Source: Calditrichia bacterium (lineage in GTDB: Bacteria > Calditrichota > Calditrichia > JAJRVZ01). From it: DNA of 64,000 nucleotides. The position numbers and the translations under genes are program-made. Shown here piece by piece: positions 1-64,000 of the stretch. The first letter of the stretch is position 1, and every line of letters starts with the position of its first letter. The notes beneath the pieces were generated by a model. That model made no database searches, was not told the DNA's origin, and saw only the letters and a list, made by a program, of their open reading frames with translations. The DNA lies in NCBI GenBank assembly GCA_963777955.1, contig CAVZSQ010000023.1, positions 1 through 64,000 of the forward strand, in the 5' to 3' direction.

Positions 1-1941
1 GATTGTCGGGGCGACCGATGGAATCTCGGATTTATCGAAATTCCTGGACTACTACCAGTGGATGCTGATAGTCTCAGGGAACATTCGGACGCCGATGAAG
101 ACCAGGATTGGCGTGACGGCAAAGATATGAACAATAATGGGGTATACGATGAAGGGGAAGATCCCGGAGATGATGTTGGCCTGGATGGCGTCGCTCCCGC
201 AGACCTGAATTACAACGGACCTGATGAGGGTGAAGGAAATCATCAACCGGATTGCGTATCCGGCATCGGGTGTGAACCAAATTTTAATTATACCGATGTG
301 CACGAAGGTGATATGCAGGGATTAACGACTCTGAAAATGATGCCCTTACCTTCCCATTCATCCTCGGTGCACTGGTTTCGGAATGACCGCTCCATGTGGG
401 AATTGCTTGACACAGGGGAGATAGATACATATTCCGGTGATCTTTCCAATCTGATTATTATATTGGCCTCAGGCCCTTCCATCTTATACAAGGGCCGGGA
501 CGCCTGGATATCTTTTGCGGAGATACATTCTTATGATGATTTGGAACTGCTGAATTCAGACGATCACCAGGCTCCCAATCTCTTCGAAAAAAAACAAATC
601 GCTCAGTTGATCTTTAATAATGATTACAGAATAGGAAATCTGAAGTATCGTCCGCAAAGAATATATGTCCCGGATGCTTACCCGACTATCCAGCAGGCGA
701 TTACTATGTCAAATCCTGGCGATACCATCTTGGTGCGTCCGGGTGAATATTTTGAGAATATCGCTATTTCCCAGCGGGAAGTTGTTCTGGCCAGTTTGTA
801 CCTTACCACTCACAATGCAAATTACATTTCAAATACCATAATCAACGGGGATAGCAGCGGTACGGTACTCTCCGTTTCCAACTGCACTAAGACCATCATC
901 TCGGGCTTTACCATCACTAATGGAAAAGCGCTGCGTGGCGGTGGGATTAGAATTTCAGAATCTTCCCCCGCTTTGAGGGATCTGATCATTCAAGACAACA
1001 GGGCTGATGATGGGGCGGGTATCTATACTTCAAGTTTTACATCCGACTCAACCGTGTGGAGCAATCTCAGGATCATCCATAATCGCGCCATGAAGAGCGG
1101 AGGAGGTCTCTATAGGGACGAGAGTATAAAGCAAATACTGAAGATTGAGAATTCATTGATCGCAGAAAATGTTGCGGTCAAAGGGCAGGGATTTTTTCTC
1201 TCCTGCGATTGGCAATCCCATATAGCAATTACCAATTCAACAATTACCGATAATATCCTGGCCGAATACTCAAACCTGTCGCTGGTGAATTGCATCGTAT
1301 GGCCTGAGATTCTCCCCTTCATTAACACTACCTCCGAAACCGCCACTAATCTGATAAACTTATTTTTTTGCGATCTAAAAGGGGGAAAATCGGAACTGGA
1401 TACCCTCCATAATTTTACTATTACTTTTGGAAATGGAAATATCGACCTGGATCCAGGATTTGTGGACGCGGCGAATATGGATTATAATCTGAAACCGGAA
1501 TCACCCTGCATTGATGCCGGAACAGACAGCATCGTTCTTTATTCGCCAATCGATCTTGCCAATAACGAGAGGATCTGGGACGGCGATGGGGATCAGATAC
1601 CGGTGATCGATATGGGTGCATTCGAATATGGTGCCGCGCCTGTAGTACAGCATCGGAATAAAAAAGATAAAATTGTCGATGTTTTTGCTTTTAAACAGAA
1701 CTACCCCAATCCCTTCAATCCATCGACAACTATTGAATTCTCCCTGCCCAAGACCGAATTTGTAATCCTGACTGTTTTCAACGTGCTCGGTCAACAGATT
1801 GTTACTCTTGTTTCTGAAAAACTTAATCCCGGCATCCATAAATACCAGTGGCAGACCAATAATCTGCCCAGTGGAATTTATTACTGCAGAATAAAAGCGG
1901 GTGAGTTTGAACAGGTACGGAAGATGGTCCTATTGAAGTGA
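1..1941 (+). CDS. Secreted multidomain protein, 5'-truncated by the window: Asp/Gly-rich putative Ca-binding N-terminal region, right-handed beta-helix (pectin-lyase-like) region, T9SS-type C-terminal sorting domain
   Basis: Frame open from base 1. D-x-[DN]-x-[DN]-G-type repeats, 'VPDAYPTIQQAI..GDTILV.PG.Y.ENI', GGG repeats, 'SPCIDAG..DMGAFE', and the CTD 'QNYPNPFNPSTTI..SGIYY..RKMVLLK'. Confidence 0.75.
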   Translation, partial: DCRGDRWNLGFIEIPGLLPVDADSLREHSDADEDQDWRDGKDMNNNGVYDEGEDPGDDVGLDGVAPADLNYNGPDEGEGNHQPDCVSGIGCEPNFNYTDVHEGDMQGLTTLKMMPLPSHSSSVHWFRNDRSMWELLDTGEIDTYSGDLSNLIIILASGPSILYKGRDAWISFAEIHSYDDLELLNSDDHQAPNLFEKKQIAQLIFNNDYRIGNLKYRPQRIYVPDAYPTIQQAITMSNPGDTILVRPGEYFENIAISQREVVLASLYLTTHNANYISNTIINGDSSGTVLSVSNCTKTIISGFTITNGKALRGGGIRISESSPALRDLIIQDNRADDGAGIYTSSFTSDSTVWSNLRIIHNRAMKSGGGLYRDESIKQILKIENSLIAENVAVKGQGFFLSCDWQSHIAITNSTITDNILAEYSNLSLVNCIVWPEILPFINTTSETATNLINLFFCDLKGGKSELDTLHNFTITFGNGNIDLDPGFVDAANMDYNLKPESPCIDAGTDSIVLYSPIDLANNERIWDGDGDQIPVIDMGAFEYGAAPVVQHRNKKDKIVDVFAFKQNYPNPFNPSTTIEFSLPKTEFVILTVFNVLGQQIVTLVSEKLNPGIHKYQWQTNNLPSGIYYCRIKAGEFEQVRKMVLLK

Positions 1942-1976
1942 TATTCCGATTTATTTCAAAATAAAAATTATCGAAT

Positions 1977-2014
1977 AAAAATGCCCTTCAGAGTTGATGG
2001 AGGGTATTTTTTTT
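1977..2014 (+). terminator. Rho-independent terminator
   Basis: AAAAATGCCCTTCA / TGGAGGGTATTTTT stem followed by a T run, just after the stop at 1941. Confidence 0.75.
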
Positions 2015-2113
2015 AATCCGGGCTCAAAATAGTGTCAAAAACACTCCTAAAATATTTCTTTTATAACCTTTCTATAACTTATTAATTAATATCAGGATAA
2101 ATAATCCATCTCA

Positions 2114-2214
2114 ATGGGACTTAAAATCCCATGTTCGGCAGATGCCGGACGTACCGGCCGGAGTCTCGATTTATCGGGACGGAAGTCTCCCCTTAGGGAG
2201 ACCTGCGGTCGGTA
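2114..2214 (+). pseudogene. 3' fragment of tRNA-Leu(TAA) with a disrupted T arm; probable att site of an integrated element
   Basis: Anticodon arm TGGGA-CTTAAAA-TCCCA, long variable arm GTTCGGC-AGAT-GCCGGAC, T-stem start ACCGG and acceptor-like end GGTCGGTA. There is no D arm or 5' half upstream, and the TTCG loop is replaced by two hairpins. Confidence 0.7.
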
Positions 2215-2217
2215 CAA

Positions 2218-2243
2218 AAAAATCCGGCTTATGCCGGATTTTT
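2218..2243. terminator. Bidirectional terminator-like hairpin
   Basis: AAAAATCCGGC-TTAT-GCCGGATTTTT between the tRNA fragment and the convergent mini-gene. Confidence 0.7.
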
Positions 2244-2289
2244 AATTTCGTATTTCGCACTTCGAGGTCGATTTTAATCAACCTGAACT

Positions 2290-2513
2290 TTATTTCATGA
2301 ATACCAGTTTCTTTGTTTCCTGGTATCCCCTGCTCTCCAATTTATAGAAATAGAGTCCACTGGACAGATTTTGTGCATTCCACTCTATTTTATGACTTCC
2401 CGCCGGTAATTCTTTATTTATTATTGCCGCGACTTCCTGTCCGGCCACATTATAAACTTTCAGAGAAACCAGACCTGATGATGGATCAATAATAATATAA
2501 CCGCCCTTTTCAT
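2290..2513 (-). pseudogene. Mini-gene or remnant: signal-peptide start fused directly to a T9SS-type CTD
   Basis: GGAGG RBS, then MKRAVILLLI, then after a 1-nt shift PSSGLVSLKVYNVAGQEVAAIINKELPAGSHKIEWNAQNLSSGLYFYKLESRGYQETKKLVFMK*. Not in the ORF track. Confidence 0.7.
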
Positions 2514-2929
2514 TTGCTCCTCCGTATTATTATCTAATCATTGATATAAAACGATATAAGTTATAATTTTTTAATTACTTCTTTATATAATTATTGAAAA
2601 TATTTATTAGGTTCCAGATTTGACTTACGCGAATTATATGTTATAAAATTGTCGTTGTCTAATACAATTCTCAAATTCCAAATTTTACCTAGCGCTTAAC
2701 CGGGAGAAGGCATTGTTAAATATTACCGCCAGATAACTTAAATCAGCAAATTGTATATCCAAGATTTTGTGGAATTTGGATTTTGGAATTTGGAGTTTAG
2801 GAACCGGATTTTGATTTATTTCTATTTGATAAATTTATTTTAATTGATAAATTTTTTGATAAGGGCAAATTAGAAAGATAGCATATATAATGTTCCGCGT
2901 AACTAAAGAAAATAAATAGTCCAATTCCC

Positions 2930-4934
2930 ATGCGTGTGCCCGCTCGTCCGTTCATTCGATTCTTAACCGGCATCCCGCTTATCTGCGGCTATTTCCTGCT
3001 GCTGGTATTGCTTTTAAAAATAGTTTTTGTGATTTCAAACTGGCCATCGTTCAGGTTGATCGAGTACGGCGCTATGGTCCGCAGTTTGTATAAAGGATTA
3101 CGGTTTGATTTTGCGGTGGTAGCTTATCTGGCCGGACCGGCAATCATTTTTTATCAGTTGGCAGCGCTGCTTAACCGGCGCGGGCTTATCTGGCTGTTAA
3201 TCGGTTACCTGAGTACCGTATCAATCGTAATATTATTTCTCTGGTTAGCGGATATACAATACTTCCAGGAAGCAGGAAAACATTTTACCTACGAAGCCTT
3301 TGTATATTTAAATACTTCTGTTATTCCGGTAATTTTGGGAGCATTCCGGCTGCATCCCTGGATTTCCGGTATATCACTGCTCAGTTGCCTGGCGCTGGGA
3401 GTTGCCACTACCCTGCTGTTTCAGCGCTTACTGGCTTATTGCCTGGTGCCCCTGCCGCTAAAACCGCTGGTTATACTACTCTATACTGTTCAGCTGGGGA
3501 TCCTGACCGGCCTGGGAATTATTGCCGCCCGGGGCGGAGTGCAACTTTATCCGATCAATATCAGTTATGCAATGATTTCGCCCAATCCTTACCTCAATGC
3601 CCTCTGCCTCAATCCGGTATATTCGGTACTCTATACCATCTTTCATTCTTCAAAGCAGATTCAATTTTTCGATGAAGCCTCCAATCTGCAAACAGTAAAA
3701 AACATGCTGCGGATCGAGGCCGATACTTCCGCTGCCGGTGCCCCTAGGTGCCCCTAAAGGGGCACCGGCCAAATATCCGCTGTTACGGATGTCGCCGGGT
3801 ATGGACCAGGGCAATCGCAGAAATATCGTAATGATCATTCTGGAAAGCTGGTCGGCCAAGGATATGGGCTGCCTGGGCGGTGAGACTGATTTCACGCCGT
3901 CATTCGATCAATTGTCCGGGCAGGGATTATTATTCACCAACTTCTATGCCACCGGTATCCGCACTTCGGAAGGTGTTTTTACCATACTGTGCTCTTTCCC
4001 CAATCAACCCCTGCAACCGATCATGCATCTGCCGGTGGTACAGCAGATCCACTGGCGCCCGATCAGCCAGATCCTGGCCGAAGCGGGTTATAGAAATGTT
4101 TTTATTCACGGCCGCGAACTGGATTTTGACGGTATACATGAATTCCTGCACTATATTCACTTTCATACAATTATCGACCGCAATGATTTTCCCCCTACGG
4201 CCATACCGGCGAAGGATTCCTGGCCTGGTTACCATGATGAAGATGTGATGCGCCGGGCTGACGAGGAATTTGCCGCCCAATATCCCGCTCAGCCTTTCTT
4301 CGGTATCATTTATACCATGAACACTCACCCGCCCTTTGTCACACCGGATGGCTTTCCGCAAGTTGTACCACCGTCGTCCATGCAAAATAAATATTTAAAT
4401 TCGTTGAAATATTCGGATCATGCTTTGCAAATTTTCTTTGCCCTGGCCCGGGAAAGATCCTATTTTAAAAATACCATCTTCATCCTGGTTGCCGATCATA
4501 CCCGCACCAAGGATAATTTCAATCTGTCCAATCAGCACCACATTCCCCTGCTTATCTACGCCCCCGGCATTATTGATCCAGGGATCAATCCAGTCTTGAG
4601 CAGCCAGGTGGATCTGCTGCCGACAATTCTTGGATTATTGAATTTGCGCACCTGGCATAGTGCCTGGGGGCAGGACTTGTTAAACCTAGATCCCGCTGCT
4701 GGATTTGCTATATCGGTAGTGGGTAATGACGTGCGCTGGCATGACCGGGCTTATCTGCTCAACGATGGTTTATCGAAAACGCCGCCGCTGCTCTTTGATG
4801 TAATCCGGGACCCGGATTGTACAACCGATATCTGGCTGCAACAGACACAAACCGGAATCGAAATTCAAACCAAACTGCGGGCTTACGTGTCCTTGAGCCA
4901 GACTCTGCTTTATCAAAACAGGGTTTATCCCTGA
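2930..4934 (+). CDS. LTA synthase family / sulfatase-like membrane phosphoglycerol transferase, split by a 10-bp duplication at 3737-3756
   Basis: Five N-terminal TM segments with 'GLRFD', then 'NIVMIILESW', 'GIRTSEG', 'TMNTHPPF', 'YSDHAL', 'VADH', 'HIPLLIYAP', 'SQVDLLPTIL'. ORFs 2930-3757 and 3738-4934. Confidence 0.85.
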
Positions 4935-4959
4935 GAAATATTTTGTTATTAGAATGACA

Positions 4960-5054
4960 AGATTCCTCATCCCGATCCGGCGGTGCCGGACGGGATTCGG
5001 AATGACATTTAATGCCTGTCATTTCGAAACTGCCGCTAGGCAGGTGAGAAATCT
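4960..5054. repeat. Pair of REP-like GTCATT...GAGAAATCT palindromic elements with nested hairpins
   Basis: AGATTCCTC..CGGAATGACA and GTCATTTCGA..GAGAAATCT in inverted arrangement between convergent genes; a related cluster lies at 24324-24466. Confidence 0.7.
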
Positions 5055-5060
5055 TATCAA

Positions 5061-6471
5061 CTACATCTGCTTTACCGCAGCTGAGTCCTTCCTGCTCCAG
5101 AAAAAATAAAATGGCAGGGAGACCACGATCAGTATAATTCCCACAACTGCATTGCGGGTGTCGGCAAACAGTGTATTATATAGAAACCAGCCGGCGATGG
5201 CCACGAAAGCCAGTGTGGCGTAAGGATATCCCCAGGCCTTGTACGGTCTGGGCACGTCCGGCATTTTACGTCGTAAGATAATTACCGAAAGAACAGTCAG
5301 TGCATAGAAAGCCCACGAGGCAAAAACCACATACGAGGTTATCTGTTCAAAGGTACCGCTCAGCGTCAGCAGGCAAGCCCAGACTCCCATGGCCAGAATG
5401 GCCAGATAAGGTGTTTTATACCGCGGGTGAACTTTACTTAATTTTTGAGTGAAGGTTCCGTCAATCCCGGCTGCATAAATTGAACGCGGACCACTGAGCA
5501 ACTGGCCGTTGGTAGTACCGAAAGTCGAGCACAAAATACCGATAATAATCAGAGCAGCACCGACCGGACCGAAGACAGTGGTAGCCACATCCGCAGCAAT
5601 ATGAGGTGAACCGGCCATATCCCGCAGCGGGATAATAGAGGAATAGGCCAGGTTGGCCGAGATGTACAATACGATCACGACCAATGTTCCGATCATTAAG
5701 GAGAGCGGAACATTTCGCTGCGGATTCTTGAATTCCCCCGCATTTAAACTGATCGATAGCCAGCCGTCATACGCCCATAATGCTGAGATCATAGCCAGAC
5801 CGAAACCGACGGTCAATTGATTGGTCCATTGTTCAGGCCACCAGGGCAGAAAATTCGCAGTACTACCTTTACTGGAAAAAAAGGCCGCCAGGATCAATCC
5901 GATCAAGGCAACAACTTTAGCGGTTGTAAATACAGTCATAATCCAGCCGCCGAATTTTACACCCCGCACATTAATCAGGGTGACCAGGATTATGATCGTC
6001 ATGGCCACCACCTGATTCCAGCCGAAGCTGAATTCCATGGCCCGTCCGAACAGGGACCAGGGTTGGCGGAAAAAGACCTGGTCTGGTAATAGCACCGGAA
6101 AAAAGTAACCGAGAAAAGTCGCAAAAGCGATGGCGATGGCCGCAGCGGAACCTGCTTTATTAATAAAGAAATCATTCCAGTCTGAACATGAAAGCCCAGA
6201 TACGGCCGAAACTCCGCCGGAGATAGACATAAGGACCACCGGCCTGCGGAAGTATCGAACTCAGTTCGGCCACTGTTATGGCGCCGAACAGGGTCAACAG
6301 GCCGGCTACAATCCAGACCAGTAAGATCGGACCCATGGCCTGCAGGTGTCCGGCGATCGTAGCCGGAACGATGAAAATGCCCGAACCGATTATTAAACCG
6401 ATATGTATGGCGATACCTTCACGCAAACCCAGGGCGCGCAGGAGTTGTGGCTGTGATTTTTCTGCCGGCAT
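5061..6471 (-). CDS. APC-family amino acid permease (frameshift near 6185)
   Basis: 'IIGSGIF..P', 'AELSSILPQAGGPYVYL', 'WAYDGW', 'E.KNPQRNVP', 'RPYKAWGYP'. ORFs 6172-6525 and 5061-6239 join; the start could extend to 6525. Confidence 0.9.
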
Positions 6472-6633
6472 GGCTAGCCCCTGTTCTTCAACAGAATTAT
6501 GGCACTGAATTGTTTTTATATCCACTCTCCTGATTTTAATAATGATGTTGGGATCGATTGTTAACCTGTCGATAAAACATACCCCTTAATTTCACATAAT
6601 TCAACAATGAATTGAAGAAAACAGATTCAAAAG

Positions 6634-6649
6634 ATTGAATCGTTTTAAT
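6634..6649. promoter_or_regulatory. Putative LacI-type operator
   Basis: ATTGAATCGTTTTAAT matches the perfect palindrome at 14938-14953 at 14/16 positions and has the central CG. Confidence 0.5.
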
Positions 6650-6716
6650 TTGATCAAAAGAAATCTGGAAAAAAATTCAGAAAAATTATTCTTTATAAAT
6701 TCTTACTGACCTTAAC

Positions 6717-6745
6717 TTGACTATGTGAAAAAGTGAATTTATATT
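6717..6745 (+). promoter_or_regulatory. sigma70-type promoter for module 1
   Basis: TTGACT-17 bp-TATATT, about 210 bp upstream of the receptor start. Confidence 0.6.
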
Positions 6746-6953
6746 ATCAACTATTAATGTCATTCTAGAAGCATGGAGCCATGCTTCCAATTTTTTTCAT
6801 ACCTATGCTATTTTAAAAAAGTTAAGTCGTATTTACGATCAGTGAATGAGTGAAGTGCGTGGATTTCATTTGTTATTAAAATGTAATTCAGGAGCAAAAA
6901 TCTCACCTTTGAATCATACAGTAATACAACCTAATTGCAAGGAGAAACGAAAG

Positions 6954-9900
6954 ATGAAGATGTTTAGACGGTTCATTGTACCGATTTTGCTGTTGATAGT
7001 GATAGCAGCACCTGCACTTTGGTCGGGAACAACCGGTAAGGTTGCCGGGATCATCACCGATAAGGCGTCTGGTGATCCTCTTCCTGCAGCGAATGTCATG
7101 ATCGCAGGAACTATGTTAGGTGCAGCAACCGATATGAACGGTGAATTCACCATTCTGTATGTTCCACCGGGAACTTACAATGTTCAGGTTTCTTACATCG
7201 GTTACGGCAGTGTCACGGTCAGCGACGTCAGGGTATACATTGACCAGACAGCCAGGGTGGACATTGCTCTGGAAACGCAGGCATACGAAGCGAGTGCCAC
7301 AGTTGTCTGGGCTGAACGGTCAAAAATCAGGAAAGATGTGTCTACCAGCGTAGTGGCCATCAATGACAAAGAAATCGAAGCCCTGCCGGTTACCAATGTA
7401 GTCAGTATTATCGGTTTACAGGCCGGTATCCGCGGTGGCTGGACCGGTAGTCTCGGTTACGCCGAGCAACCGGAATTCGTTTCCAACTATTCACGCGGCA
7501 AGGTCAGTGTCCAGGGTGGATTGAGTATTCGCGGCGGAGAGGGTGACAACATTCTATTTTTAGTTGACGGTATTACCCTGCGCGATCCCAGAAACAATGA
7601 ACCTCTGACCGGTATCCCGGTAAGTTCCGTTAAGGAAGTATCCGTAGAACGCGGTGGCTTCAGCGCTGAATACGGACAGGTCCGATCCGGTATCGTTAAT
7701 ACGATCAGCCAGGAAGGGAGCAAAATTGGTTACAGCGGAAATATGCAGGTCCGCGTCAGACCCCCGGCAGCAAAATACTGGCAGGGTAAGGGTATTAAAG
7801 ATGTACAGGATCCATATTCCTTCGCCTTGCGTCCCTTTTTCGATCCTGATGTCGCCTGGACTGGAACAGGTAACGGGGCCTGGGATCAATGGACTATGAA
7901 ACAATACCCGACATTTATAGGCTGGAACAAAGTTTCGCAGACACTTTGTACCGACAATGATCCAAATAATGATTTGACCCCCGAAGGTGCGCAACGGGCT
8001 TTTATGTATGAGACCAGGAAAAAAATAATCAATGATCAACCTGATTGGACCATTGATGCCGGTTTCGGCGGACCGATTCCATTTATCAGCAAAAATCTGG
8101 GGAATCTGCGCTTTTACACCGCCATTCGCACTTCCCGCGATGTATTGCTCGTGCCGTTAACCCGATCCGACTACCGGGATTATAACTGGACAGCACAATT
8201 AGTTTCGGATATCACTCCGACCATGAAACTGCGTATAAACGGATTACTGGGTAAACAATATACTATACGGCACAACTGGGATGCGACCGGAATTTACTAT
8301 TATCCGCATTACCCCAATGAGATTGCCAATGTGGCCAGCTATATCCAGGCCTCATCCGACCTGCCCGGACTGTTCTCTAATTTCAACTTTAGTTTATCGG
8401 ATGTCGGACAACAATCCCTGGCAGCCAAGTTTACTCATACTTTCAGTTCAAAAACAAGTTATGAAGTCTCAGTTGAACATTTCCGCCGGGATTACTTTAC
8501 GCGTCCAACGGCATTGCGCGATACATCTTTGAAATATGAAATCCTGCCCGGTTATTATCAGGACAGTAATCCAATGGGTTATTGGCCTGCTGGTACTAAC
8601 GGTGTGTTACTTTCCGGGAAAATGATGCATGTTTCCAAAGCACGCGATAATACTGTGGTTAATGCGACTACCTTTAAAGCCGATTTCATGAGCCAGCTTA
8701 ATTTTCAAAATTTATTAAAAGCAGGCGTCGAATTTAATTATAACGATCTGGACTTTGACTATGGCACCGTCGCTTCGGGTTCAGAGGGCAAGGTCTATTC
8801 AAGCCGGGTTAAGATGCGTGTGTTCCCCATCCGGGGTGCTTTGTATATTCAGGATAAACTGGAAACGCAGGGATTTACTCTGAACGCCGGGTTGCGTCTG
8901 GATTATACCGATTCCAACATCGAATGGTATAATGTGGATCCATATAATGCAGCCTTCTTCTCTTCCGATTATAACGCCACTCAGGTATTTACCAAACAAA
9001 AATCAAAAGGGACCTGGGATTGGAGCCCGCGTTTAGGTATTGCTCACCCGATCACTGAGAATTCCAAATTATTCTTCAATTATGGACATTATAAACAGGT
9101 TCCTCAATATGAAAGCTTGTACCGCCTGCAACGTAATGATACCGACCAGATGACCAGTTTTGGCAATCCGGATCTCTCACTGGCCAAAACCATCTCCTAC
9201 GAATTGGGTTATGATCATATCCTATTCGAAGATTATACGCTGCAGATCGCTGCTTTTTATAACGACATCTCAGATCAACAGGATTTTACTCTGTATAACT
9301 CCACGGCGATAGGTTTCGCCTACACCCAGGCTACTTCCAACAATTACGAAGATATCCGCGGATTCGAAGTGACCTTGCGTAAGAATCGTGGACGCTGGTG
9401 GTCAGGTTTTGCCAATTATACCTATCAGGTGAACACCCGCGGGCATTTCAACAGTTCACGGATGTTTGATAACGTATCGGATCAAAAGAATTGGGATGAA
9501 GCAACCATCAATCTGTATCAGGATCGTCCCATACCGCAGCCTTACGCCAGGGCAAATCTGAGTTTCTATACTCCGGATGATTATGGACCACAGGTTCTGG
9601 GACATAATATATTCGGTGGCTTCCTGGTAAATGCTTTGTTGGATTGGCAGGATGGTTACTGGACAACCTGGAATTACAACAACCTGGCTTCCATAGCCTA
9701 TAATGTACAGGCCATAGATTTCTTCAATACGGTTTTACGGGTGGAGAAAATCGTACCGGTAAGTAAATTCAGGGTACAAGTATTCATGGACATCAATAAT
9801 GTCTTTAATACACTACGTCTGTGGAATACAGCCGACCAGGATTATATGCTGTCGCTGCACCTGCCCAAGAGCGAAGCCTACCCGAATATTCCCGGAGATG

Positions 9901-10211
9901 ATAAAGTAGGTGAATACCGGAAACCAGGCGTTGAGTATCAACCTATGGTTTATCAGGCCGTTGTCGACCGGACTAAAACAGGTGAAGATCGTCCGATCTA
10001 TTACGAAGGCAGAACCGGTAAATACCTGCAGTATACTGATAATCCCAATCTGCCGATCTATCAGCGTTGGTCGGAAGTCGATCAGAAGAGACTCGACCGG
10101 ATTAATAAAGACAAAGCCTATATTGATATGCCGAATGCATCGACCTTCTGGTTTTTAAATCCACGCGATATCTTTTTCGGCATCAGGATATCGTTTAATT
10201 TTGGCGAATAG
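6954..10211 (+). CDS. TonB-dependent receptor 1 (carboxypeptidase-regulatory-like N-domain, plug, barrel)
   Basis: AAGGAG RBS and signal peptide; 'GTTGKVAGII.D..SGDPLP.ANV', plug 'IRGG....FLVDG', 'GGFSAEYG', 'LNAGLRLDY', 'SPRLGIAHP', 'GNPDL..KT.SYELG', terminal 'PR.IFFGIRISF'. Confidence 0.92.
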   Translation: MKMFRRFIVPILLLIVIAAPALWSGTTGKVAGIITDKASGDPLPAANVMIAGTMLGAATDMNGEFTILYVPPGTYNVQVSYIGYGSVTVSDVRVYIDQTARVDIALETQAYEASATVVWAERSKIRKDVSTSVVAINDKEIEALPVTNVVSIIGLQAGIRGGWTGSLGYAEQPEFVSNYSRGKVSVQGGLSIRGGEGDNILFLVDGITLRDPRNNEPLTGIPVSSVKEVSVERGGFSAEYGQVRSGIVNTISQEGSKIGYSGNMQVRVRPPAAKYWQGKGIKDVQDPYSFALRPFFDPDVAWTGTGNGAWDQWTMKQYPTFIGWNKVSQTLCTDNDPNNDLTPEGAQRAFMYETRKKIINDQPDWTIDAGFGGPIPFISKNLGNLRFYTAIRTSRDVLLVPLTRSDYRDYNWTAQLVSDITPTMKLRINGLLGKQYTIRHNWDATGIYYYPHYPNEIANVASYIQASSDLPGLFSNFNFSLSDVGQQSLAAKFTHTFSSKTSYEVSVEHFRRDYFTRPTALRDTSLKYEILPGYYQDSNPMGYWPAGTNGVLLSGKMMHVSKARDNTVVNATTFKADFMSQLNFQNLLKAGVEFNYNDLDFDYGTVASGSEGKVYSSRVKMRVFPIRGALYIQDKLETQGFTLNAGLRLDYTDSNIEWYNVDPYNAAFFSSDYNATQVFTKQKSKGTWDWSPRLGIAHPITENSKLFFNYGHYKQVPQYESLYRLQRNDTDQMTSFGNPDLSLAKTISYELGYDHILFEDYTLQIAAFYNDISDQQDFTLYNSTAIGFAYTQATSNNYEDIRGFEVTLRKNRGRWWSGFANYTYQVNTRGHFNSSRMFDNVSDQKNWDEATINLYQDRPIPQPYARANLSFYTPDDYGPQVLGHNIFGGFLVNALLDWQDGYWTTWNYNNLASIAYNVQAIDFFNTVLRVEKIVPVSKFRVQVFMDINNVFNTLRLWNTADQDYMLSLHLPKSEAYPNIPGDDKVGEYRKPGVEYQPMVYQAVVDRTKTGEDRPIYYEGRTGKYLQYTDNPNLPIYQRWSEVDQKRLDRINKDKAYIDMPNASTFWFLNPRDIFFGIRISFNFGE

Positions 10212-10230
10212 TAAAAATATAGAGGTATTC

Positions 10231-12489
10231 ATGAAAAAGCACATATTGAAAATTGTACAGCCGCTTCTGGTCTTAACCGTAGCCCTTTTTATTTTGGGCC
10301 TGGTTTCTCCCGGTTACGCTCAGACTATCAGATGGCTCCGCGTTGCCGAATTGCAGACCCCGGTCAATGAAATACTCGGAGAATATGAAGGTGAATTCAC
10401 GCAGGGTAATACAAACTTCTTTTCCTGGCCTGCGCAGTACAGCATTGACCAGAACACCAACCGTTGCAGGACTCTGTGGATTGGTTGCCGGCAATTCGAT
10501 GATCCGGTCGAAGGGAAAGTTAAAGGTTACAAGGTAATCGGACAGAACGCCAGGGACAATACGGCAGAACGAACCAATCAAATTTTTGAGCAGGAGATTA
10601 AATTAATCGGGAAAAATGCTCATCCCATTGTGGTTGTGGATGATCAAAACGCTACGATTCTTAATACCTATGACCTGGTGGACGATCTTGATCCCGATTT
10701 GCCCTGCGATCGAATGGTGCTGGTAAAAGCTAATACCTCGGTCGGTATTTCAGTCACGAAAAAGGTTATGTCCTTTGCCAATTCCGATCATGGTAATTAC
10801 AACATCAACGATTACGTATTTAAAAACACGGGGATTTATAACCGGACCGGGAGTGTGAAATCACAAACCTTGCATGAAGTTTACTTTTATTTTTCGCCCC
10901 GCTATTCACTGGCCGGTGTCAGTTGTACCGGTTACGGCCTGGGCTGGGGAGCCTGGAGTTCAACCTGGGGAAACAGCCAGATTATCCGTTCGTTCGGCGA
11001 GGATCCGACCAGTCCAGAGTTCACCGATCCTGTTTCAACTGTCTCGCAGGTTATGCGGGGTTATTTCTCCTGGTACGGACCGAATAAAGACCGTACAACG
11101 GTCTCCTATGATGAAGACTGGGGAGCTCCCAATGAACAGGAAGACGGAACACTGGGCAGTGCAAAATATATGGGGTGTCTGACCCTGCACGCCGACAAAT
11201 CTCCTGCTGATCCAAGTGACGATCTGTATCAACCCCATACAACCTGGTACATCAGCGCCGATATAAATGTTTTTCAACAGGCCGGTTGTTCGCAATACGA
11301 TGAAATTGCCATGGCCGACCGTTATGATGCGATGAGTGAAGGGCATCCTGCACCGGATCAGCAGCATTACCTGATTATTGGTGATGGTTATCCGATCGAC
11401 TATATCGATCCAAGACGTCAGACCGGAGGGGGTGTTGAGGAATCACAGAGCTATGGACCTTATGAAATAGCACCCGGCGACAGCATTCATATCGTTTTTG
11501 CTGAAGCAGCATCCGGAATTTCCTGGGAAAAAGGGCGTGAAGTCGGCGCAAACTGGCTGCAATACTTTAACCAGACCGGTACACCGAACCTGGTCTTGCC
11601 GAATGGTTCGACCACCACCGACCATAATCTTTACAAGCGCGCCTGGTGTGAAACAGGTCAGGATTCCATCCTGAAAACTTTCCGTTACGCCAAACTGAAT
11701 TATGAAAACGGGTATATTTTGCCTGATGCTCCTCTCCCACCCCCCAATTCGTTTACTGTAGCCTCGGGTGGAGACCGGATTCGGCTCAGTTGGGATGATA
11801 ATGCCACTTCTGCCTCAAACTTTGCTGGATATGTGGTTTACCGTTCTCGTGGGAATGTTCTTGATTGGCGAACCGTTTATGAAAAGATTTTTGAATGCGG
11901 TGCAAGTGATGCTGTCCACAGTTTTGACGATATAACTGCAATCAGGGGATTTGAATACTACTATTATATTCAATCCAAAGGTACAAAAACCGACGGCGGT
12001 ACGATTTACAGCAGTCTGTTCTGGACTATAACCAGTGTACCTGCTACGCTGCAACGCCCTGCCGGTAACCTTTTAGGTGAAGTACGCGTTGTTCCCAATC
12101 CCTACGACATCCGCAGTCGTAAGAATCAGTTTGGAGATAAATCGCAATATGATCAGATTGCCTTCTATGGAATCCCACCGCTATGCAAACTAAAAATCTT
12201 CACTGAGCGAGGCGATTTAATCTGGGAAAGAGACCATTCAAGCGGTACTGGTGATGAACGGTGGAATTCAATCACCTCTTCCGGACAAATTATAACTTCC
12301 GGAATTTATATATTATATATCGAAGTATCTGAAGATACCTATGCCAACGAAGATGTACGCGCCAGATATGACGTCTATGATGAAAATTTAAAACTGATGT
12401 TTCAACAAGATTCTCTTATGTTCCGACAAGGAGAAAAGATGTTCAAGAAAGGCGAATCCACTTTCCGCAAATTCGTTGTTATCAGGTAA
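10231..12489 (+). CDS. Secreted receptor-associated protein 1: unknown N-terminal domain, FN3-like domain, atypical 'VVPNPY' C-terminal sorting domain
   Basis: Signal peptide; Pro-rich linker 'PDAPLPPP'; 'IRLSW..GYVVYRS..FDD..GFEYYYYIQS'; 'VRVVPNPY..KIFTERG..W..SGIYI..RKFVVIR'. Confidence 0.75.
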   Translation: MKKHILKIVQPLLVLTVALFILGLVSPGYAQTIRWLRVAELQTPVNEILGEYEGEFTQGNTNFFSWPAQYSIDQNTNRCRTLWIGCRQFDDPVEGKVKGYKVIGQNARDNTAERTNQIFEQEIKLIGKNAHPIVVVDDQNATILNTYDLVDDLDPDLPCDRMVLVKANTSVGISVTKKVMSFANSDHGNYNINDYVFKNTGIYNRTGSVKSQTLHEVYFYFSPRYSLAGVSCTGYGLGWGAWSSTWGNSQIIRSFGEDPTSPEFTDPVSTVSQVMRGYFSWYGPNKDRTTVSYDEDWGAPNEQEDGTLGSAKYMGCLTLHADKSPADPSDDLYQPHTTWYISADINVFQQAGCSQYDEIAMADRYDAMSEGHPAPDQQHYLIIGDGYPIDYIDPRRQTGGGVEESQSYGPYEIAPGDSIHIVFAEAASGISWEKGREVGANWLQYFNQTGTPNLVLPNGSTTTDHNLYKRAWCETGQDSILKTFRYAKLNYENGYILPDAPLPPPNSFTVASGGDRIRLSWDDNATSASNFAGYVVYRSRGNVLDWRTVYEKIFECGASDAVHSFDDITAIRGFEYYYYIQSKGTKTDGGTIYSSLFWTITSVPATLQRPAGNLLGEVRVVPNPYDIRSRKNQFGDKSQYDQIAFYGIPPLCKLKIFTERGDLIWERDHSSGTGDERWNSITSSGQIITSGIYILYIEVSEDTYANEDVRARYDVYDENLKLMFQQDSLMFRQGEKMFKKGESTFRKFVVIR

Positions 12490-12500
12490 GGAGATGAAAA

Positions 12501-13511
12501 ATGAAAAAGAATACAGGTAAATATTTTATTATGCTTCTCATGGGTTATTTGCTGTGCAGCAGTGGATTTGCCCAGGAGAGAGAGAAATTAGCCCAGAGTG
12601 GCTTTCAATTTCTGAGCGTGGTCTCGGATGCCCGTGCTGCTGGTATGGCCGAAGCAATGACCAGTTTACAGAACGGTTCTAGTGCACTGTTTTTCAATCC
12701 AGCTGGTATGGCTGAGATGACTACTATGATCGATCTTAGCGCTAGTGTCAATCAATGGATAGCAGATATAAAGCATAATACCTTTAGTTTGGCTTTCAGA
12801 CCAGCGCAAGGTGAATATGGAGTTATCGGCCTCAGTGCCCAGAATGTGGATTATGGGGATTTTATCGAAACACGGGTAAGTAGCGATCCCGGCGATTTAA
12901 AGGGATATGAGGATGTTAAGATATTTAACTTAAGCGCTTTGGCCCTGGGTTTCGGTTACGCTAAACAGTTAACTGACCGGTTCAGTGTCGGTGGACAGGT
13001 ACGCTGGGTTAAACAGGATCTGGGTAACAGTTGGATACCAGTTACAGACAGCACCTCGAGAGATGTCGGGAATGAATTAACGCCGTTAGTATTTGATTTT
13101 GGCACACAGTTCAAGACGGGAATTAAGAGTCTGGTCTTCGGTATGTCAGTGCGGAATTTTTCCAAGGAAGTGAAATACGTGGAAGAGGGATTTCAGGCCC
13201 CGCTGGTATTCAGCCTCGGTTTATCGATGAATATGTTTGATCTGCTGCAGGAATTGCCGCTGGATCAGGCCCTGTATATGAGCGTCGATGCCTGTCATCA
13301 CCGCGATCATCCGGAGCAGGTTAAACTCGGTTTGGAATACAAGGTCATGAACCTGCTATCGCTGCGCGGCGGTTATGTCAGCAACAACGATGAAAATGAC
13401 GTCACGTACGGAATAGGAATTTCCCAGTTCGGTTTTACCTTCGATTACGCCTATACTCCGTTTGGCATCTTCGACAAGGTACATCGAATGACAGCCCGCT
13501 TTTCAATGTAA
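12501..13511 (+). CDS. PorV/PorQ-family (FadL-like) outer-membrane beta-barrel 1
   Basis: 'FL.V..DARAAGMAEA', 'ALFFNPAG', alternating beta-strands, C-terminal 'FDYAY..FG...HR....F'. Confidence 0.85.
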   Translation: MKKNTGKYFIMLLMGYLLCSSGFAQEREKLAQSGFQFLSVVSDARAAGMAEAMTSLQNGSSALFFNPAGMAEMTTMIDLSASVNQWIADIKHNTFSLAFRPAQGEYGVIGLSAQNVDYGDFIETRVSSDPGDLKGYEDVKIFNLSALALGFGYAKQLTDRFSVGGQVRWVKQDLGNSWIPVTDSTSRDVGNELTPLVFDFGTQFKTGIKSLVFGMSVRNFSKEVKYVEEGFQAPLVFSLGLSMNMFDLLQELPLDQALYMSVDACHHRDHPEQVKLGLEYKVMNLLSLRGGYVSNNDENDVTYGIGISQFGFTFDYAYTPFGIFDKVHRMTARFSM

Positions 13512-13531
13512 CCGGAAGAAGGAGAGAAATT

Positions 13532-14755
13532 ATGAAAGTGTATTTTAGATTAACGCTGGCGATTCTCTTCATAGCCGCAGCGATGATTTGTTTGCCGGGC
13601 TGTGAATACGACGTTACCCAGTCACAGTGGTATGACGACCATCCTGCTGAAGATTCACCCGCTATCACCGCAGTGCAACCGTCTGCAGCTACGGCTGGAG
13701 TGAATCTCATTACTCTGGTCGGTGAAAATTTTGCAGTTGCACCCGATTCCAATGATATCTATTTCGACAATTTGTTGGCCGAACTGGTTGATTACTCAGC
13801 GACTTCGATTACCGTGCGCAGACCCAACCTGGTAACCGATTCCTGTACCATCATGGTAGTTCCCAGAAGAAATGCTCTGGTGGTAGCCAAGTATGCTCAA
13901 CCGTATGATATCGATCCGGTAATCGGGAATTATGGTACTTTTATAGAAAATAAGTTTTTATCCGCTGTAACGGTCGATGCCGATGAAAATGTCTACGTAA
14001 CGAGTGTCGATTCCATGTATATCTTTAAAGTTGCCCCGGGCGCTTCTAAAGTCGTCGTGACCAAGGCGACCCAGGTACCGGTGGATATAAAATTAGGTCC
14101 GGACGGCAGACTTTACATGGTGGGCGGAGCAGGTGGAACCGGCGGTAACAGAGATATCTATGTCTGCAACCTGGAAACCGGAGTTGTCGAGCGCTGGGTC
14201 AGGCTGGCATCCGGAAAGAATGTGAAATTCGGCGAATTCGATGCCAACGGATATTTCTATGCCGGAGGTGGTAACCGCGTCGACATCTGGGTTATTGCCC
14301 CTGATGCCTCCTTTGTCGCTGCAAATTTATATGCCGCCAATGAAGTGCTGGCCATGAAGATCTTCGATAATTATTTATATGTTGTTGCCCGAACAGGTAC
14401 CGGAACCGCCGCGGTAACCGAAATTTATAAACATGCTATCGGTGCCAATGGTGCATTAGGTGCAGCGGAGTTTGTGCTGAATTTTTCTGACACGCCATTC
14501 GGCAGCCGGACGTTAAGAGCCATAACCTTCTCGGCCGCCGGTGTAATGTATATCGCTACCGATGATGTGAATCCCATACTGGTCGTCGATCCTTCGACCA
14601 GCGAGGTTGATTATTTTTACAAAGGAATATTACCCGCTTATGTCAGGGATTTTAACTGGGGTACGGGAAATTATCTCTACCTCGTCAGCGGCAGGACGGA
14701 TGTCCAGGATTGGACAGTCGACCGGGTTGATATGGGCGCTCTCGGAATAAGGTAG
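13532..14755 (+). CDS. Lipoprotein 1 with IPT/TIG domain and beta-propeller-like C-terminal region
   Basis: Lipobox LPGC; 'P.ITAVQP..A..G...ITLVGENF......IYF'; repeated 'D..G..Y' blades. Confidence 0.8.
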   Translation: MKVYFRLTLAILFIAAAMICLPGCEYDVTQSQWYDDHPAEDSPAITAVQPSAATAGVNLITLVGENFAVAPDSNDIYFDNLLAELVDYSATSITVRRPNLVTDSCTIMVVPRRNALVVAKYAQPYDIDPVIGNYGTFIENKFLSAVTVDADENVYVTSVDSMYIFKVAPGASKVVVTKATQVPVDIKLGPDGRLYMVGGAGGTGGNRDIYVCNLETGVVERWVRLASGKNVKFGEFDANGYFYAGGGNRVDIWVIAPDASFVAANLYAANEVLAMKIFDNYLYVVARTGTGTAAVTEIYKHAIGANGALGAAEFVLNFSDTPFGSRTLRAITFSAAGVMYIATDDVNPILVVDPSTSEVDYFYKGILPAYVRDFNWGTGNYLYLVSGRTDVQDWTVDRVDMGALGIR

Positions 14756-14791
14756 ATTTATCATTTAATCCGATCGAATAAAATAATTACT

Positions 14792-14836
14792 ATAAGAAGG
14801 CCGTTTCTGAGAATGCAGTAACGGTCTTCTTATTTT
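14792..14836 (+). terminator. Rho-independent terminator ending module 1
   Basis: ATAAGAAGGCCGTTTCTG / CAGTAACGGTCTTCTTAT stem plus T run. Confidence 0.7.
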
Positions 14837-14910
14837 ATGCCTTTATTTACAATTACCTTTGCTACCCCGCCAGAATAGACTCATACAGCAAAATATCATA
14901 ACTTTTCTGC

Positions 14911-14953
14911 TTGCATTTTTAATTCATGCTATTTAATATTGAATCGATTCAAT
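14911..14953 (+). promoter_or_regulatory. sigma70-type promoter for module 2 with overlapping perfect palindromic (LacI-type) operator
   Basis: TTGCAT-17 bp-TAATAT; ATTGAATCGATTCAAT at 14938-14953 covers the expected start site. Confidence 0.6.
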
Positions 14954-15100
14954 CAACTTTAAAACTTTTCAATTATTATGCACACGTTCCACAAAAAAGG
15001 GCATTCGCAAAACTAATTATTATTTTTGTGCTGAAAAAATCACGAAATCGGTGAATTTCATTAATTTTATATTTAATGTATAACTGAGGGAATAGAGACT

Positions 15101-16332
15101 ATGAAAGCGCGTATCTTTTTATCAGGTGCAGTTTTTGTTATCGTCACAACATTATTATTGATCATGGCAGGATGTGAATATGATGGCCCCACAGCCGTCA
15201 TTGATCAGCCGCATGGTGCCGCCGCACCGAACCGGTGATCACAGCCTTGATCCCGGATACGGCCAAAGCCGGCGTAAATTACATCACCATCGCAGGAGAG
15301 AATTTTTCCACTAAAGCGGGAAAGAATAAGGTCTACTTTGGCAATGTACCGGTAGATGCCGTCAGTGAATCGGCCACGGAACTGACAGTTCGCCGGCCAA
15401 ATCTGACCGGTGATTCTATCACGGTCAAAGTAGATAACATCGATGGTGCCCTGGTGGTTGCCACACGTGGACCTTATAAAATCGATCCGGTAATCGAAAA
15501 TTATGGCGCTTTTATTGAAAACCGATTTTTATCCGCCGTAACCGTCGATGCCGCTGAAAATGTCTACGTAACCAGTGTCGATTCCAACTATATATTTAAA
15601 GTTGCGCCCGGTGCCCAGAAAGTCGTTCTCACCAAAGCAACACAGGTGCCGGTGGATATTAAAATAGGTCCGGACGGCAGACTCTACATGGTGGGCGGAG
15701 GCAGCGGTACCGGCGGCAATAGAAATATCTTCGTCTGCAATGTACAAACCGGCGAACTCCACCAGTGGATCAGTCTGGCTACCGGTAAAAATGTGAAATT
15801 CGGTGAGTTCGACGCAAACGGTTATTTCTATGTCGGAGGCGGTAACCGCATCGATATCTGGGTTATCGCTCCTGATTCTACCTTTAGCTGCTGCAAATTT
15901 ATATGCCAGCTAATGAAGTGCTGGCCATGAAGATCTATGACAATTACCTGTATGTAGTGGCCAAGACAGGTACCGGGACAAGCGCGGTAACCGAAATATA
16001 TAAACATGCTATTGGTGACAATGGGGTATTGGCTGCGGCTGAATTTGTTCTGAACTGGACTTCCTCGCCATTCGGTTCCCGTACTTTAAGAGGACTTACC
16101 TTTTCATCTGCCGGGTATAATGTATATCGCCACCGATGCTGAAGATCCGCTACTGAGTTTTGATCCGGCGACCAGCGTGTTTGATTATCTTTATAAAGGA
16201 ATCCTACCTGCATATGTCAGGGATTTTCATTGGGGGAACGGGAATCAATTATACATGACCGCCGGCAGAACCGATGTACAGGACTGGATAGTCTACCGGG
16301 TCGATATGGGTACGACCTCCGGCTCTAACTGA
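15101..16332 (+). CDS. Lipoprotein 2 with IPT/TIG domain (paralogue of 13532-14755; about 3 frameshifts)
   Basis: MKARIFL..IMAGCEYD start, then ORF pieces 15235-15930, 15903-16142 and 16120-16332, nearly identical to lipoprotein 1 over the propeller region. Confidence 0.8.
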
Positions 16333-16368
16333 AATCTTTTATAAAATATAAAATTGCAGGTACCAACT

Positions 16369-19300
16369 ATGAGAAAACAAATTCGTACAATCATGATCTT
16401 TACCCTGCTGGGCGTATTGCTTTTACGTTTCCTGCTGCCTGGTCGGGAACAACCGGAAAGATAGCCGGGATTGTGACCGATAAAACCAGCGGCGAACCGC
16501 TGCCCGGTGCCAATATTGTAGTCGATGGAACATTATTGGGTGCGGTATTCGGATCTGGACGGTCAGTATACAATTTTGTACGTACCGCCAGGCACTTACA
16601 ATGTTCATGTTTCCTATATCGGTTATACCAAGGTGGTAGTCAGTGACGTCGTGGTAAATATCGATCTGACCGCTCGCCTGGATGTTGTTCTGGAAGCAGA
16701 AGCAATTGTGACTAACGAAACGATTGTTGTCGCCGAGAGAAAAATCATAAAGCCCGATGTGGCCTCCAGTGTGGTGGTAGTAACCACCGAGGAAGTAGCG
16801 GCCTTGCCTGTTTCCAGTGTACAGAGCATGGTCGGATTACAGGCGGGCATAAAAGACGGCTTGCAGATCCGCGGCGGTGGTGCTGATGAAGCGCTGGTGC
16901 TGATGGATGGCATTACCCTGCGCGATCCCCGCAATAACCTGCCCATCTCAAACGTTCCGCTGAGCGCGGTCAAGGAGATCAACATAGAACGCGGCGGTTT
17001 CAACGCCGAGTACGGACATGTCCGTTCAGGATTGGTCAATATGGTAATGCAGGAAGGCAGCCGCTCTGCCTACTTTGGCCGTGTTGAATTTAAATACGGC
17101 CCGCCCCAGGCCAAGCATTTTGACATCTCCCCATTTGATAAAAATTCATTCTGGCTGCGCCCGTATTATGATCCCGAGGTGTGCTGGACGGGGACCGCGG
17201 GAGAAGACTTCAGCGATGACATTATCGCTAACGGCTTTCATGACAATGGTGAATCATTCACTGATGTGAATGGAGACGGACGCTGGAACGGCTGGGATCA
17301 ATATACCCAGCGGCAGTATCCCGATTTTGAGGGCTGGAATGAAATATCGCGTTTATTATTGACCGACAGCAATCCGAATAATGATCTTACTCCCCTGGGT
17401 GCTCAGCGTGTGTTTGAATGGGAGACACGCAAAGAACCACGCTATAATCAACCAGATTACAATCTCGATGCCGGCATTGGCGGTCCGGTTCCGGTCATCG
17501 GTGAAAAATTGGGAAATCTGCGCTTTTTTACAGCCTATCGCCGCTACCGCGAAATGCTGGTGGTTCCGCTTACCCGCGACGATTATGTCGACTATGACTG
17601 GTCAATGAAGTTGACCTCAGATATTTCACCCTCGATGAAACTACTGGTATCCGGACTGATCGGCAAGCAGTTTACCATGCAGCACAACTGGTCTTACGCC
17701 TACCTGCGGACATCGGAAACGATCGCCAGTATCATGGAAGACCGCCCCGGTCTGTTGTTTGGCACGGGTAATTTCAGCCTGGCTGATATCAGCCATCGCA
17801 ATTTCTCAGCAAAGTTTACTCATATGTTGAATCAAAAGACCTTCTATGAAGTTTCCCTGGAACACATGTGGACCGGATATGATACCCGGCCGCCCGCCCT
17901 GCGCGACCAGACCAGACGGTATGAAATCGTCCCGGGATATTTCGTTGACGAAGCACCCTTCGGATATGATCCGTCCAATGAAGTTGGTATCGCCGGTATG
18001 CTGTTCGGAGGATTCACTTGCAAACGCCGGGACAATTCCAGGGCTGCGGCCACAACCGTTAAGGTCGATTTCTCCAGCCAGGTGAATTTCAGCAACCTGG
18101 TCAAAGCCGGTGTCGAATATGTTTATAACGATTTAAACTTCGATTACGGTATTATAAAATCACAAACCAGCGACATCTATGATGAACGTGTGCAGATGCA
18201 TGTCTATCCTGTACGCGCCGTCTTGTATGCCCAGGATAAACTGGAAACCAAAGGTTTTATAATGAACGCTGGGCCTGCGGCTTGATTACAGCAAATTCCC
18301 AGACGGATTGGTGGGATATAGGTCCTTATGATAAAAGTTTTTTTACCACCAAGTACAACAGCAGTATTGATTTTGCCAGCAAGAAATCCGAGGGACAATG
18401 GCAGTTGAGCCCGCGCCTGGGTATCTCTCATCCGGTTACCGAAAATTCCAAACTATTTTTCAACTACGGTCATTTTAAACAGATGCCTTCCTACCAGACC
18501 TTGTTCCAGGTGGCCCGGGCCGATGATCAAACCATGAAACAGTTCGGCGATCCAAATCTGATCCTGGCCAGAACTATATCCTATGAACTGGGTTATGATC
18601 ACAGCCTGTTCGATGATTATCTGATCCAGGTATCTGCTTTTTATCATGATATAACTGATCAGCAGGATTCCACCATTTACCGGTCTATCGGTGGTATCGT
18701 ATATAATCAGACTACCAGTAATAGTTACGAGGATATCCGCGGATTCGAGTTATCTCTGCAAAAGCGCCGCGGACGCTGGTGGACATTCTTCGGTAATTAT
18801 ACCTACCAGGTCAGCACTGCGGGTCATTTCGGCCGTGAGGAGGTATATCAGGACGGCGTGCAGCAGAAACTGTACGACGACGAAACGACCAATCTCTATC
18901 AGAATCGCCCGATCCCGACTCCGTATGCACGCCTCAATCTTTCTCTTTATACACCCGACGATTACGGACCTGAATTGCTGGGCCTGTATCCGCTGGGCGG
19001 ATATATGTTGAATTTGCTGTTGAACTGGCAGGATGGTCCCTGGAGAACTTATAATCCCAAGAATATTGCCGGACTGGAAAATAATGTTCAGGAAACCGAC
19101 TATGTCATATCCCTTTTACGCTTAAGTAAAACTTTCAGCCTCGGTAAATTTCAATTGATGGCTTTTATGGATGTCAACAACCTGTTGAATCACCGGCGTA
19201 TGTCGCTCTCGAATTTTACCGGTAAATACGGTGACGAGGACTACTATTATAACAGCCTGCATTTGCCGGAAAGTGAAGATTGGGATAATATTCCCGGGGA

Positions 19301-19613
19301 TGACCGGGCGGGCGCCTACCGCAAACCGGGCGTGGCTTACCAACCAATGTTCCCCAGAGGTACAATCAGTTTCTCGAGCGATAAAGGAGATGCCGGCGTA
19401 ATCTATTACGATAAGAGCAGAAAAAACTATTATGAATACAATTATAATCCGAATCTGCCTAATTACCAGTGCTGGCAGGTGGTCAGCAAAGCCCGGATTG
19501 ATAAAATCAATGACGACAAAGCCTATATAGACATGCCGGCTTACAGTTCTTTCTCATTTTTCAATCCGCGGCAATTTTTCTTCGGTCTGCGGGTTTCTAT
19601 GCAACTTAAATAA
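16369..19613 (+). CDS. TonB-dependent receptor 2 (frameshifts near 16430, 16550, 18280)
   Basis: MRKQIRTIMI.. start, 'WSGTTGKIAGIV' in a shifted frame, ORFs 16525-18285 and 18282-19613 colinear with receptor 1. Confidence 0.88.
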
Positions 19614-19637
19614 GATATATGAGCGAGAGGAATATAT

Positions 19638-21882
19638 ATGCTGCATTTAAAATCAATAACCAGAAATGGCTGGCTGCTGCTGGCAGCGGCTGTTTTCATT
19701 CTCTGCACAGGCAACCTTAAACTTCCGGCCCAGGGCACTTCGGGCGAATTGAAATGGATCCGGGTAGGAACACTGCAAACCTATTTTTCCGAACAAAATT
19801 CCGAAGTGGAGAGCCGGAGGACTCGATGACCTGAATATACGCGTCTCCTGGCCGGCACAATATGGTTTGCGCCAGTCCACCATGCGCGGACGTACCTTGT
19901 GGCTGGGCTGCACGAATTTCTATGATTCCCAGGTCGATAGAACCTTCGCGGCTAAAATCGTCGGAGTCGGACCAAGATATGATGATAATCTGCGTAACGA
20001 AGTACTTGTTCCGCCGGTGGAATTCAAACTGGTGGGAAAATATGAGCATCCAGCTGTAATCGTCGATGGTGCCGATGGTACTATTAATACCCTCTATGAC
20101 GCAGTTGAGGAAATCGATGAAAACTTGGTGGCCGACCGCATGATGCTGATAAAAAACAATACCTCTATCGGTGTCACCATTACCAAGAAAGTGTATGCTT
20201 TCACCCAGCAAAATCACGATAATTACTTCATTTTTGATTATGTCCTTAAAAATACCGGCATTGTCAGTGCCGACGGAGACGTTTATCCGCAGAATTTAAC
20301 CGGTTTAATTTTTTATCTCGGTTATCGTTATGCATTCGCCGGCGAATCGGTTCTTGGTTATGAGCAAGGCTGGGGTATCTGGAATTCCGCCTGGGGCAGA
20401 AATACTGTCAACGATGTCATCGGTACCGATCCTACTGCGAATGATTTTCTGTACCGCGCTCATTTTGCCTGGTACGGCCCCCATTCTGAACGGCCGCTGC
20501 CTACGATTGAAGATGATTGGGGTTGTCCCAACGAACTGGATGACGGTATAATGGCTGCAGCCAAGTTCGGCGGTGCCATGGTCCTGCACGCCGATGAATC
20601 AGCCCAGGATCATAGTGATGATCTTTATCAACCCAGAACAACCCATTTCATCGATACGGATGGTGATCCGTGTTATCCCCCGTCACTGTATACATACAAC
20701 GAGCAATATATGCAGATACGTTATGCTACAATGACTTTGGGACATGCCGCCCAGACTCAGGCCCAGCAGATCGAAGCCAGCGGCCTTCCGGCCAATGAGT
20801 GGGGACCGGGCATCGGCGGATCGCAATCGACATTTGGATTCGGACCATATGAACTGGCCCCCGGTGACAGTCTGCATTTTGTCATAGCCCAGGGTTATTC
20901 CGGAATCAGCCGGGAGAAAAACCGCGAAGTGGGCGGCAACTGGCTGCAATGGCATAGAGGGACAGGTTCACCGACTCTGACTATGCCCGATGGCGCAACT
21001 TCAACCAATCATACCGAATACAAAAAAGCCTGGGTTCTGACTTGCAAAGATTCGCTGATGCAAACATTCGCCAATATGAAAGCCAATTTTGATTCCGGTT
21101 ATGATATTCCCCAGCCGCCCCCGCCTCCCAGTTCGTTTACTGTCACCTCGGGCGGAGACAAAATCCTGCTGACCTGGGCAAACAACGCCGCCTCTACCCC
21201 CCACTTCGGCGGATATGTGATTTACCGCTCCCGGGGTACCGTAATGTCTGAAAATACTGTCTATGAGAAGTTATATGAAACAAATGAAGATGTTACTTCA
21301 TTTGAAGATAAGACCGCTGTACGGGGATTTGATTACTACTACTATATACAATCCAAGGATGATGGCACACAAAATGATGTTCATCCAGGCACTCCGTTAT
21401 ACAGCGGTATGTTCTGGACCATTACCAGCCTGCCGGCCTCCCTGCAGCGCCCGGCCGGAAATTACCTGGAAGAAGTTCGGGTAGTTCCCAATCCCTACGA
21501 TATCCGTAACCGTAAGAACCAGTTTGGCGATGATTCCCAGTATGACCAGATTTCCTTTTACGGAATCCCGCCGGTATGCAAACTGAAAATCTTTACCGAA
21601 ACGGGCGTTCCGGTCTGGGAGAAAGATCACACCATCGGCACCGGCGATGAACGCTGGAATTCAATAACCACTTCCGGGCAGATAGTTGCCAGTGGAATCT
21701 ATATCCTGTATGTTGAGGTAACCGAAGATACTTATGCCAGTGAAGATCAGATAGCCAGGTATGATGTGTATGATTCCGACCTGAAGTTAATGTACCAGAC
21801 AGGCGATGTGATGTTCAGGCAGGGGGAGAAGATGTTCTCAAAAGGCGAATCCACTTACCGTAAATTCGTCATCATCAGGTAA
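19638..21882 (+). CDS. Secreted receptor-associated protein 2 with FN3 and 'VVPNPY' CTD (frameshift near 19815)
   Basis: Signal peptide in 19638-19829, remainder in 19867-21882; colinear with 10231-12489. Confidence 0.75.
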
Positions 21883-21893
21883 GGAGATGAAAA

Positions 21894-22905
21894 ATGAAAA
21901 AGAACACAACTAAATATACGATTATACTGTCTTCTGGCATGTTTATTGTGCACTAATGGACTTGCCCAGGAGAACCAGAAATTGGCCCAGAGCGGCTTTC
22001 AATTCCTCAGCGTGGTTTCGGATGCCCGGGCAGCCGGTATGGCTGAGGCTATGACCAGCCTGCAGTTCGGTTCCAGCGCGCTGTTCTTCAACCCGGCCGG
22101 TATGGCGGAAATGTCCACTTTTATCGATGCCACAGCCAGCATTAACCAGTGGATTGCCGATATCCAGCACAACACCTTTACCCTGGCCATCAATCCGGCC
22201 CAGGGCAATTACGGTGTGTTCGGCTTCAGTTTGCAGAGCGTGAATTATGGTGATTTTATTGCTACACTGGTAAACCGGGATCCCAACGATCTGAAGGGGT
22301 ACACGGATGTCGAGATATTTCAACTGAGCGCGTTGGCCATGGGTGTCGGTTATGCCAAGCAATTAAGCGACCAGTTCAGCGTCGGCGGGCAGGTACGCTG
22401 GGTTAACCAGGATCTGGGTAACAGCTGGATACCTCTTACTGACACTACCAGCAAAGAAATAGGTAACGAGTTATCGCCGCTGGTATTTGACTTTGGTACC
22501 CGGTTCAAGACCGGTATCAAGAGTCTGGTATTTGGTATGTCGGTGCGGAATTTTTCCAAAGAAATGAAGTATGTCGAAGAGGGTATTCAGGCACCTTTGA
22601 CTTTCACCCTTGGCTTATCGATGAATGTCCTTGATCTGGTCAAGGAGTTGCCCTTTGACCAGGAATTGTATCTGAGCGTCGATGCCAGTCATTACCGCGA
22701 TCATCCGGAACAAATTAAAGTGGGTATGGAATACCAGGTAATGAACATGCTGGCACTGCGCGGCGGGTATGTAAGCAACAATTACGAAAGCGGACTCTCG
22801 CTGGGTCTGGGAATTTCACAGTTCGGTTTTGCCTTTGACTATGCCTATACCCCCTTTGGCATTTTCGACAAGGTACATCGCATGACGGTCCGGTTTTCAA
22901 TGTAA
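21894..22905 (+). CDS. PorV/PorQ-family beta-barrel 2 (1-nt frameshift in the signal peptide)
   Basis: Same TAAGGAGATGAAAA-ATG junction as copy 1; highly similar protein. Confidence 0.85.
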
Positions 22906-22917
22906 ATAATGTTAAGT

Positions 22918-22970
22918 TGTGTTATTTCGCATCCCAATCCCCGGGATGCGAAATAACACATTATTTTTTT
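22918..22970 (+). terminator. Rho-independent terminator ending module 2
   Basis: 18-bp perfect stem TGTGTTATTTCGCATCCC / GGGATGCGAAATAACACA plus T run. Confidence 0.85.
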
Positions 22971-23144
22971 CTCATTAAATAATCCCTGCGGCTATTATTT
23001 ATAAACAATCCCGGTAAATATATTGATATAAAAAGTTGGTACTGTTGAAATAAGTTTGATATATTTTAATAAATTAATTCGATATTTGATAAACTCCAGA
23101 TGGTAATTAGTCACAATTAATCTTAAAACGAAAGGTTATTGAGA

Positions 23145-24288
23145 ATGAAACCATATCTGCAGCTCAGATCTATTTTCATAATAATATTTTTAGGTTTTAT
23201 TTGCAGTCTCCCGGCAGATTCAAAAAACGGCAAGGCCCAGGATGAACCGGTTTTAGCACCCGATGTAGCGTCTACACCTCCAACTATTAACGGCCTGACC
23301 GATGACACCTGCTGGCAAAATGTGCCCTGGCAAAGCATTGACCAGGTCTGGATCCCCTACGACGGCAGCGTCACCACGGATGACTACACCGGTCATTATA
23401 AAATAATCTGGTCCTCGACCACCAACCTGCTGTATTTGCTGATAGAAGTCACGGATGATGTATTCATGGACGGATATGTACCCGGACAAACCGTAGGTCC
23501 TTATAATTTTGATATTACCGAGGTTTTTATTGATGAAGATACCTCCGGCGGTGAGCATAGATATGAAAACCCGCCGTTAAATGCTGAGAATGCTTTCGCC
23601 TATCATATTTATGCCGATTTCCCGGCTGCAGGTGAAGTCACTACCAACAATATCGTTGATGATATGGACGGTCCCAACTTGGCCCGCGTTGACTACACGG
23701 CCCATCTTCCTGAATTTGCGCTGCGCCAGAGCGGAAACACAGCCGTCTGGGAGTTTTCGCTGATCGTGTATAACGATACCTATGAATCGAACAACCAGGA
23801 GCCAGCCAGGGTAATATTGCAGGCTGATAAAGTCATAGGCATGTCTGTGGCATATTGTGACAACGATAATCCCGATGAGAATCCGATTACCCGCGACAAT
23901 ATGTTCGGATCGGTTTGGGAAGCATCACCGGGTAATATGCATTGGATGAATGCCGACGGTTACGGCCGGATTAAACTGGTCGAGAGTATTCCGAGCTTAT
24001 ATTCCTGCCGGGTCGTCAAAGGTTTCCCCCGGTAGCATTAAACTCTACCCCAATCCGGCTTCGTCATCCATGCAACTACAAATAGTCAATCCATATCAGG
24101 GCAATGTTTCTATCCGGGTTTTCAATCTGCTGGGCCAGGAAGTGCTGCGTACCTCCGGCAGCAAATCAGATCAAACGTTTAATAAAACCCTTGCCCTGAA
24201 TCATCTGCCGGCAGGAATTTACTTTGTCCAGACCCAGATGGGACAACTTTTGTATCGTGATAAACTTATAATCACACCGCATAAATAA
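23145..24288 (+). CDS. CBM9-like sugar-binding protein with T9SS-type CTD (frameshift near 24000)
   Basis: 'PPTING..DD..W', 'W....LY....V.DD', 'D..EVFIDED.SGG.H', 'G..VAYCDND'; CTD 'LYPNPA..VFNLLGQ..GIYFV' in 23950-24288. Confidence 0.75.
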
Positions 24289-24323
24289 GGAAATCAAAAC
24301 AATCCGGAGATTGTCCAAAAGTA

Positions 24324-24466
24324 TTATTCCGAATCCCGATCCGGCTCGATAGACCTGCCGACAGGCAGGCGCCGGACGGGATTGGTAATGCCACTTTCTG
24401 TCATTTCGAGTGAGTCCCGATCGCTAGACCTGCCATCAGGCAGGTATCGGGACGAGCGAGAAATCT
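24324..24466. repeat. REP-like cluster with doubly nested palindromes
   Basis: CCCGATCCGGC[..AGACCTGCCGACAGGCAGG.]GCCGGACGGG and GTCATTTCGA..GTCCCGAT[..AGACCTGCCATCAGGCAGG]TATCGGGAC..GAGAAATCT. Confidence 0.8.
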
Positions 24467-24510
24467 TAACTACCTGTCCGATTACAGAACCATAAAATAG
24501 AACTCACCTG

Positions 24511-24539
24511 TTGAAAAAATGCAATTTATTGCATAAAAT
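24511..24539 (+). promoter_or_regulatory. sigma70-type promoter with an inverted repeat in the spacer
   Basis: TTGAAA-17 bp-TAAAAT; ATGCAAT-TT-ATTGCAT at 24519-24534. Confidence 0.55.
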
Positions 24540-24604
24540 CATTGCATATAACAGTCGTAAAATCCAATTCATAAAGTCCTGAAAAAAATGATTGAAGGTA
24601 CACT

Positions 24605-27451
24605 ATGAAAGTAAAGCAATGGTGGATTATGCTTATTTTCCCCTTTATTTCGTTAGGCCTGATAGACTCCTGTGCTTATAAAAAACAGAGCGACGGTGTT
24701 CTTCTGCAAATTGCCAAACAAAAAGAGACCGACGCCCGCCTGCTGAAAATCCAGGTATGCAGCGAGAATATCATCCGGATAATGGCAAGCGCAGAAAAAT
24801 CATTCTCAACCCGTCCCAGCCTGATGGTTGACAAAACCAATGGGATCCAGTACCCTGGTCGCTGAAAGAAGAGGTCGATTGGCTGGAGATATCCACTGCT
24901 AAAGTTAACTGTCCGCGTGCAGCGCAAAACCGGAGCAGTCAGTTTCTATCAATCCCAGGGACAACCACTTTTGCAGGAACCGGACGGCTGGCGGAAAATC
25001 TATCGCTGCGGCTGAAGTAATGGGCGAACAGACTTTTCAGATCAGGCAATTGTTTGATTCCCCTGCCAATGAAGCTTTCTACGGATTGGGAGCACATCAG
25101 AATGCTCTCATGAACTATAAAGGGCACGATGTGGATTTGTGGCAGTATAATATCATTGACGTGATCCCCTTCCTGGTTTCCAGCAGGAATTATGGCATCC
25201 TGTGGGATAACAATTCCCGTACGAAATTCGGCGATATCCGCGAGTACCAACCTTTGAGCACACTCAAACTCTATAATCTGGACGGTACAGAGGGCGGTCT
25301 CACGGCCGAGTATTTCAAAGACCGGGAATTTAAAACTCTGTTCACCAAACGTAATGAAGCGGAAATTGCCCATGAATATCTTGATGTTCATGACGAATAT
25401 CCCGAAGGATTTCAGCAAAACGTTTCCGCAGTGCGCTGGAGCGGAGAAATCGAATGCCGGGAAGCGGGTATACATAAATTCCGGCTCAACTCCTGCGGCT
25501 ATGTAAAAATGTGGCTGAACGGCGAACTGGTGGTCGCGGCCTGGCGCCAGAATTGGCTGCCCTGGACCTACCTGCCCACCCTGCAGATGGAGAGCGGAAA
25601 ACGTTATCAGATCAAGATCGAATGGATACATACCGGCGGCTATATCGGTCTTGAAATGCCTGCCCCCGGAAAAAGAAAATTACAGCGATAAATTTTCACT
25701 ATACTCCGAAGTCGCCGACCAGATTGATTATTATTTTATCGGTGGCGATAACCTCGATCAGGTCATTCAGGGTTATCGCCAGATTACCGGCAAGGCACCG
25801 CTGATGCCCAAATGGGCCATGGGTTTGTGGCAATGCCGCGAGCGCTACCGCAGCCAGGATGAATTGTTATCGGTCGTAAAAGAATTTCGCGAACGCCAGA
25901 TCCCCCTGGATAATATTGTGCAGGACTGGTTCTACTGGAAGGAAGACCAATGGGGCAGCCACGATTTCGATTCAACCCGTTTTCCCGATCCCGGCGGGAT
26001 GGTGCAAACATTGCATAATGACCTGCACACCCGCATCATGATTTCGGTCTGGCCAAAATTTTACGTGGGTACAAAACATTATGATGAGTTTAAGGCCAAG
26101 GGCTGGTTGTACATGCGCAATATTGAAAAACAACAGAAAGACTGGGTCGGACCTGGATATGTTTCAACATTTTATGATCCTTACAGCTACGGGGCACGTG
26201 ATTTGTTCTGGAAGCAGATCAACGAAAAACTGTTCAGCAAAGGATTTGATGCCTGGTGGCTGGACAGCACCGAACCGGATATCCAGTCCAATCTTTCCCT
26301 GCCGGAAACGATTTTGCGGCAGCATCCAACAGCACTGGGCAGCGCTGCCCGTTACCTGAATACTTATTCTTTGATGAATGCCAAAGGAATTTATGAAAAT
26401 CAGCGACAAGACCAAACCGGATCAACGCGTGTTCATCCTGACCCGCTCCGCCTTTGCCGGGCAGCAGCGCTACTCGGCTGCCACCTGGAGCGGCGATATC
26501 GCCTCGCGCTGGTACGATTTAAAGGCTCAGATCCCGGCAGGATTGAATTTCTGCCTGGCCGGAATTCCTTACTGGACCACTGATATCGGCGGTTTTTCCG
26601 TGGAATACCGCTATGAGCATCCAAATGAAGCAGATCTGGATGAATGGCGCGAATTGAAGACCCGCTGGTTCCAGTTTGGCACTTTCTGTCCCCTGATGCG
26701 GGTACACGGTCAGTTCCCCTACCGCGAAATGTTTAATATTGCACCGGATAATCATCCCGCCTATCAGACCATGCTGGCCTATGACAAATTACGTTACCGC
26801 CTGATGCCTTATATCTATTCGCTGACCGGCATGGTCACCCGGCAGGATTATACCATCATGCGCGCGCTGGTCATGGATTTCGGAAATGATCCGGCAGTAC
26901 TGAATATCGGCGATCAGTATATGTTTGGCCCTGCCCTGCTGATCAATCCGGTAACCGAATATAAAGCCCGCAGCCGTGCGGTCTATCTGCCTGCAGGCAC
27001 AGGATGGTACGATCTCCATTCCGGTAAGTATTTTCAGGGTGGCCAGACAATTCAGGCTGAAGCACCATATACCGATATACCCGTTTTTGTCAAAGCTGGA
27101 TCTATAATACCCTGCGGTCCGGACATTCAGTATACCTCGGAAAAGCCTGCTGATCCCATTCGCGTGTTTGTATATACCGGTGCTGACGGTTCATTTAATC
27201 TGTACGAAGATGAAGATGTTAATTACAATTATGAGCAGGGCAAGTTTTCGATCATACCTCTAATCTATAATCAACAAGATCAGACACTGACTATCGGCGA
27301 GCAGAAAGGCGACTTTCCGGGTATGCTCCAATCACGAACATTCGAGATCATCTGGATCAGCGAAAATAAACCAGACGGTCTGAATTTCCAGGTCAAACCC
27401 GATGCGGTTGTAACTTATGAAGGTTCAAGTCTATCGATTAAACTGAAATGA
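24605..27451 (+). CDS. GH31 alpha-xylosidase-like lipoprotein with PA14 domain before the catalytic barrel (about 4 frameshifts)
   Basis: 'FYGLG.HQ', 'YGILWDN.S', 'IPLDNIVQDWFYW', nucleophile motif 'WWLDSTEPD', 'WSGD', 'WTTDIGGF', 'YEDE..NYNYE.G'. Pieces 24605, 25020, 25651, 26378. Confidence 0.9.
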
Positions 27452-27469
27452 AGTGCTGGGAGGTTGCAA

Positions 27470-30400
27470 ATGAAATATTTCAGGAAACTAGTGATACTAG
27501 TTTCATTTTTTGCCGTTTCCTGGGTTATCTCATTATGGGCAGGAAATACCGGGAAGATTGCCGGGACGATAATCGATAAAGCCACAGGGGAAGCCTTTCA
27601 GGAGGTCAAAATCGCAATCGAGGGATTATCCATAAACACCCTTTCAGATGTAAAAGGTCAATATGTCATTTTGGCTGTTCCTCCAGGCAAATACGCTGTT
27701 AAATTCTCTTTCCCGGAGTACAAAGACATTATCATATATGATGTTCAGATCGACATAGATCAGACCAGCTGGGTATATGTTGCTATGGAATTACAGCTCT
27801 CAGCGAATGATACGCTGGACCTGGGCGCGGAAAATAAAATCATCCGGCCGGATGTTACTACTAGTTCAGTGACAATATCCAAGGAGCAGGTCCAGGAATT
27901 ACCCATCAACAATGTAGTGAGCGCCATTGGGTTGCAGGCTGGAATCCGCGGTGGTTGGAATTCTGCTCTGGCTAGTGGCAGATATGTAAACCAGGGCTTC
28001 GGCGATGCATATTCACAAGGAAAAATCAGCGTACAGGGAGACTTGACTATTCGCGCTGGCGACGGGGATAATATCCTTTTCCTGGTGGATGGTGTTACGA
28101 TGAGGGATCCCAGGAATAATGAAACCCTGACCAAAATACCGTTGAGTGCTGTGAAAGAAGTCTCCGTAGAAAAGAACGGCTTCAGTGCCGAATATGGACA
28201 GGTTCAATCCGGAATTGTTCACGTCATCAGCAAAGAAGGTAGTAAAAATATATATTCCGGAAATTTACAACTCCGCTATACGCCACCTGCCCCAAAGTAC
28301 TGGGACGGGGCGGGAATCCGGGATGTTCAGGATCCTTACTCATACCTGCTGCGTCCCTTTTTTGATCCTGCCGTGTGCTGGACCGGAACAGACAACGGAT
28401 CATGGGATTATTATACACAACGACAATATATTGAATTCGCAGGATGGAATGAATTTTCCAGGACATTAATTGCGGATGATGATCCGACCAACGATTTGAC
28501 TCCAGCAGGAGCACAACGGGTATTCATGTATGAAATCAGAAAAAAACGCCCCATGAATCAGTCCGATTATGATATCGATGCAGGATTTGGAGGACCTGTT
28601 CCACTAATCGGTCAGGCGTTGGGTAGCCTGCGTTTTTATACTTCACTACGTACTCATCGTGAGATGCTGTTATTCCCCCTAACCCGCCCGGATTACCGGG
28701 ACTATGACTGGACCCTGCTGCTGAATTCCGATCTTACGCCGGCGATTCAACTTCGTTTAGCTATCATGAATGGAAAACAGTATACTATCCGTAACAACGA
28801 TACGGAAACCGGTGTCTACTCATACCCGCATACTGCAGAGGAAATTGTTTACGCTACGGAAATTCAAAATAGATCTGTCGATCTATCTAAATTATTCTCG
28901 GATTTTTACTTCTGTTTGGCTGATATCGGGTACAACTCTATTTCGGCCAGGCTGACTCATTCTTTAAGTTCTAAAACTTTCTACGAAGTATCATTAGAAC
29001 ATTTCCGGCGGGAATACAATGTACGACCACCCGCCTTGCGGGACACCAGTCGGCAATATGAAATTATTCCAGGTTATTTTGAGGATAGCAATCCATTCGG
29101 CTACTGGCCGTATCAATCAAAAGGATTATATGTAACTGAGGGCAGATTTTCTTCCTTAGCCCGTGACTTTACTACCGTTAGTTCAACAACACTGAAAGCC
29201 GGTTTCAGTCATCAGCTAAACTTTCAGAATCTACTAAAAACTGGATTCGAATTTGTTTATCATGATCTGCATTTCGATTACGGAACAATTCATTCTGGCA
29301 GCGGAGGTCAGGCTTATAGCGCTAGAGTACAGATGAACGGTTTTCCTATCCGCGGAGCATTATATGCTCAGAACAAATTCGAAATTAGCAAACTGACTAT
29401 AAATGCCGGATTACGTCTGGATTACAGCAATTCCAATAAAGACTGGTGGGATGTAGATCCATTCGATGGAAATTTCTTTTCATTCCGTTATAATCGCCTG
29501 AATTTAACTTTTGACAAACAGGCATCAAAAGTGATATGGCAATTGAGTCCACGATTCAATCTAGCCTGGATGATTTTTGCTAATTCCAAGATTTTCTTTA
29601 ACTATGGATATTTCAGAGAATTATCTCAATATGAGACACTATTTAGAGTCGAACGCGTCGATGGCAGTACTATGAAAAGTTTTGGAGATCCCAGTATCGT
29701 TCCGGCAAAGACTGTTGCCTATGAGATTGGATTTGAACAAATTCTATTTGCAGATATTTTATTTAATGGCACAATATTCAGAAAAGATATTTCAAACCAG
29801 CAAGATATCACTAATTATTCTTCCATTGCTATACATTATGCCAAAACAACTGCTAATTATTTTGAAACTCAAAGCGGTTTTGAGTTGACACTACGTAAAA
29901 ATACTGGCAGATGGTTAACCGGTTTTATCAACTACACCTACCAGGAAAATAAAAAAGGATATAATGGTAGTTTAAATCTATATGAGGATCCAAATGACCA
30001 GAGATTTTGGGATATGTATTTACCCCATTATAATCATGATCACGCCAATCCCCAACCTTATGCCCGAGCCAGTATCAATTTACATACACCGGAAGAATTT
30101 GGTTCCGTAATAGCAGAACAAAAGCTGTTGGGCAGTCTATGTTTAAATATACTGGTGGACTGGCAGGCTGGCTACAGGTCTACCTATAATCCGAAAAATC
30201 TTCCCGATGTCCTATATAATGTTAAATCAGTGGATTTCTTCAACATAGCGCTACGATTACAAAAAATCTTTGATTTCGGAAAGTTCAGCCTACAATTCTT
30301 TGTGGACATGGACAATGTCCTGAATTCCCTCCGGCTATGGATACCCAGCGAGGAGGCTTATTACTCAGACAATTATTATTACATGGCGTCCCTCCATCTG

Positions 30401-30748
30401 CCTAAAAGCGAAGCGTATGATAACATTCCCGGTCATGACGAAGTCGGTGACTACCGCAAGCCGGGTGTCGAATATCAACCTATGGTATATTTTACCGAAC
30501 TCAATCGGAATACTGAGGGGCAAACCCGCCCGATCTATTATGACAGTAAAAATGGTCAGTACTGGCAGTACACCGATAATCCAAATATTCCTGTCTACCA
30601 GCGCTGGAACAGGGTTGAGCAATCCAGAATTGACGATATCAATAAAGATAAGGCATATATTGACATGCCGAACGCTTCCACTTTCTGGTTTTTAAATCCA
30701 CGGACCATTTTCTTTGGACTTAATGTATCTTTTCATTTCAATGATTGA
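27470..30748 (+). CDS. TonB-dependent receptor 3 (paralogue of receptor 1, intact)
   Basis: Same domain order and motifs as 6954-10211. Confidence 0.92.
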   Translation: MKYFRKLVILVSFFAVSWVISLWAGNTGKIAGTIIDKATGEAFQEVKIAIEGLSINTLSDVKGQYVILAVPPGKYAVKFSFPEYKDIIIYDVQIDIDQTSWVYVAMELQLSANDTLDLGAENKIIRPDVTTSSVTISKEQVQELPINNVVSAIGLQAGIRGGWNSALASGRYVNQGFGDAYSQGKISVQGDLTIRAGDGDNILFLVDGVTMRDPRNNETLTKIPLSAVKEVSVEKNGFSAEYGQVQSGIVHVISKEGSKNIYSGNLQLRYTPPAPKYWDGAGIRDVQDPYSYLLRPFFDPAVCWTGTDNGSWDYYTQRQYIEFAGWNEFSRTLIADDDPTNDLTPAGAQRVFMYEIRKKRPMNQSDYDIDAGFGGPVPLIGQALGSLRFYTSLRTHREMLLFPLTRPDYRDYDWTLLLNSDLTPAIQLRLAIMNGKQYTIRNNDTETGVYSYPHTAEEIVYATEIQNRSVDLSKLFSDFYFCLADIGYNSISARLTHSLSSKTFYEVSLEHFRREYNVRPPALRDTSRQYEIIPGYFEDSNPFGYWPYQSKGLYVTEGRFSSLARDFTTVSSTTLKAGFSHQLNFQNLLKTGFEFVYHDLHFDYGTIHSGSGGQAYSARVQMNGFPIRGALYAQNKFEISKLTINAGLRLDYSNSNKDWWDVDPFDGNFFSFRYNRLNLTFDKQASKVIWQLSPRFNLAWMIFANSKIFFNYGYFRELSQYETLFRVERVDGSTMKSFGDPSIVPAKTVAYEIGFEQILFADILFNGTIFRKDISNQQDITNYSSIAIHYAKTTANYFETQSGFELTLRKNTGRWLTGFINYTYQENKKGYNGSLNLYEDPNDQRFWDMYLPHYNHDHANPQPYARASINLHTPEEFGSVIAEQKLLGSLCLNILVDWQAGYRSTYNPKNLPDVLYNVKSVDFFNIALRLQKIFDFGKFSLQFFVDMDNVLNSLRLWIPSEEAYYSDNYYYMASLHLPKSEAYDNIPGHDEVGDYRKPGVEYQPMVYFTELNRNTEGQTRPIYYDSKNGQYWQYTDNPNIPVYQRWNRVEQSRIDDINKDKAYIDMPNASTFWFLNPRTIFFGLNVSFHFND

Positions 30749-30769
30749 ATAAACTTAAGGAATATCACT

Positions 30770-32513
30770 ATGCACCGTTTCTTAATCAGCACTCTGACCA
30801 TACTGCTCTCGGTAATTCTTCCCTGCACTGCGCAACCTCCTGCCGAAATAACTATAACCGGAAAGTACAGCCAACCAAATTCTCCGGCCTGGCTGCCCCA
30901 GGCTGTTTTTTACCAGATCTACCCGCAGACATTTTATGACAGCAACGGTGACGGTATCGGCGACCTGCAGGGTATCATCCAGAAACTTGATTACGTAAAA
31001 AGTCTGGGCGTGGACGGGATCTGGATCAATCCTTTTTTCAAATCACCCTTTAACGATGCTGGGTATGATATATCCGATTACTACCAGGTCGCTCCGCGTT
31101 ACGGTACCACCGAGGATGCTAAACAACTATTTTCTGAAGCACACCGGCTTGGTTTGAAAATTCTGTTTGATTATGTAGCCAGTTACACCTCTATCGAAAA
31201 TCCCTGGTTTCAGGAATCGGCACAGCAACAACCCAATAAATACTCTAACTGGTACATCTGGACAGAAAATATCTGGCTCAATCCGCCCCAGGCCTATTTT
31301 GATCTCTTCATTAAAGGATACGGGCGGCGCAACGGCCAGTTCATGCGTAATTTTTACTGGTGCCAGCCGGCACTTAACTATGGCTTTGTCAATCCCCAGG
31401 AAAAATGGCAACTGCCGGTCGATCATCCCGATGTATTGGCCATGCGCGAGGAAATGAAGAAAGTAATGCGTTACTGGCTGGATATGGGTGCAGACGGTTT
31501 TCGTGCCGATATGGCCGGTGCACTGGTTAAAAATGCCCATATCAAAGAAGGCGATCCGTTTTTACAATATGCGTGACCAGGGTACTGAGCAATTCTGGAG
31601 CGAGATCCGCGCCATCCTCGATGCCGAATATCCCCAGGCTTTTATGGTATCGGAATGGTCGTATCCGGAGTCTGCCCTGCGGGCCGGTTTCCATGCCGAT
31701 TTTTACCACTGGTTTGGCGGCTATAATGACCTGCTGCAAAAGGAGAGTTGGCGTATCCTAAACGGCTATTCCGCAGGACATAGTTTCTTTGACCGGGCCG
31801 GAAAAGGAAATATCAAGAATTTCCTGGATCAATATATGATCCAGTACAATAAAACCAAAAACCTGGGTTATATCTGTCTGCCCCTGGGCAATCATGATCT
31901 GGCACGTGTGAATACCGAGCGCAGCGACCGGGAACTGGAAATGATCTTCGCTTTTTCGCTGACTGTGCCCGGGATTCCATTTATTTATTACGGCAATGAA
32001 ATCGGTATGCGCCAGTTGTACGACTTGCCGCATGTCGAAGGGGCCTATAAACCACGGGCCGGGGCCCGCACCCCTATGCAGTGGAATTCCGGAAAAAACC
32101 TCGGCTTCTCCGCGGCAGATGTACCGGAAAAACTCTATCTGCCGGTGGATAGTGCTGCCGATGCCCCCACGGTGGAAAAGCAACAGGATAATCCAAAATC
32201 TTTATTGAACCAGGTCAGGAGTTTGATCAAACTCAGAAAAACCGAACCGGCCCTGGCGGCTTACGCCGAATTCGTCCCGGTCTATGCCAGGGAAAACACC
32301 TATCCCCTGGTATTTGTCCGGGCTGCGGGCAAAGAAACCGTGCTGGCCGTTTTTAATCCAGCCGACCGGCCCGAAACTGCCAGATTTAAATTGAACCTGT
32401 CGGCTAAAAACTTCAAATTACTGGCCGGCGATCAACTGAAAATTACCTGTCATAAAGGGGATTATACAGTGGATATATCTCCGATCTCCTATGCACTCTA
32501 TAAATTGAAATAA
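30770..32513 (+). CDS. GH13 alpha-amylase-family glycosidase with signal peptide (frameshift near 31570)
   Basis: 'FYQIYPQTFYDSNGDGIGDL.GI', 'GFRADMA', 'VSEW', 'NHD', 'IYYGNEIGM', 'RTPMQW'. Confidence 0.9.
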
Positions 32514-32564
32514 ATAACCCGAAATCGGATAAAATCAAACGCCAAACACAGGAATATCACCGAG

Positions 32565-33792
32565 ATGATCCACGCAAAACTTACCACCAAAGAAAATCTA
32601 TTCCCTTTCATTCTGATCACTGCCCTGTTCTTCCTCTGGGGTATTGCCCACGGACTTCTGGACGTCCTGAACAAACATTTCCAGGTAATCCTGCAGATCT
32701 CCAAGGCCCGCTCGGGACTTATACAATTTGCCGTGTATATGGCTTATTTTACCATGGCCCTGCCGGCCGGATTATTCCTGAAACGGTTCGGTTACCGCAA
32801 GGGGATAATTTTAGGACTTGCTGCTGTTTGCCGGGAGCGCCTTTCTGATTGCCGCCACTACATCCCTTGAATCATTCTGGATATTTTTAGTTTGTCTTTT
32901 CACTCTGGGTTGCGGCCTGACCACCCTGGAAACGGCAGCCAATCCCTACACCACTAAACTCGGGCCGCCTGAATCGGCCGAGCGAAGAATTAATCTCTCC
33001 CAATCGTTCAATGGATTGGCCTGGACCGTCGGGCCATTGATTGGTTTGTATATTTACGGAAATACCGGAACGCAGGAGGGTGAAAAACTGGGTTCTTTGA
33101 TGTTACCCTATTTAATCATAGGTGTGGTGGTCTTTTTAGTGGCACTTATTTTCATGAGAACACACCTGCCGGAAATAGAAGATGAAGAGGTTGGGATAGC
33201 GCAGCACACATCTGCCAATGATACGCCCTTAATCGAACAGCGGCATTTCGTTTTAGGAGTTCTGGCCCAGTTCGCCTATGTGGCAGCGCAAACCGGAGTG
33301 TTCAGTTATCTGATTAACTTTATAACCGATGAAAGCCTGCAACCCCATTTTGATAGAGCCTATGGCCCGTATTTCCTGTCGGTAGGATTCGCCCTGTTCA
33401 TGACCGGGCGAATGTCCGGCAGTTATCTGATGAGTTTTATCAAACCGACCAGACTGCTGGCTATATATGCAACTGCCTGTGTGCTCTTGCTGCCGGTCGT
33501 CAGCGGAGGCTACGGCTGGTATTCCATTATCGCCCTCTACCTGATATTTTTCTTTATGTCCATCATGTTCCCTACAATTTTCGCGCTTGGTATCAAGGGT
33601 TTGGGCCACCAGACAAAAAAAGCCTCTTCTTTTATAGTCATGGCCATTGTAGGTGGCGCTATATTTCCACCGCTGATGGGCTGGATTGCTGATAATTCCT
33701 CCATGTCCGTCGGCTTCCTGGCCCCGATTCCCCTGTTCATCTTTATTGTATTTTATGCTATCAAAGGACACATAATCAGAAAGCAGGTTTAA
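32565..33792 (+). CDS. fucP: L-fucose:H+ symporter-type MFS permease (frameshift near 32820)
   Basis: 'LITALFFLWG', 'LETAANPY...G....A..R.NLSQSFNG', 'SIMFPTIFAL', 'MAIVGGA'. Confidence 0.85.
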
Positions 33793-33794
33793 TT

Positions 33795-34166
33795 ATGGAA
33801 TACTACAACCAGTCATCACACTCCACCTATAAAAGGTACTGCAAAACGCTGGAATTGAGAAATGACCCTGCTCTGATCGACGAGTATAAAAAAGTGCATG
33901 CCTGGGGCAAGGCCTGGCCTGAAATCACCAGGGGTATGAAAGAAGTTGGTATTATCGATATGGAAATTTATTTGTGGGGTACCCGCTTGTTCATGATCAT
34001 GGATACACTTCCCGATTTCGATCATGAACAGGCGATGAGTGTGCTGGCCAAAAAACCGCGCCAGGCTGAATGGGAAGCATTCGTCTCCCGTTTTCAGCAA
34101 ACATCCGAATCTGCCTCTGCAGATGCAAAATGGCAATTAATGGAACGGATTTATAAATTGGATTAG
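33795..34166 (+). CDS. L-rhamnose/L-fucose mutarotase family protein
   Basis: 'I.EYKK.H....WPEI......GI.DMEIYL...RLFMIM'; position in the fucose cluster. Confidence 0.8.
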   Translation: MEYYNQSSHSTYKRYCKTLELRNDPALIDEYKKVHAWGKAWPEITRGMKEVGIIDMEIYLWGTRLFMIMDTLPDFDHEQAMSVLAKKPRQAEWEAFVSRFQQTSESASADAKWQLMERIYKLD

Positions 34167-34168
34167 AA

Positions 34169-35002
34169 ATGAAAATCGATAGTCACCAGCATTTCTGGAG
34201 ATATAATCCTGCCGAATATGGCTGGATCAGTGACCAAATGAAAGTTTTACGCCGCGACTTTCTGCCGGCTGACCTGAAGATTGAATTGCAGCAGAGCGGT
34301 TTTCAGGGTTCGATCGCCGTGCAGGCGCGGCAAAGTCTGACCGAAACACAATGGCTGCTGGAATTGGCTGACCAGAATCCGTTCATCAAAGGAGTTGTGG
34401 GCTGGATTGATCTTTGTGCGCCGGATGTAGAACAGCAAATATTAAAGTTTGTAAAAAATCCACGATTTGTCGGCGTGCGGCATATCATCCAGGACGAACC
34501 GGATGAGGCTTTTATGCTCCGGGCGGATTTTATCAATGGCCTGCACTGTCTGCAAAAATATGATCTGACTTACGATCTGTTAGTATTTCCCAAACACCTG
34601 TCCAATGCGATAAAACTGGTGGCCCAGTTTCCCGGGATGCGTTTTGTACTCGATCATCTGGCCAAACCTTTCATCCAAAAACAGATCATTTCTCCCTGGC
34701 GGGAAGGATTGATTGAATTAGCGCATTACCCGAACACCTGGTGTAAAATATCGGGAATGGTTACTGAAGCGGATTGGCAAAACTGGAAATATGAAGATTT
34801 TGTTCCGTATCTCGATACAGTTTTGCAAGCCTTCGGTCCCGAACGGGTATTGATCGGTTCCGATTGGCCGGTATGTACACTGGCTGGAAGTCATCATAAA
34901 GTGATATCAATAGTACTCCGTTTCATCGAAAAATTTACAGCTGCGCAACAGGCAGCCATCTTAGGGCATAATGCAAAACACGTTTACAAATTAAAATTAT
35001 AA
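34169..35002 (+). CDS. Amidohydrolase family, probable L-fucono-1,5-lactonase
   Basis: 'IDSHQHFW', 'GVRH', 'LDHLAKP', 'KISG', 'GSDWPV'. Confidence 0.85.
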   Translation: MKIDSHQHFWRYNPAEYGWISDQMKVLRRDFLPADLKIELQQSGFQGSIAVQARQSLTETQWLLELADQNPFIKGVVGWIDLCAPDVEQQILKFVKNPRFVGVRHIIQDEPDEAFMLRADFINGLHCLQKYDLTYDLLVFPKHLSNAIKLVAQFPGMRFVLDHLAKPFIQKQIISPWREGLIELAHYPNTWCKISGMVTEADWQNWKYEDFVPYLDTVLQAFGPERVLIGSDWPVCTLAGSHHKVISIVLRFIEKFTAAQQAAILGHNAKHVYKLKL

Positions 35003-35019
35003 ATTAATACAAGTGAGCG

Positions 35020-36324
35020 ATGTCAATCAAAATTAAAAATATCATTGTGAAAGATATCCGCTTCCCGACCAGTAAATATCTGGATGGTTCGGATGCCATG
35101 AATCCCGATCCTGATTATTCCGCAGCCTATGTCATACTGGAAACTGATCATCCGGCGGGTATCGCCGGGCATGGTCTGACTTTTACCATCGGCAGGGGCA
35201 ACGAAATAGTGGTTCAGGCTATAAAATCCCTGGCCTTTCTGGTCCAGGGCAAAACATTAGAATCTTTTACCTGTGACATGGCCGGATTCTGGAGAATGAT
35301 CACCGGTGACAGTCAACTGCGCTGGCTGGGACCTGAAAAAGGGATCATGCAACTGGCCCTGGGTGCGATGATTAATGCGGTATGGGATCTGTATGCCAAG
35401 GTCGAAAAAAAACCGCTGTGGCAACTAATTGCCGGCATGACCCCGGAGCAATTCCTCGCGCTGATCGATTTTACCTATATCTCTGATGCCATAACTCCGC
35501 AGGAAGCACTGGCCTTATTAAAGAAAAACGAATCATCCAAAAAGAACAGGATCGAAGATCTGCGGCAAAACGGCTATCCCGCTTATACCACTTCAGCCGG
35601 ATGGCTGGGTTACAGCGACGAAAAGATCAGAAAATTATGCCGCGAAGCAAAACAGCAGGGTTGGAAATATTTAAAAATGAAGGTAGGGTCGAATATCGAC
35701 GATGATCTGCGTCGTGCTGCCATCATCCGCGAGGAAATCGGTTATGAACTAAAACTGATGATGGACGCCAATCAAAAATGGAATGTCGGCGAGGCCATAT
35801 CGAATATGCAAAAATTGATTAAATTCCAGCCATGGTGGATTGAAGAACCAACCAGCCCGGACGACATCCTGGGTCATAAAAGAATTGCCGGGGCAGTCCG
35901 GCCGGTCAAGGTTGCCACCGGCGAGCATTGTCCCAACCGCGTGATGTTCAAGCAATTTATCACCTCCGGCGCGATCGATGTCTGCCAGATCGATAGTTGC
36001 CGCATGGCCGGGGTCAACGAAGTCCTGGCTGTTCTCCTGCTGGCCGCCAAATACAATGTACCGGTATGTCCGCACGCCGGAGGGGTCGGCTTATGCGAAT
36101 ATGTACAACACCTGGCTATGATCGATTACATCTGTGTTTCCGCCTCGCTGGAAAACAGGGTAATCGAATATGTCGATCACCTTCATGAACATTTTGTCAA
36201 TCCGGTAACAATAAAAAACGGCGCTTACCTGCCGCCGACCGTACCGGGATACAGTATCACCATGAAGCCGGAAAGTCTGCTGAGTTATGCTTATCCGGCT
36301 GGCGAGATATGGAGTCAGAAATAA
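35020..36324 (+). CDS. fucD: L-fuconate dehydratase (enolase superfamily)
   Basis: 'DIRFPTS..LDGSDAMNPDPDYSAAY', 'YPAYTTSAGWLGYSD', 'KMKVG', 'DANQ.W', 'IEEPTSPDD', 'TGEH', 'CPHAGGVGLCE'. Confidence 0.92.
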   Translation: MSIKIKNIIVKDIRFPTSKYLDGSDAMNPDPDYSAAYVILETDHPAGIAGHGLTFTIGRGNEIVVQAIKSLAFLVQGKTLESFTCDMAGFWRMITGDSQLRWLGPEKGIMQLALGAMINAVWDLYAKVEKKPLWQLIAGMTPEQFLALIDFTYISDAITPQEALALLKKNESSKKNRIEDLRQNGYPAYTTSAGWLGYSDEKIRKLCREAKQQGWKYLKMKVGSNIDDDLRRAAIIREEIGYELKLMMDANQKWNVGEAISNMQKLIKFQPWWIEEPTSPDDILGHKRIAGAVRPVKVATGEHCPNRVMFKQFITSGAIDVCQIDSCRMAGVNEVLAVLLLAAKYNVPVCPHAGGVGLCEYVQHLAMIDYICVSASLENRVIEYVDHLHEHFVNPVTIKNGAYLPPTVPGYSITMKPESLLSYAYPAGEIWSQK

Positions 36325-36350
36325 AATAATGATAAAACAGGATCCAGAGC

Positions 36351-37130
36351 ATGAAAGATCAGTTATTAAAAGGTAAAAATGCCATTGTAACCGGTGGAGC
36401 CAGCGGCATCGGCGCAGCAATTTCAAAAAAATTTGCCGCCGCAGGGGCGCAGGTGCATATACTCGATTGCAATGGTGATTTAGCCAAAACGGTAGCCGTT
36501 GAGATCACCAAAAAAAAACAACAGGGTGTATTTCACTCCTGCGATGTCTCCGATCAGCAGGATGTGCTGCGTACCATAAATTCCATCGCCGCCGCGCAGC
36601 CAATTAATATATTGATAAACAATGCCGGGGTGGCTCATGTCGGTAACGCCGAAAATACCTCGGAACAGGACTTCGACCGGCTATACCGTATAAATGTAAA
36701 AGGTGTCTATAATTGCCTGCATGCCGCCCTGCCCCATATGAAAAAGAATAATAGCGGTTGCATTGTCAACATGGCTTCCATAGCTGCAGTGGTGGGTCTG
36801 GCCGACCGTTTTGCCTATTCGATGACCAAAGGTGCCGTGCTGACCATGACTTACTCGGTAGCCAGGGATTACATCAAGTACAATATCCGCTGTAACGCCA
36901 TCTCTCCCGCCCGTATCCACACCCCGTTTGTGGATGGTTTTATCACCAAGAACTATCCCGGTAAAGAGCAGGAAATGTTTACCCAGTTATCAAAAACCCA
37001 ACCCCTGGGCCGGATGGGTAAACCTGAAGAGGTTGCCGACCTGGCACTGTTCCTGTGTTCCGAGCAGGCTGCCTTTATAACCGGGACTAATTTTCCAATT
37101 GACGGTGGCTTTATTAAATTAAATTCGTGA
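36351..37130 (+). CDS. SDR, probable 2-keto-3-deoxy-L-fuconate dehydrogenase
   Basis: TGGASGIG, NNAG, 'DRFAYSMTKGA', 'PARIHTPFVD'; gene context. Confidence 0.8.
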   Translation: MKDQLLKGKNAIVTGGASGIGAAISKKFAAAGAQVHILDCNGDLAKTVAVEITKKKQQGVFHSCDVSDQQDVLRTINSIAAAQPINILINNAGVAHVGNAENTSEQDFDRLYRINVKGVYNCLHAALPHMKKNNSGCIVNMASIAAVVGLADRFAYSMTKGAVLTMTYSVARDYIKYNIRCNAISPARIHTPFVDGFITKNYPGKEQEMFTQLSKTQPLGRMGKPEEVADLALFLCSEQAAFITGTNFPIDGGFIKLNS

Positions 37131-37137
37131 GCAGAAA

Positions 37138-37995
37138 ATGAAATTAATCAGATTTGGCCAGACGGGTAAAGAAAAACCCGGGGTAATTTTGAGTGACGGT
37201 ACACGGCGGGATGTCAGTGCCTGTACCAAAGATTTCAATGAATCCTTCTTCGAAAACGATGGTTTGTCTGAATTGCAGTACTGGCTTGAGAAAAATGGCA
37301 AAAGCGCTTCCCTGGTCAAGGACGATATCAGGCTGGGACCACCTGTGGCCCGGCCGTCTAAAATAATTTGCATCGGACTTAATTATGCCAAACATGCCCG
37401 GGAGACCGGAGCTGCAGCTCCTGCCGAACCGATATTATTTTTTAAATCTACAACTGCTCTGACCGGTCCCTATGATAACATTATTATTCCCCGGAACAGT
37501 GAAAAGACCGACTGGGAAGTCGAGCTGGCCGTGGTCATCGGTAAAAAAGCCCTCTATATCGATGAAGCCGAGGCGATTAAATATGTTGCCGGATATGCCT
37601 TGCATAACGATCTCAGTGAACGGGCTTTTCAACTGGAAAGAGGCGGCCAATGGGTAAAAGGCAAAAGCGCCGATACCTTTGCCCCGCTGGGTCCTTTCCT
37701 GGCCAGCCAGGATGAAATCAGTGATCCGCACAATTTAAATTTGTGGTTGAAGTTGAACGGAACCGTAATGCAATCGTCAAATACTTCCGATTTAATTTTT
37801 AAAATACCATTCCTGGTCAGTTATATCAGCCAGTTCATGACTCTGCTGCCGGGCGATATTATTTCCACCGGAACACCATCGGGGGTCGGGATGGGTCAAA
37901 AGCCACCCAAATACCTGCGCCCTGGTGATGTAGTCGAGCTGGGTATTGATGGTTTAGGAACAGCCAAACAGCATGTAGTCGCCTGGAGAAGTTAA
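37138..37995 (+). CDS. Fumarylacetoacetate-hydrolase family, probable 2,4-diketo-3-deoxy-L-fuconate hydrolase
   Basis: 'KIICIGLNYA.H', 'DWEVEL', 'NDLSER', 'GKS.DTF.PLGP', 'GDIISTGTP.GVG'. Confidence 0.85.
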   Translation: MKLIRFGQTGKEKPGVILSDGTRRDVSACTKDFNESFFENDGLSELQYWLEKNGKSASLVKDDIRLGPPVARPSKIICIGLNYAKHARETGAAAPAEPILFFKSTTALTGPYDNIIIPRNSEKTDWEVELAVVIGKKALYIDEAEAIKYVAGYALHNDLSERAFQLERGGQWVKGKSADTFAPLGPFLASQDEISDPHNLNLWLKLNGTVMQSSNTSDLIFKIPFLVSYISQFMTLLPGDIISTGTPSGVGMGQKPPKYLRPGDVVELGIDGLGTAKQHVVAWRS

Positions 37996-38000
37996 TCCAT

Positions 38001-38084
38001 TTCCCCCTTAAAAAAGGGGGTGAGGGGGTTGTTTTGCATGATGGCAATGATAACAACCCCCTACCCCCCTTTATTAAGGGGGAA
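38001..38084. repeat. Inverted-repeat element with 33-bp arms
   Basis: TTCCCCCTTAAAAAAGGGGGTGAGGGGGTTGTT ... AACAACCCCCTACCCCCCTTTATTAAGGGGGAA; each arm also contains its own hairpin. Confidence 0.7.
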
Positions 38085-38198
38085 TCGACATTGAGATACA
38101 TTTTTCTATCTTTATTAACACAAAAATGTTGAAGTGTCACAACAGGTCAGGGAAAATTTGTTTATACTTAAATAAATCAATCAACAGAGTGAGGAAAT

Positions 38199-38991
<793 letters not shown>

Positions 38992-39020
38992 TGGTATTAA
39001 AAATAAGAGGGATAGTAATC

Positions 39021-41475
39021 ATGAAAACGTCAGCCGTGCAACAAAAATCACGATTTTTCTATTGTATTCTGCTTATACTTATGAGTGGATTATTAATTAA
39101 TTGTATGAATAAACCTGTAAAATACAGAAAGACCGAACAGTTCGGCCAGGGCTGGCATTTCTTTTTAGGGGATGTACCTAATGGTCAGGAAGCAGATCTG
39201 GACGACTCACCGTGGCGGGTACTGAATCTGCCGCACGACTGGAGCATTGAAGGTGAATTCAGTCCTGATCATCCGGCCACACCGGGAGGGGGTGCTTTGC
39301 CCGGTGGTATCGGCTGGTACCGCAAAACTTTTTCCCTGCCCGATGCAGATAAAGAGCGGCTGGTTTTCATCGAATTCGACGGTATATACCGCAACAGCGA
39401 AGTATGGATCAATGGCAACTATCTGGGCAAACGTCCCAGTGGTTATATCTCCTTTCGTTATGAATTGACCCCCTTCCTGAAATACGGGCTGGATAAAAAT
39501 GTGCTGGCAGTTAAGGTTGATAATTCCCAGCAACCCAATTCCCGCTGGTATTCCGGATCGGGAATTTATAGAAATGTACGCCTGGTCACCTGCGCAAAAA
39601 TTCATGTAGATCAGTGGGGTACTTTTATAACCACACCTGAAGTAAGTGAACAGTCAGCCCGGGTGTCAGTCCGTACCAAAGTATGGAATGCCGCTCCACA
39701 GGATCAAGTGATTAAAGTAAGGACCGTGCTGCTGGACCAGGCCGGTCTTAACGTAGCCACAGCGGAATTTGAGCAGTCGGCCATGACCAACTCTTTCAGT
39801 GAAATCTTCCAGAGTTTAAACATCAGCAATCCGGTATTATGGTCTCTGACAAATCCCTACTTATACAAGGCGCTGACGACCATAGAGTATGGCGGTCAGA
39901 TCTGTGATGATTATGAAACAACCTTCGGTATCCGCACCTTTGAATTTGACAGTGCAAAAGGTTTTATACTGAATGGCCAACAGGTCAAGATCAACGGAGT
40001 ATGCAATCATCATGATCTCGGTTTTCTGGGCGCTGCTGTAAATACCAGGGCCATTGAACGCCAACTGGAAATTCTGCAGGCCTGCGGCTGCAACGGTATC
40101 CGCACCTCGCACAATCCTCCGGCACCCGAACTTCTCGATCTGTGCGATAGAATGGGTTTCGTGGTGATGGATGAGGCATTTGATATGTGGCTGAAGGGTA
40201 AAAATCCGTATGATTATCACCTTGATTTTGCCGCCTGGCACAAGCGTGATTTGCAGGATCAGGTTCTGCGCGATCGCAATCATCCCAGTGTGTTCATGTG
40301 GAGTATCGGCAATGAAATATTAGAACAATTTGACCAGAAGGATAGCAGCGGAACGGTGCTTGCACTTGAATTAGCAGGCCTGATCAAAGAACTCGACTCT
40401 ACCCGTATGATCACTTCCGCCTGCAATGATCAGGATCCGCAGAACCCGCTGATAAAATCCGGTGCCCTGGACGTGATTGGCTATAATTACCACCAGGATA
40501 AATATGTTGCTTTTCCACAGACCTATCCCGGTCGCAGGTTTATTGCCGCTGAGACCATGTCGGCGCTGGCCACGCGGGGTTCTTATGACATGCCTTCGGA
40601 CAGTGTACGGCGCTGGCCCATACGCTGGGATATTCCTTTTACTACCGGTAATGCCGACTTCACCTGCTCGGCCTATGACAACTGTTGCGCGCCCTGGGGC
40701 TCTACTCATGAAGAAACCTGGCGAATTATCAAGAAACATGACTTTCTATCCGGTATGTTTATCTGGACCGGTTTCGATTATCTGGGTGAACCAACCCCTT
40801 ATCAGCTGGCCGGCGCGCAGTTCTTACTTCGGCATCGTCGATCTGGCCGGATTCCCTAAAGATTCATATTATCTGTACCAGAGCGAATGGACAACTACGG
40901 CGGTCCTGCATATTTTCCCCCACTGGAACTGGCAGCAGGGGCAACTGATTGACATCTGGGCTTATACCAACTGCGAAGAGGTGGAGTTATTCTTAAACGG
41001 GCAATCGCAGGGCACCAGGAAAAAAACCGCCGACGACCTGCACCTGATGTGGCGTATGGTCTTTGAACCGGGTACACTGAAAGCCATCGGCCGCACAGGC
41101 GGAAAACAAATTCTGACCAGCGAAGTAAAGACCGCCGGAAAACCGGCGAAAATAGTATTAGCGGCAGACCGCAAGGCCATAAATGCTGATGGCCGGGATC
41201 TTTCGTTTATTACAGTAAAGATACTGGATAAAGAAGGTCTAGCGGTGCCTTATGCTGATAATCTGGTCCGGTTCAGTATTTCCGGTACCGGAAAGATTGC
41301 CGGTGTCGATAACGGTCTGCAAACCAGTACGGAATCCTTCCAGGCCGATCAGCGGAAGGCATTTCATGGTTTGTGTCTGGTCGTGGTTCAGTCGGACGAG
41401 CAGCCGGGTCAGATTACACTGCAGGCAGAATCGGACAACCTGGAATCAGCGTCAATAATTATCGAATCAAAATAG
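39021..41475 (+). CDS. GH2 beta-galactosidase-like (frameshift near 40805)
   Basis: 'LPHDWSIE', 'SRWYSGSGIYR', 'IRTSHNPP', 'RDRNHPSVFMWSIGNE', 'WTGFDYLGEPTP', 'SSYFGIVDLAGFPKD'. Confidence 0.92.
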
Positions 41476-41538
41476 ATCTCTGTACTAAGAGATCGGAAGA
41501 CTGCAAAGAATAAATATGTCAGAAGGAAGGATAAGAAT

Positions 41539-42899
41539 ATGAGCAAAGCAACTCGTTTTATATTTTGCACTTTTGTTTTTATTTGTTAATCAATCCAGCC
41601 GTGCAGTCGAGATCTGCAATGACGCTTCACCAAACTGGACGGAAGTCATGGGCGGCGAATATCGTGTCTCAAATAATGTCTGGGGCGGAGGCGGCGGCGA
41701 GCAGTGTCTGGAGATTGACCTGGAATCCAGTTATTTTAAATTAGTAATGTCCACGCATAACAGTACCAGTGTTGTCTCCTACCCTTTCATTTATAAAGGC
41801 TACCACTGGGGAAATCCAACTGATGAACCATGGAATACTTTTCCGATCCGCGTCGGTGAACTTGAGTCGGCGCCTTTCAGCTGGAGTGTGGATACGACAG
41901 GTGTCCAGGGGCTCTGGAATGCCGCCTTCGAAGCCTGGTTCAGTTTGCCCGGAACGTTTGATCCCGGTGGCGGTGCCGAACTGATGATCTGGATTAACTA
42001 TGGCGGCGGCGCTGGACCCGGCGGTTCAGCGGTGGACACCGCAACCATCGGCGGCTATTTCTGGGAAGTCTATTATGCAGACTGGAGCTGGAATTACATC
42101 GCTTACAAACTGGTTCCGGCAGCCAATGAAGTAAGTGTGGATCTCAAAGCTTTTGTCCACGATGCCCTGACCCGCGGTTATCTATTAACCACCTGGGAGC
42201 TGGATAACATGGAAGCGGGTTTCGAGATCTGGAGCGACGGTGAGGGGCTGACCTGCAACGAGTTCAGCGCGGAAGCAACCGGCGGAGCAGTGGAACCGGA
42301 ATATCCTCCGATAATTTTCAACCTGAGTTCCCCTTCGAATAACAGAAATCTGACCAACTGGACAATTGACTTCCGCTGGCAGGCTTCGCTCGATCCCAAT
42401 GCGAATCCGATTGAATATATCCTGCACATTTTCGGTAACGGCATGGACACAACAGTTGCCCAGATAGATACACAACACTATTTCCTATGATGCAACCAAC
42501 AATTTACAACCCAATACTTATTACACCTGGTATGTCGAAGCGACCGATGGCAGCGATACAACCGCGAGTTCGACTCAACGGACTTTCAAAACCCCCACTT
42601 CAAGCCGGTTAGGTTTAATCGATCAATCCCCTGACAACTTCGCCCTGGCCCAGAATTATCCGAATCCGTTCAATCCCAGCACAACCATATCCTACACCCT
42701 GAGCCAGGCAAGTAATGTTACACTAAAGGTTTACGATACGATTGGACGCGAGATCGCGACCCTGGCTGACAATATGAAAAAAGGAGCGGGAAATTATGAG
42801 ATATCATTTGATGCATCAAATTTACCCAGCGGCGTGTATCTGTACAGACTGCAGGCGGACAATTTGATTGCGACCAGGAAAATGATGTTAATCAAATGA
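41539..42899 (+). CDS. GH12 endoglucanase/xyloglucanase with FN3-like domain and T9SS-type CTD (frameshifts near 41570 and 42485)
   Basis: 'NNVWG', 'SYP', 'ELMIW', 'GFEIW'; the downstream shifted frame encodes 'QNYPNPFNPST..SGVYLYRL..RKMMLIK'. Confidence 0.85.
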
Positions 42900-44899
42900 G
42901 CTGGAGTACAAAAATTCTGAGGGGGCATAATTTGAAGATTCGTAACCTGTGCGGGATTTGTTTCACCTGCCTGATCATGATTTCTCGTGTATTGGGACAG
43001 AGCGGGGTAGATGGTTTTTTAGAAGACTTTGAACCTAAATATGCACCGGTATTTCCTTTTCAGGAAGAGATTAAAACTTCCAATACTGCTACCGTAACGG
43101 TTACCATCGATGCCGGCGATACTTTAGGACCTGTTTCCAAATACAATTACGGTAACAATGCGAATTTATGGATGAGCCAGATGGTGGATCAGAATGCCCT
43201 GCTAGATAATATTACGCTGCTGGCACCCAATATTATCCGTTTTCCGGGGGGTAATATCACTAATGTCTTCTTCTGGGATGCCACATCTAATCAACCACCC
43301 GGCGATGTTCCGGACTCTCTTTTTGACGGAGACGGCAACAAGGTTGCAGCCTCGTGGTGGTATGGTAAGAATTCAGCGAGCTGGACCCTCTCTGTGGATA
43401 ATTATTATACGATGCTCGATCTGACCTACAGTACCGGTATAATTTGCGTAAACTTCAGTTATTCCCGTTATGGAACCGGTCCGGATCCGGTGGCTGTTGC
43501 CGCCCATTATGCAGCGGAGTGGGTTCGTTATGATGATGGCCGTACAAGATTCTGGGAAATTGGCAATGAAGATTCCGGACCCTGGCAGGCGGGTTATCAG
43601 ATCGATACTGCGCTGAATCAGGACGGACAACCCGAGATTATAACCGGAGATATTTACGGCAAGCATTTCCTGGTATTTGCCGATTCCATGCGTAAAGCGG
43701 CACAGGACCTTGGCAATCCGATATATATAGGTGCACAATTGATTGCCTATAACGCAGCAAGTTCCTGGATACCGGCTGAAAGAACCTGGAACAGCGGTTT
43801 CTTCGCCCGGGCCGGTAATGCCGCTGATTTCTTTATCATCCATAGTTATTATACACCTTATAATCAAAATTCCAACGCCGCCACCGTGCTGAATTCCGCA
43901 ACTACCGAAACGATCAACATGATGAACTATGTAAAACAATCCGCAACTCAGAACCAGGTTTCAATGAAACCGCTGGCGCTGACCGAGTGGAACATTTTTG
44001 CTGTGGGATCAAAACAGTCTTGTTCCTACATCAACGGTATGCATGCGGCTATTTTGCTCGGGGAACTGGCTAAAAACGGTTACAGCATGTCCAGCCGCTG
44101 GGACCTGGCCAACGGATATGACAACGGCAATGATCATGGAATGTTCAACAATGGCGATGAAGCGGGTGTGCCCAAATGGAATCCGCGTCCGGCCTACTTT
44201 TACATGTACTATTTTCAGCAACTTTTTGGCGATCACATAGTAAATTCCTCAGTGAGCGGAAGTACCAGCGTACTGGCCTATGCTTCGCGGTTTAATTCCG
44301 GAGAAGCTGGAATTGTCACAATCAATAAAGGTACCACCGAGCAGTGTATAAAACTGGTACCCGATAATTTTGGTTACGGTGCAGGATATTATATTTATTC
44401 CCTGACAGGCGGTACGGACAATGGCGAATTTTCACAGGTTGTATATGTAAATGATGTGGGGCCGACCAATTCCAGCGGAGGACCCATTGCCGGTCTGGTG
44501 GATATTCCAGGTCAAAAATATTCAACCGAGGGCGAGATCAGGTTCATTTCACCGCCGCGATCGGTGCAATATATATTGATCGAACCCGGCCAGAATACAG
44601 CCGTGGGAGATAATACAACTGTGACCGGGATCGAGGGGTATATTCTCGGTCAAAACTATCCCAATCCGTTCAATCAGCGCACGGCGATTTCATATTCACT
44701 TCCCGAAGCGGCCACTGTGACCCTGCAGGTATACGATATGCAGGGCCGGGTAATAGCGACACTGGTACAAAATGAGAGAAAAGCAGCGGGTAATTATAAG
44801 GTCTTTTTCGATGCGGCCAGACTGGCCAGCGGAGTTTATATATACAAACTTCGTACCGTGAATTTTGAAGCTACCAGAAAAATGTTATTCCTGAAGTAG
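42896..44899 (+). CDS. Clan GH-A glycoside hydrolase (GH44/GH51/GH79-like) with T9SS-type CTD
   Basis: 'IIRFPGG', acid/base 'WEIGNE', 'IHSYY', nucleophile 'LTEWN'; CTD 'QNYPNPFN..RKMLFLK'. Confidence 0.7.
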   Translation: MSWSTKILRGHNLKIRNLCGICFTCLIMISRVLGQSGVDGFLEDFEPKYAPVFPFQEEIKTSNTATVTVTIDAGDTLGPVSKYNYGNNANLWMSQMVDQNALLDNITLLAPNIIRFPGGNITNVFFWDATSNQPPGDVPDSLFDGDGNKVAASWWYGKNSASWTLSVDNYYTMLDLTYSTGIICVNFSYSRYGTGPDPVAVAAHYAAEWVRYDDGRTRFWEIGNEDSGPWQAGYQIDTALNQDGQPEIITGDIYGKHFLVFADSMRKAAQDLGNPIYIGAQLIAYNAASSWIPAERTWNSGFFARAGNAADFFIIHSYYTPYNQNSNAATVLNSATTETINMMNYVKQSATQNQVSMKPLALTEWNIFAVGSKQSCSYINGMHAAILLGELAKNGYSMSSRWDLANGYDNGNDHGMFNNGDEAGVPKWNPRPAYFYMYYFQQLFGDHIVNSSVSGSTSVLAYASRFNSGEAGIVTINKGTTEQCIKLVPDNFGYGAGYYIYSLTGGTDNGEFSQVVYVNDVGPTNSSGGPIAGLVDIPGQKYSTEGEIRFISPPRSVQYILIEPGQNTAVGDNTTVTGIEGYILGQNYPNPFNQRTAISYSLPEAATVTLQVYDMQGRVIATLVQNERKAAGNYKVFFDAARLASGVYIYKLRTVNFEATRKMLFLK

Positions 44900-46096
44900 T
44901 TACTTTTTATTTTTTTCTAAAATAAAAGCTGCATCGAGCTCAAACAGCAATTCGTCGCGGCAAACATCGGCCACCACGTTTACCGAGGGGGCGTTGGCAA
45001 TTCCCAGTTCGGCAGCAATCTGCTGATAAACCGGGAAGTCTTGTAAACGTTTGAGAAATACTGTCGCCTCGCACAGATCAGCCAGGGTTGCACCCTCGGA
45101 GGAAATCAGAGTGGACACCACATTCAGGGTTTGCCGGACCTGGGCTGCCGGATCACCGATAAATACGCTTTTACCCTGATCATCGATAGAGGCTGTGCCG
45201 GAAACCAGGATCAGTTTATTATCGGCTTCCTCGATTACCACCGCACGGGAGAAGGCCGAGCCATAGCGGAAAGGTGAACGTTGTTTGGTCCCGTGAACTG
45301 ATCGGATTTTGATGGTACTTTTCGGCGAGCGATGAATGGCAAAGACATCCATGGTAGCGGGTTGTCCGGACGGATTTCTACCTTCGATGCCGGTACTGGC
45401 CGGAAGATAAATCTGTTCCGGCTGTGCGGCGGAATTTGAATTTCCCAGGAAACCATATTCCGAATAACACTCGTTTCTGACCAGATTAAAATCAGTGTAC
45501 CAGTCCAGAATTTCCGAAATATAAATCCAGGTGCGTACCACATCTTTATAGGTAGCCCCTGCAGTGCGCAGAATTCTTTCGGCCTGTTGGAACATGGCGG
45601 CCGAGCGTGTTTTGCGGCTGGCTTTATCAGTCTTAGCGGTACTGCCACCGTCAATACTGTGCAGCATAAAAAACGTGGAACCGTCGAGACTCCAGGCCCG
45701 GCCTTTGGGAATTCCCTGATCCATAATTGTCCAGACCTTGCTGTCATTGACCGGTTTGAGCGCCCGGATCTGCACACCGGCAAATTTATTGGCCAGGCAG
45801 GATTCCCCTTCTACGAAGGTAACCGGTGTATTGGCTTCAATTTTATATTTGCCCAGGGCACGATTCCGCCCTTTGAGTATCTGGGGCTGTAAACTAATGT
45901 CGCCGAAACACCGTTCATGAACCAGTTGACTGGACGAGGCGGATAAAACTTCGGCAATCCGGCTATAGATTTGCTCTGCCGATTTTTCCGGATCTGCCTC
46001 CCGGTCGGTTATCGAGACACTGATAAATAGATGGTTAGGTAAAGACGTTATAAAAATTTTATGAGTGGGATACGATTCTATTGTTCGCTCGATCAT
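44900..46096 (-). CDS. Rid/YjgF-superfamily (FkbO/Hyg5-like) double-domain protein
   Basis: 'VVRTWIY...I..WY..FN.VR', 'PASTGIEG', 'FSRA', 'VSGTASID..G', 'ADVCRDELLFELDA'. Confidence 0.8.
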   Translation of the reverse strand: MIERTIESYPTHKIFITSLPNHLFISVSITDREADPEKSAEQIYSRIAEVLSASSSQLVHERCFGDISLQPQILKGRNRALGKYKIEANTPVTFVEGESCLANKFAGVQIRALKPVNDSKVWTIMDQGIPKGRAWSLDGSTFFMLHSIDGGSTAKTDKASRKTRSAAMFQQAERILRTAGATYKDVVRTWIYISEILDWYTDFNLVRNECYSEYGFLGNSNSAAQPEQIYLPASTGIEGRNPSGQPATMDVFAIHRSPKSTIKIRSVHGTKQRSPFRYGSAFSRAVVIEEADNKLILVSGTASIDDQGKSVFIGDPAAQVRQTLNVVSTLISSEGATLADLCEATVFLKRLQDFPVYQQIAAELGIANAPSVNVVADVCRDELLFELDAAFILEKNKK

Positions 46097-46118
46097 CTAT
46101 CTTCCTTCGTTTAGAAAT

Positions 46119-47722
46119 TCAATTTGTTTTAGTCAATGCTGATTTGGTTTCCGGGGCAGTGACGTTTGGTTTAGCACTGCTGACAGCCGGGACGGCATTG
46201 GGATCCAGGTTTGCAGTCAGTGATTTTGGTCCGGCAAAAGCAGACTCTGGCCAACTCCTGCGGGATTTCATGAATGGGTTCCGTGGTGAATTCAGGAACA
46301 TTATATAATAGTAATGAGGGTTCCTCAGCCAGGGGATTTTCCTGCGGCAGTACGAACGGTTTGGAAGCAATTCCCGACGAATCGAAATAACTGAAGTAAG
46401 GCCTGGTGAATAATCCATCCTGCCGCTTGCTGGAAAATACGAACCAGCGGCCATTGCTCGACCAGGAGTGGAACGAATCGGCCTGTTCGCTGTTTACTTC
46501 CGATTTTTTCCATTTCCCGGTATGCAGATCCAGCAGATACAGATCCGCACTGGAAAGATAAATAGGAAATTGACTGTAAGTGGTGGCTGTGAAAAGTACA
46601 AAACGGCCATCGGGAGAAACCCTTGGTTCGCTAACACTTAATCCCAGGTCAGTAGACGAGACAACCAGTCTCAACATTCCCCCAGGTCCGCTGAGCGGGA
46701 TCATAGGCAATCCGCATTAAATCATATTTGATCTGATCATAGGCGAAGTCATTGCTGTTGGCAGGATTTACATATGTTTCCAACCTGGGAGCACTGCAAA
46801 AATACAGGAACCTGCCGTCAGGCGACCAGGCCGGCCAGATCTCCAGACGTTCCGGGCTGGCAATTTGCGGAGTGGTGGTAACCGTATTTGAGGCTATATC
46901 ATACAGAATGAGATCAGAACTCCGGTCAAGTACATCGCGACACTCCCCCCCGCTGCTATGGAAAAACTGCAACAGATTACTGCATGAAAATGCGATAATT
47001 TTTCCCGAAGGATGCCAGGCGGGATAGGCAGCCGGCGGATTAATTTTTGTCTTTGTTTTGACATTGCGAATTTCGCCGTTTATAATCAACAACATGGCCG
47101 TACCGGGGTCACTCCGTAAATGTAGCAACCACTGGTCGGTTCCGTTCTGCCAAAAATTATGACAATTCATACAGTTATTCAGCGTTTGACTGTTAAGTAA
47201 AACCGGTTTTTCGTCGAAGTTCTCCAGGTTCCGCTGAAAAATGCCCATCTTTTTCCACAGGTTGAAGAGAGGGCCGAATTTCCGGTATACTAAATAACCA
47301 TCCATGGATTCCTGAGCGATCCGGTTTACCATAGAGTTGAATTGGGTCCACTTTCCGTTTCCGTCCTGCACATAAATATCAATCTTCAAATCCTGCCCCG
47401 GATTACCGGTTAACAGTTGTCGCCAACTTTTCCGGGGAATCTGCATGCAACCGGATTTACTCTGCACCTGGATGGCACTTCCATTTTTCGAGTGAATCCT
47501 GATAAAATAAGCGGTACCGGTTTCCTTGATTACAAAATTCAGCGGTGCAATATTAGCCGGAATTATGATACTATTATAATCAGGTTGAATAACGGCAGCG
47601 CGACCGGCAGACTGGATATCCGTTCTCCCTTCCGGCGTTGTTGAACATCCGGCGTAAAGCAGCAGAATTACAATATATAATATCCCGTAAACCACGGGTC
47701 TGATCCTGTTATTGAAATTCAT
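46119..47722 (-). CDS. TolB-like PD40 beta-propeller lipoprotein (2 frameshifts)
   Basis: Lipobox YAGC; 'I.PDY..IIIP.NIAPLNF', 'CMNCH', 'YPAWHPSG', 'PAWSPDG', 'PRVSPDG', 'HSWSSNGRW.VFSSKR.DG'. Confidence 0.8.
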
Positions 47723-49581
47723 TCTCGCTCTCCATCTGCTGCGCGGGAGGTTTGACGAACATCAGATAATACCAGTAAGTATCGCCGAATTGCGCCTAGT
47801 AAATACGGTCTGGCAATTGCTTTCTCGTTCTTGTACCTGGCCAGGATCTGGCGATATTGTGTAAAACGAACAATAGCAGCCGGCTCAATCCATTTTTTCA
47901 GCTGCTCCTGATCTAATTTTGGATTGGAGGACGCTGCCACAATCAAACCTTCCTGGATATGGCCGGGAAGTTTCGTATAGGCAAACCTGTTGAAATCCGG
48001 AATATGATTTAAAATTTCCTGTACGTTACCTTCAAGTAAATAGTAGGCTAATAAGTATTCAAAAGCCATTTTATTACCCGGATTTCTCCTCAATAGTAAT
48101 TCCAGGTCGGCCAATGACGGCCTGCCCAGGGAAACTATATTCTCGACCGGCATACATGAACGAATATATTTGTACACCTCGGTCCGAACGAGTTCGGCAT
48201 TGTTGTTGTTGAGCCGCAGCATCTCTTCGGCGGCTTTTTTATGGAAAGGAACATTCTCCAGGTTCCTGAAAAAATGATTTGCTGCTTCATGATCTCCTTT
48301 GACCATATAGACCATGCCCAGGCGGTTTAAAATATCAGCCGAAGCCCCTTTATACTCCAGGGCTTCATGAGCCCAATGCAGGGATCCGTTGACCAATCCT
48401 AATTTCCAGCAAAGATTACTCACCTCTTCGGGCCAGGCCAGACACCAGGTGCGGTTCATCAGCAGGCCGGCGGGTCCTTCGTTTTGAGGATAGGCAAACA
48501 TCTTATCAAGCAGTGCACCGGTTTGGAAAAGGGCCAGGTTGGTCTGTACCGAGAGCAGCGGATTAGTATGAGCCGAACCCTTAACCGCTGCAAGCACTCG
48601 ATTCCAATTTCCTTCTTTTACGGACAGATTGACCTGCAGCACCCGCCGCACCAGATCATCATACGATTGCTGGGCCAGTAAACCGGTTCCGGCCAGAAGC
48701 AAAACAGTACCCGCTGCCCACTTCCAGATTAAAGCAAATTTCAACCATCGGCTGATTTTTTCCCAGACTTTACGAATTCCACCTGACTTCAGCATCAAGA
48801 AAAATATCAGAGCCAGCAGATAAAACGCATAGAGACCGTATCCGGCAAAATTAGATGGGAGTGGTGATTCCATGCTAAGATTATGCAGATATGATTGCTG
48901 CCGGGGAACCAGGAATAGTGTGGCCGCTGCCAGTGCAGGCAGTACAGCCCCGATCAGCAGAAGTGCAAAACCGCAGATATATCCTTCGCGGATATATCTT
49001 CCTCCGAAAAGCAGATCGTTTAATCCAGCCAGGATGACAAAAATCAGGAAAGCACCGCCGCTAAGCCAGTACAACAATACGGCCACAGCCAGGACTACAA
49101 TCGTTCGCAGTAATTGCCGTTTGGATTTCCAGCGCATAAACAGGATCACCACGGCCAGATTTACGATCAATGCCAGTGTAATACCCAGGCGAAAACTATA
49201 CTGAACGTGAAGAACAAGCAAAAGAGCGGCTGGAATCAGGTGAAAGGTGTGAACCGGTCGTTTTTCAGACAGGATTTCCAGCCATTTTCTGGTTAGAAAA
49301 GCGACCAACCACAGGCAAATGGATAATAATAAAGAACTCCAGAGATCCGTTGTCCAGAATTGCATAAAAAGTAGTGAAAACCAATCTATGAATCCGCCGG
49401 GAATTTTTAGAAATTCCCGCCAGAAATCGGCAGTCATAAAAAAGACAGGGGTCTGTACTTCAATGCTGAGCACAGGATGGACCTGGTAAAAAAGATAGAA
49501 AAAACAGGCCAGGAAAAATATACTTTCCTGTAGCCAGGCGCTCATTTTGGTAAATAGGGACATCTCATCGGAACGGGTCAT
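47709..49581 (-). CDS. DUF6057-like membrane protein with C-terminal TPR-like region (frameshift near 47795)
   Basis: 'PGGF.D....F.MQF', several TM helices, 'NLAL...G.L.DKMF.YPQ', 'NP.NKMAFEYLLAYYLL'; a shifted frame gives 'QFGDTYWYYLMF'. Confidence 0.75.
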
Positions 49582-49665
49582 TAAACTACCATAAATCTAT
49601 ACAACTATAATTTATAAGATACAATTTTATTCCAAATTCTCAAAGTTAAAATTTTGATTTTACCC

Positions 49666-49694
49666 ACCTCCGAGGTGCTCAGCACCTCGGAGGT
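49666..49694. repeat. Perfect palindrome with 14-bp arms (REP-like)
   Basis: ACCTCCGAGGTGCT-C-AGCACCTCGGAGGT just after the GH31 stop. Confidence 0.65.
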
Positions 49695-49701
49695 TGTAAA
49701 A

Positions 49702-52521
49702 TCACAACTGTATTGTGATCGCTTTTCCATCATAAAAGACAGACTTGTCAGCTTTTGCGCTGATCTCCAAACCGCTGCCATGATCTTTGGACACCAGGAC
49801 TATATTGATTGTACGTTTTTTCAGCATGGCCGGGAATTCACCTTTTCGCTCGCTAATGGTCAACATGCGCTGAGCATCATTCCAGTTGAATGCGATGGTG
49901 GCATAGATCCCTTTTTCATAATTGTAATTGTCATTCTCATCTTCATAAAGTGTAAAATCAGCATCGGCACCGGGGTAAATACGTAATTCCAGCGGATCGG
50001 CTGGTTTTTCGGTGGAAAACTGCAGAAAGGGTCCCAGGGGGATAATAGATCCCGCTTTGACAAATAAAGGAATCAGCTCAATCGGTGCGGCAGTCTTGAT
50101 CTGGCGCCCTCCCGCTGTCACCTCCCCGGTCCAAAAATCATACCAGTTGCGGCCGGCCGGCAGATATATCTGCCGGCTTTTCTCCCGGTCAATTTTACTC
50201 TGCTCTCTGGCAAACATGGCCGGGGTTTTCCAGAACAGACGCATGCGCGCGGCTCCGGTTGATCTGTTTTCCGTTTCCACAATTAAATCGTATTTTTCAC
50301 CCACGGTTAATTCCACCGGTCTGGTATACTGCTCCACACTGGTGTAGACCATCCGCAAGGTATCCCCATTCAGAATAATACGTTTGGCATCATAGCACAG
50401 CAGATGAAACTGATACTTCCCGCTCTCTGCAGGAACCAGTTTTCCCTCCCAGTGAATGGCATAGGTCGAATCGGTCACGTACTCAGGGCGACCGGTATAC
50501 CAGATAATATCAATATTGGGATCGATCTGTTCCTTACTCAGGTTCTGGCGGGCAGCATCCTTATAATATTTAGCCTGGAGACCGGGTTTACCGTCTTTGG
50601 TCTGGAAAAATTCAGGGCCGATGAGTTCGCTCTGTTCCGGCGGCCGGTAATACATGTATTCGGTGACCGGACATACCAGCAGGGCCGGACCAAACATAAA
50701 TTGATCGCCGATCGTATAAGTTTTTTCATCATCCGGGAAATCCATCGGCAGGCCGCGCATTATGGTATAATCCCGGCTGGTGACCATCCAGGCCAACGAA
50801 TAGATATAAGGCAATAAACGGTAACGCAGATTATCGATCCTGAGAATTGCCGGAACAAATTCACCCATTTCCCAGATTTCGCGCGGTGTTTCCGAACCGT
50901 GCGAACGGAAGATCGGGCTGAAGGCCCCCAACTGGAACATGCGGGTGTATAACTCCTGGTAGGCAGGATCTTTTCCCCCCTGCATAAATACACCGCCGTA
51001 AGCGCCCAGCACAAATGCACCGATATCGAAAGTCCAGTAAGGTATCCCCGACATGCTGTGATTGATACCGGCCGGTATCTGGTTGCGATATATTTCCCAG
51101 CTGGCGCCGATATCGCCCGACCAGGTGGTGGCCGCGTTACGCTGCTGACCGGCATAGGTTGAACGGGTCAGAATATAAGCCCGGCGCTGGGAGGTTTCCT
51201 GGCGCCAGTATTTATAAATATCGTCGGTCATGGCCAGCGAGAAAGCATTCAGATACCTGGCCCAGGAACCCAGATAATTCCGGCCCATTTTTTTCAATTC
51301 ATACTCGCTGGATTCCTTGGTCATGGCATTGACCACATCCGGTTCGGTGGAATCTATCCACCAGCCATCGAGACCCTGCGTATAAAGTCCATTCCTGAGA
51401 TATTGCCAGTACAGGGCATTGGCGGCTGGATTATAGGCATCATAGTATTTAAATCCGGCCCAGCCTACCGGTTTGTACAGAAATCCGTGTCGTGACATAT
51501 CGGCATAGATCGCAGTTTTCGGTCCCAGTGCCGGCCAGATGGAGATGATGATATGAAAATTCATTTTATGCAACTGATCGCACATTTTTTTTGGTTCAGG
51601 AAAAAGTGTTTTATCAAAGAACATACCGCCCCAGTTAGCCGCCCCGTTCCAGTAATCCCAGTCCTGAATCATGTTGTCGATAGGAATTTTCAGCCGGCGG
51701 TATTTTTCAGCCACACTCATCAATTCGGCCTGGGTATCGTAATGTTCTTTGCTCTGCCAGTAACCGTAAGCCCATTTGCCATACATGGGTGCTTTTCCGG
51801 TAAGCCAGCGATAACCCGAGATTACCTCGTCCATGTTCCGGCCGGAAATGAAATAGTAATCGATATTGTCAGCCAGATCGGACCAGAATGAAGTACCGGT
51901 CGACAGATCTTCGAATATGGTTTTGGAATAATTGTCCCACAGAATTCCATAATTCCCGGTTGAAATAAGAAAAGGGCTGACTGCCTCGGTATTGGCCTGC
52001 GCCAGCACCACCCTCTTACCCCGGTAGTTGAAATATCCTGATTGATGCTGCCCCAGGCCATAGATTCCTTCATGATCGGAAAGTTGAAACTGCTGCTGAA
52101 TGCTAAACCCGGAATCGGCAGCATATACCACGGGTGAAAAAACAGCAGGTCCCATTTCTTTTAGAATGGTACTGCTATCCGCGTTCAGGTACTCGATTGT
52201 ACCGGCAGTCTTGGATACCCTCAGGTAAAGTTCCGTGGATTTGAGAAAAACTTGATTACCGTTTTCTTCAACCCTGATGCCCAGATCCGCCGGCGTATCC
52301 TGGATGACGCTTAAACTCTTCCTGACCGAAGTCCCGGCCGCCAGGTCCCACTTTATAATTCTGACTATATTTTCACCATAGAATTGAACTTTAAGATTAT
52401 GTTTCCCTTTACTCAATTCGATGCCGTTTTTGATAATCCTGATTTCCGGATTATTTAATGAACATTGCGAGGAAAACAGCAGGATAAAGCAGCAGATACA
52501 AATAATGGAAAGTTTTCTCAT
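49702..52521 (-). CDS. Second GH31 alpha-xylosidase-like lipoprotein with PA14 domain after the catalytic barrel
   Basis: AAGGAG RBS before MRKLS; 'WWIDSTEPD', 'WSGD', 'WTFDIGAF'; PA14-like 'GL.AKYY......IDPNID..W...YAIHWEG.L...SGKYQF'. Confidence 0.9.
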   Translation of the reverse strand: MRKLSIICICCFILLFSSQCSLNNPEIRIIKNGIELSKGKHNLKVQFYGENIVRIIKWDLAAGTSVRKSLSVIQDTPADLGIRVEENGNQVFLKSTELYLRVSKTAGTIEYLNADSSTILKEMGPAVFSPVVYAADSGFSIQQQFQLSDHEGIYGLGQHQSGYFNYRGKRVVLAQANTEAVSPFLISTGNYGILWDNYSKTIFEDLSTGTSFWSDLADNIDYYFISGRNMDEVISGYRWLTGKAPMYGKWAYGYWQSKEHYDTQAELMSVAEKYRRLKIPIDNMIQDWDYWNGAANWGGMFFDKTLFPEPKKMCDQLHKMNFHIIISIWPALGPKTAIYADMSRHGFLYKPVGWAGFKYYDAYNPAANALYWQYLRNGLYTQGLDGWWIDSTEPDVVNAMTKESSEYELKKMGRNYLGSWARYLNAFSLAMTDDIYKYWRQETSQRRAYILTRSTYAGQQRNAATTWSGDIGASWEIYRNQIPAGINHSMSGIPYWTFDIGAFVLGAYGGVFMQGGKDPAYQELYTRMFQLGAFSPIFRSHGSETPREIWEMGEFVPAILRIDNLRYRLLPYIYSLAWMVTSRDYTIMRGLPMDFPDDEKTYTIGDQFMFGPALLVCPVTEYMYYRPPEQSELIGPEFFQTKDGKPGLQAKYYKDAARQNLSKEQIDPNIDIIWYTGRPEYVTDSTYAIHWEGKLVPAESGKYQFHLLCYDAKRIILNGDTLRMVYTSVEQYTRPVELTVGEKYDLIVETENRSTGAARMRLFWKTPAMFAREQSKIDREKSRQIYLPAGRNWYDFWTGEVTAGGRQIKTAAPIELIPLFVKAGSIIPLGPFLQFSTEKPADPLELRIYPGADADFTLYEDENDNYNYEKGIYATIAFNWNDAQRMLTISERKGEFPAMLKKRTINIVLVSKDHGSGLEISAKADKSVFYDGKAITIQL

Positions 52522-52613
52522 CGGAGGCACTCCTTTATCATTATTAGAAACGGCCTTCATATTAGTTATACGAATTACGGGATGGGTAAATTTTATGATT
52601 ACGCTTAAATCTT

Positions 52614-55554
52614 TCAGCGCAGCAGGACCATCTTTTTAGTAATCACGCCGTCGGGACTTTGCAGTATATAAAAATAAATGCCGCTGCTGAGATCCAATGC
52701 TGTGAAGGTAACCCGGTGATCGCCGCCATCCAGGACGCCATTCACCAGCACAGCTACTTCCCTGCCCAGTAAATCATATACCGTGAGCCGGACATCACCG
52801 CCGGTCCGTATGGTAAAGTGAATCGTGGTTCCCGGATTAAAGGGATTGGGAAAATTTTGATCCAGTGCAAAACTTTCAGGGACATAGGGTGGTGGAGGAT
52901 TTACCGATGTATCGGGTGTATCATCCCGGCCTGGGGAGCCATGAATAGCATATGATGAACGCCAGTTAACCGGATCATTCAGGTTTCCCTGGGGATCGAT
53001 TTCGGCAGGAACCAACGAATATCCGCTGCCATCCGGAGCAGTCGGCCAGGGAGCGATATCGTTATATTGCACAGCAAAAATAGTATCACCGGCGGCAGCA
53101 CACAGGATCAGCCACTCTCCGCCATTATCCAGTTGCCCGGAATATTCTCCGTCCGGCATGAAACTATAACGGTTATTGAACTCATCCCGGTTTGAGGCCA
53201 GTACAATAAAATGATCCGGTTCGATGATGGTGCCCAACGGGAAAATATATGTAATACCAGCAGAAAAATAAGTCAGCGAAAGATCAATTGGAGTTGTACC
53301 GATATTCTTTAATTCCAGGAATTCATATTCATTGTCACTGGTAGTATCCTGATTCAGCGGATGATAATGAATTTCAGTGATTTTAAGATCAGCCGCATTA
53401 TCATTGGTGAAAAGTATGAGTTGATGGAGTGCACTCCAGGTCGAACCATTCAGAATCCGGGCTTTTATTACCGTAGTTGTATTTATGCTGATTTCGGTTT
53501 CATCATCACCCATGATCCCCGAAGTGTTCACGCCACCCCCGATATTGCGGGGATCCTGGCCATTGGTAGTATAGCGGATTGAGCCGGTGGTGGAATTCGG
53601 ATTAACCATTTTCAGCAGATATCCCGGTTCAACCTGCACGGTGTAGGCGGTAATGGTGATATTGTTATTGCTGAAAACCGGCGGATCGATGTTCGGGTAC
53701 AGGATAACCGCTTTTAACTGGTCCAGGACTATATCCGTCCGGTACGGAAAATAATTATTAACGATGTCATCAATGGCCCATTGCCAGTCGTCATCTTTGT
53801 TCCTGGGTGGCTCATGGTAAGTATCGCCCCAGCGGGCAGATTCACCGATAATGGCCAGATCAATTTGCTGGGCGCGGTCGAGGAATAAGGGTATTACCTT
53901 ATCCGGGGTCATACAACCTTCATTGAAGAAATGTTTATAAACATGGTCGGCAAAACGAATCCGGTACTCGGCATTGGACGATAATTTAAAATGCAGCCAT
54001 TGCGGGTGAAAACCGCTGAAATCCGATACGATCATCTGGTATCCATCGGTAAGGCTACCGATATTCACCCTGTTCTCATCGAGACCGATCCCGGGTCCTT
54101 CACCAGCTGTGGTGCGCAAGGTATGCTCGGCATCATGAACAAAAAATCTGAATCCATCCTGAGCGTTGCGGTTATAAATGGCATAAAAGTTATTAGGACC
54201 TTTATTCGATCCGAATTTTGTGAGCGGGGGCGTCAAAATTCCCGGTATAGAAGATATTCAGCATGTAATCGATCAGGTTATCTATATCCACCAGAACTGT
54301 GTAGGCCGGATTCCTGCTGCCATCCGTATTCAGTCCCTGTATCTTAAAATAATTGGTATTGGCGGTGAATCCGGATACGCAGAAATTCCAGACCTGGCGG
54401 TAAGCATCCAGGGTTCCGTCGGTAGCTTCAATCCCATAGCCATAATCACCGCTGACTTTAATTACATCATAGTCTTCGACGACTACCGCCGAAATAACTG
54501 GCAGCAAAGCGCGCTTCCGGACGTTCCTGGGTCTGGAATAATCCCCAGTAATAACCATTGATATAGAGGTGATAAAACCGGCTGCGGGTATAGGGTTGTC
54601 CGGTCTCCCGCTGCAGGTCGCGGCAGAACACATCGCGGATCATGATATTGTATTCACCCTGATGACCGGGATAACTCCAGGCATAGTTCTGGCTGGTGCG
54701 TAAATCCACCTTATCGAATTGGTCAACCCCTTCATCTTCAAAAAGAGGATAATTCAGTTTAGCCGTCACCGTACTCAGTGCGGAAGAAAAAACGGAAAGC
54801 GTGTTTGGGATTTTCGGGGTGTGCGCTCCAGCCGCCGCGGATACGGATACCGGCATTGATTTGAAAACCTTCGCTGCCGTCCGGATTCAGCAGTTCAATC
54901 GAAGCCGGCCGTTCCCACTCGATACCATCTTCCATGGCATTCATATAAATACCGCTGTCGCCGGCAAAAAGGTGTTTCAGGTCCGTGGCCAGCGATATGG
55001 TAGGTACATCCAGCAGGGCATCATCAATCAGAGCCTGATAACGTGAATCATTCAACACCGCCGGATCCATGCCATAATTTATCGATTGCGGGGAATTGCT
55101 GACATCAGGCCAGCTGGAATTGGGCCGGGTACCGTCAGGTGACAGCGAGCCGATTTTATTCAGGAATAAATATGTATGAGATACTGATTCGCTCAGCGAA
55201 AAATCAGGAGCAGAGGCACAGGCGCGCAGTACTACTCCGGGAGTTTTGCCCCGTCCTCCCGTAGTGCTCTCCGGATTGATGGTGATGGTGGCCGGCGAAG
55301 TCTGTCTGCAGTTTTGTCGCTGAGGTCCGCGGATCGGAACCGTCCAGGGTATACCATATTGTGGCATTCGGTGTCGTCGATGTGACGATTACATCGAAAC
55401 TGGCCGAAAAAAAGCCCCGCTGCACCGAGCATTCAGGAACCGCTGCCGGTACAACGGTTGTTTGCGGTATTAGCGGTGCAGCAGAGCTTATTATAATAAT
55501 TAGCGTTAATAATGTTACTATCACTAAGTTTTTTTTCATCTTAATCCATTTCAT
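52614..55554 (-). CDS. CotH-kinase family protein with FN3-associated domains, lamin-tail domain and T9SS-type CTD (at least 4 frameshifts)
   Basis: 'IWYTLDGSDP', 'WERPASIE', 'GIRIRGGWS....PK', 'LYINGYYWGL...ER', 'ESARWGD', 'ITEIHYHP....EFLELKN', CTD 'QNFPNPFNP..KKMVLLR'. Confidence 0.8.
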
Positions 55555-55645
55555 TTTTTAATCCGGTAAGATTACGATCTCTTTTCGTATATGTCAATGG
55601 AAATATAGCTCGTTTAAGGGCGGGGAAAGTGTGATGGAAGTCCCA

Positions 55646-55813
55646 AGGGAAGGGACAAAGGGACAAGAGGTACGGACAAAGGCACAAAGTGGTCGAAGAC
55701 CTGCCGTCAGGCAGGCACAAAGTAGGGGCGCATTTTATATGCGCCCTACAGTGACCCACCCCCTTCCCCTCCCTACCGCCGAAGACGGTCGGCAGGGAGG
55801 GGCCTGGGGAGGG
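55646..55813. repeat. Cluster of short repeats: GGACAAAG/GCACAAAG units, CCTGCC/GGCAGG hairpin, GTAG-type REP, CCCCTCCC/GGGAGGGG hairpin
   Basis: AGACCTGCCGTCAGGCAGG at 55697-55715; GTAGGGGCGCA-TTTTATA-TGCGCCCTAC at 55722-55749; CCCCTCCC..GGGAGGGG at about 55766-55802. Confidence 0.7.
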
Positions 55814-56151
55814 TAAAACAGACAGCGGGATCTCGAGCAGTTTTTCTTTTGACATTATAAATCCCTTGATTAAATTAACCTCGTTAGACTTTTTCTATCG
55901 TCCTGAGGATTATTTTAGACAATTATTATAGTGATTAATTTTTGGTACAAAGCATGGGATTAAGGCGTGTTATACACACGACTTAATTCCACATTTAGAA
56001 ATTTTACAAATATTTAATATATAAGATCTTAACTGCAATCAATAATGGTTTATTTTAAAGAAATTTATTCAATTATACTCATGAGTGAAAGACGTCCACT
56101 TGCAACTTAATTAAATGTTAAACCGTTTAAATAATAATAAGAAGATTTGTA

Positions 56152-56520
56152 AATGAAATATTATCGATTCAGTATCTCCATTTGATTATCTTAAAAGAAT
56201 CTTAAGAACTACTGATCCATACTATCTCTATTACAATTATTGCATCATCACTAGTTTTAGGAATATTTGGAATTCAGGGATTATTATTTATATTTTTACT
56301 CTATATAATTATTGTACATCTTATACCGTTACTTTTTCAGCCAATTTCATTGGAGATCGAGAATAATTCAATTACAATAAATAATATCTTTAGTTCCGAA
56401 ACCTTCTATATTAAAAACCTCGAAATTATGCAACAACCTGCTGTTATAAAATATTTTGGAAAAAAAAGATGATATTAATCCGTTGGAAATTATAAAAAAA
56501 TAAGTTTTCAATTTAGTCAT
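56152..56520 (+). pseudogene. Decayed AT-rich small membrane protein gene (probable cassette)
   Basis: Readable segment 'ITIIASSLVLGIFGIQGLLFIFLLYIIIVHLIPLLFQPISLEIENNSITI' flanked by stops and shifts; follows a GTTAAAC core site. Confidence 0.45.
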
Positions 56521-56579
56521 AAATATCTTTAAACTAATAAATAATTAGAAGTTACAATTAGTTAAATCGAGTAATATTG

Positions 56580-57185
56580 ATAATGATTGAAAAGGTTACT
56601 TATAAGTATCCTAATAAAAATATGATTCAATATGAAATATGTCGCAAACTTTTGATTCTAAGTGGATTCGCGTAACCAATGATGTAACGCTGCATGAAAA
56701 TGATTTAGATAGACGTTTAGAGATCATTAAAGGGAAAGAATATGTCGTGATATACCGTGTCCTTGGTTCAGAGTATAATCTAATAGAGGGGATGATACCA
56801 ATTCAAGAAATGGTCGCGAGATGGTAAAGCATTAAAAAAATCTGACAGACTGACTATCAGTGTACCCGTTTGATTACTTTATTGAGAAGGAATTCGATTT
56901 ACTCATAGACTATTCTTATGATCAAATTCATGGCCAAAAACGTTAGATGAGGCCGTAGCGAGAATTCGAATAGAATTAAATGAAAAAGAACTTGCAGAAA
57001 TTAGTCATATGGATAAAGAAGAATTCTTAACGAAATATATGTTTTCGACTACTTGGATAAGGAATAATTTTGGGTTATGGCGTGGGAATTTTGACCTTTT
57101 ATTAGATTGTGATGTGGAAAATCCGGAACCTGACCATGTTTCAAATCTTATTAATCAAAGATTTTGGGAATCTCTTAGGTCGTAA
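56580..57185 (+). pseudogene. Frameshifted gene with C-terminal DUF6794-like domain (probable cassette)
   Basis: Terminal frame reads 'WPKTLDEAV..WIRNNFGLWRGNFDLL..PDHVS..I...FWESL*'; the upstream part is broken by several shifts and the start is approximate. Confidence 0.55.
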
Positions 57186-57283
57186 ATCGAATAGAAGCAA
57201 TGTAACTGACGCCTGACCGATTAGCATGAATTGCTGATTTCGCGGTTAAGGATTCAGCGCCGTTTAAGCACAGGTCGTTAGAA
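57186..57283 (+). mobile_element. Degenerate integron attC site
   Basis: Starts right after a stop codon; partial stem GACGCCTGA / TCAGCGCC; ends GTTTAAG-CACAGGTC-GTTAGAA. The left core is degenerate. Confidence 0.45.
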
Positions 57284-57425
57284 TCGGGGGTTTTTGTTCG
57301 CGAATTCATGTTTGAGCCCGCCTGAGGCGGGCGAGTTTGAATTCGCGAAGGGCCTTTTTGCTTACTTTTTGATCAAGCAAAAAGTAAGCCGCCGGAGGGG
57401 AGACAAGTTAAAACTGATAAATTAA

Positions 57426-57521
57426 CTCTAACACCGCAGTCCACTGGATGTCCGACCGATCGAGCATGAAATGTAAATTGTGTGTAAGCAGTCATGCGCC
57501 AGTGACTTTTTAGCGTTGACC
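57426..57521 (+). mobile_element. Integron attC site
   Basis: R'' CTCTAAC, 5-nt spacer, L'' AGTCCACT(GG) pairing with (CC)AGTGACT with one extra-helical base, then R' GTTGACC. Confidence 0.75.
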
Positions 57522-57557
57522 ACCACGTAAAGCAGAAAACTATAAGAAGTAACACTA

Positions 57558-58090
57558 ATGAATAAGAACGAGCAGAAATCACCAAACGTGAAAGGCATAC
57601 GAGATTCCGACACACCCGGCCTTGATCTGTGGATTGTCAACATTGGTAAGTTTTGTCAATTTCGGAGTAATAGAATTAATCACATATTCTTGGATAGATA
57701 ATTTGGTTACTGATAAACTTCTCAATGATATTATGTTAGGGTCTTCCACTTGATCGACGGATTAACTTGATCAAGAATCTAATCTCGCGGATCGATTTGC
57801 CAGTGCATGTCAGAATGAGGGCGAGAAATCATGGGATGAAGTACTCGAATTATTTGAAATTCGTATGTCATGGCCCACAGTCCTTTAATTTTTGGTTGGA
57901 GCAATCCAGACGAACAAGGTCCACCAGACTTTGTTTCCATACCAAACTTGAGACGAGCCGCTAAAGAACAGATCGGATAAATCGTTTATTATTAAACTTG
58001 CCAAAATTCGAGACTCAGTGAATTCAGTCACCGAGTTAGCCAAGCAGCTAGATGTTCTACCTTGATGAGATACTCAAACGAAGCACGTAA
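57558..58090 (+). pseudogene. Frameshifted cassette gene with possible HEPN-like R-x4-H motif
   Basis: Joined frames: MNKNEQK..WIVNIGK..VNFGVIELITYSWI..RRINLIKNLI..WDEVLELFEIR(N)VMAHSPLIFGW..; begins 43 bp after the GTT core. Confidence 0.5.
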
Positions 58091-58291
58091 AATGGTGGGC
58101 GTACATACTCTATTATTAATATGTATTCACCCTTTAAAACCGGGGTCGGACCTGAGGAATTTGAAATTGTTTTTATTGAAGTTAAGTCGAAATAATTGCG
58201 AAAAATAGGCCATTAAAGGCATCATTTTGGGGCGAAAATCAAGATTTTTAAAAAAAACATAATACTGAATGAATTTAACGTTTATCCCAGA

Positions 58292-58468
58292 GGTATCCCG
58301 TAGGGATACCATGGTAATAGCCCGGCAATTTATTGCCGGGTAAAATGTACCTAATATATTTCAACCGTCCCGTCGGGACGTCCCATCCCTACGGGATGGG
58401 ACGATTTTTGGGATTCCGATTCCCGCCAATTAATTGGCGGGCTATTTTCGATTGTCCCTGCGGGACAA
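58292..58468. repeat. REPIN/MITE-like element built from symmetric hairpins
   Basis: GGTATCCC-GTA-GGGATACC and ATAGCCCGGCAATTTATTGCCGGG on the left mirror CCCGCCAATTAATTGGCGGGCTAT and TTGTCCC-TGC-GGGACAA on the right; central GTCCC hairpins. Confidence 0.7.
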
Positions 58469-58678
58469 ATCAATTATATCATTAATGAATAGCAAAATTT
58501 TTAATTCTAACACTTTCTGCTTGCCTTCGAGGTTCTTAAAACTCGAAGATAACATACCATCAAATAATTTTATTGGACTTAGAGTTTACTCTGATTATAT
58601 TAATATTGTTAGCATTATTCTATTTTGAATAACTCTGCAATTATTTTTTAATTACATAAATTAATTTTACTTAAGAAC

Positions 58679-59202
58679 ATGTTATATTCTCATTACACGA
58701 TCCGTATATTGCATCGTATATTGTGTACTATCCTATTTTTATATGTGCCATTAGTTGTACCGGCACAAAACTGGCAGGTACATTTAAACAATGATTCTAC
58801 TATATCCAGGGTCACGTTATGGAAGGTTGACATGGAATACCTTTATGCGTTGACTCAGTGCAGATAGTCAGGATACCGGTTGATTCAATTACCTCGCTGG
58901 ATCTTATCCATGACTCAAATTATGATGAAAATAGCATGGTCGGATTTGGTGGTGGAATGGCTCTTGGTACTCTTGCAGGGGTAATTTTAGCATCGGTCAG
59001 AACCGAACATGAAGAAACAGATAATCCTCTTGTTGAGCCGTTGAATATACTGGGTGGAACTATATGCGGCGGAATTGCTGGTTTTATGGTTGGTAATTTG
59101 ATCAGTGCCGTACAGGGAATTGATGAAAAATATAATATCTCTACATATCCACATCCGGGGAAGGTGACATTTTTAAAGTATTTGATTTTAGAATCAAAAT
59201 AA
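58679..59202 (+). CDS. Hypothetical exported protein with glycine-zipper-like hydrophobic segments (frameshift near 58860)
   Basis: Signal-like start in 58679-58867; 'GFGGGMALGTLAGVI' and 'GGTICGGIAGFMVG' in 58858-59202. Confidence 0.55.
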
Positions 59203-59225
59203 TAATCAACAGGGACGGGACAATT

Positions 59226-60033
59226 ATGAAGTTATCAATTTATGCAGCATTACCGATATTTTTCATCATCACCTCCTGTGGCCAACCCACCGACAGCGGC
59301 GGCAATAATACATCCTATCCGCTGGAAGTCGGTAATTACTGGGAATATTTAACGACAAATACCTTAACCGGCAGTACAGTCCAGACGCTTGTTCAAGTAG
59401 ACAGGAGAGAATTATTGAAGGATTCACTGGATACTTATGTTTTTAAAATATCGTCATCCTCCAGCCAGGCTTTTAGTGAAGACTACTATACACAAAAAAC
59501 CGGCGGGCTTTACTGCGTGGCATACAATAATGCCGGTGAAGCACCGCTTGTTCAACCGAAACATAAGAGTAAAACATACCTCAGATTCAGGAACAGAATT
59601 TATACTGACATTTGCGGAACTGCTGGAAGATATCTCCCTGGGCCAAAGGAAGATGATGTTCAGAATTATGGTTGATTCATTAAATTATGAGTCAGAACCT
59701 GTATGTGCTTTAAAGTATCCCTTATCTTTAAACTCGCAGTGGATATACCGTAGCGAACCATGGCGAATCGAGAAAAGAGTGGAACAGCGTGGAGATATTT
59801 CGGTACCTGCAGGGGATTTCAGCGGATATATCATCAAGTGGCTTTATGATATGAATAACGACAGAGTGTGGGATGATGACATTTACATTATAGATTTTGT
59901 TGCCGGTGAAGGATTGATTCAAAGAGAAACCTTTATCTTTGATATCATTGCTACTGACGAAGAGGGATACGAATTGGCCAGGTATGACTTTTATCAGAAA
60001 TCTGTTATTGACAAGTTATCAGATCAAGGATAA
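59226..60033 (+). CDS. Hypothetical lipoprotein (frameshift near 59605)
   Basis: Lipobox ITSC; 'YPLEVGNYWEY'; second half 'LKYPL....W', 'ISVPAGDF', 'GEGLIQRE'. Confidence 0.65.
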
Positions 60034-60117
60034 CTAGTTATATAATTGGTAAAAATCCGGGTCGGATTATTGAATTAAATTCACCGTTGGTTTATGAATT
60101 ATTCAAAGGGAGGTATT

Positions 60118-60508
60118 ATGAAATTCAAATCGCTGATGATCATCAAAGCAATCGTCTGTCTGGGATTCGGACCATTACTACTCTTTCTGCCGGCGAACAA
60201 TTATTAAATCATGATTGGGCTCATTCCTATTGCCCCGGCGCAGCTTAACCGCCCAGGGAATATGGGGCAGCTACTCATCGGTAATCTGATGCTGACCTGG
60301 TTTGCCAGAGACGGCTGAAAAATCTGTGGCCCGTAAAGCGTATTATACTTCATTTATTTACTTATGATGCCATTGCTTTAATAGCTACGCTGATCATTCA
60401 ATTATCCGGCGGATTAAATATTCTAGGTTGGGGTATCGTATTGCAGTGTATTTATTCTTTACGGCAGGCTTTGGATATTTATTGATTCCGGAAATGAAAT
60501 CGGCCTGA
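60118..60508 (+). pseudogene. Small 4-TM membrane protein gene with multiple frameshifts
   Basis: GGAGG RBS; MKFKSLMIIKAIVCLGFGPLLLFLP.., 'REYGA', 'LTWFAR', 'YDAIALIA', 'FTAGFGYLL' spread over different frames. Confidence 0.55.
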
Positions 60509-60563
60509 GCTATATATATAGTTTCAACTGATAATTTAGACTTTTAAAAACCCGGAGGCGTAT

Positions 60564-60926
60564 ATGAAAACATATATAGCTTCTATTTTGCCGGCTATAT
60601 TTTTCCTGACTGGATGCGAAGGGATTATCGATTCCCCTTTATTTACCTCCGATCAACCACCACCCGATCAACTTACCTGGGTTGCCCATTATTACTCCGG
60701 CGGTGTTCAGTGCGACCCGTCCGACAACTACACTCCGCCTGCCGTCGAGGCTGTCCTTTATCTCAAAGGTATCATTGTATTCGAAACTGAGGTAGAGCTG
60801 TATGGACTGTTCCTCCGCTGTGGCTACCCGAGTTATGCCGCCATGCACTATGCGCTTATCAGGAAAACCGATCTGGCCAGAGCAGAGAGTTTAGGATTCG
60901 AACAGAAAGATCCGCCACAACCTTAA
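60564..60926 (+). CDS. Hypothetical lipoprotein
   Basis: GGAGG RBS, lipobox LTGC, 120 aa. Confidence 0.65.
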   Translation: MKTYIASILPAIFFLTGCEGIIDSPLFTSDQPPPDQLTWVAHYYSGGVQCDPSDNYTPPAVEAVLYLKGIIVFETEVELYGLFLRCGYPSYAAMHYALIRKTDLARAESLGFEQKDPPQP

Positions 60927-61068
60927 AAAGGTATTATTATCTCCCTACGGCAACCTCGGTAGCAGCGGCACTACTATGACCATAATAATTAATCCGGCTA
61001 AGTAAGCACTGAACTGTAATCGTTCTCTGTCCATAAGCAATACTCACATTTATTATAACTTTTTGATC

Positions 61069-61106
61069 AAAAAAAACACCTGCAATCAACTATTGGTTGC
61101 AGGTGT
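61069..61106 (-). terminator. Rho-independent terminator
   Basis: ACACCTGCAATCAA / TTGGTTGCAGGTGT stem with a T run on the minus strand, after the stop at 61138. Confidence 0.75.
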
Positions 61107-61137
61107 CTGAGAGAAAGCGATTATTAACAATAAACAG

Positions 61138-62037
61138 TTACTTCAACAGAGTCATTTTCCTGACGAATGATCCATTGGCAGTTATCAATTTATAAAAATA
61201 AATACCACTTGGTATATTCCCGGCATTAAATGATATCTCATGACGGCCAGCTGTCTGTGGTTGCTGATCCACTAGTGTTGTTATTTCCCGACCCAGTGAA
61301 TCATAAATTTTCAGCGTAACTGCACTCACTTGTGCCAGTGAATAGGTAATTGTGGTTTGCGGATTGAATGGATTGGGATAATTTTGGAACAGAGCGAACT
61401 GGTCTGGTATACTGCCTTGATTCGCATCAACATCTGATCCACCGGCGGGTATCAAACTCAATTCATCAACTACCACATCGAAACTATACGAGGCTCCACC
61501 AGCCCAGACACCAATATTCATCATAAAGTAAACTGTATCGGGTACGCCAGTTTCACCGGGAGCCACAAAGAGCGGCCCTATACCTTTGACACTGTTATCC
61601 TGAAAGGTGCCATCTATAGCCTGCGGAGTGCCATTCCAGGTATTAAAACCAACGATGGTGGTTCCGCCAACATCTGCGTGCAGGGGAGGTGCTACGGTAT
61701 CGTATAATATCTCACACCAGAAATTAGTGATATTGCCTCCGATATCGGCGAATGCTCCTGAAACTTCATATTCGTCTCCACCCGTCAGCACAACCGGCTG
61801 CCAGAACAGGATATTGGTACTCTGGGTTACACTGGCCCAGGCGTGCAGACAACCACCGTTTCCATATTGCGGACCGGCAATGGTGTAGTTAAATTCGTAT
61901 TCGGTTGTATCCTGACTGTCAAGATGAGACATGTGCCAGGCCGCGTCGTTTTCCATGTTGCCGCCGACCAGTAATTCCTGTGCACTGATATTTAAGGTTA
62001 AGAACATTAAAAAAATAAAAATTGTAATGATACGCAT
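61138..62037 (-). CDS. Secreted protein: CBM-like beta-sandwich plus T9SS-type CTD
   Basis: AAGGAGG RBS, signal peptide, 'LLVGGNME...W', 'FWQPV.L..G..Y', CTD 'QNYPNPFNPQT..RKMTLLK'. Confidence 0.75.
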   Translation of the reverse strand: MRIITIFIFLMFLTLNISAQELLVGGNMENDAAWHMSHLDSQDTTEYEFNYTIAGPQYGNGGCLHAWASVTQSTNILFWQPVVLTGGDEYEVSGAFADIGGNITNFWCEILYDTVAPPLHADVGGTTIVGFNTWNGTPQAIDGTFQDNSVKGIGPLFVAPGETGVPDTVYFMMNIGVWAGGASYSFDVVVDELSLIPAGGSDVDANQGSIPDQFALFQNYPNPFNPQTTITYSLAQVSAVTLKIYDSLGREITTLVDQQPQTAGRHEISFNAGNIPSGIYFYKLITANGSFVRKMTLLK

Positions 62038-62223
62038 GCGAATTCCTCCTTTAAATTTAGTAATTATGAATCCGGTACAGCAAAAATCTGCCAGACTGTA
62101 CCTGACTCGTTAGTTGGTATTATATTGTCCGCTATTTATAAAAATCTATTGTGACTTTTTATGTAATGCAAGTTTTTTTGACTATTAAAACAATTCAAAA
62201 ACAACTTATATCCGCATGAATGT

Positions 62224-64000
62224 TTAAAACAGTTTTGTTACTGTTAAGGTATCGGTCAGTACCTCTTGTGAATTTTTACCGACCATGATTTCAAACTCAC
62301 CCGGTTGCACTACCCGCTTCATATCCAGGTTGAAGGCTTCGAGTTTCTCAGGAGTGATAGTGAATTTTACCGTACTGCTTTCCCCCGGAATCAGAGTAAG
62401 CCGTGCAAAATCTTTCAGTTCCCTGACCGGCCGGGTCGGCAGACTTACCAGATCACGAATATATAATTGTACAATTTCATCCCCTTGCACACTGCCGGTA
62501 TTGCTGATCTCCACACTGATCTCTGCGGTACCTGATGTAGTTATTTTAGCGGGTGTCAACTTCAAATTTTTATATTCAAACGTCGTATAACTCAAACCGA
62601 ATCCAAAAGGATAAAGCGGAGTGGTATCGGCCAGTACGTAGTTGCGATGCATGGTCGGTTTCTTATTATAGTAACAGGGCAATTGTCCAACCGAGCGCGG
62701 AAAAGTAATGGGCAGTTTGCCGGATGGATTTACTTTGCCAAAAAGTACGTCGGCAACAGCATGTCCGGTCTCCTGTCCCAGATACCAGCACTCTATGATC
62801 GCCGGGGCACTCTGTTGCAGATAGTTTATACTGATCGGACGTCCGTTGATTAACAGAATAACCACAGGCTTGCCGATGGCCAGGATTGCTTTGACCAGAT
62901 CATTCTGACTGCCAACCAGATTCAGGTCATCACGGTCGCCCCGATGCATTTCACTCCAGGCCTCGCGGCAAATCAGTTCATTTTCACCCAGCACCAGCAC
63001 TACGGCATCACTGGTTTTGGCTACCTGCACTGCTTCGGCAATGAGTTTGCGGTCATCTTCAGGATTACCCAGTATTGGATTTTCATTCACCCCCCAGTGA
63101 CATTCCTTATTCAGGGTCAGTTTGCATCCTTCAGTATACGTTACATCGAATTTACGGGCGGCGAAATCCAGTATACCCTCCAGAACACTCACTCCGGCCA
63201 TAGGCACTGCCGAGTAACCGCCCAGATGAATATCGGCAGCATTGGGACCGATGACAGCCAGGTTCTTTATTTTTGCCGGGTTCAGGGGGAGCGTGTTGTT
63301 TTCATTCTTCAATAACACCATGGCTTCATGAGCGGCTTTTAAAGCCAGGGCTTTGTGTTCTTTACTATTGGCGACTTTATCATACCGGTTGATATCAATA
63401 TAAGGGTAATCAAACAGGCCGCTGCTGAATTTTACCCGCAATACACTTGCGGCGGCCCGGTCGATATCCGCCACAGTTACCTCCCCATTTTTGACCTGCT
63501 CGACCAGGGAGCCGAAACAGCGTCCCCAGCTGCCCAGGTCATAATCCAGTCCGGCCTTGATCGAAAGCGCGCCGGATTCGGCAGGATTAGCTGCAGCGCG
63601 ATGATTGGTATAGGTAAGATCCATCCCGCCGCCGTCGCTCATTACATATCCTTGAAAGCCCCATTCATCACGTAATATTTCCGTTAATAACTTATGATTG
63701 ACATGGTTGGGAATCCCATCCCATTCATTATAAGAAGCCATGACCGATAAAGCCCCGCCCCGGCGGATAGCGATTTCAAAAGGATAGAGATGATTTTCAC
63801 GGAAGATCCGTTCAGAAAAATTAACCGGTGCCAGGTTGCGGCCCCCTTCTGATTGACCATGGCCGGCAAAATGTTTCAGGGTGACCACTAACCGATTCTG
63901 ATCGAGCATTTTAGTCACGGCCTTGCAGGCCGTACACCGCTGCCAGCCCTATACGCGAGACCAGATAGGCATCCTCACCGTAGCATTCCTCGGTGCGGCC
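62224..64000 (-). CDS. GH3 beta-glucosidase, 5'-truncated by the window
   Basis: 'EECYGEDAYL' at the window edge, 'LKHFAGHG', 'VMASYN', 'GYVMSDG', 'VLLKNE', 'NPSGKLPITFP', 'YPFGFGLSYTTF', FN3-like end. Confidence 0.93.

Follow-up and report, generated by a model that had tools for sequence, protein, structure and literature searches.

A duplicated four-gene set in a Calditrichia bacterium likely captures plant-wall sugars instead of the SusC/SusD pair of gut Bacteroides

A set of four genes that occurs twice in the window (the 64,000-nucleotide stretch of DNA that was analysed) likely captures plant-wall sugars instead of the SusC/SusD pair used by gut Bacteroides. The set encodes a TonB-dependent receptor (T), a partner protein (P), a PorV/PorQ-family outer-membrane barrel (V) and a lipoprotein (L). 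On balance, we think it probable that P is exported through SprA, is gripped at its CTD by V, and works beside T as the surface protein that captures the sugar, so that it would do the job of SusD with an unrelated fold. The original prediction, which proposed that P leaves by a T9SS-like route and takes the place of SusD, was partly supported: the fold, the conservation, the presence of SprA and the predicted docking agreed with it; in refinement of it, the barrel is of the PorV/PorQ family and not PorP/SprF, L appears to be accessory, and no GldM or GldN match was found.

Table 1. Features of the two gene sets and of the region downstream
Feature	Position	Strand	Basis or remarks
T1, TonB-dependent receptor	6954..10211	+	1085 aa; Pfam, fold matches
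P1, partner	10231..12489	+	752 aa; AF2 model, profile matches
P1 beta-supersandwich N-domain with linker helices	~10321-11721	+	
P1 FN3	~11728-12051	+	
P1 variant CTD	~12052-12486	+	
V1, PorV/PorQ-family outer-membrane barrel	12501..13511	+	336 aa; NF033709
L1, lipoprotein (Cys24), IPT/TIG then beta-propeller	13532..14755	+	407 aa; PF01833
Terminator-like hairpin at end of copy 1 (after L1)	14792..14833	+	-22.5 kcal/mol, z -5.38, 0/200 shuffles
L2, second lipoprotein gene, frameshifted	15101..16332	+	70% identity to L1 over longest piece
T2, second TonB-dependent receptor, frameshifted	16369..19613	+	~50% identity to T1
P2, second partner, frameshift close to 5' end	~19638..21882	+	53% identity to P1 (N-domain 44%, FN3 63%, CTD 79%)
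V2, second PorV/PorQ-family barrel, frameshift within signal peptide	21894..22905	+	NF033709 170 bits; 78% identity to V1
Terminator hairpin, 18 bp, at end of copy 2 (after V2)	22918..22960	+	z -9.5
T3, third receptor, same family as T1/T2	27473..30748	+	54% identity to T1; no partner or barrel gene adjoining
Downstream glycan-use genes	23139..44899	+	Pfam; identity to enzymes recurring beside related cassettes

The order of the genes is T-P-V-L in copy 1 and L-T-P-V in copy 2, and this duplication, already seen in the original prediction, was borne out by the ORF coordinates and the family matches. Copy 1 consists of four unbroken ORFs with narrow gaps. What had been overlooked is the third receptor gene, T3, and the disruption of copy 2, in which all four genes carry frameshifts (approximately eight single-base events, with at least three breaks each in L2 and T2, and at least one each in P2 and V2); GH31, GH13, GH2 and a sulfatase-family gene close by are likewise frameshifted. 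The frameshifts of copy 2 are probably assembly errors, because one contig of a relative with approximately 90% identity lacks six of the extra bases, in the alignment rows listed (at 15889, 15905 and 16115 in L2, and at 16416, 16434 and 16547 in T2); they may alternatively represent recent decay. The data sets compared shared at most 0.11 of the words of this stretch, and none of their contigs spanned it. In terms of transcription, the claim that each copy has its own terminator was supported by the terminator-like hairpins, but a sigma-70 scan did not bear out separate promoters: it gave 40 matches versus 34.7 ± 6.6 expected, which is the chance level and leaves the AT-rich gaps as the sole basis for them. 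A palindrome upstream of both copies (exact at 14939-14952, with two mismatches at 6635-6648) was rejected as evidence since it had been picked post hoc; it was equally frequent in 12 of 100 shuffles, and of 54 related T genes a single one was preceded by it, versus 3 of 280 control windows.

T1 consists of a signal peptide, a CarboxypepD_reg-like N-terminal extension, a plug and a barrel with large inserts, and its Pfam matches (PF13620, PF07715 and PF00593, with plug and TonB barrel above cut-off) identify it as a TonB-dependent receptor. The AF2 model (pLDDT 85.8) matched TBDTs at Z 22-32, including BtuB (Z 32.3, rmsd 3.4 over 529) and SusC 8aa4 (Z 26.7, rmsd 4.5 over 612); the model is no nearer to SusC than to other TonB receptors, lidless ones included. 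T1 also scored 66.7 bits against the SusC/RagA family model TIGR04056, for which the cut-off is 368.25. The genome has four TonB_C matches above cut-off, and T is likely a TonB-energised importer of the substrate.

The partner P1 has a signal peptide followed by what is predicted to be a beta-supersandwich of the GH15/65/94 type that lacks the catalytic barrel, then an FN3 domain, then a PorZ-like variant CTD (AF2 pLDDT 88.3). The N-domain was aligned with that of dextran dextrinase (VIA-align; Z 18.6, rmsd 3.5, 258 aligned), and residues 613-752 were aligned with the PorZ CTD (Z 11.9, rmsd 3.0, 87 aligned, 28% identity). Profile matches to FN3 and PorZ were found in P1, and in the family-model searches P gave CHU_C and PorZ C-terminal matches only, both sub-threshold. 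A phmmer search of the P CTD alone against the PDB returned nothing significant, and an ESM Atlas search of the N-domain returned unnamed clusters only. SusD/RagB proteins are all-alpha, TPR-containing lipoproteins. P1 is mostly beta in the model and has no lipobox Cys in its signal region, and neither P1 nor P2 has a SusD Pfam match; the expectation that P would be neither a SusD homologue nor a recognisable enzyme was supported by Pfam and by the predicted fold.

Polysaccharide utilisation loci (PULs) of Bacteroidota use SusC/SusD pairs and are recognised by the susC/susD pair. The original prediction had seen no SusD/RagB-like gene at the locus, and none was found in the genome: three models (PF07980, PF14322 and PF12771), each of which was positive in the B. 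thetaiotaomicron control, gave no match in this 91.8% complete genome. Nor did a SusD family turn up beside related cassettes, where the 306 neighbour ORFs were reduced to 157 cluster representatives (of which 74 were searched at E 1e-5 and 83 at E 1e-12), although weak SusD matches could be missed since the best five families were taken for each representative. Single SusD matches were found in 7 of 30 cassette genomes, and one to seven matches in 17 of 32 module-positive genomes of a Bacteroidota sample; SusD and the T-P-V module are therefore non-exclusive. The SusC/SusD (RagA/RagB) utilisomes of Bacteroidia resemble the set described here in the CarboxypepD_reg-like extension of the receptor, in the surface-partner gene directly after it, and in the accessory lipoprotein, the CAZymes and the hybrid two-component or LacI regulators. 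They differ in that T fails the SusC model, and in that SusD is an all-alpha lipoprotein whereas P is a beta-supersandwich/FN3/CTD protein with no lipobox and its own membrane barrel. According to a passage of PMC10576277, the susC/susD pair is scarce in Ignavibacteriales gene clusters. No published description of the T-P-V-L gene set was found in the literature covered, in which subscription journals are poorly represented.

The expected conservation and mostly CAZyme-linked setting of the gene set emerged from a tblastn survey of 67 loci, counted where the sequence had room. T was immediately upstream of 65 of the 67 P genes, and V was downstream of P in 48 of 48; the two P homologues without an upstream T end in an ordinary type A CTD and have neither T nor V. 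Among loci that span 17 kb or more, 23 of 32 contained a CAZyme or CBM gene and the other 9 had none in view; these are raw counts, not set against a background CAZyme density. In this genome, the variant-CTD profile detected 13 ORFs at 45 bits or more, all with T and V in the locus, while only 3 of 137 ORFs with an ordinary type A CTD had a V directly behind them. Several of the 13 T-P-V triads adjoin peptidases or unknown genes. A cultured carrier of the cassette is Rosettibacter primus (locus L054).

Across 30 cassettes, the divergence of the T barrel tracked that of the P N-domain (rho 0.82; 0.76 when length-matched) more closely than was found for T-V (0.52), P-V (0.53) or T-L (0.19), with bootstrap differences of 0.08-0.35 for TP-TV and 0.07-0.38 for TP-PV; co-divergence is expected of co-inherited neighbours, and pairwise distances are non-independent. 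The split-half reliability of V was 0.55 versus 0.73-0.75, which narrows the gap between T-P and the V-containing pairs. Since the T barrel is tracked most closely by the P N-domain, ahead of both V and L, T and P are likely the specificity pair. In the window, the T-P pairs of the two copies have diverged while their V and L scaffolds are nearly identical, and the copies probably take different oligosaccharides.

Another role for P, which we regard as unlikely though of some weight, is that of a V-anchored surface glycan binder that concentrates substrate near T. It would not be a lid and would need no contact with T, which would work lidless, as proteobacterial sugar TBDTs do. This reading gains from CBM5/12 domains, which also suit the favoured one; they are carried by 19 of the 120 P homologues listed and, where read, lie between FN3 and CTD. 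It gains too from the T model being no closer to SusC than to lidless receptors, and from the N-domain+FN3 module in free type A CTD proteins, where it is fused to beta-helices or propellers and so can exist without T. The lone T3 receptor fits it as well, and counts against P as the sugar-capturing partner. However, the one-to-one pairing of T and P over 13 diverged triads is tighter than a loose accessory needs, and the T barrel/P N-domain co-divergence exceeds that of all other pairs; it is L that behaves as the loose accessory.

V1 and V2 belong to the PorV/PorQ family (NF033709 scores of 174.4 and 169.8 bits, respectively, versus a cut-off of 90), and V1 has a profile match to F. johnsoniae PorV (E 1.5e-5). 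V1 is not an orthologue of PorV, PorQ or PorV2, since the equivalog scores (69/250, 64/220 and 57/325) are all below cut-off. No PF11751 (PorP/SprF) match was found at V1 or V2, and the one weak match in the genome lies elsewhere. Docking of the P CTD on the adjacent barrel, which the original prediction had anticipated, was predicted for V1 (25-336) with the FN3-CTD part of P1 (498-752): the complex scored 0.91 versus 0.25 for the best of three controls. The mark that it passed was also cleared by 116 of the 157 complexes of solved structure and by 2 of the 215 mismatched pairs, although this pass may reflect only likeness to complexes already solved. The runs shared at least 91% of contacts, with a partner pLDDT of at least 81, and the predicted interface was confined to the CTD. 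Lys747 of P1, which is 97% conserved, contacts V residues 88, 90, 118 and 121 in the predicted complex, and a parallel is the contact of RemZ Lys1110 with PorV described in part of PMC10994853. P is thus predicted to share the features of T9SS cargo, namely a C-terminal Ig-like sandwich, a conserved terminal Lys and binding to a PorV-type barrel.

PorV shuttles type A CTD cargo, and type B CTD proteins need a co-encoded PorP/SprF barrel. The CTD of P is of neither class: type A models (PF18962/TIGR04183) did not match P1 or P2 while matching neighbouring enzymes, and the type B model PF13585 (CHU_C) gave 17.6 and 19.7 versus a cut-off of 27. The dedicated barrel of the original prediction is favoured by the predicted docking, but its PorP/SprF precedent is not; PorZ-PorQ is the better one because V is of the PorV/PorQ family and the CTD is closest to that of PorZ. 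PorZ-PorQ and PorU-PorV of the T9SS attachment complex likewise hold an uncleaved CTD on a PorV-family barrel, as stated in a section of PMC10202324, but their role is cargo processing, whereas P-V occurs as 13 pairs per genome, each behind a TonB receptor. Type B cargo with PorP/SprF (SprB-SprF, PG1035-PorP) is alike in lying beside a cognate anchoring barrel, according to parts of PMC9143113 and PMC12618676, and differs in both barrel family and CHU_C score; the word TonB is absent from the main text of these two papers.

The complex model is blind to whether V is a lasting anchor or a passing shuttle, and to cognate versus non-cognate barrels. It seems improbable that V is solely a specialised shuttle that carries P from SprA to T, with T alone then holding P. 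The occurrence of T-P without its own V in some second cassettes of relatives (L085, L087, L089, L093 and L098) would suit such a shuttle, as would the release of type A cargo by PorV and the direction of localisation by cognate shuttles reported in part of PMC12618676. Against this, no other part of P is as conserved as its CTD, a large interface is predicted, with 161-168 confident contacts, and PorZ and PorU retain their uncleaved CTDs on barrels (PMC10202324, in part).

It is highly improbable that P is a surface enzyme, such as a mutarotase, a lyase or a novel hydrolase, and that the substrate is trimmed or converted by it ahead of import. Aldose epimerases and some lyases do use the supersandwich fold for catalysis (Z 12-13.6), but P is matched best by N-domains of GH15/65/94/116 enzymes that have no catalytic role, and the (alpha/alpha)6 catalytic barrel that follows in those enzymes is absent from the P model, which runs on into FN3 and CTD. 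Aldose 1-epimerases have a conserved catalytic His/His/Glu. P has no Pfam match, and the candidate residues His187, His320 and Glu53 are 74-78% conserved; the invariant N-domain columns are Gly and Pro only (101 sequences), and among 66 distant homologues the conservation of any His or Glu is 78% at most.

L1 has a PF01833 IPT/TIG match, with further profile matches to CGTase domain D at 34-126 and propeller repeats at 135-259; Cys24 is invariant in 55 homologues, and phmmer of L alone against the PDB found nothing significant. The lids of BtuB and XusA in Bacteroides are propeller lipoproteins. That L is the lid and P has another job is the least probable reading. L is a lipoprotein with a propeller, and its gene follows V in all 43 close relatives counted, but of the 13 triads in this genome just 3 include it, plus perhaps a fragment in a fourth, its divergence hardly tracks that of T, and L1 and L2 are 70% identical versus 50% for T1 and T2. 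L is probably an accessory component.

The proposed T9SS-like route was supported in the genomes by SprA, found in 30 of 30 cassette-bearing genomes and present in this one, and by a PorU-like peptidase C25 gene adjoining a V. Canonical T9SS has a GldM/PorM motor and a GldN/PorN ring; on this side the route found no support, with no match for GldM in 30 cassette genomes (control 14 of 61) or for GldN in 13 (control 6 of 6), in searches that could miss diverged homologues. Since the motor is required for cargo release in F. johnsoniae, as stated in part of PMC10994853, this absence would count against SprA export of P.

In the mechanism that we favour, V would collect P at SprA and keep it uncleaved on the surface, by analogy with PorZ-PorQ and type B CTD-PorP/SprF, with the variant CTD (residues 609-752) predicted to bind V loops and the V N-terminal segment through its RVVPNP and RKF motifs. 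FN3 may be a stalk or hinge, and the supersandwich domain would pair with the extracellular face of T for joint oligosaccharide selection. TonB-ExbBD would open T, and periplasmic GH31, GH2 and GH3 would complete the breakdown, while L may act as an accessory surface lipoprotein like SusE-positioned glycan-binding proteins, not as the core lid. A broader reading is possible, though somewhat less likely than not: T-P-V would be a second, independently evolved utilisome, in which a T9SS-secreted supersandwich lid is hinged, by a CTD of a separate class, on its own PorV-type barrel and covers TonB importers across FCB lineages outside Bacteroidia, and is exported by SprA without the GldLM/GldKN energy chain.

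The genes downstream encode, by Pfam, CBM9+CTD, GH31 with PA14, GH13, MFS, amidohydrolase/enolase/SDR/FAA-hydrolase, GH2, GH12 and GH51-like+CTD proteins, and the enzymes are 45-74% identical to those recurring beside related cassettes. The best solved relative of the recurring GH31 is the alpha-xylosidase BoGH31A (1039 bits). These neighbouring enzymes suggest xyloglucan, and the substrate here is likely a xyloglucan-type hemicellulose. The xyloglucan utilisation locus of Bacteroides ovatus also has a GH31 alpha-xylosidase with PA14, as well as GH2 and GH3, and its lipoprotein SGBP-B, which we take to be comparable to L, contains an IPT domain. It differs in using SusC/SusD where T-P-V is found here, and several enzymes here bear type A CTDs in place of lipid anchors.

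If T-P-V does replace susC/susD, uptake loci that have been missed in Calditrichota, KSB1, Ignavibacteria, Marinisomatota and their kin could be recognised by it. It would also add a glycan-binding family with a new fold and another class of CTD that has carriers of its own, would connect type IX secretion directly with TonB import, and would pose a testable puzzle as to how SprA cargo is released in genomes with no detectable GldM or GldN.

A TonB-dependent receptor (T), a partner bearing a C-terminal domain (P; CTD), a PorV/PorQ-family barrel (V) and an IPT lipoprotein (L) were predicted to form a linked set, and the gene-neighbourhood survey of other genomes bore this out. The 67 loci surveyed (Ignavibacteriota, KSB1, Marinisomatota, Calditrichota and unplaced bacteria) came from the best 80 of 229 matches and are therefore close relatives, not independent; among them T was upstream of P for 65 of 67 P genes with room, V downstream of P in 48/48, and L downstream of V in 43/43. 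The two P genes lacking an upstream T ended in the type A CTD of ordinary T9SS cargo and had neither T nor V. The P family comprises 395 clusters at 50% identity (E below 1e-30), and its profile was found in 75 of 86 genomes of the window's own phylum, where tandem cassettes are common.

The window is contig C23, positions 1-64000, of a 4.24 Mb assembly that is 91.8% complete; its DnaE is 62% identical to that of the Calditrichaceae genome of locus L064 and 50-51% to two KSB1 genomes, which probably places it in Calditrichota. In this genome all 13 ORFs with the variant, PorZ-like CTD of P were accompanied by T and V, whereas of 137 ORFs with an ordinary type A CTD, 3 had V directly behind them. 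Three of the 13 triads include L, and a fourth may. A partner was found for 13 of 14 receptors scoring above 170 bits; the exception, T3, is 67% identical to T1 in the plug, 56% in the barrel, 38% in the N-terminal extension and 29% in the TonB-box region, and may borrow P1 or P2, work lidless, or be decaying. One triad (L070, contig C7), preceded by a hybrid two-component regulator, is arranged T-V-P, and an extra 190-330 aa gene of no known identity lies between P and V or T and P at L068:12410-13156 (contig C3), L086, L087, L092, L094, L095 and L097. At five loci of relatives (L085, L087, L089, L093, L098) a second T-P pair, followed by a type A CTD protein of ~1040 aa, has no V of its own and may use that of the cassette next to it.

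The four genes do occur twice in the orders first described, but copy 2 is disrupted. At six of its frame-change sites the extra base is missing from a relative's contig, and unrelated genes elsewhere in the window are split alike, so assembly error is the likely cause. Of the promoter and terminator first described for each copy, only the latter held: strong hairpins end both copies, whereas promoter matches were at chance level. A LacI-operator-like palindrome, likewise not above chance, precedes each copy.

Features of the window
Positions	Strand	Feature
58-1941		Type A CTD protein with beta-helix, truncated by contig start; N-terminal part by eye like larger partner class (acidic repeats, then segment like supersandwich end)
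6635-6648		Palindrome, copy 1
6954-14755		Copy 1 (T1, P1, V1, L1), intact
14939-14952		Palindrome, copy 2
15101-22905		Copy 2 (L2, T2, P2, V2), at least 8 frame changes
27473-30748		T3, third receptor, no partner gene
32818-38991		MFS permease, amidohydrolase, enolase-family, SDR and FAA-hydrolase genes
42896-44899		Type A CTD protein, weakly GH51-like
44900-49581	minus	DUF6057, TolB-like propeller lipoprotein, FkbO/Rid-like gene, within glycan locus
56001-60000		Low GC (34-39% vs about 46%), few long ORFs

Comparison of the two sequences indicates that the copies have diverged in T (about 50% identity) and the P N-domain (44%), and not in the CTD (79%), V (78%) or L (70%). Across 30 complete cassettes, pairwise distances of the T barrel and P N-domain correlated at 0.82 (0.76 length-matched), compared with 0.52-0.53 for either against V and 0.19 against L; the T-P excess over the V correlations survived resampling of cassettes, and V distances are noisier. 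The N-domain+FN3 module of P is found, too, in free proteins with a type A CTD (homologues P0121, P0152, P0221, P0232; loci L030, L033, L089), fused to beta-helices, BNR/sortilin propellers or a dockerin, with no T or V beside it in the three loci inspected (L030, L033, L089). That P of the cassettes is itself a loose surface binder is unlikely.

Docking of the CTD on the adjacent barrel, also predicted, was supported by modelling: the complex of V1 with P1 FN3-CTD scored 0.91 against 0.25 for the best control, which indicates likeness rather than proof that this copy binds, since PorV-CTD complexes are already solved (PMC10994853). Of the solved pairs, 116 of 157 reach the mark used; of the mismatched ones, 2 of 215 do. 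The runs shared at least 91% of contacts, with partner pLDDT of at least 81, and the predicted contacts were confined to the CTD, involving the motifs that are best conserved in it. The P CTD probably binds V. There is little likelihood that V acts as a passing shuttle. V passed the PorV/PorQ family model and did not pass the PorV, PorQ, PorV2 and PorP/SprF models.

No known family was assigned to P. Its model (pLDDT 88.3) consists of a beta-supersandwich with linker helices, FN3 and CTD. The N-domain comes closest in fold to the N-terminal, non-catalytic domains of GH15/65/94/116 enzymes (Z 18.6, rmsd 3.5, 258 residues, 7% identity) and the CTD to that of PorZ (Z 11.9, rmsd 3.0, 87 residues, 28% identity). 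CBM5/12 is present in 19 of 120 P homologues among the matches listed. The catalytic barrel of GH15/65/94/116 is missing from the predicted structure and no catalytic-type residue is invariant; P is not recognisably an enzyme, and an enzymatic role is improbable. L, a lipoprotein that combines an IPT domain with a beta-propeller, is likewise improbable as the lid. Its homologues in L001-L064 carry acidic residues after the lipidated Cys (C-E/K-Y-D), resembling the signal for lipoprotein export in Bacteroidota. T, made up of an N-terminal extension, plug and barrel, scored 66.7 on the SusC model (cut-off 368), and in its own model (pLDDT 85.8) resembles TonB receptors in general, not SusC in particular.

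The expected T9SS genes were found in part: SprA was present in 30/30 cassette genomes, but GldM in 0/30 and GldN in 0/13, with working positive controls, which describes a type IX system without a detectable motor or ring as far as GldM and GldN report it. It has been stated that other FCB phyla may have T9SSs as well (PMC11285876). In the window's genome a peptidase C25 gene adjoins a V, and behind sprA (L080, contig C13:134562-148300) lie a propeller+CTD gene laid out like PorZ and two PorV-family genes in tandem. In a sample of 60 genomes of Bacteroidota, 32 were hit by the P profile, many of them by way of the CTD alone, and these had 0-7 SusD matches each (15 none, 17 some); the profile hit 0/14 genomes with GldM over cut-off, 11 of which had at least 8 SusD matches, a contrast that is largely a between-class split and not an independent test.

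Of the 32 loci spanning at least 17 kb, 23 showed the predicted link to CAZymes, a raw count of those with a CAZyme or CBM gene in view, but some triads of the window's genome adjoin peptidases and unknown genes; others adjoin GH94/CBM9, GH53/GH2, GH16/GH30 or GH130. A GH31 cluster recurs in 24 related loci and GH2 in 17; the best solved relative of this GH31 is BoGH31A. Pieces of GH31 in the window share 72-74% identity with the recurring GH31. The genes at 32818-38991 resemble an oxidative L-fucose pathway. Given these together with GH2, GH3 and GH12, the substrate is likely a xyloglucan-type hemicellulose; xyloglucan supports growth of Caldithrix abyssi (PMC5317091). The weakly GH51-like protein, kept beside the cassette in 10 loci, is possibly an uncharacterised glycosidase.

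We favour, by a modest degree, a model in which P would be carried out through SprA on V and kept there by an uncleaved CTD, with its N-domain presented to T as a substrate-selecting partner. P-V would thereby be like PorZ, which stays on PorQ through an uncleaved CTD (passages of PMC10202324), and like type B cargo held on PorP/SprF (passages of PMC9143113 and PMC12618676). Each single principle is already known; their combination was not found in full-text literature searches, and the passages seen of PMC10576277, which describe susCD as scarce in Ignavibacteriales gene clusters, name no substitute. In summary, the T-P-V gene set is real and conserved, and it is apparently an undescribed, conserved form of the transporter-plus-surface-partner design, with P as its putative lid.
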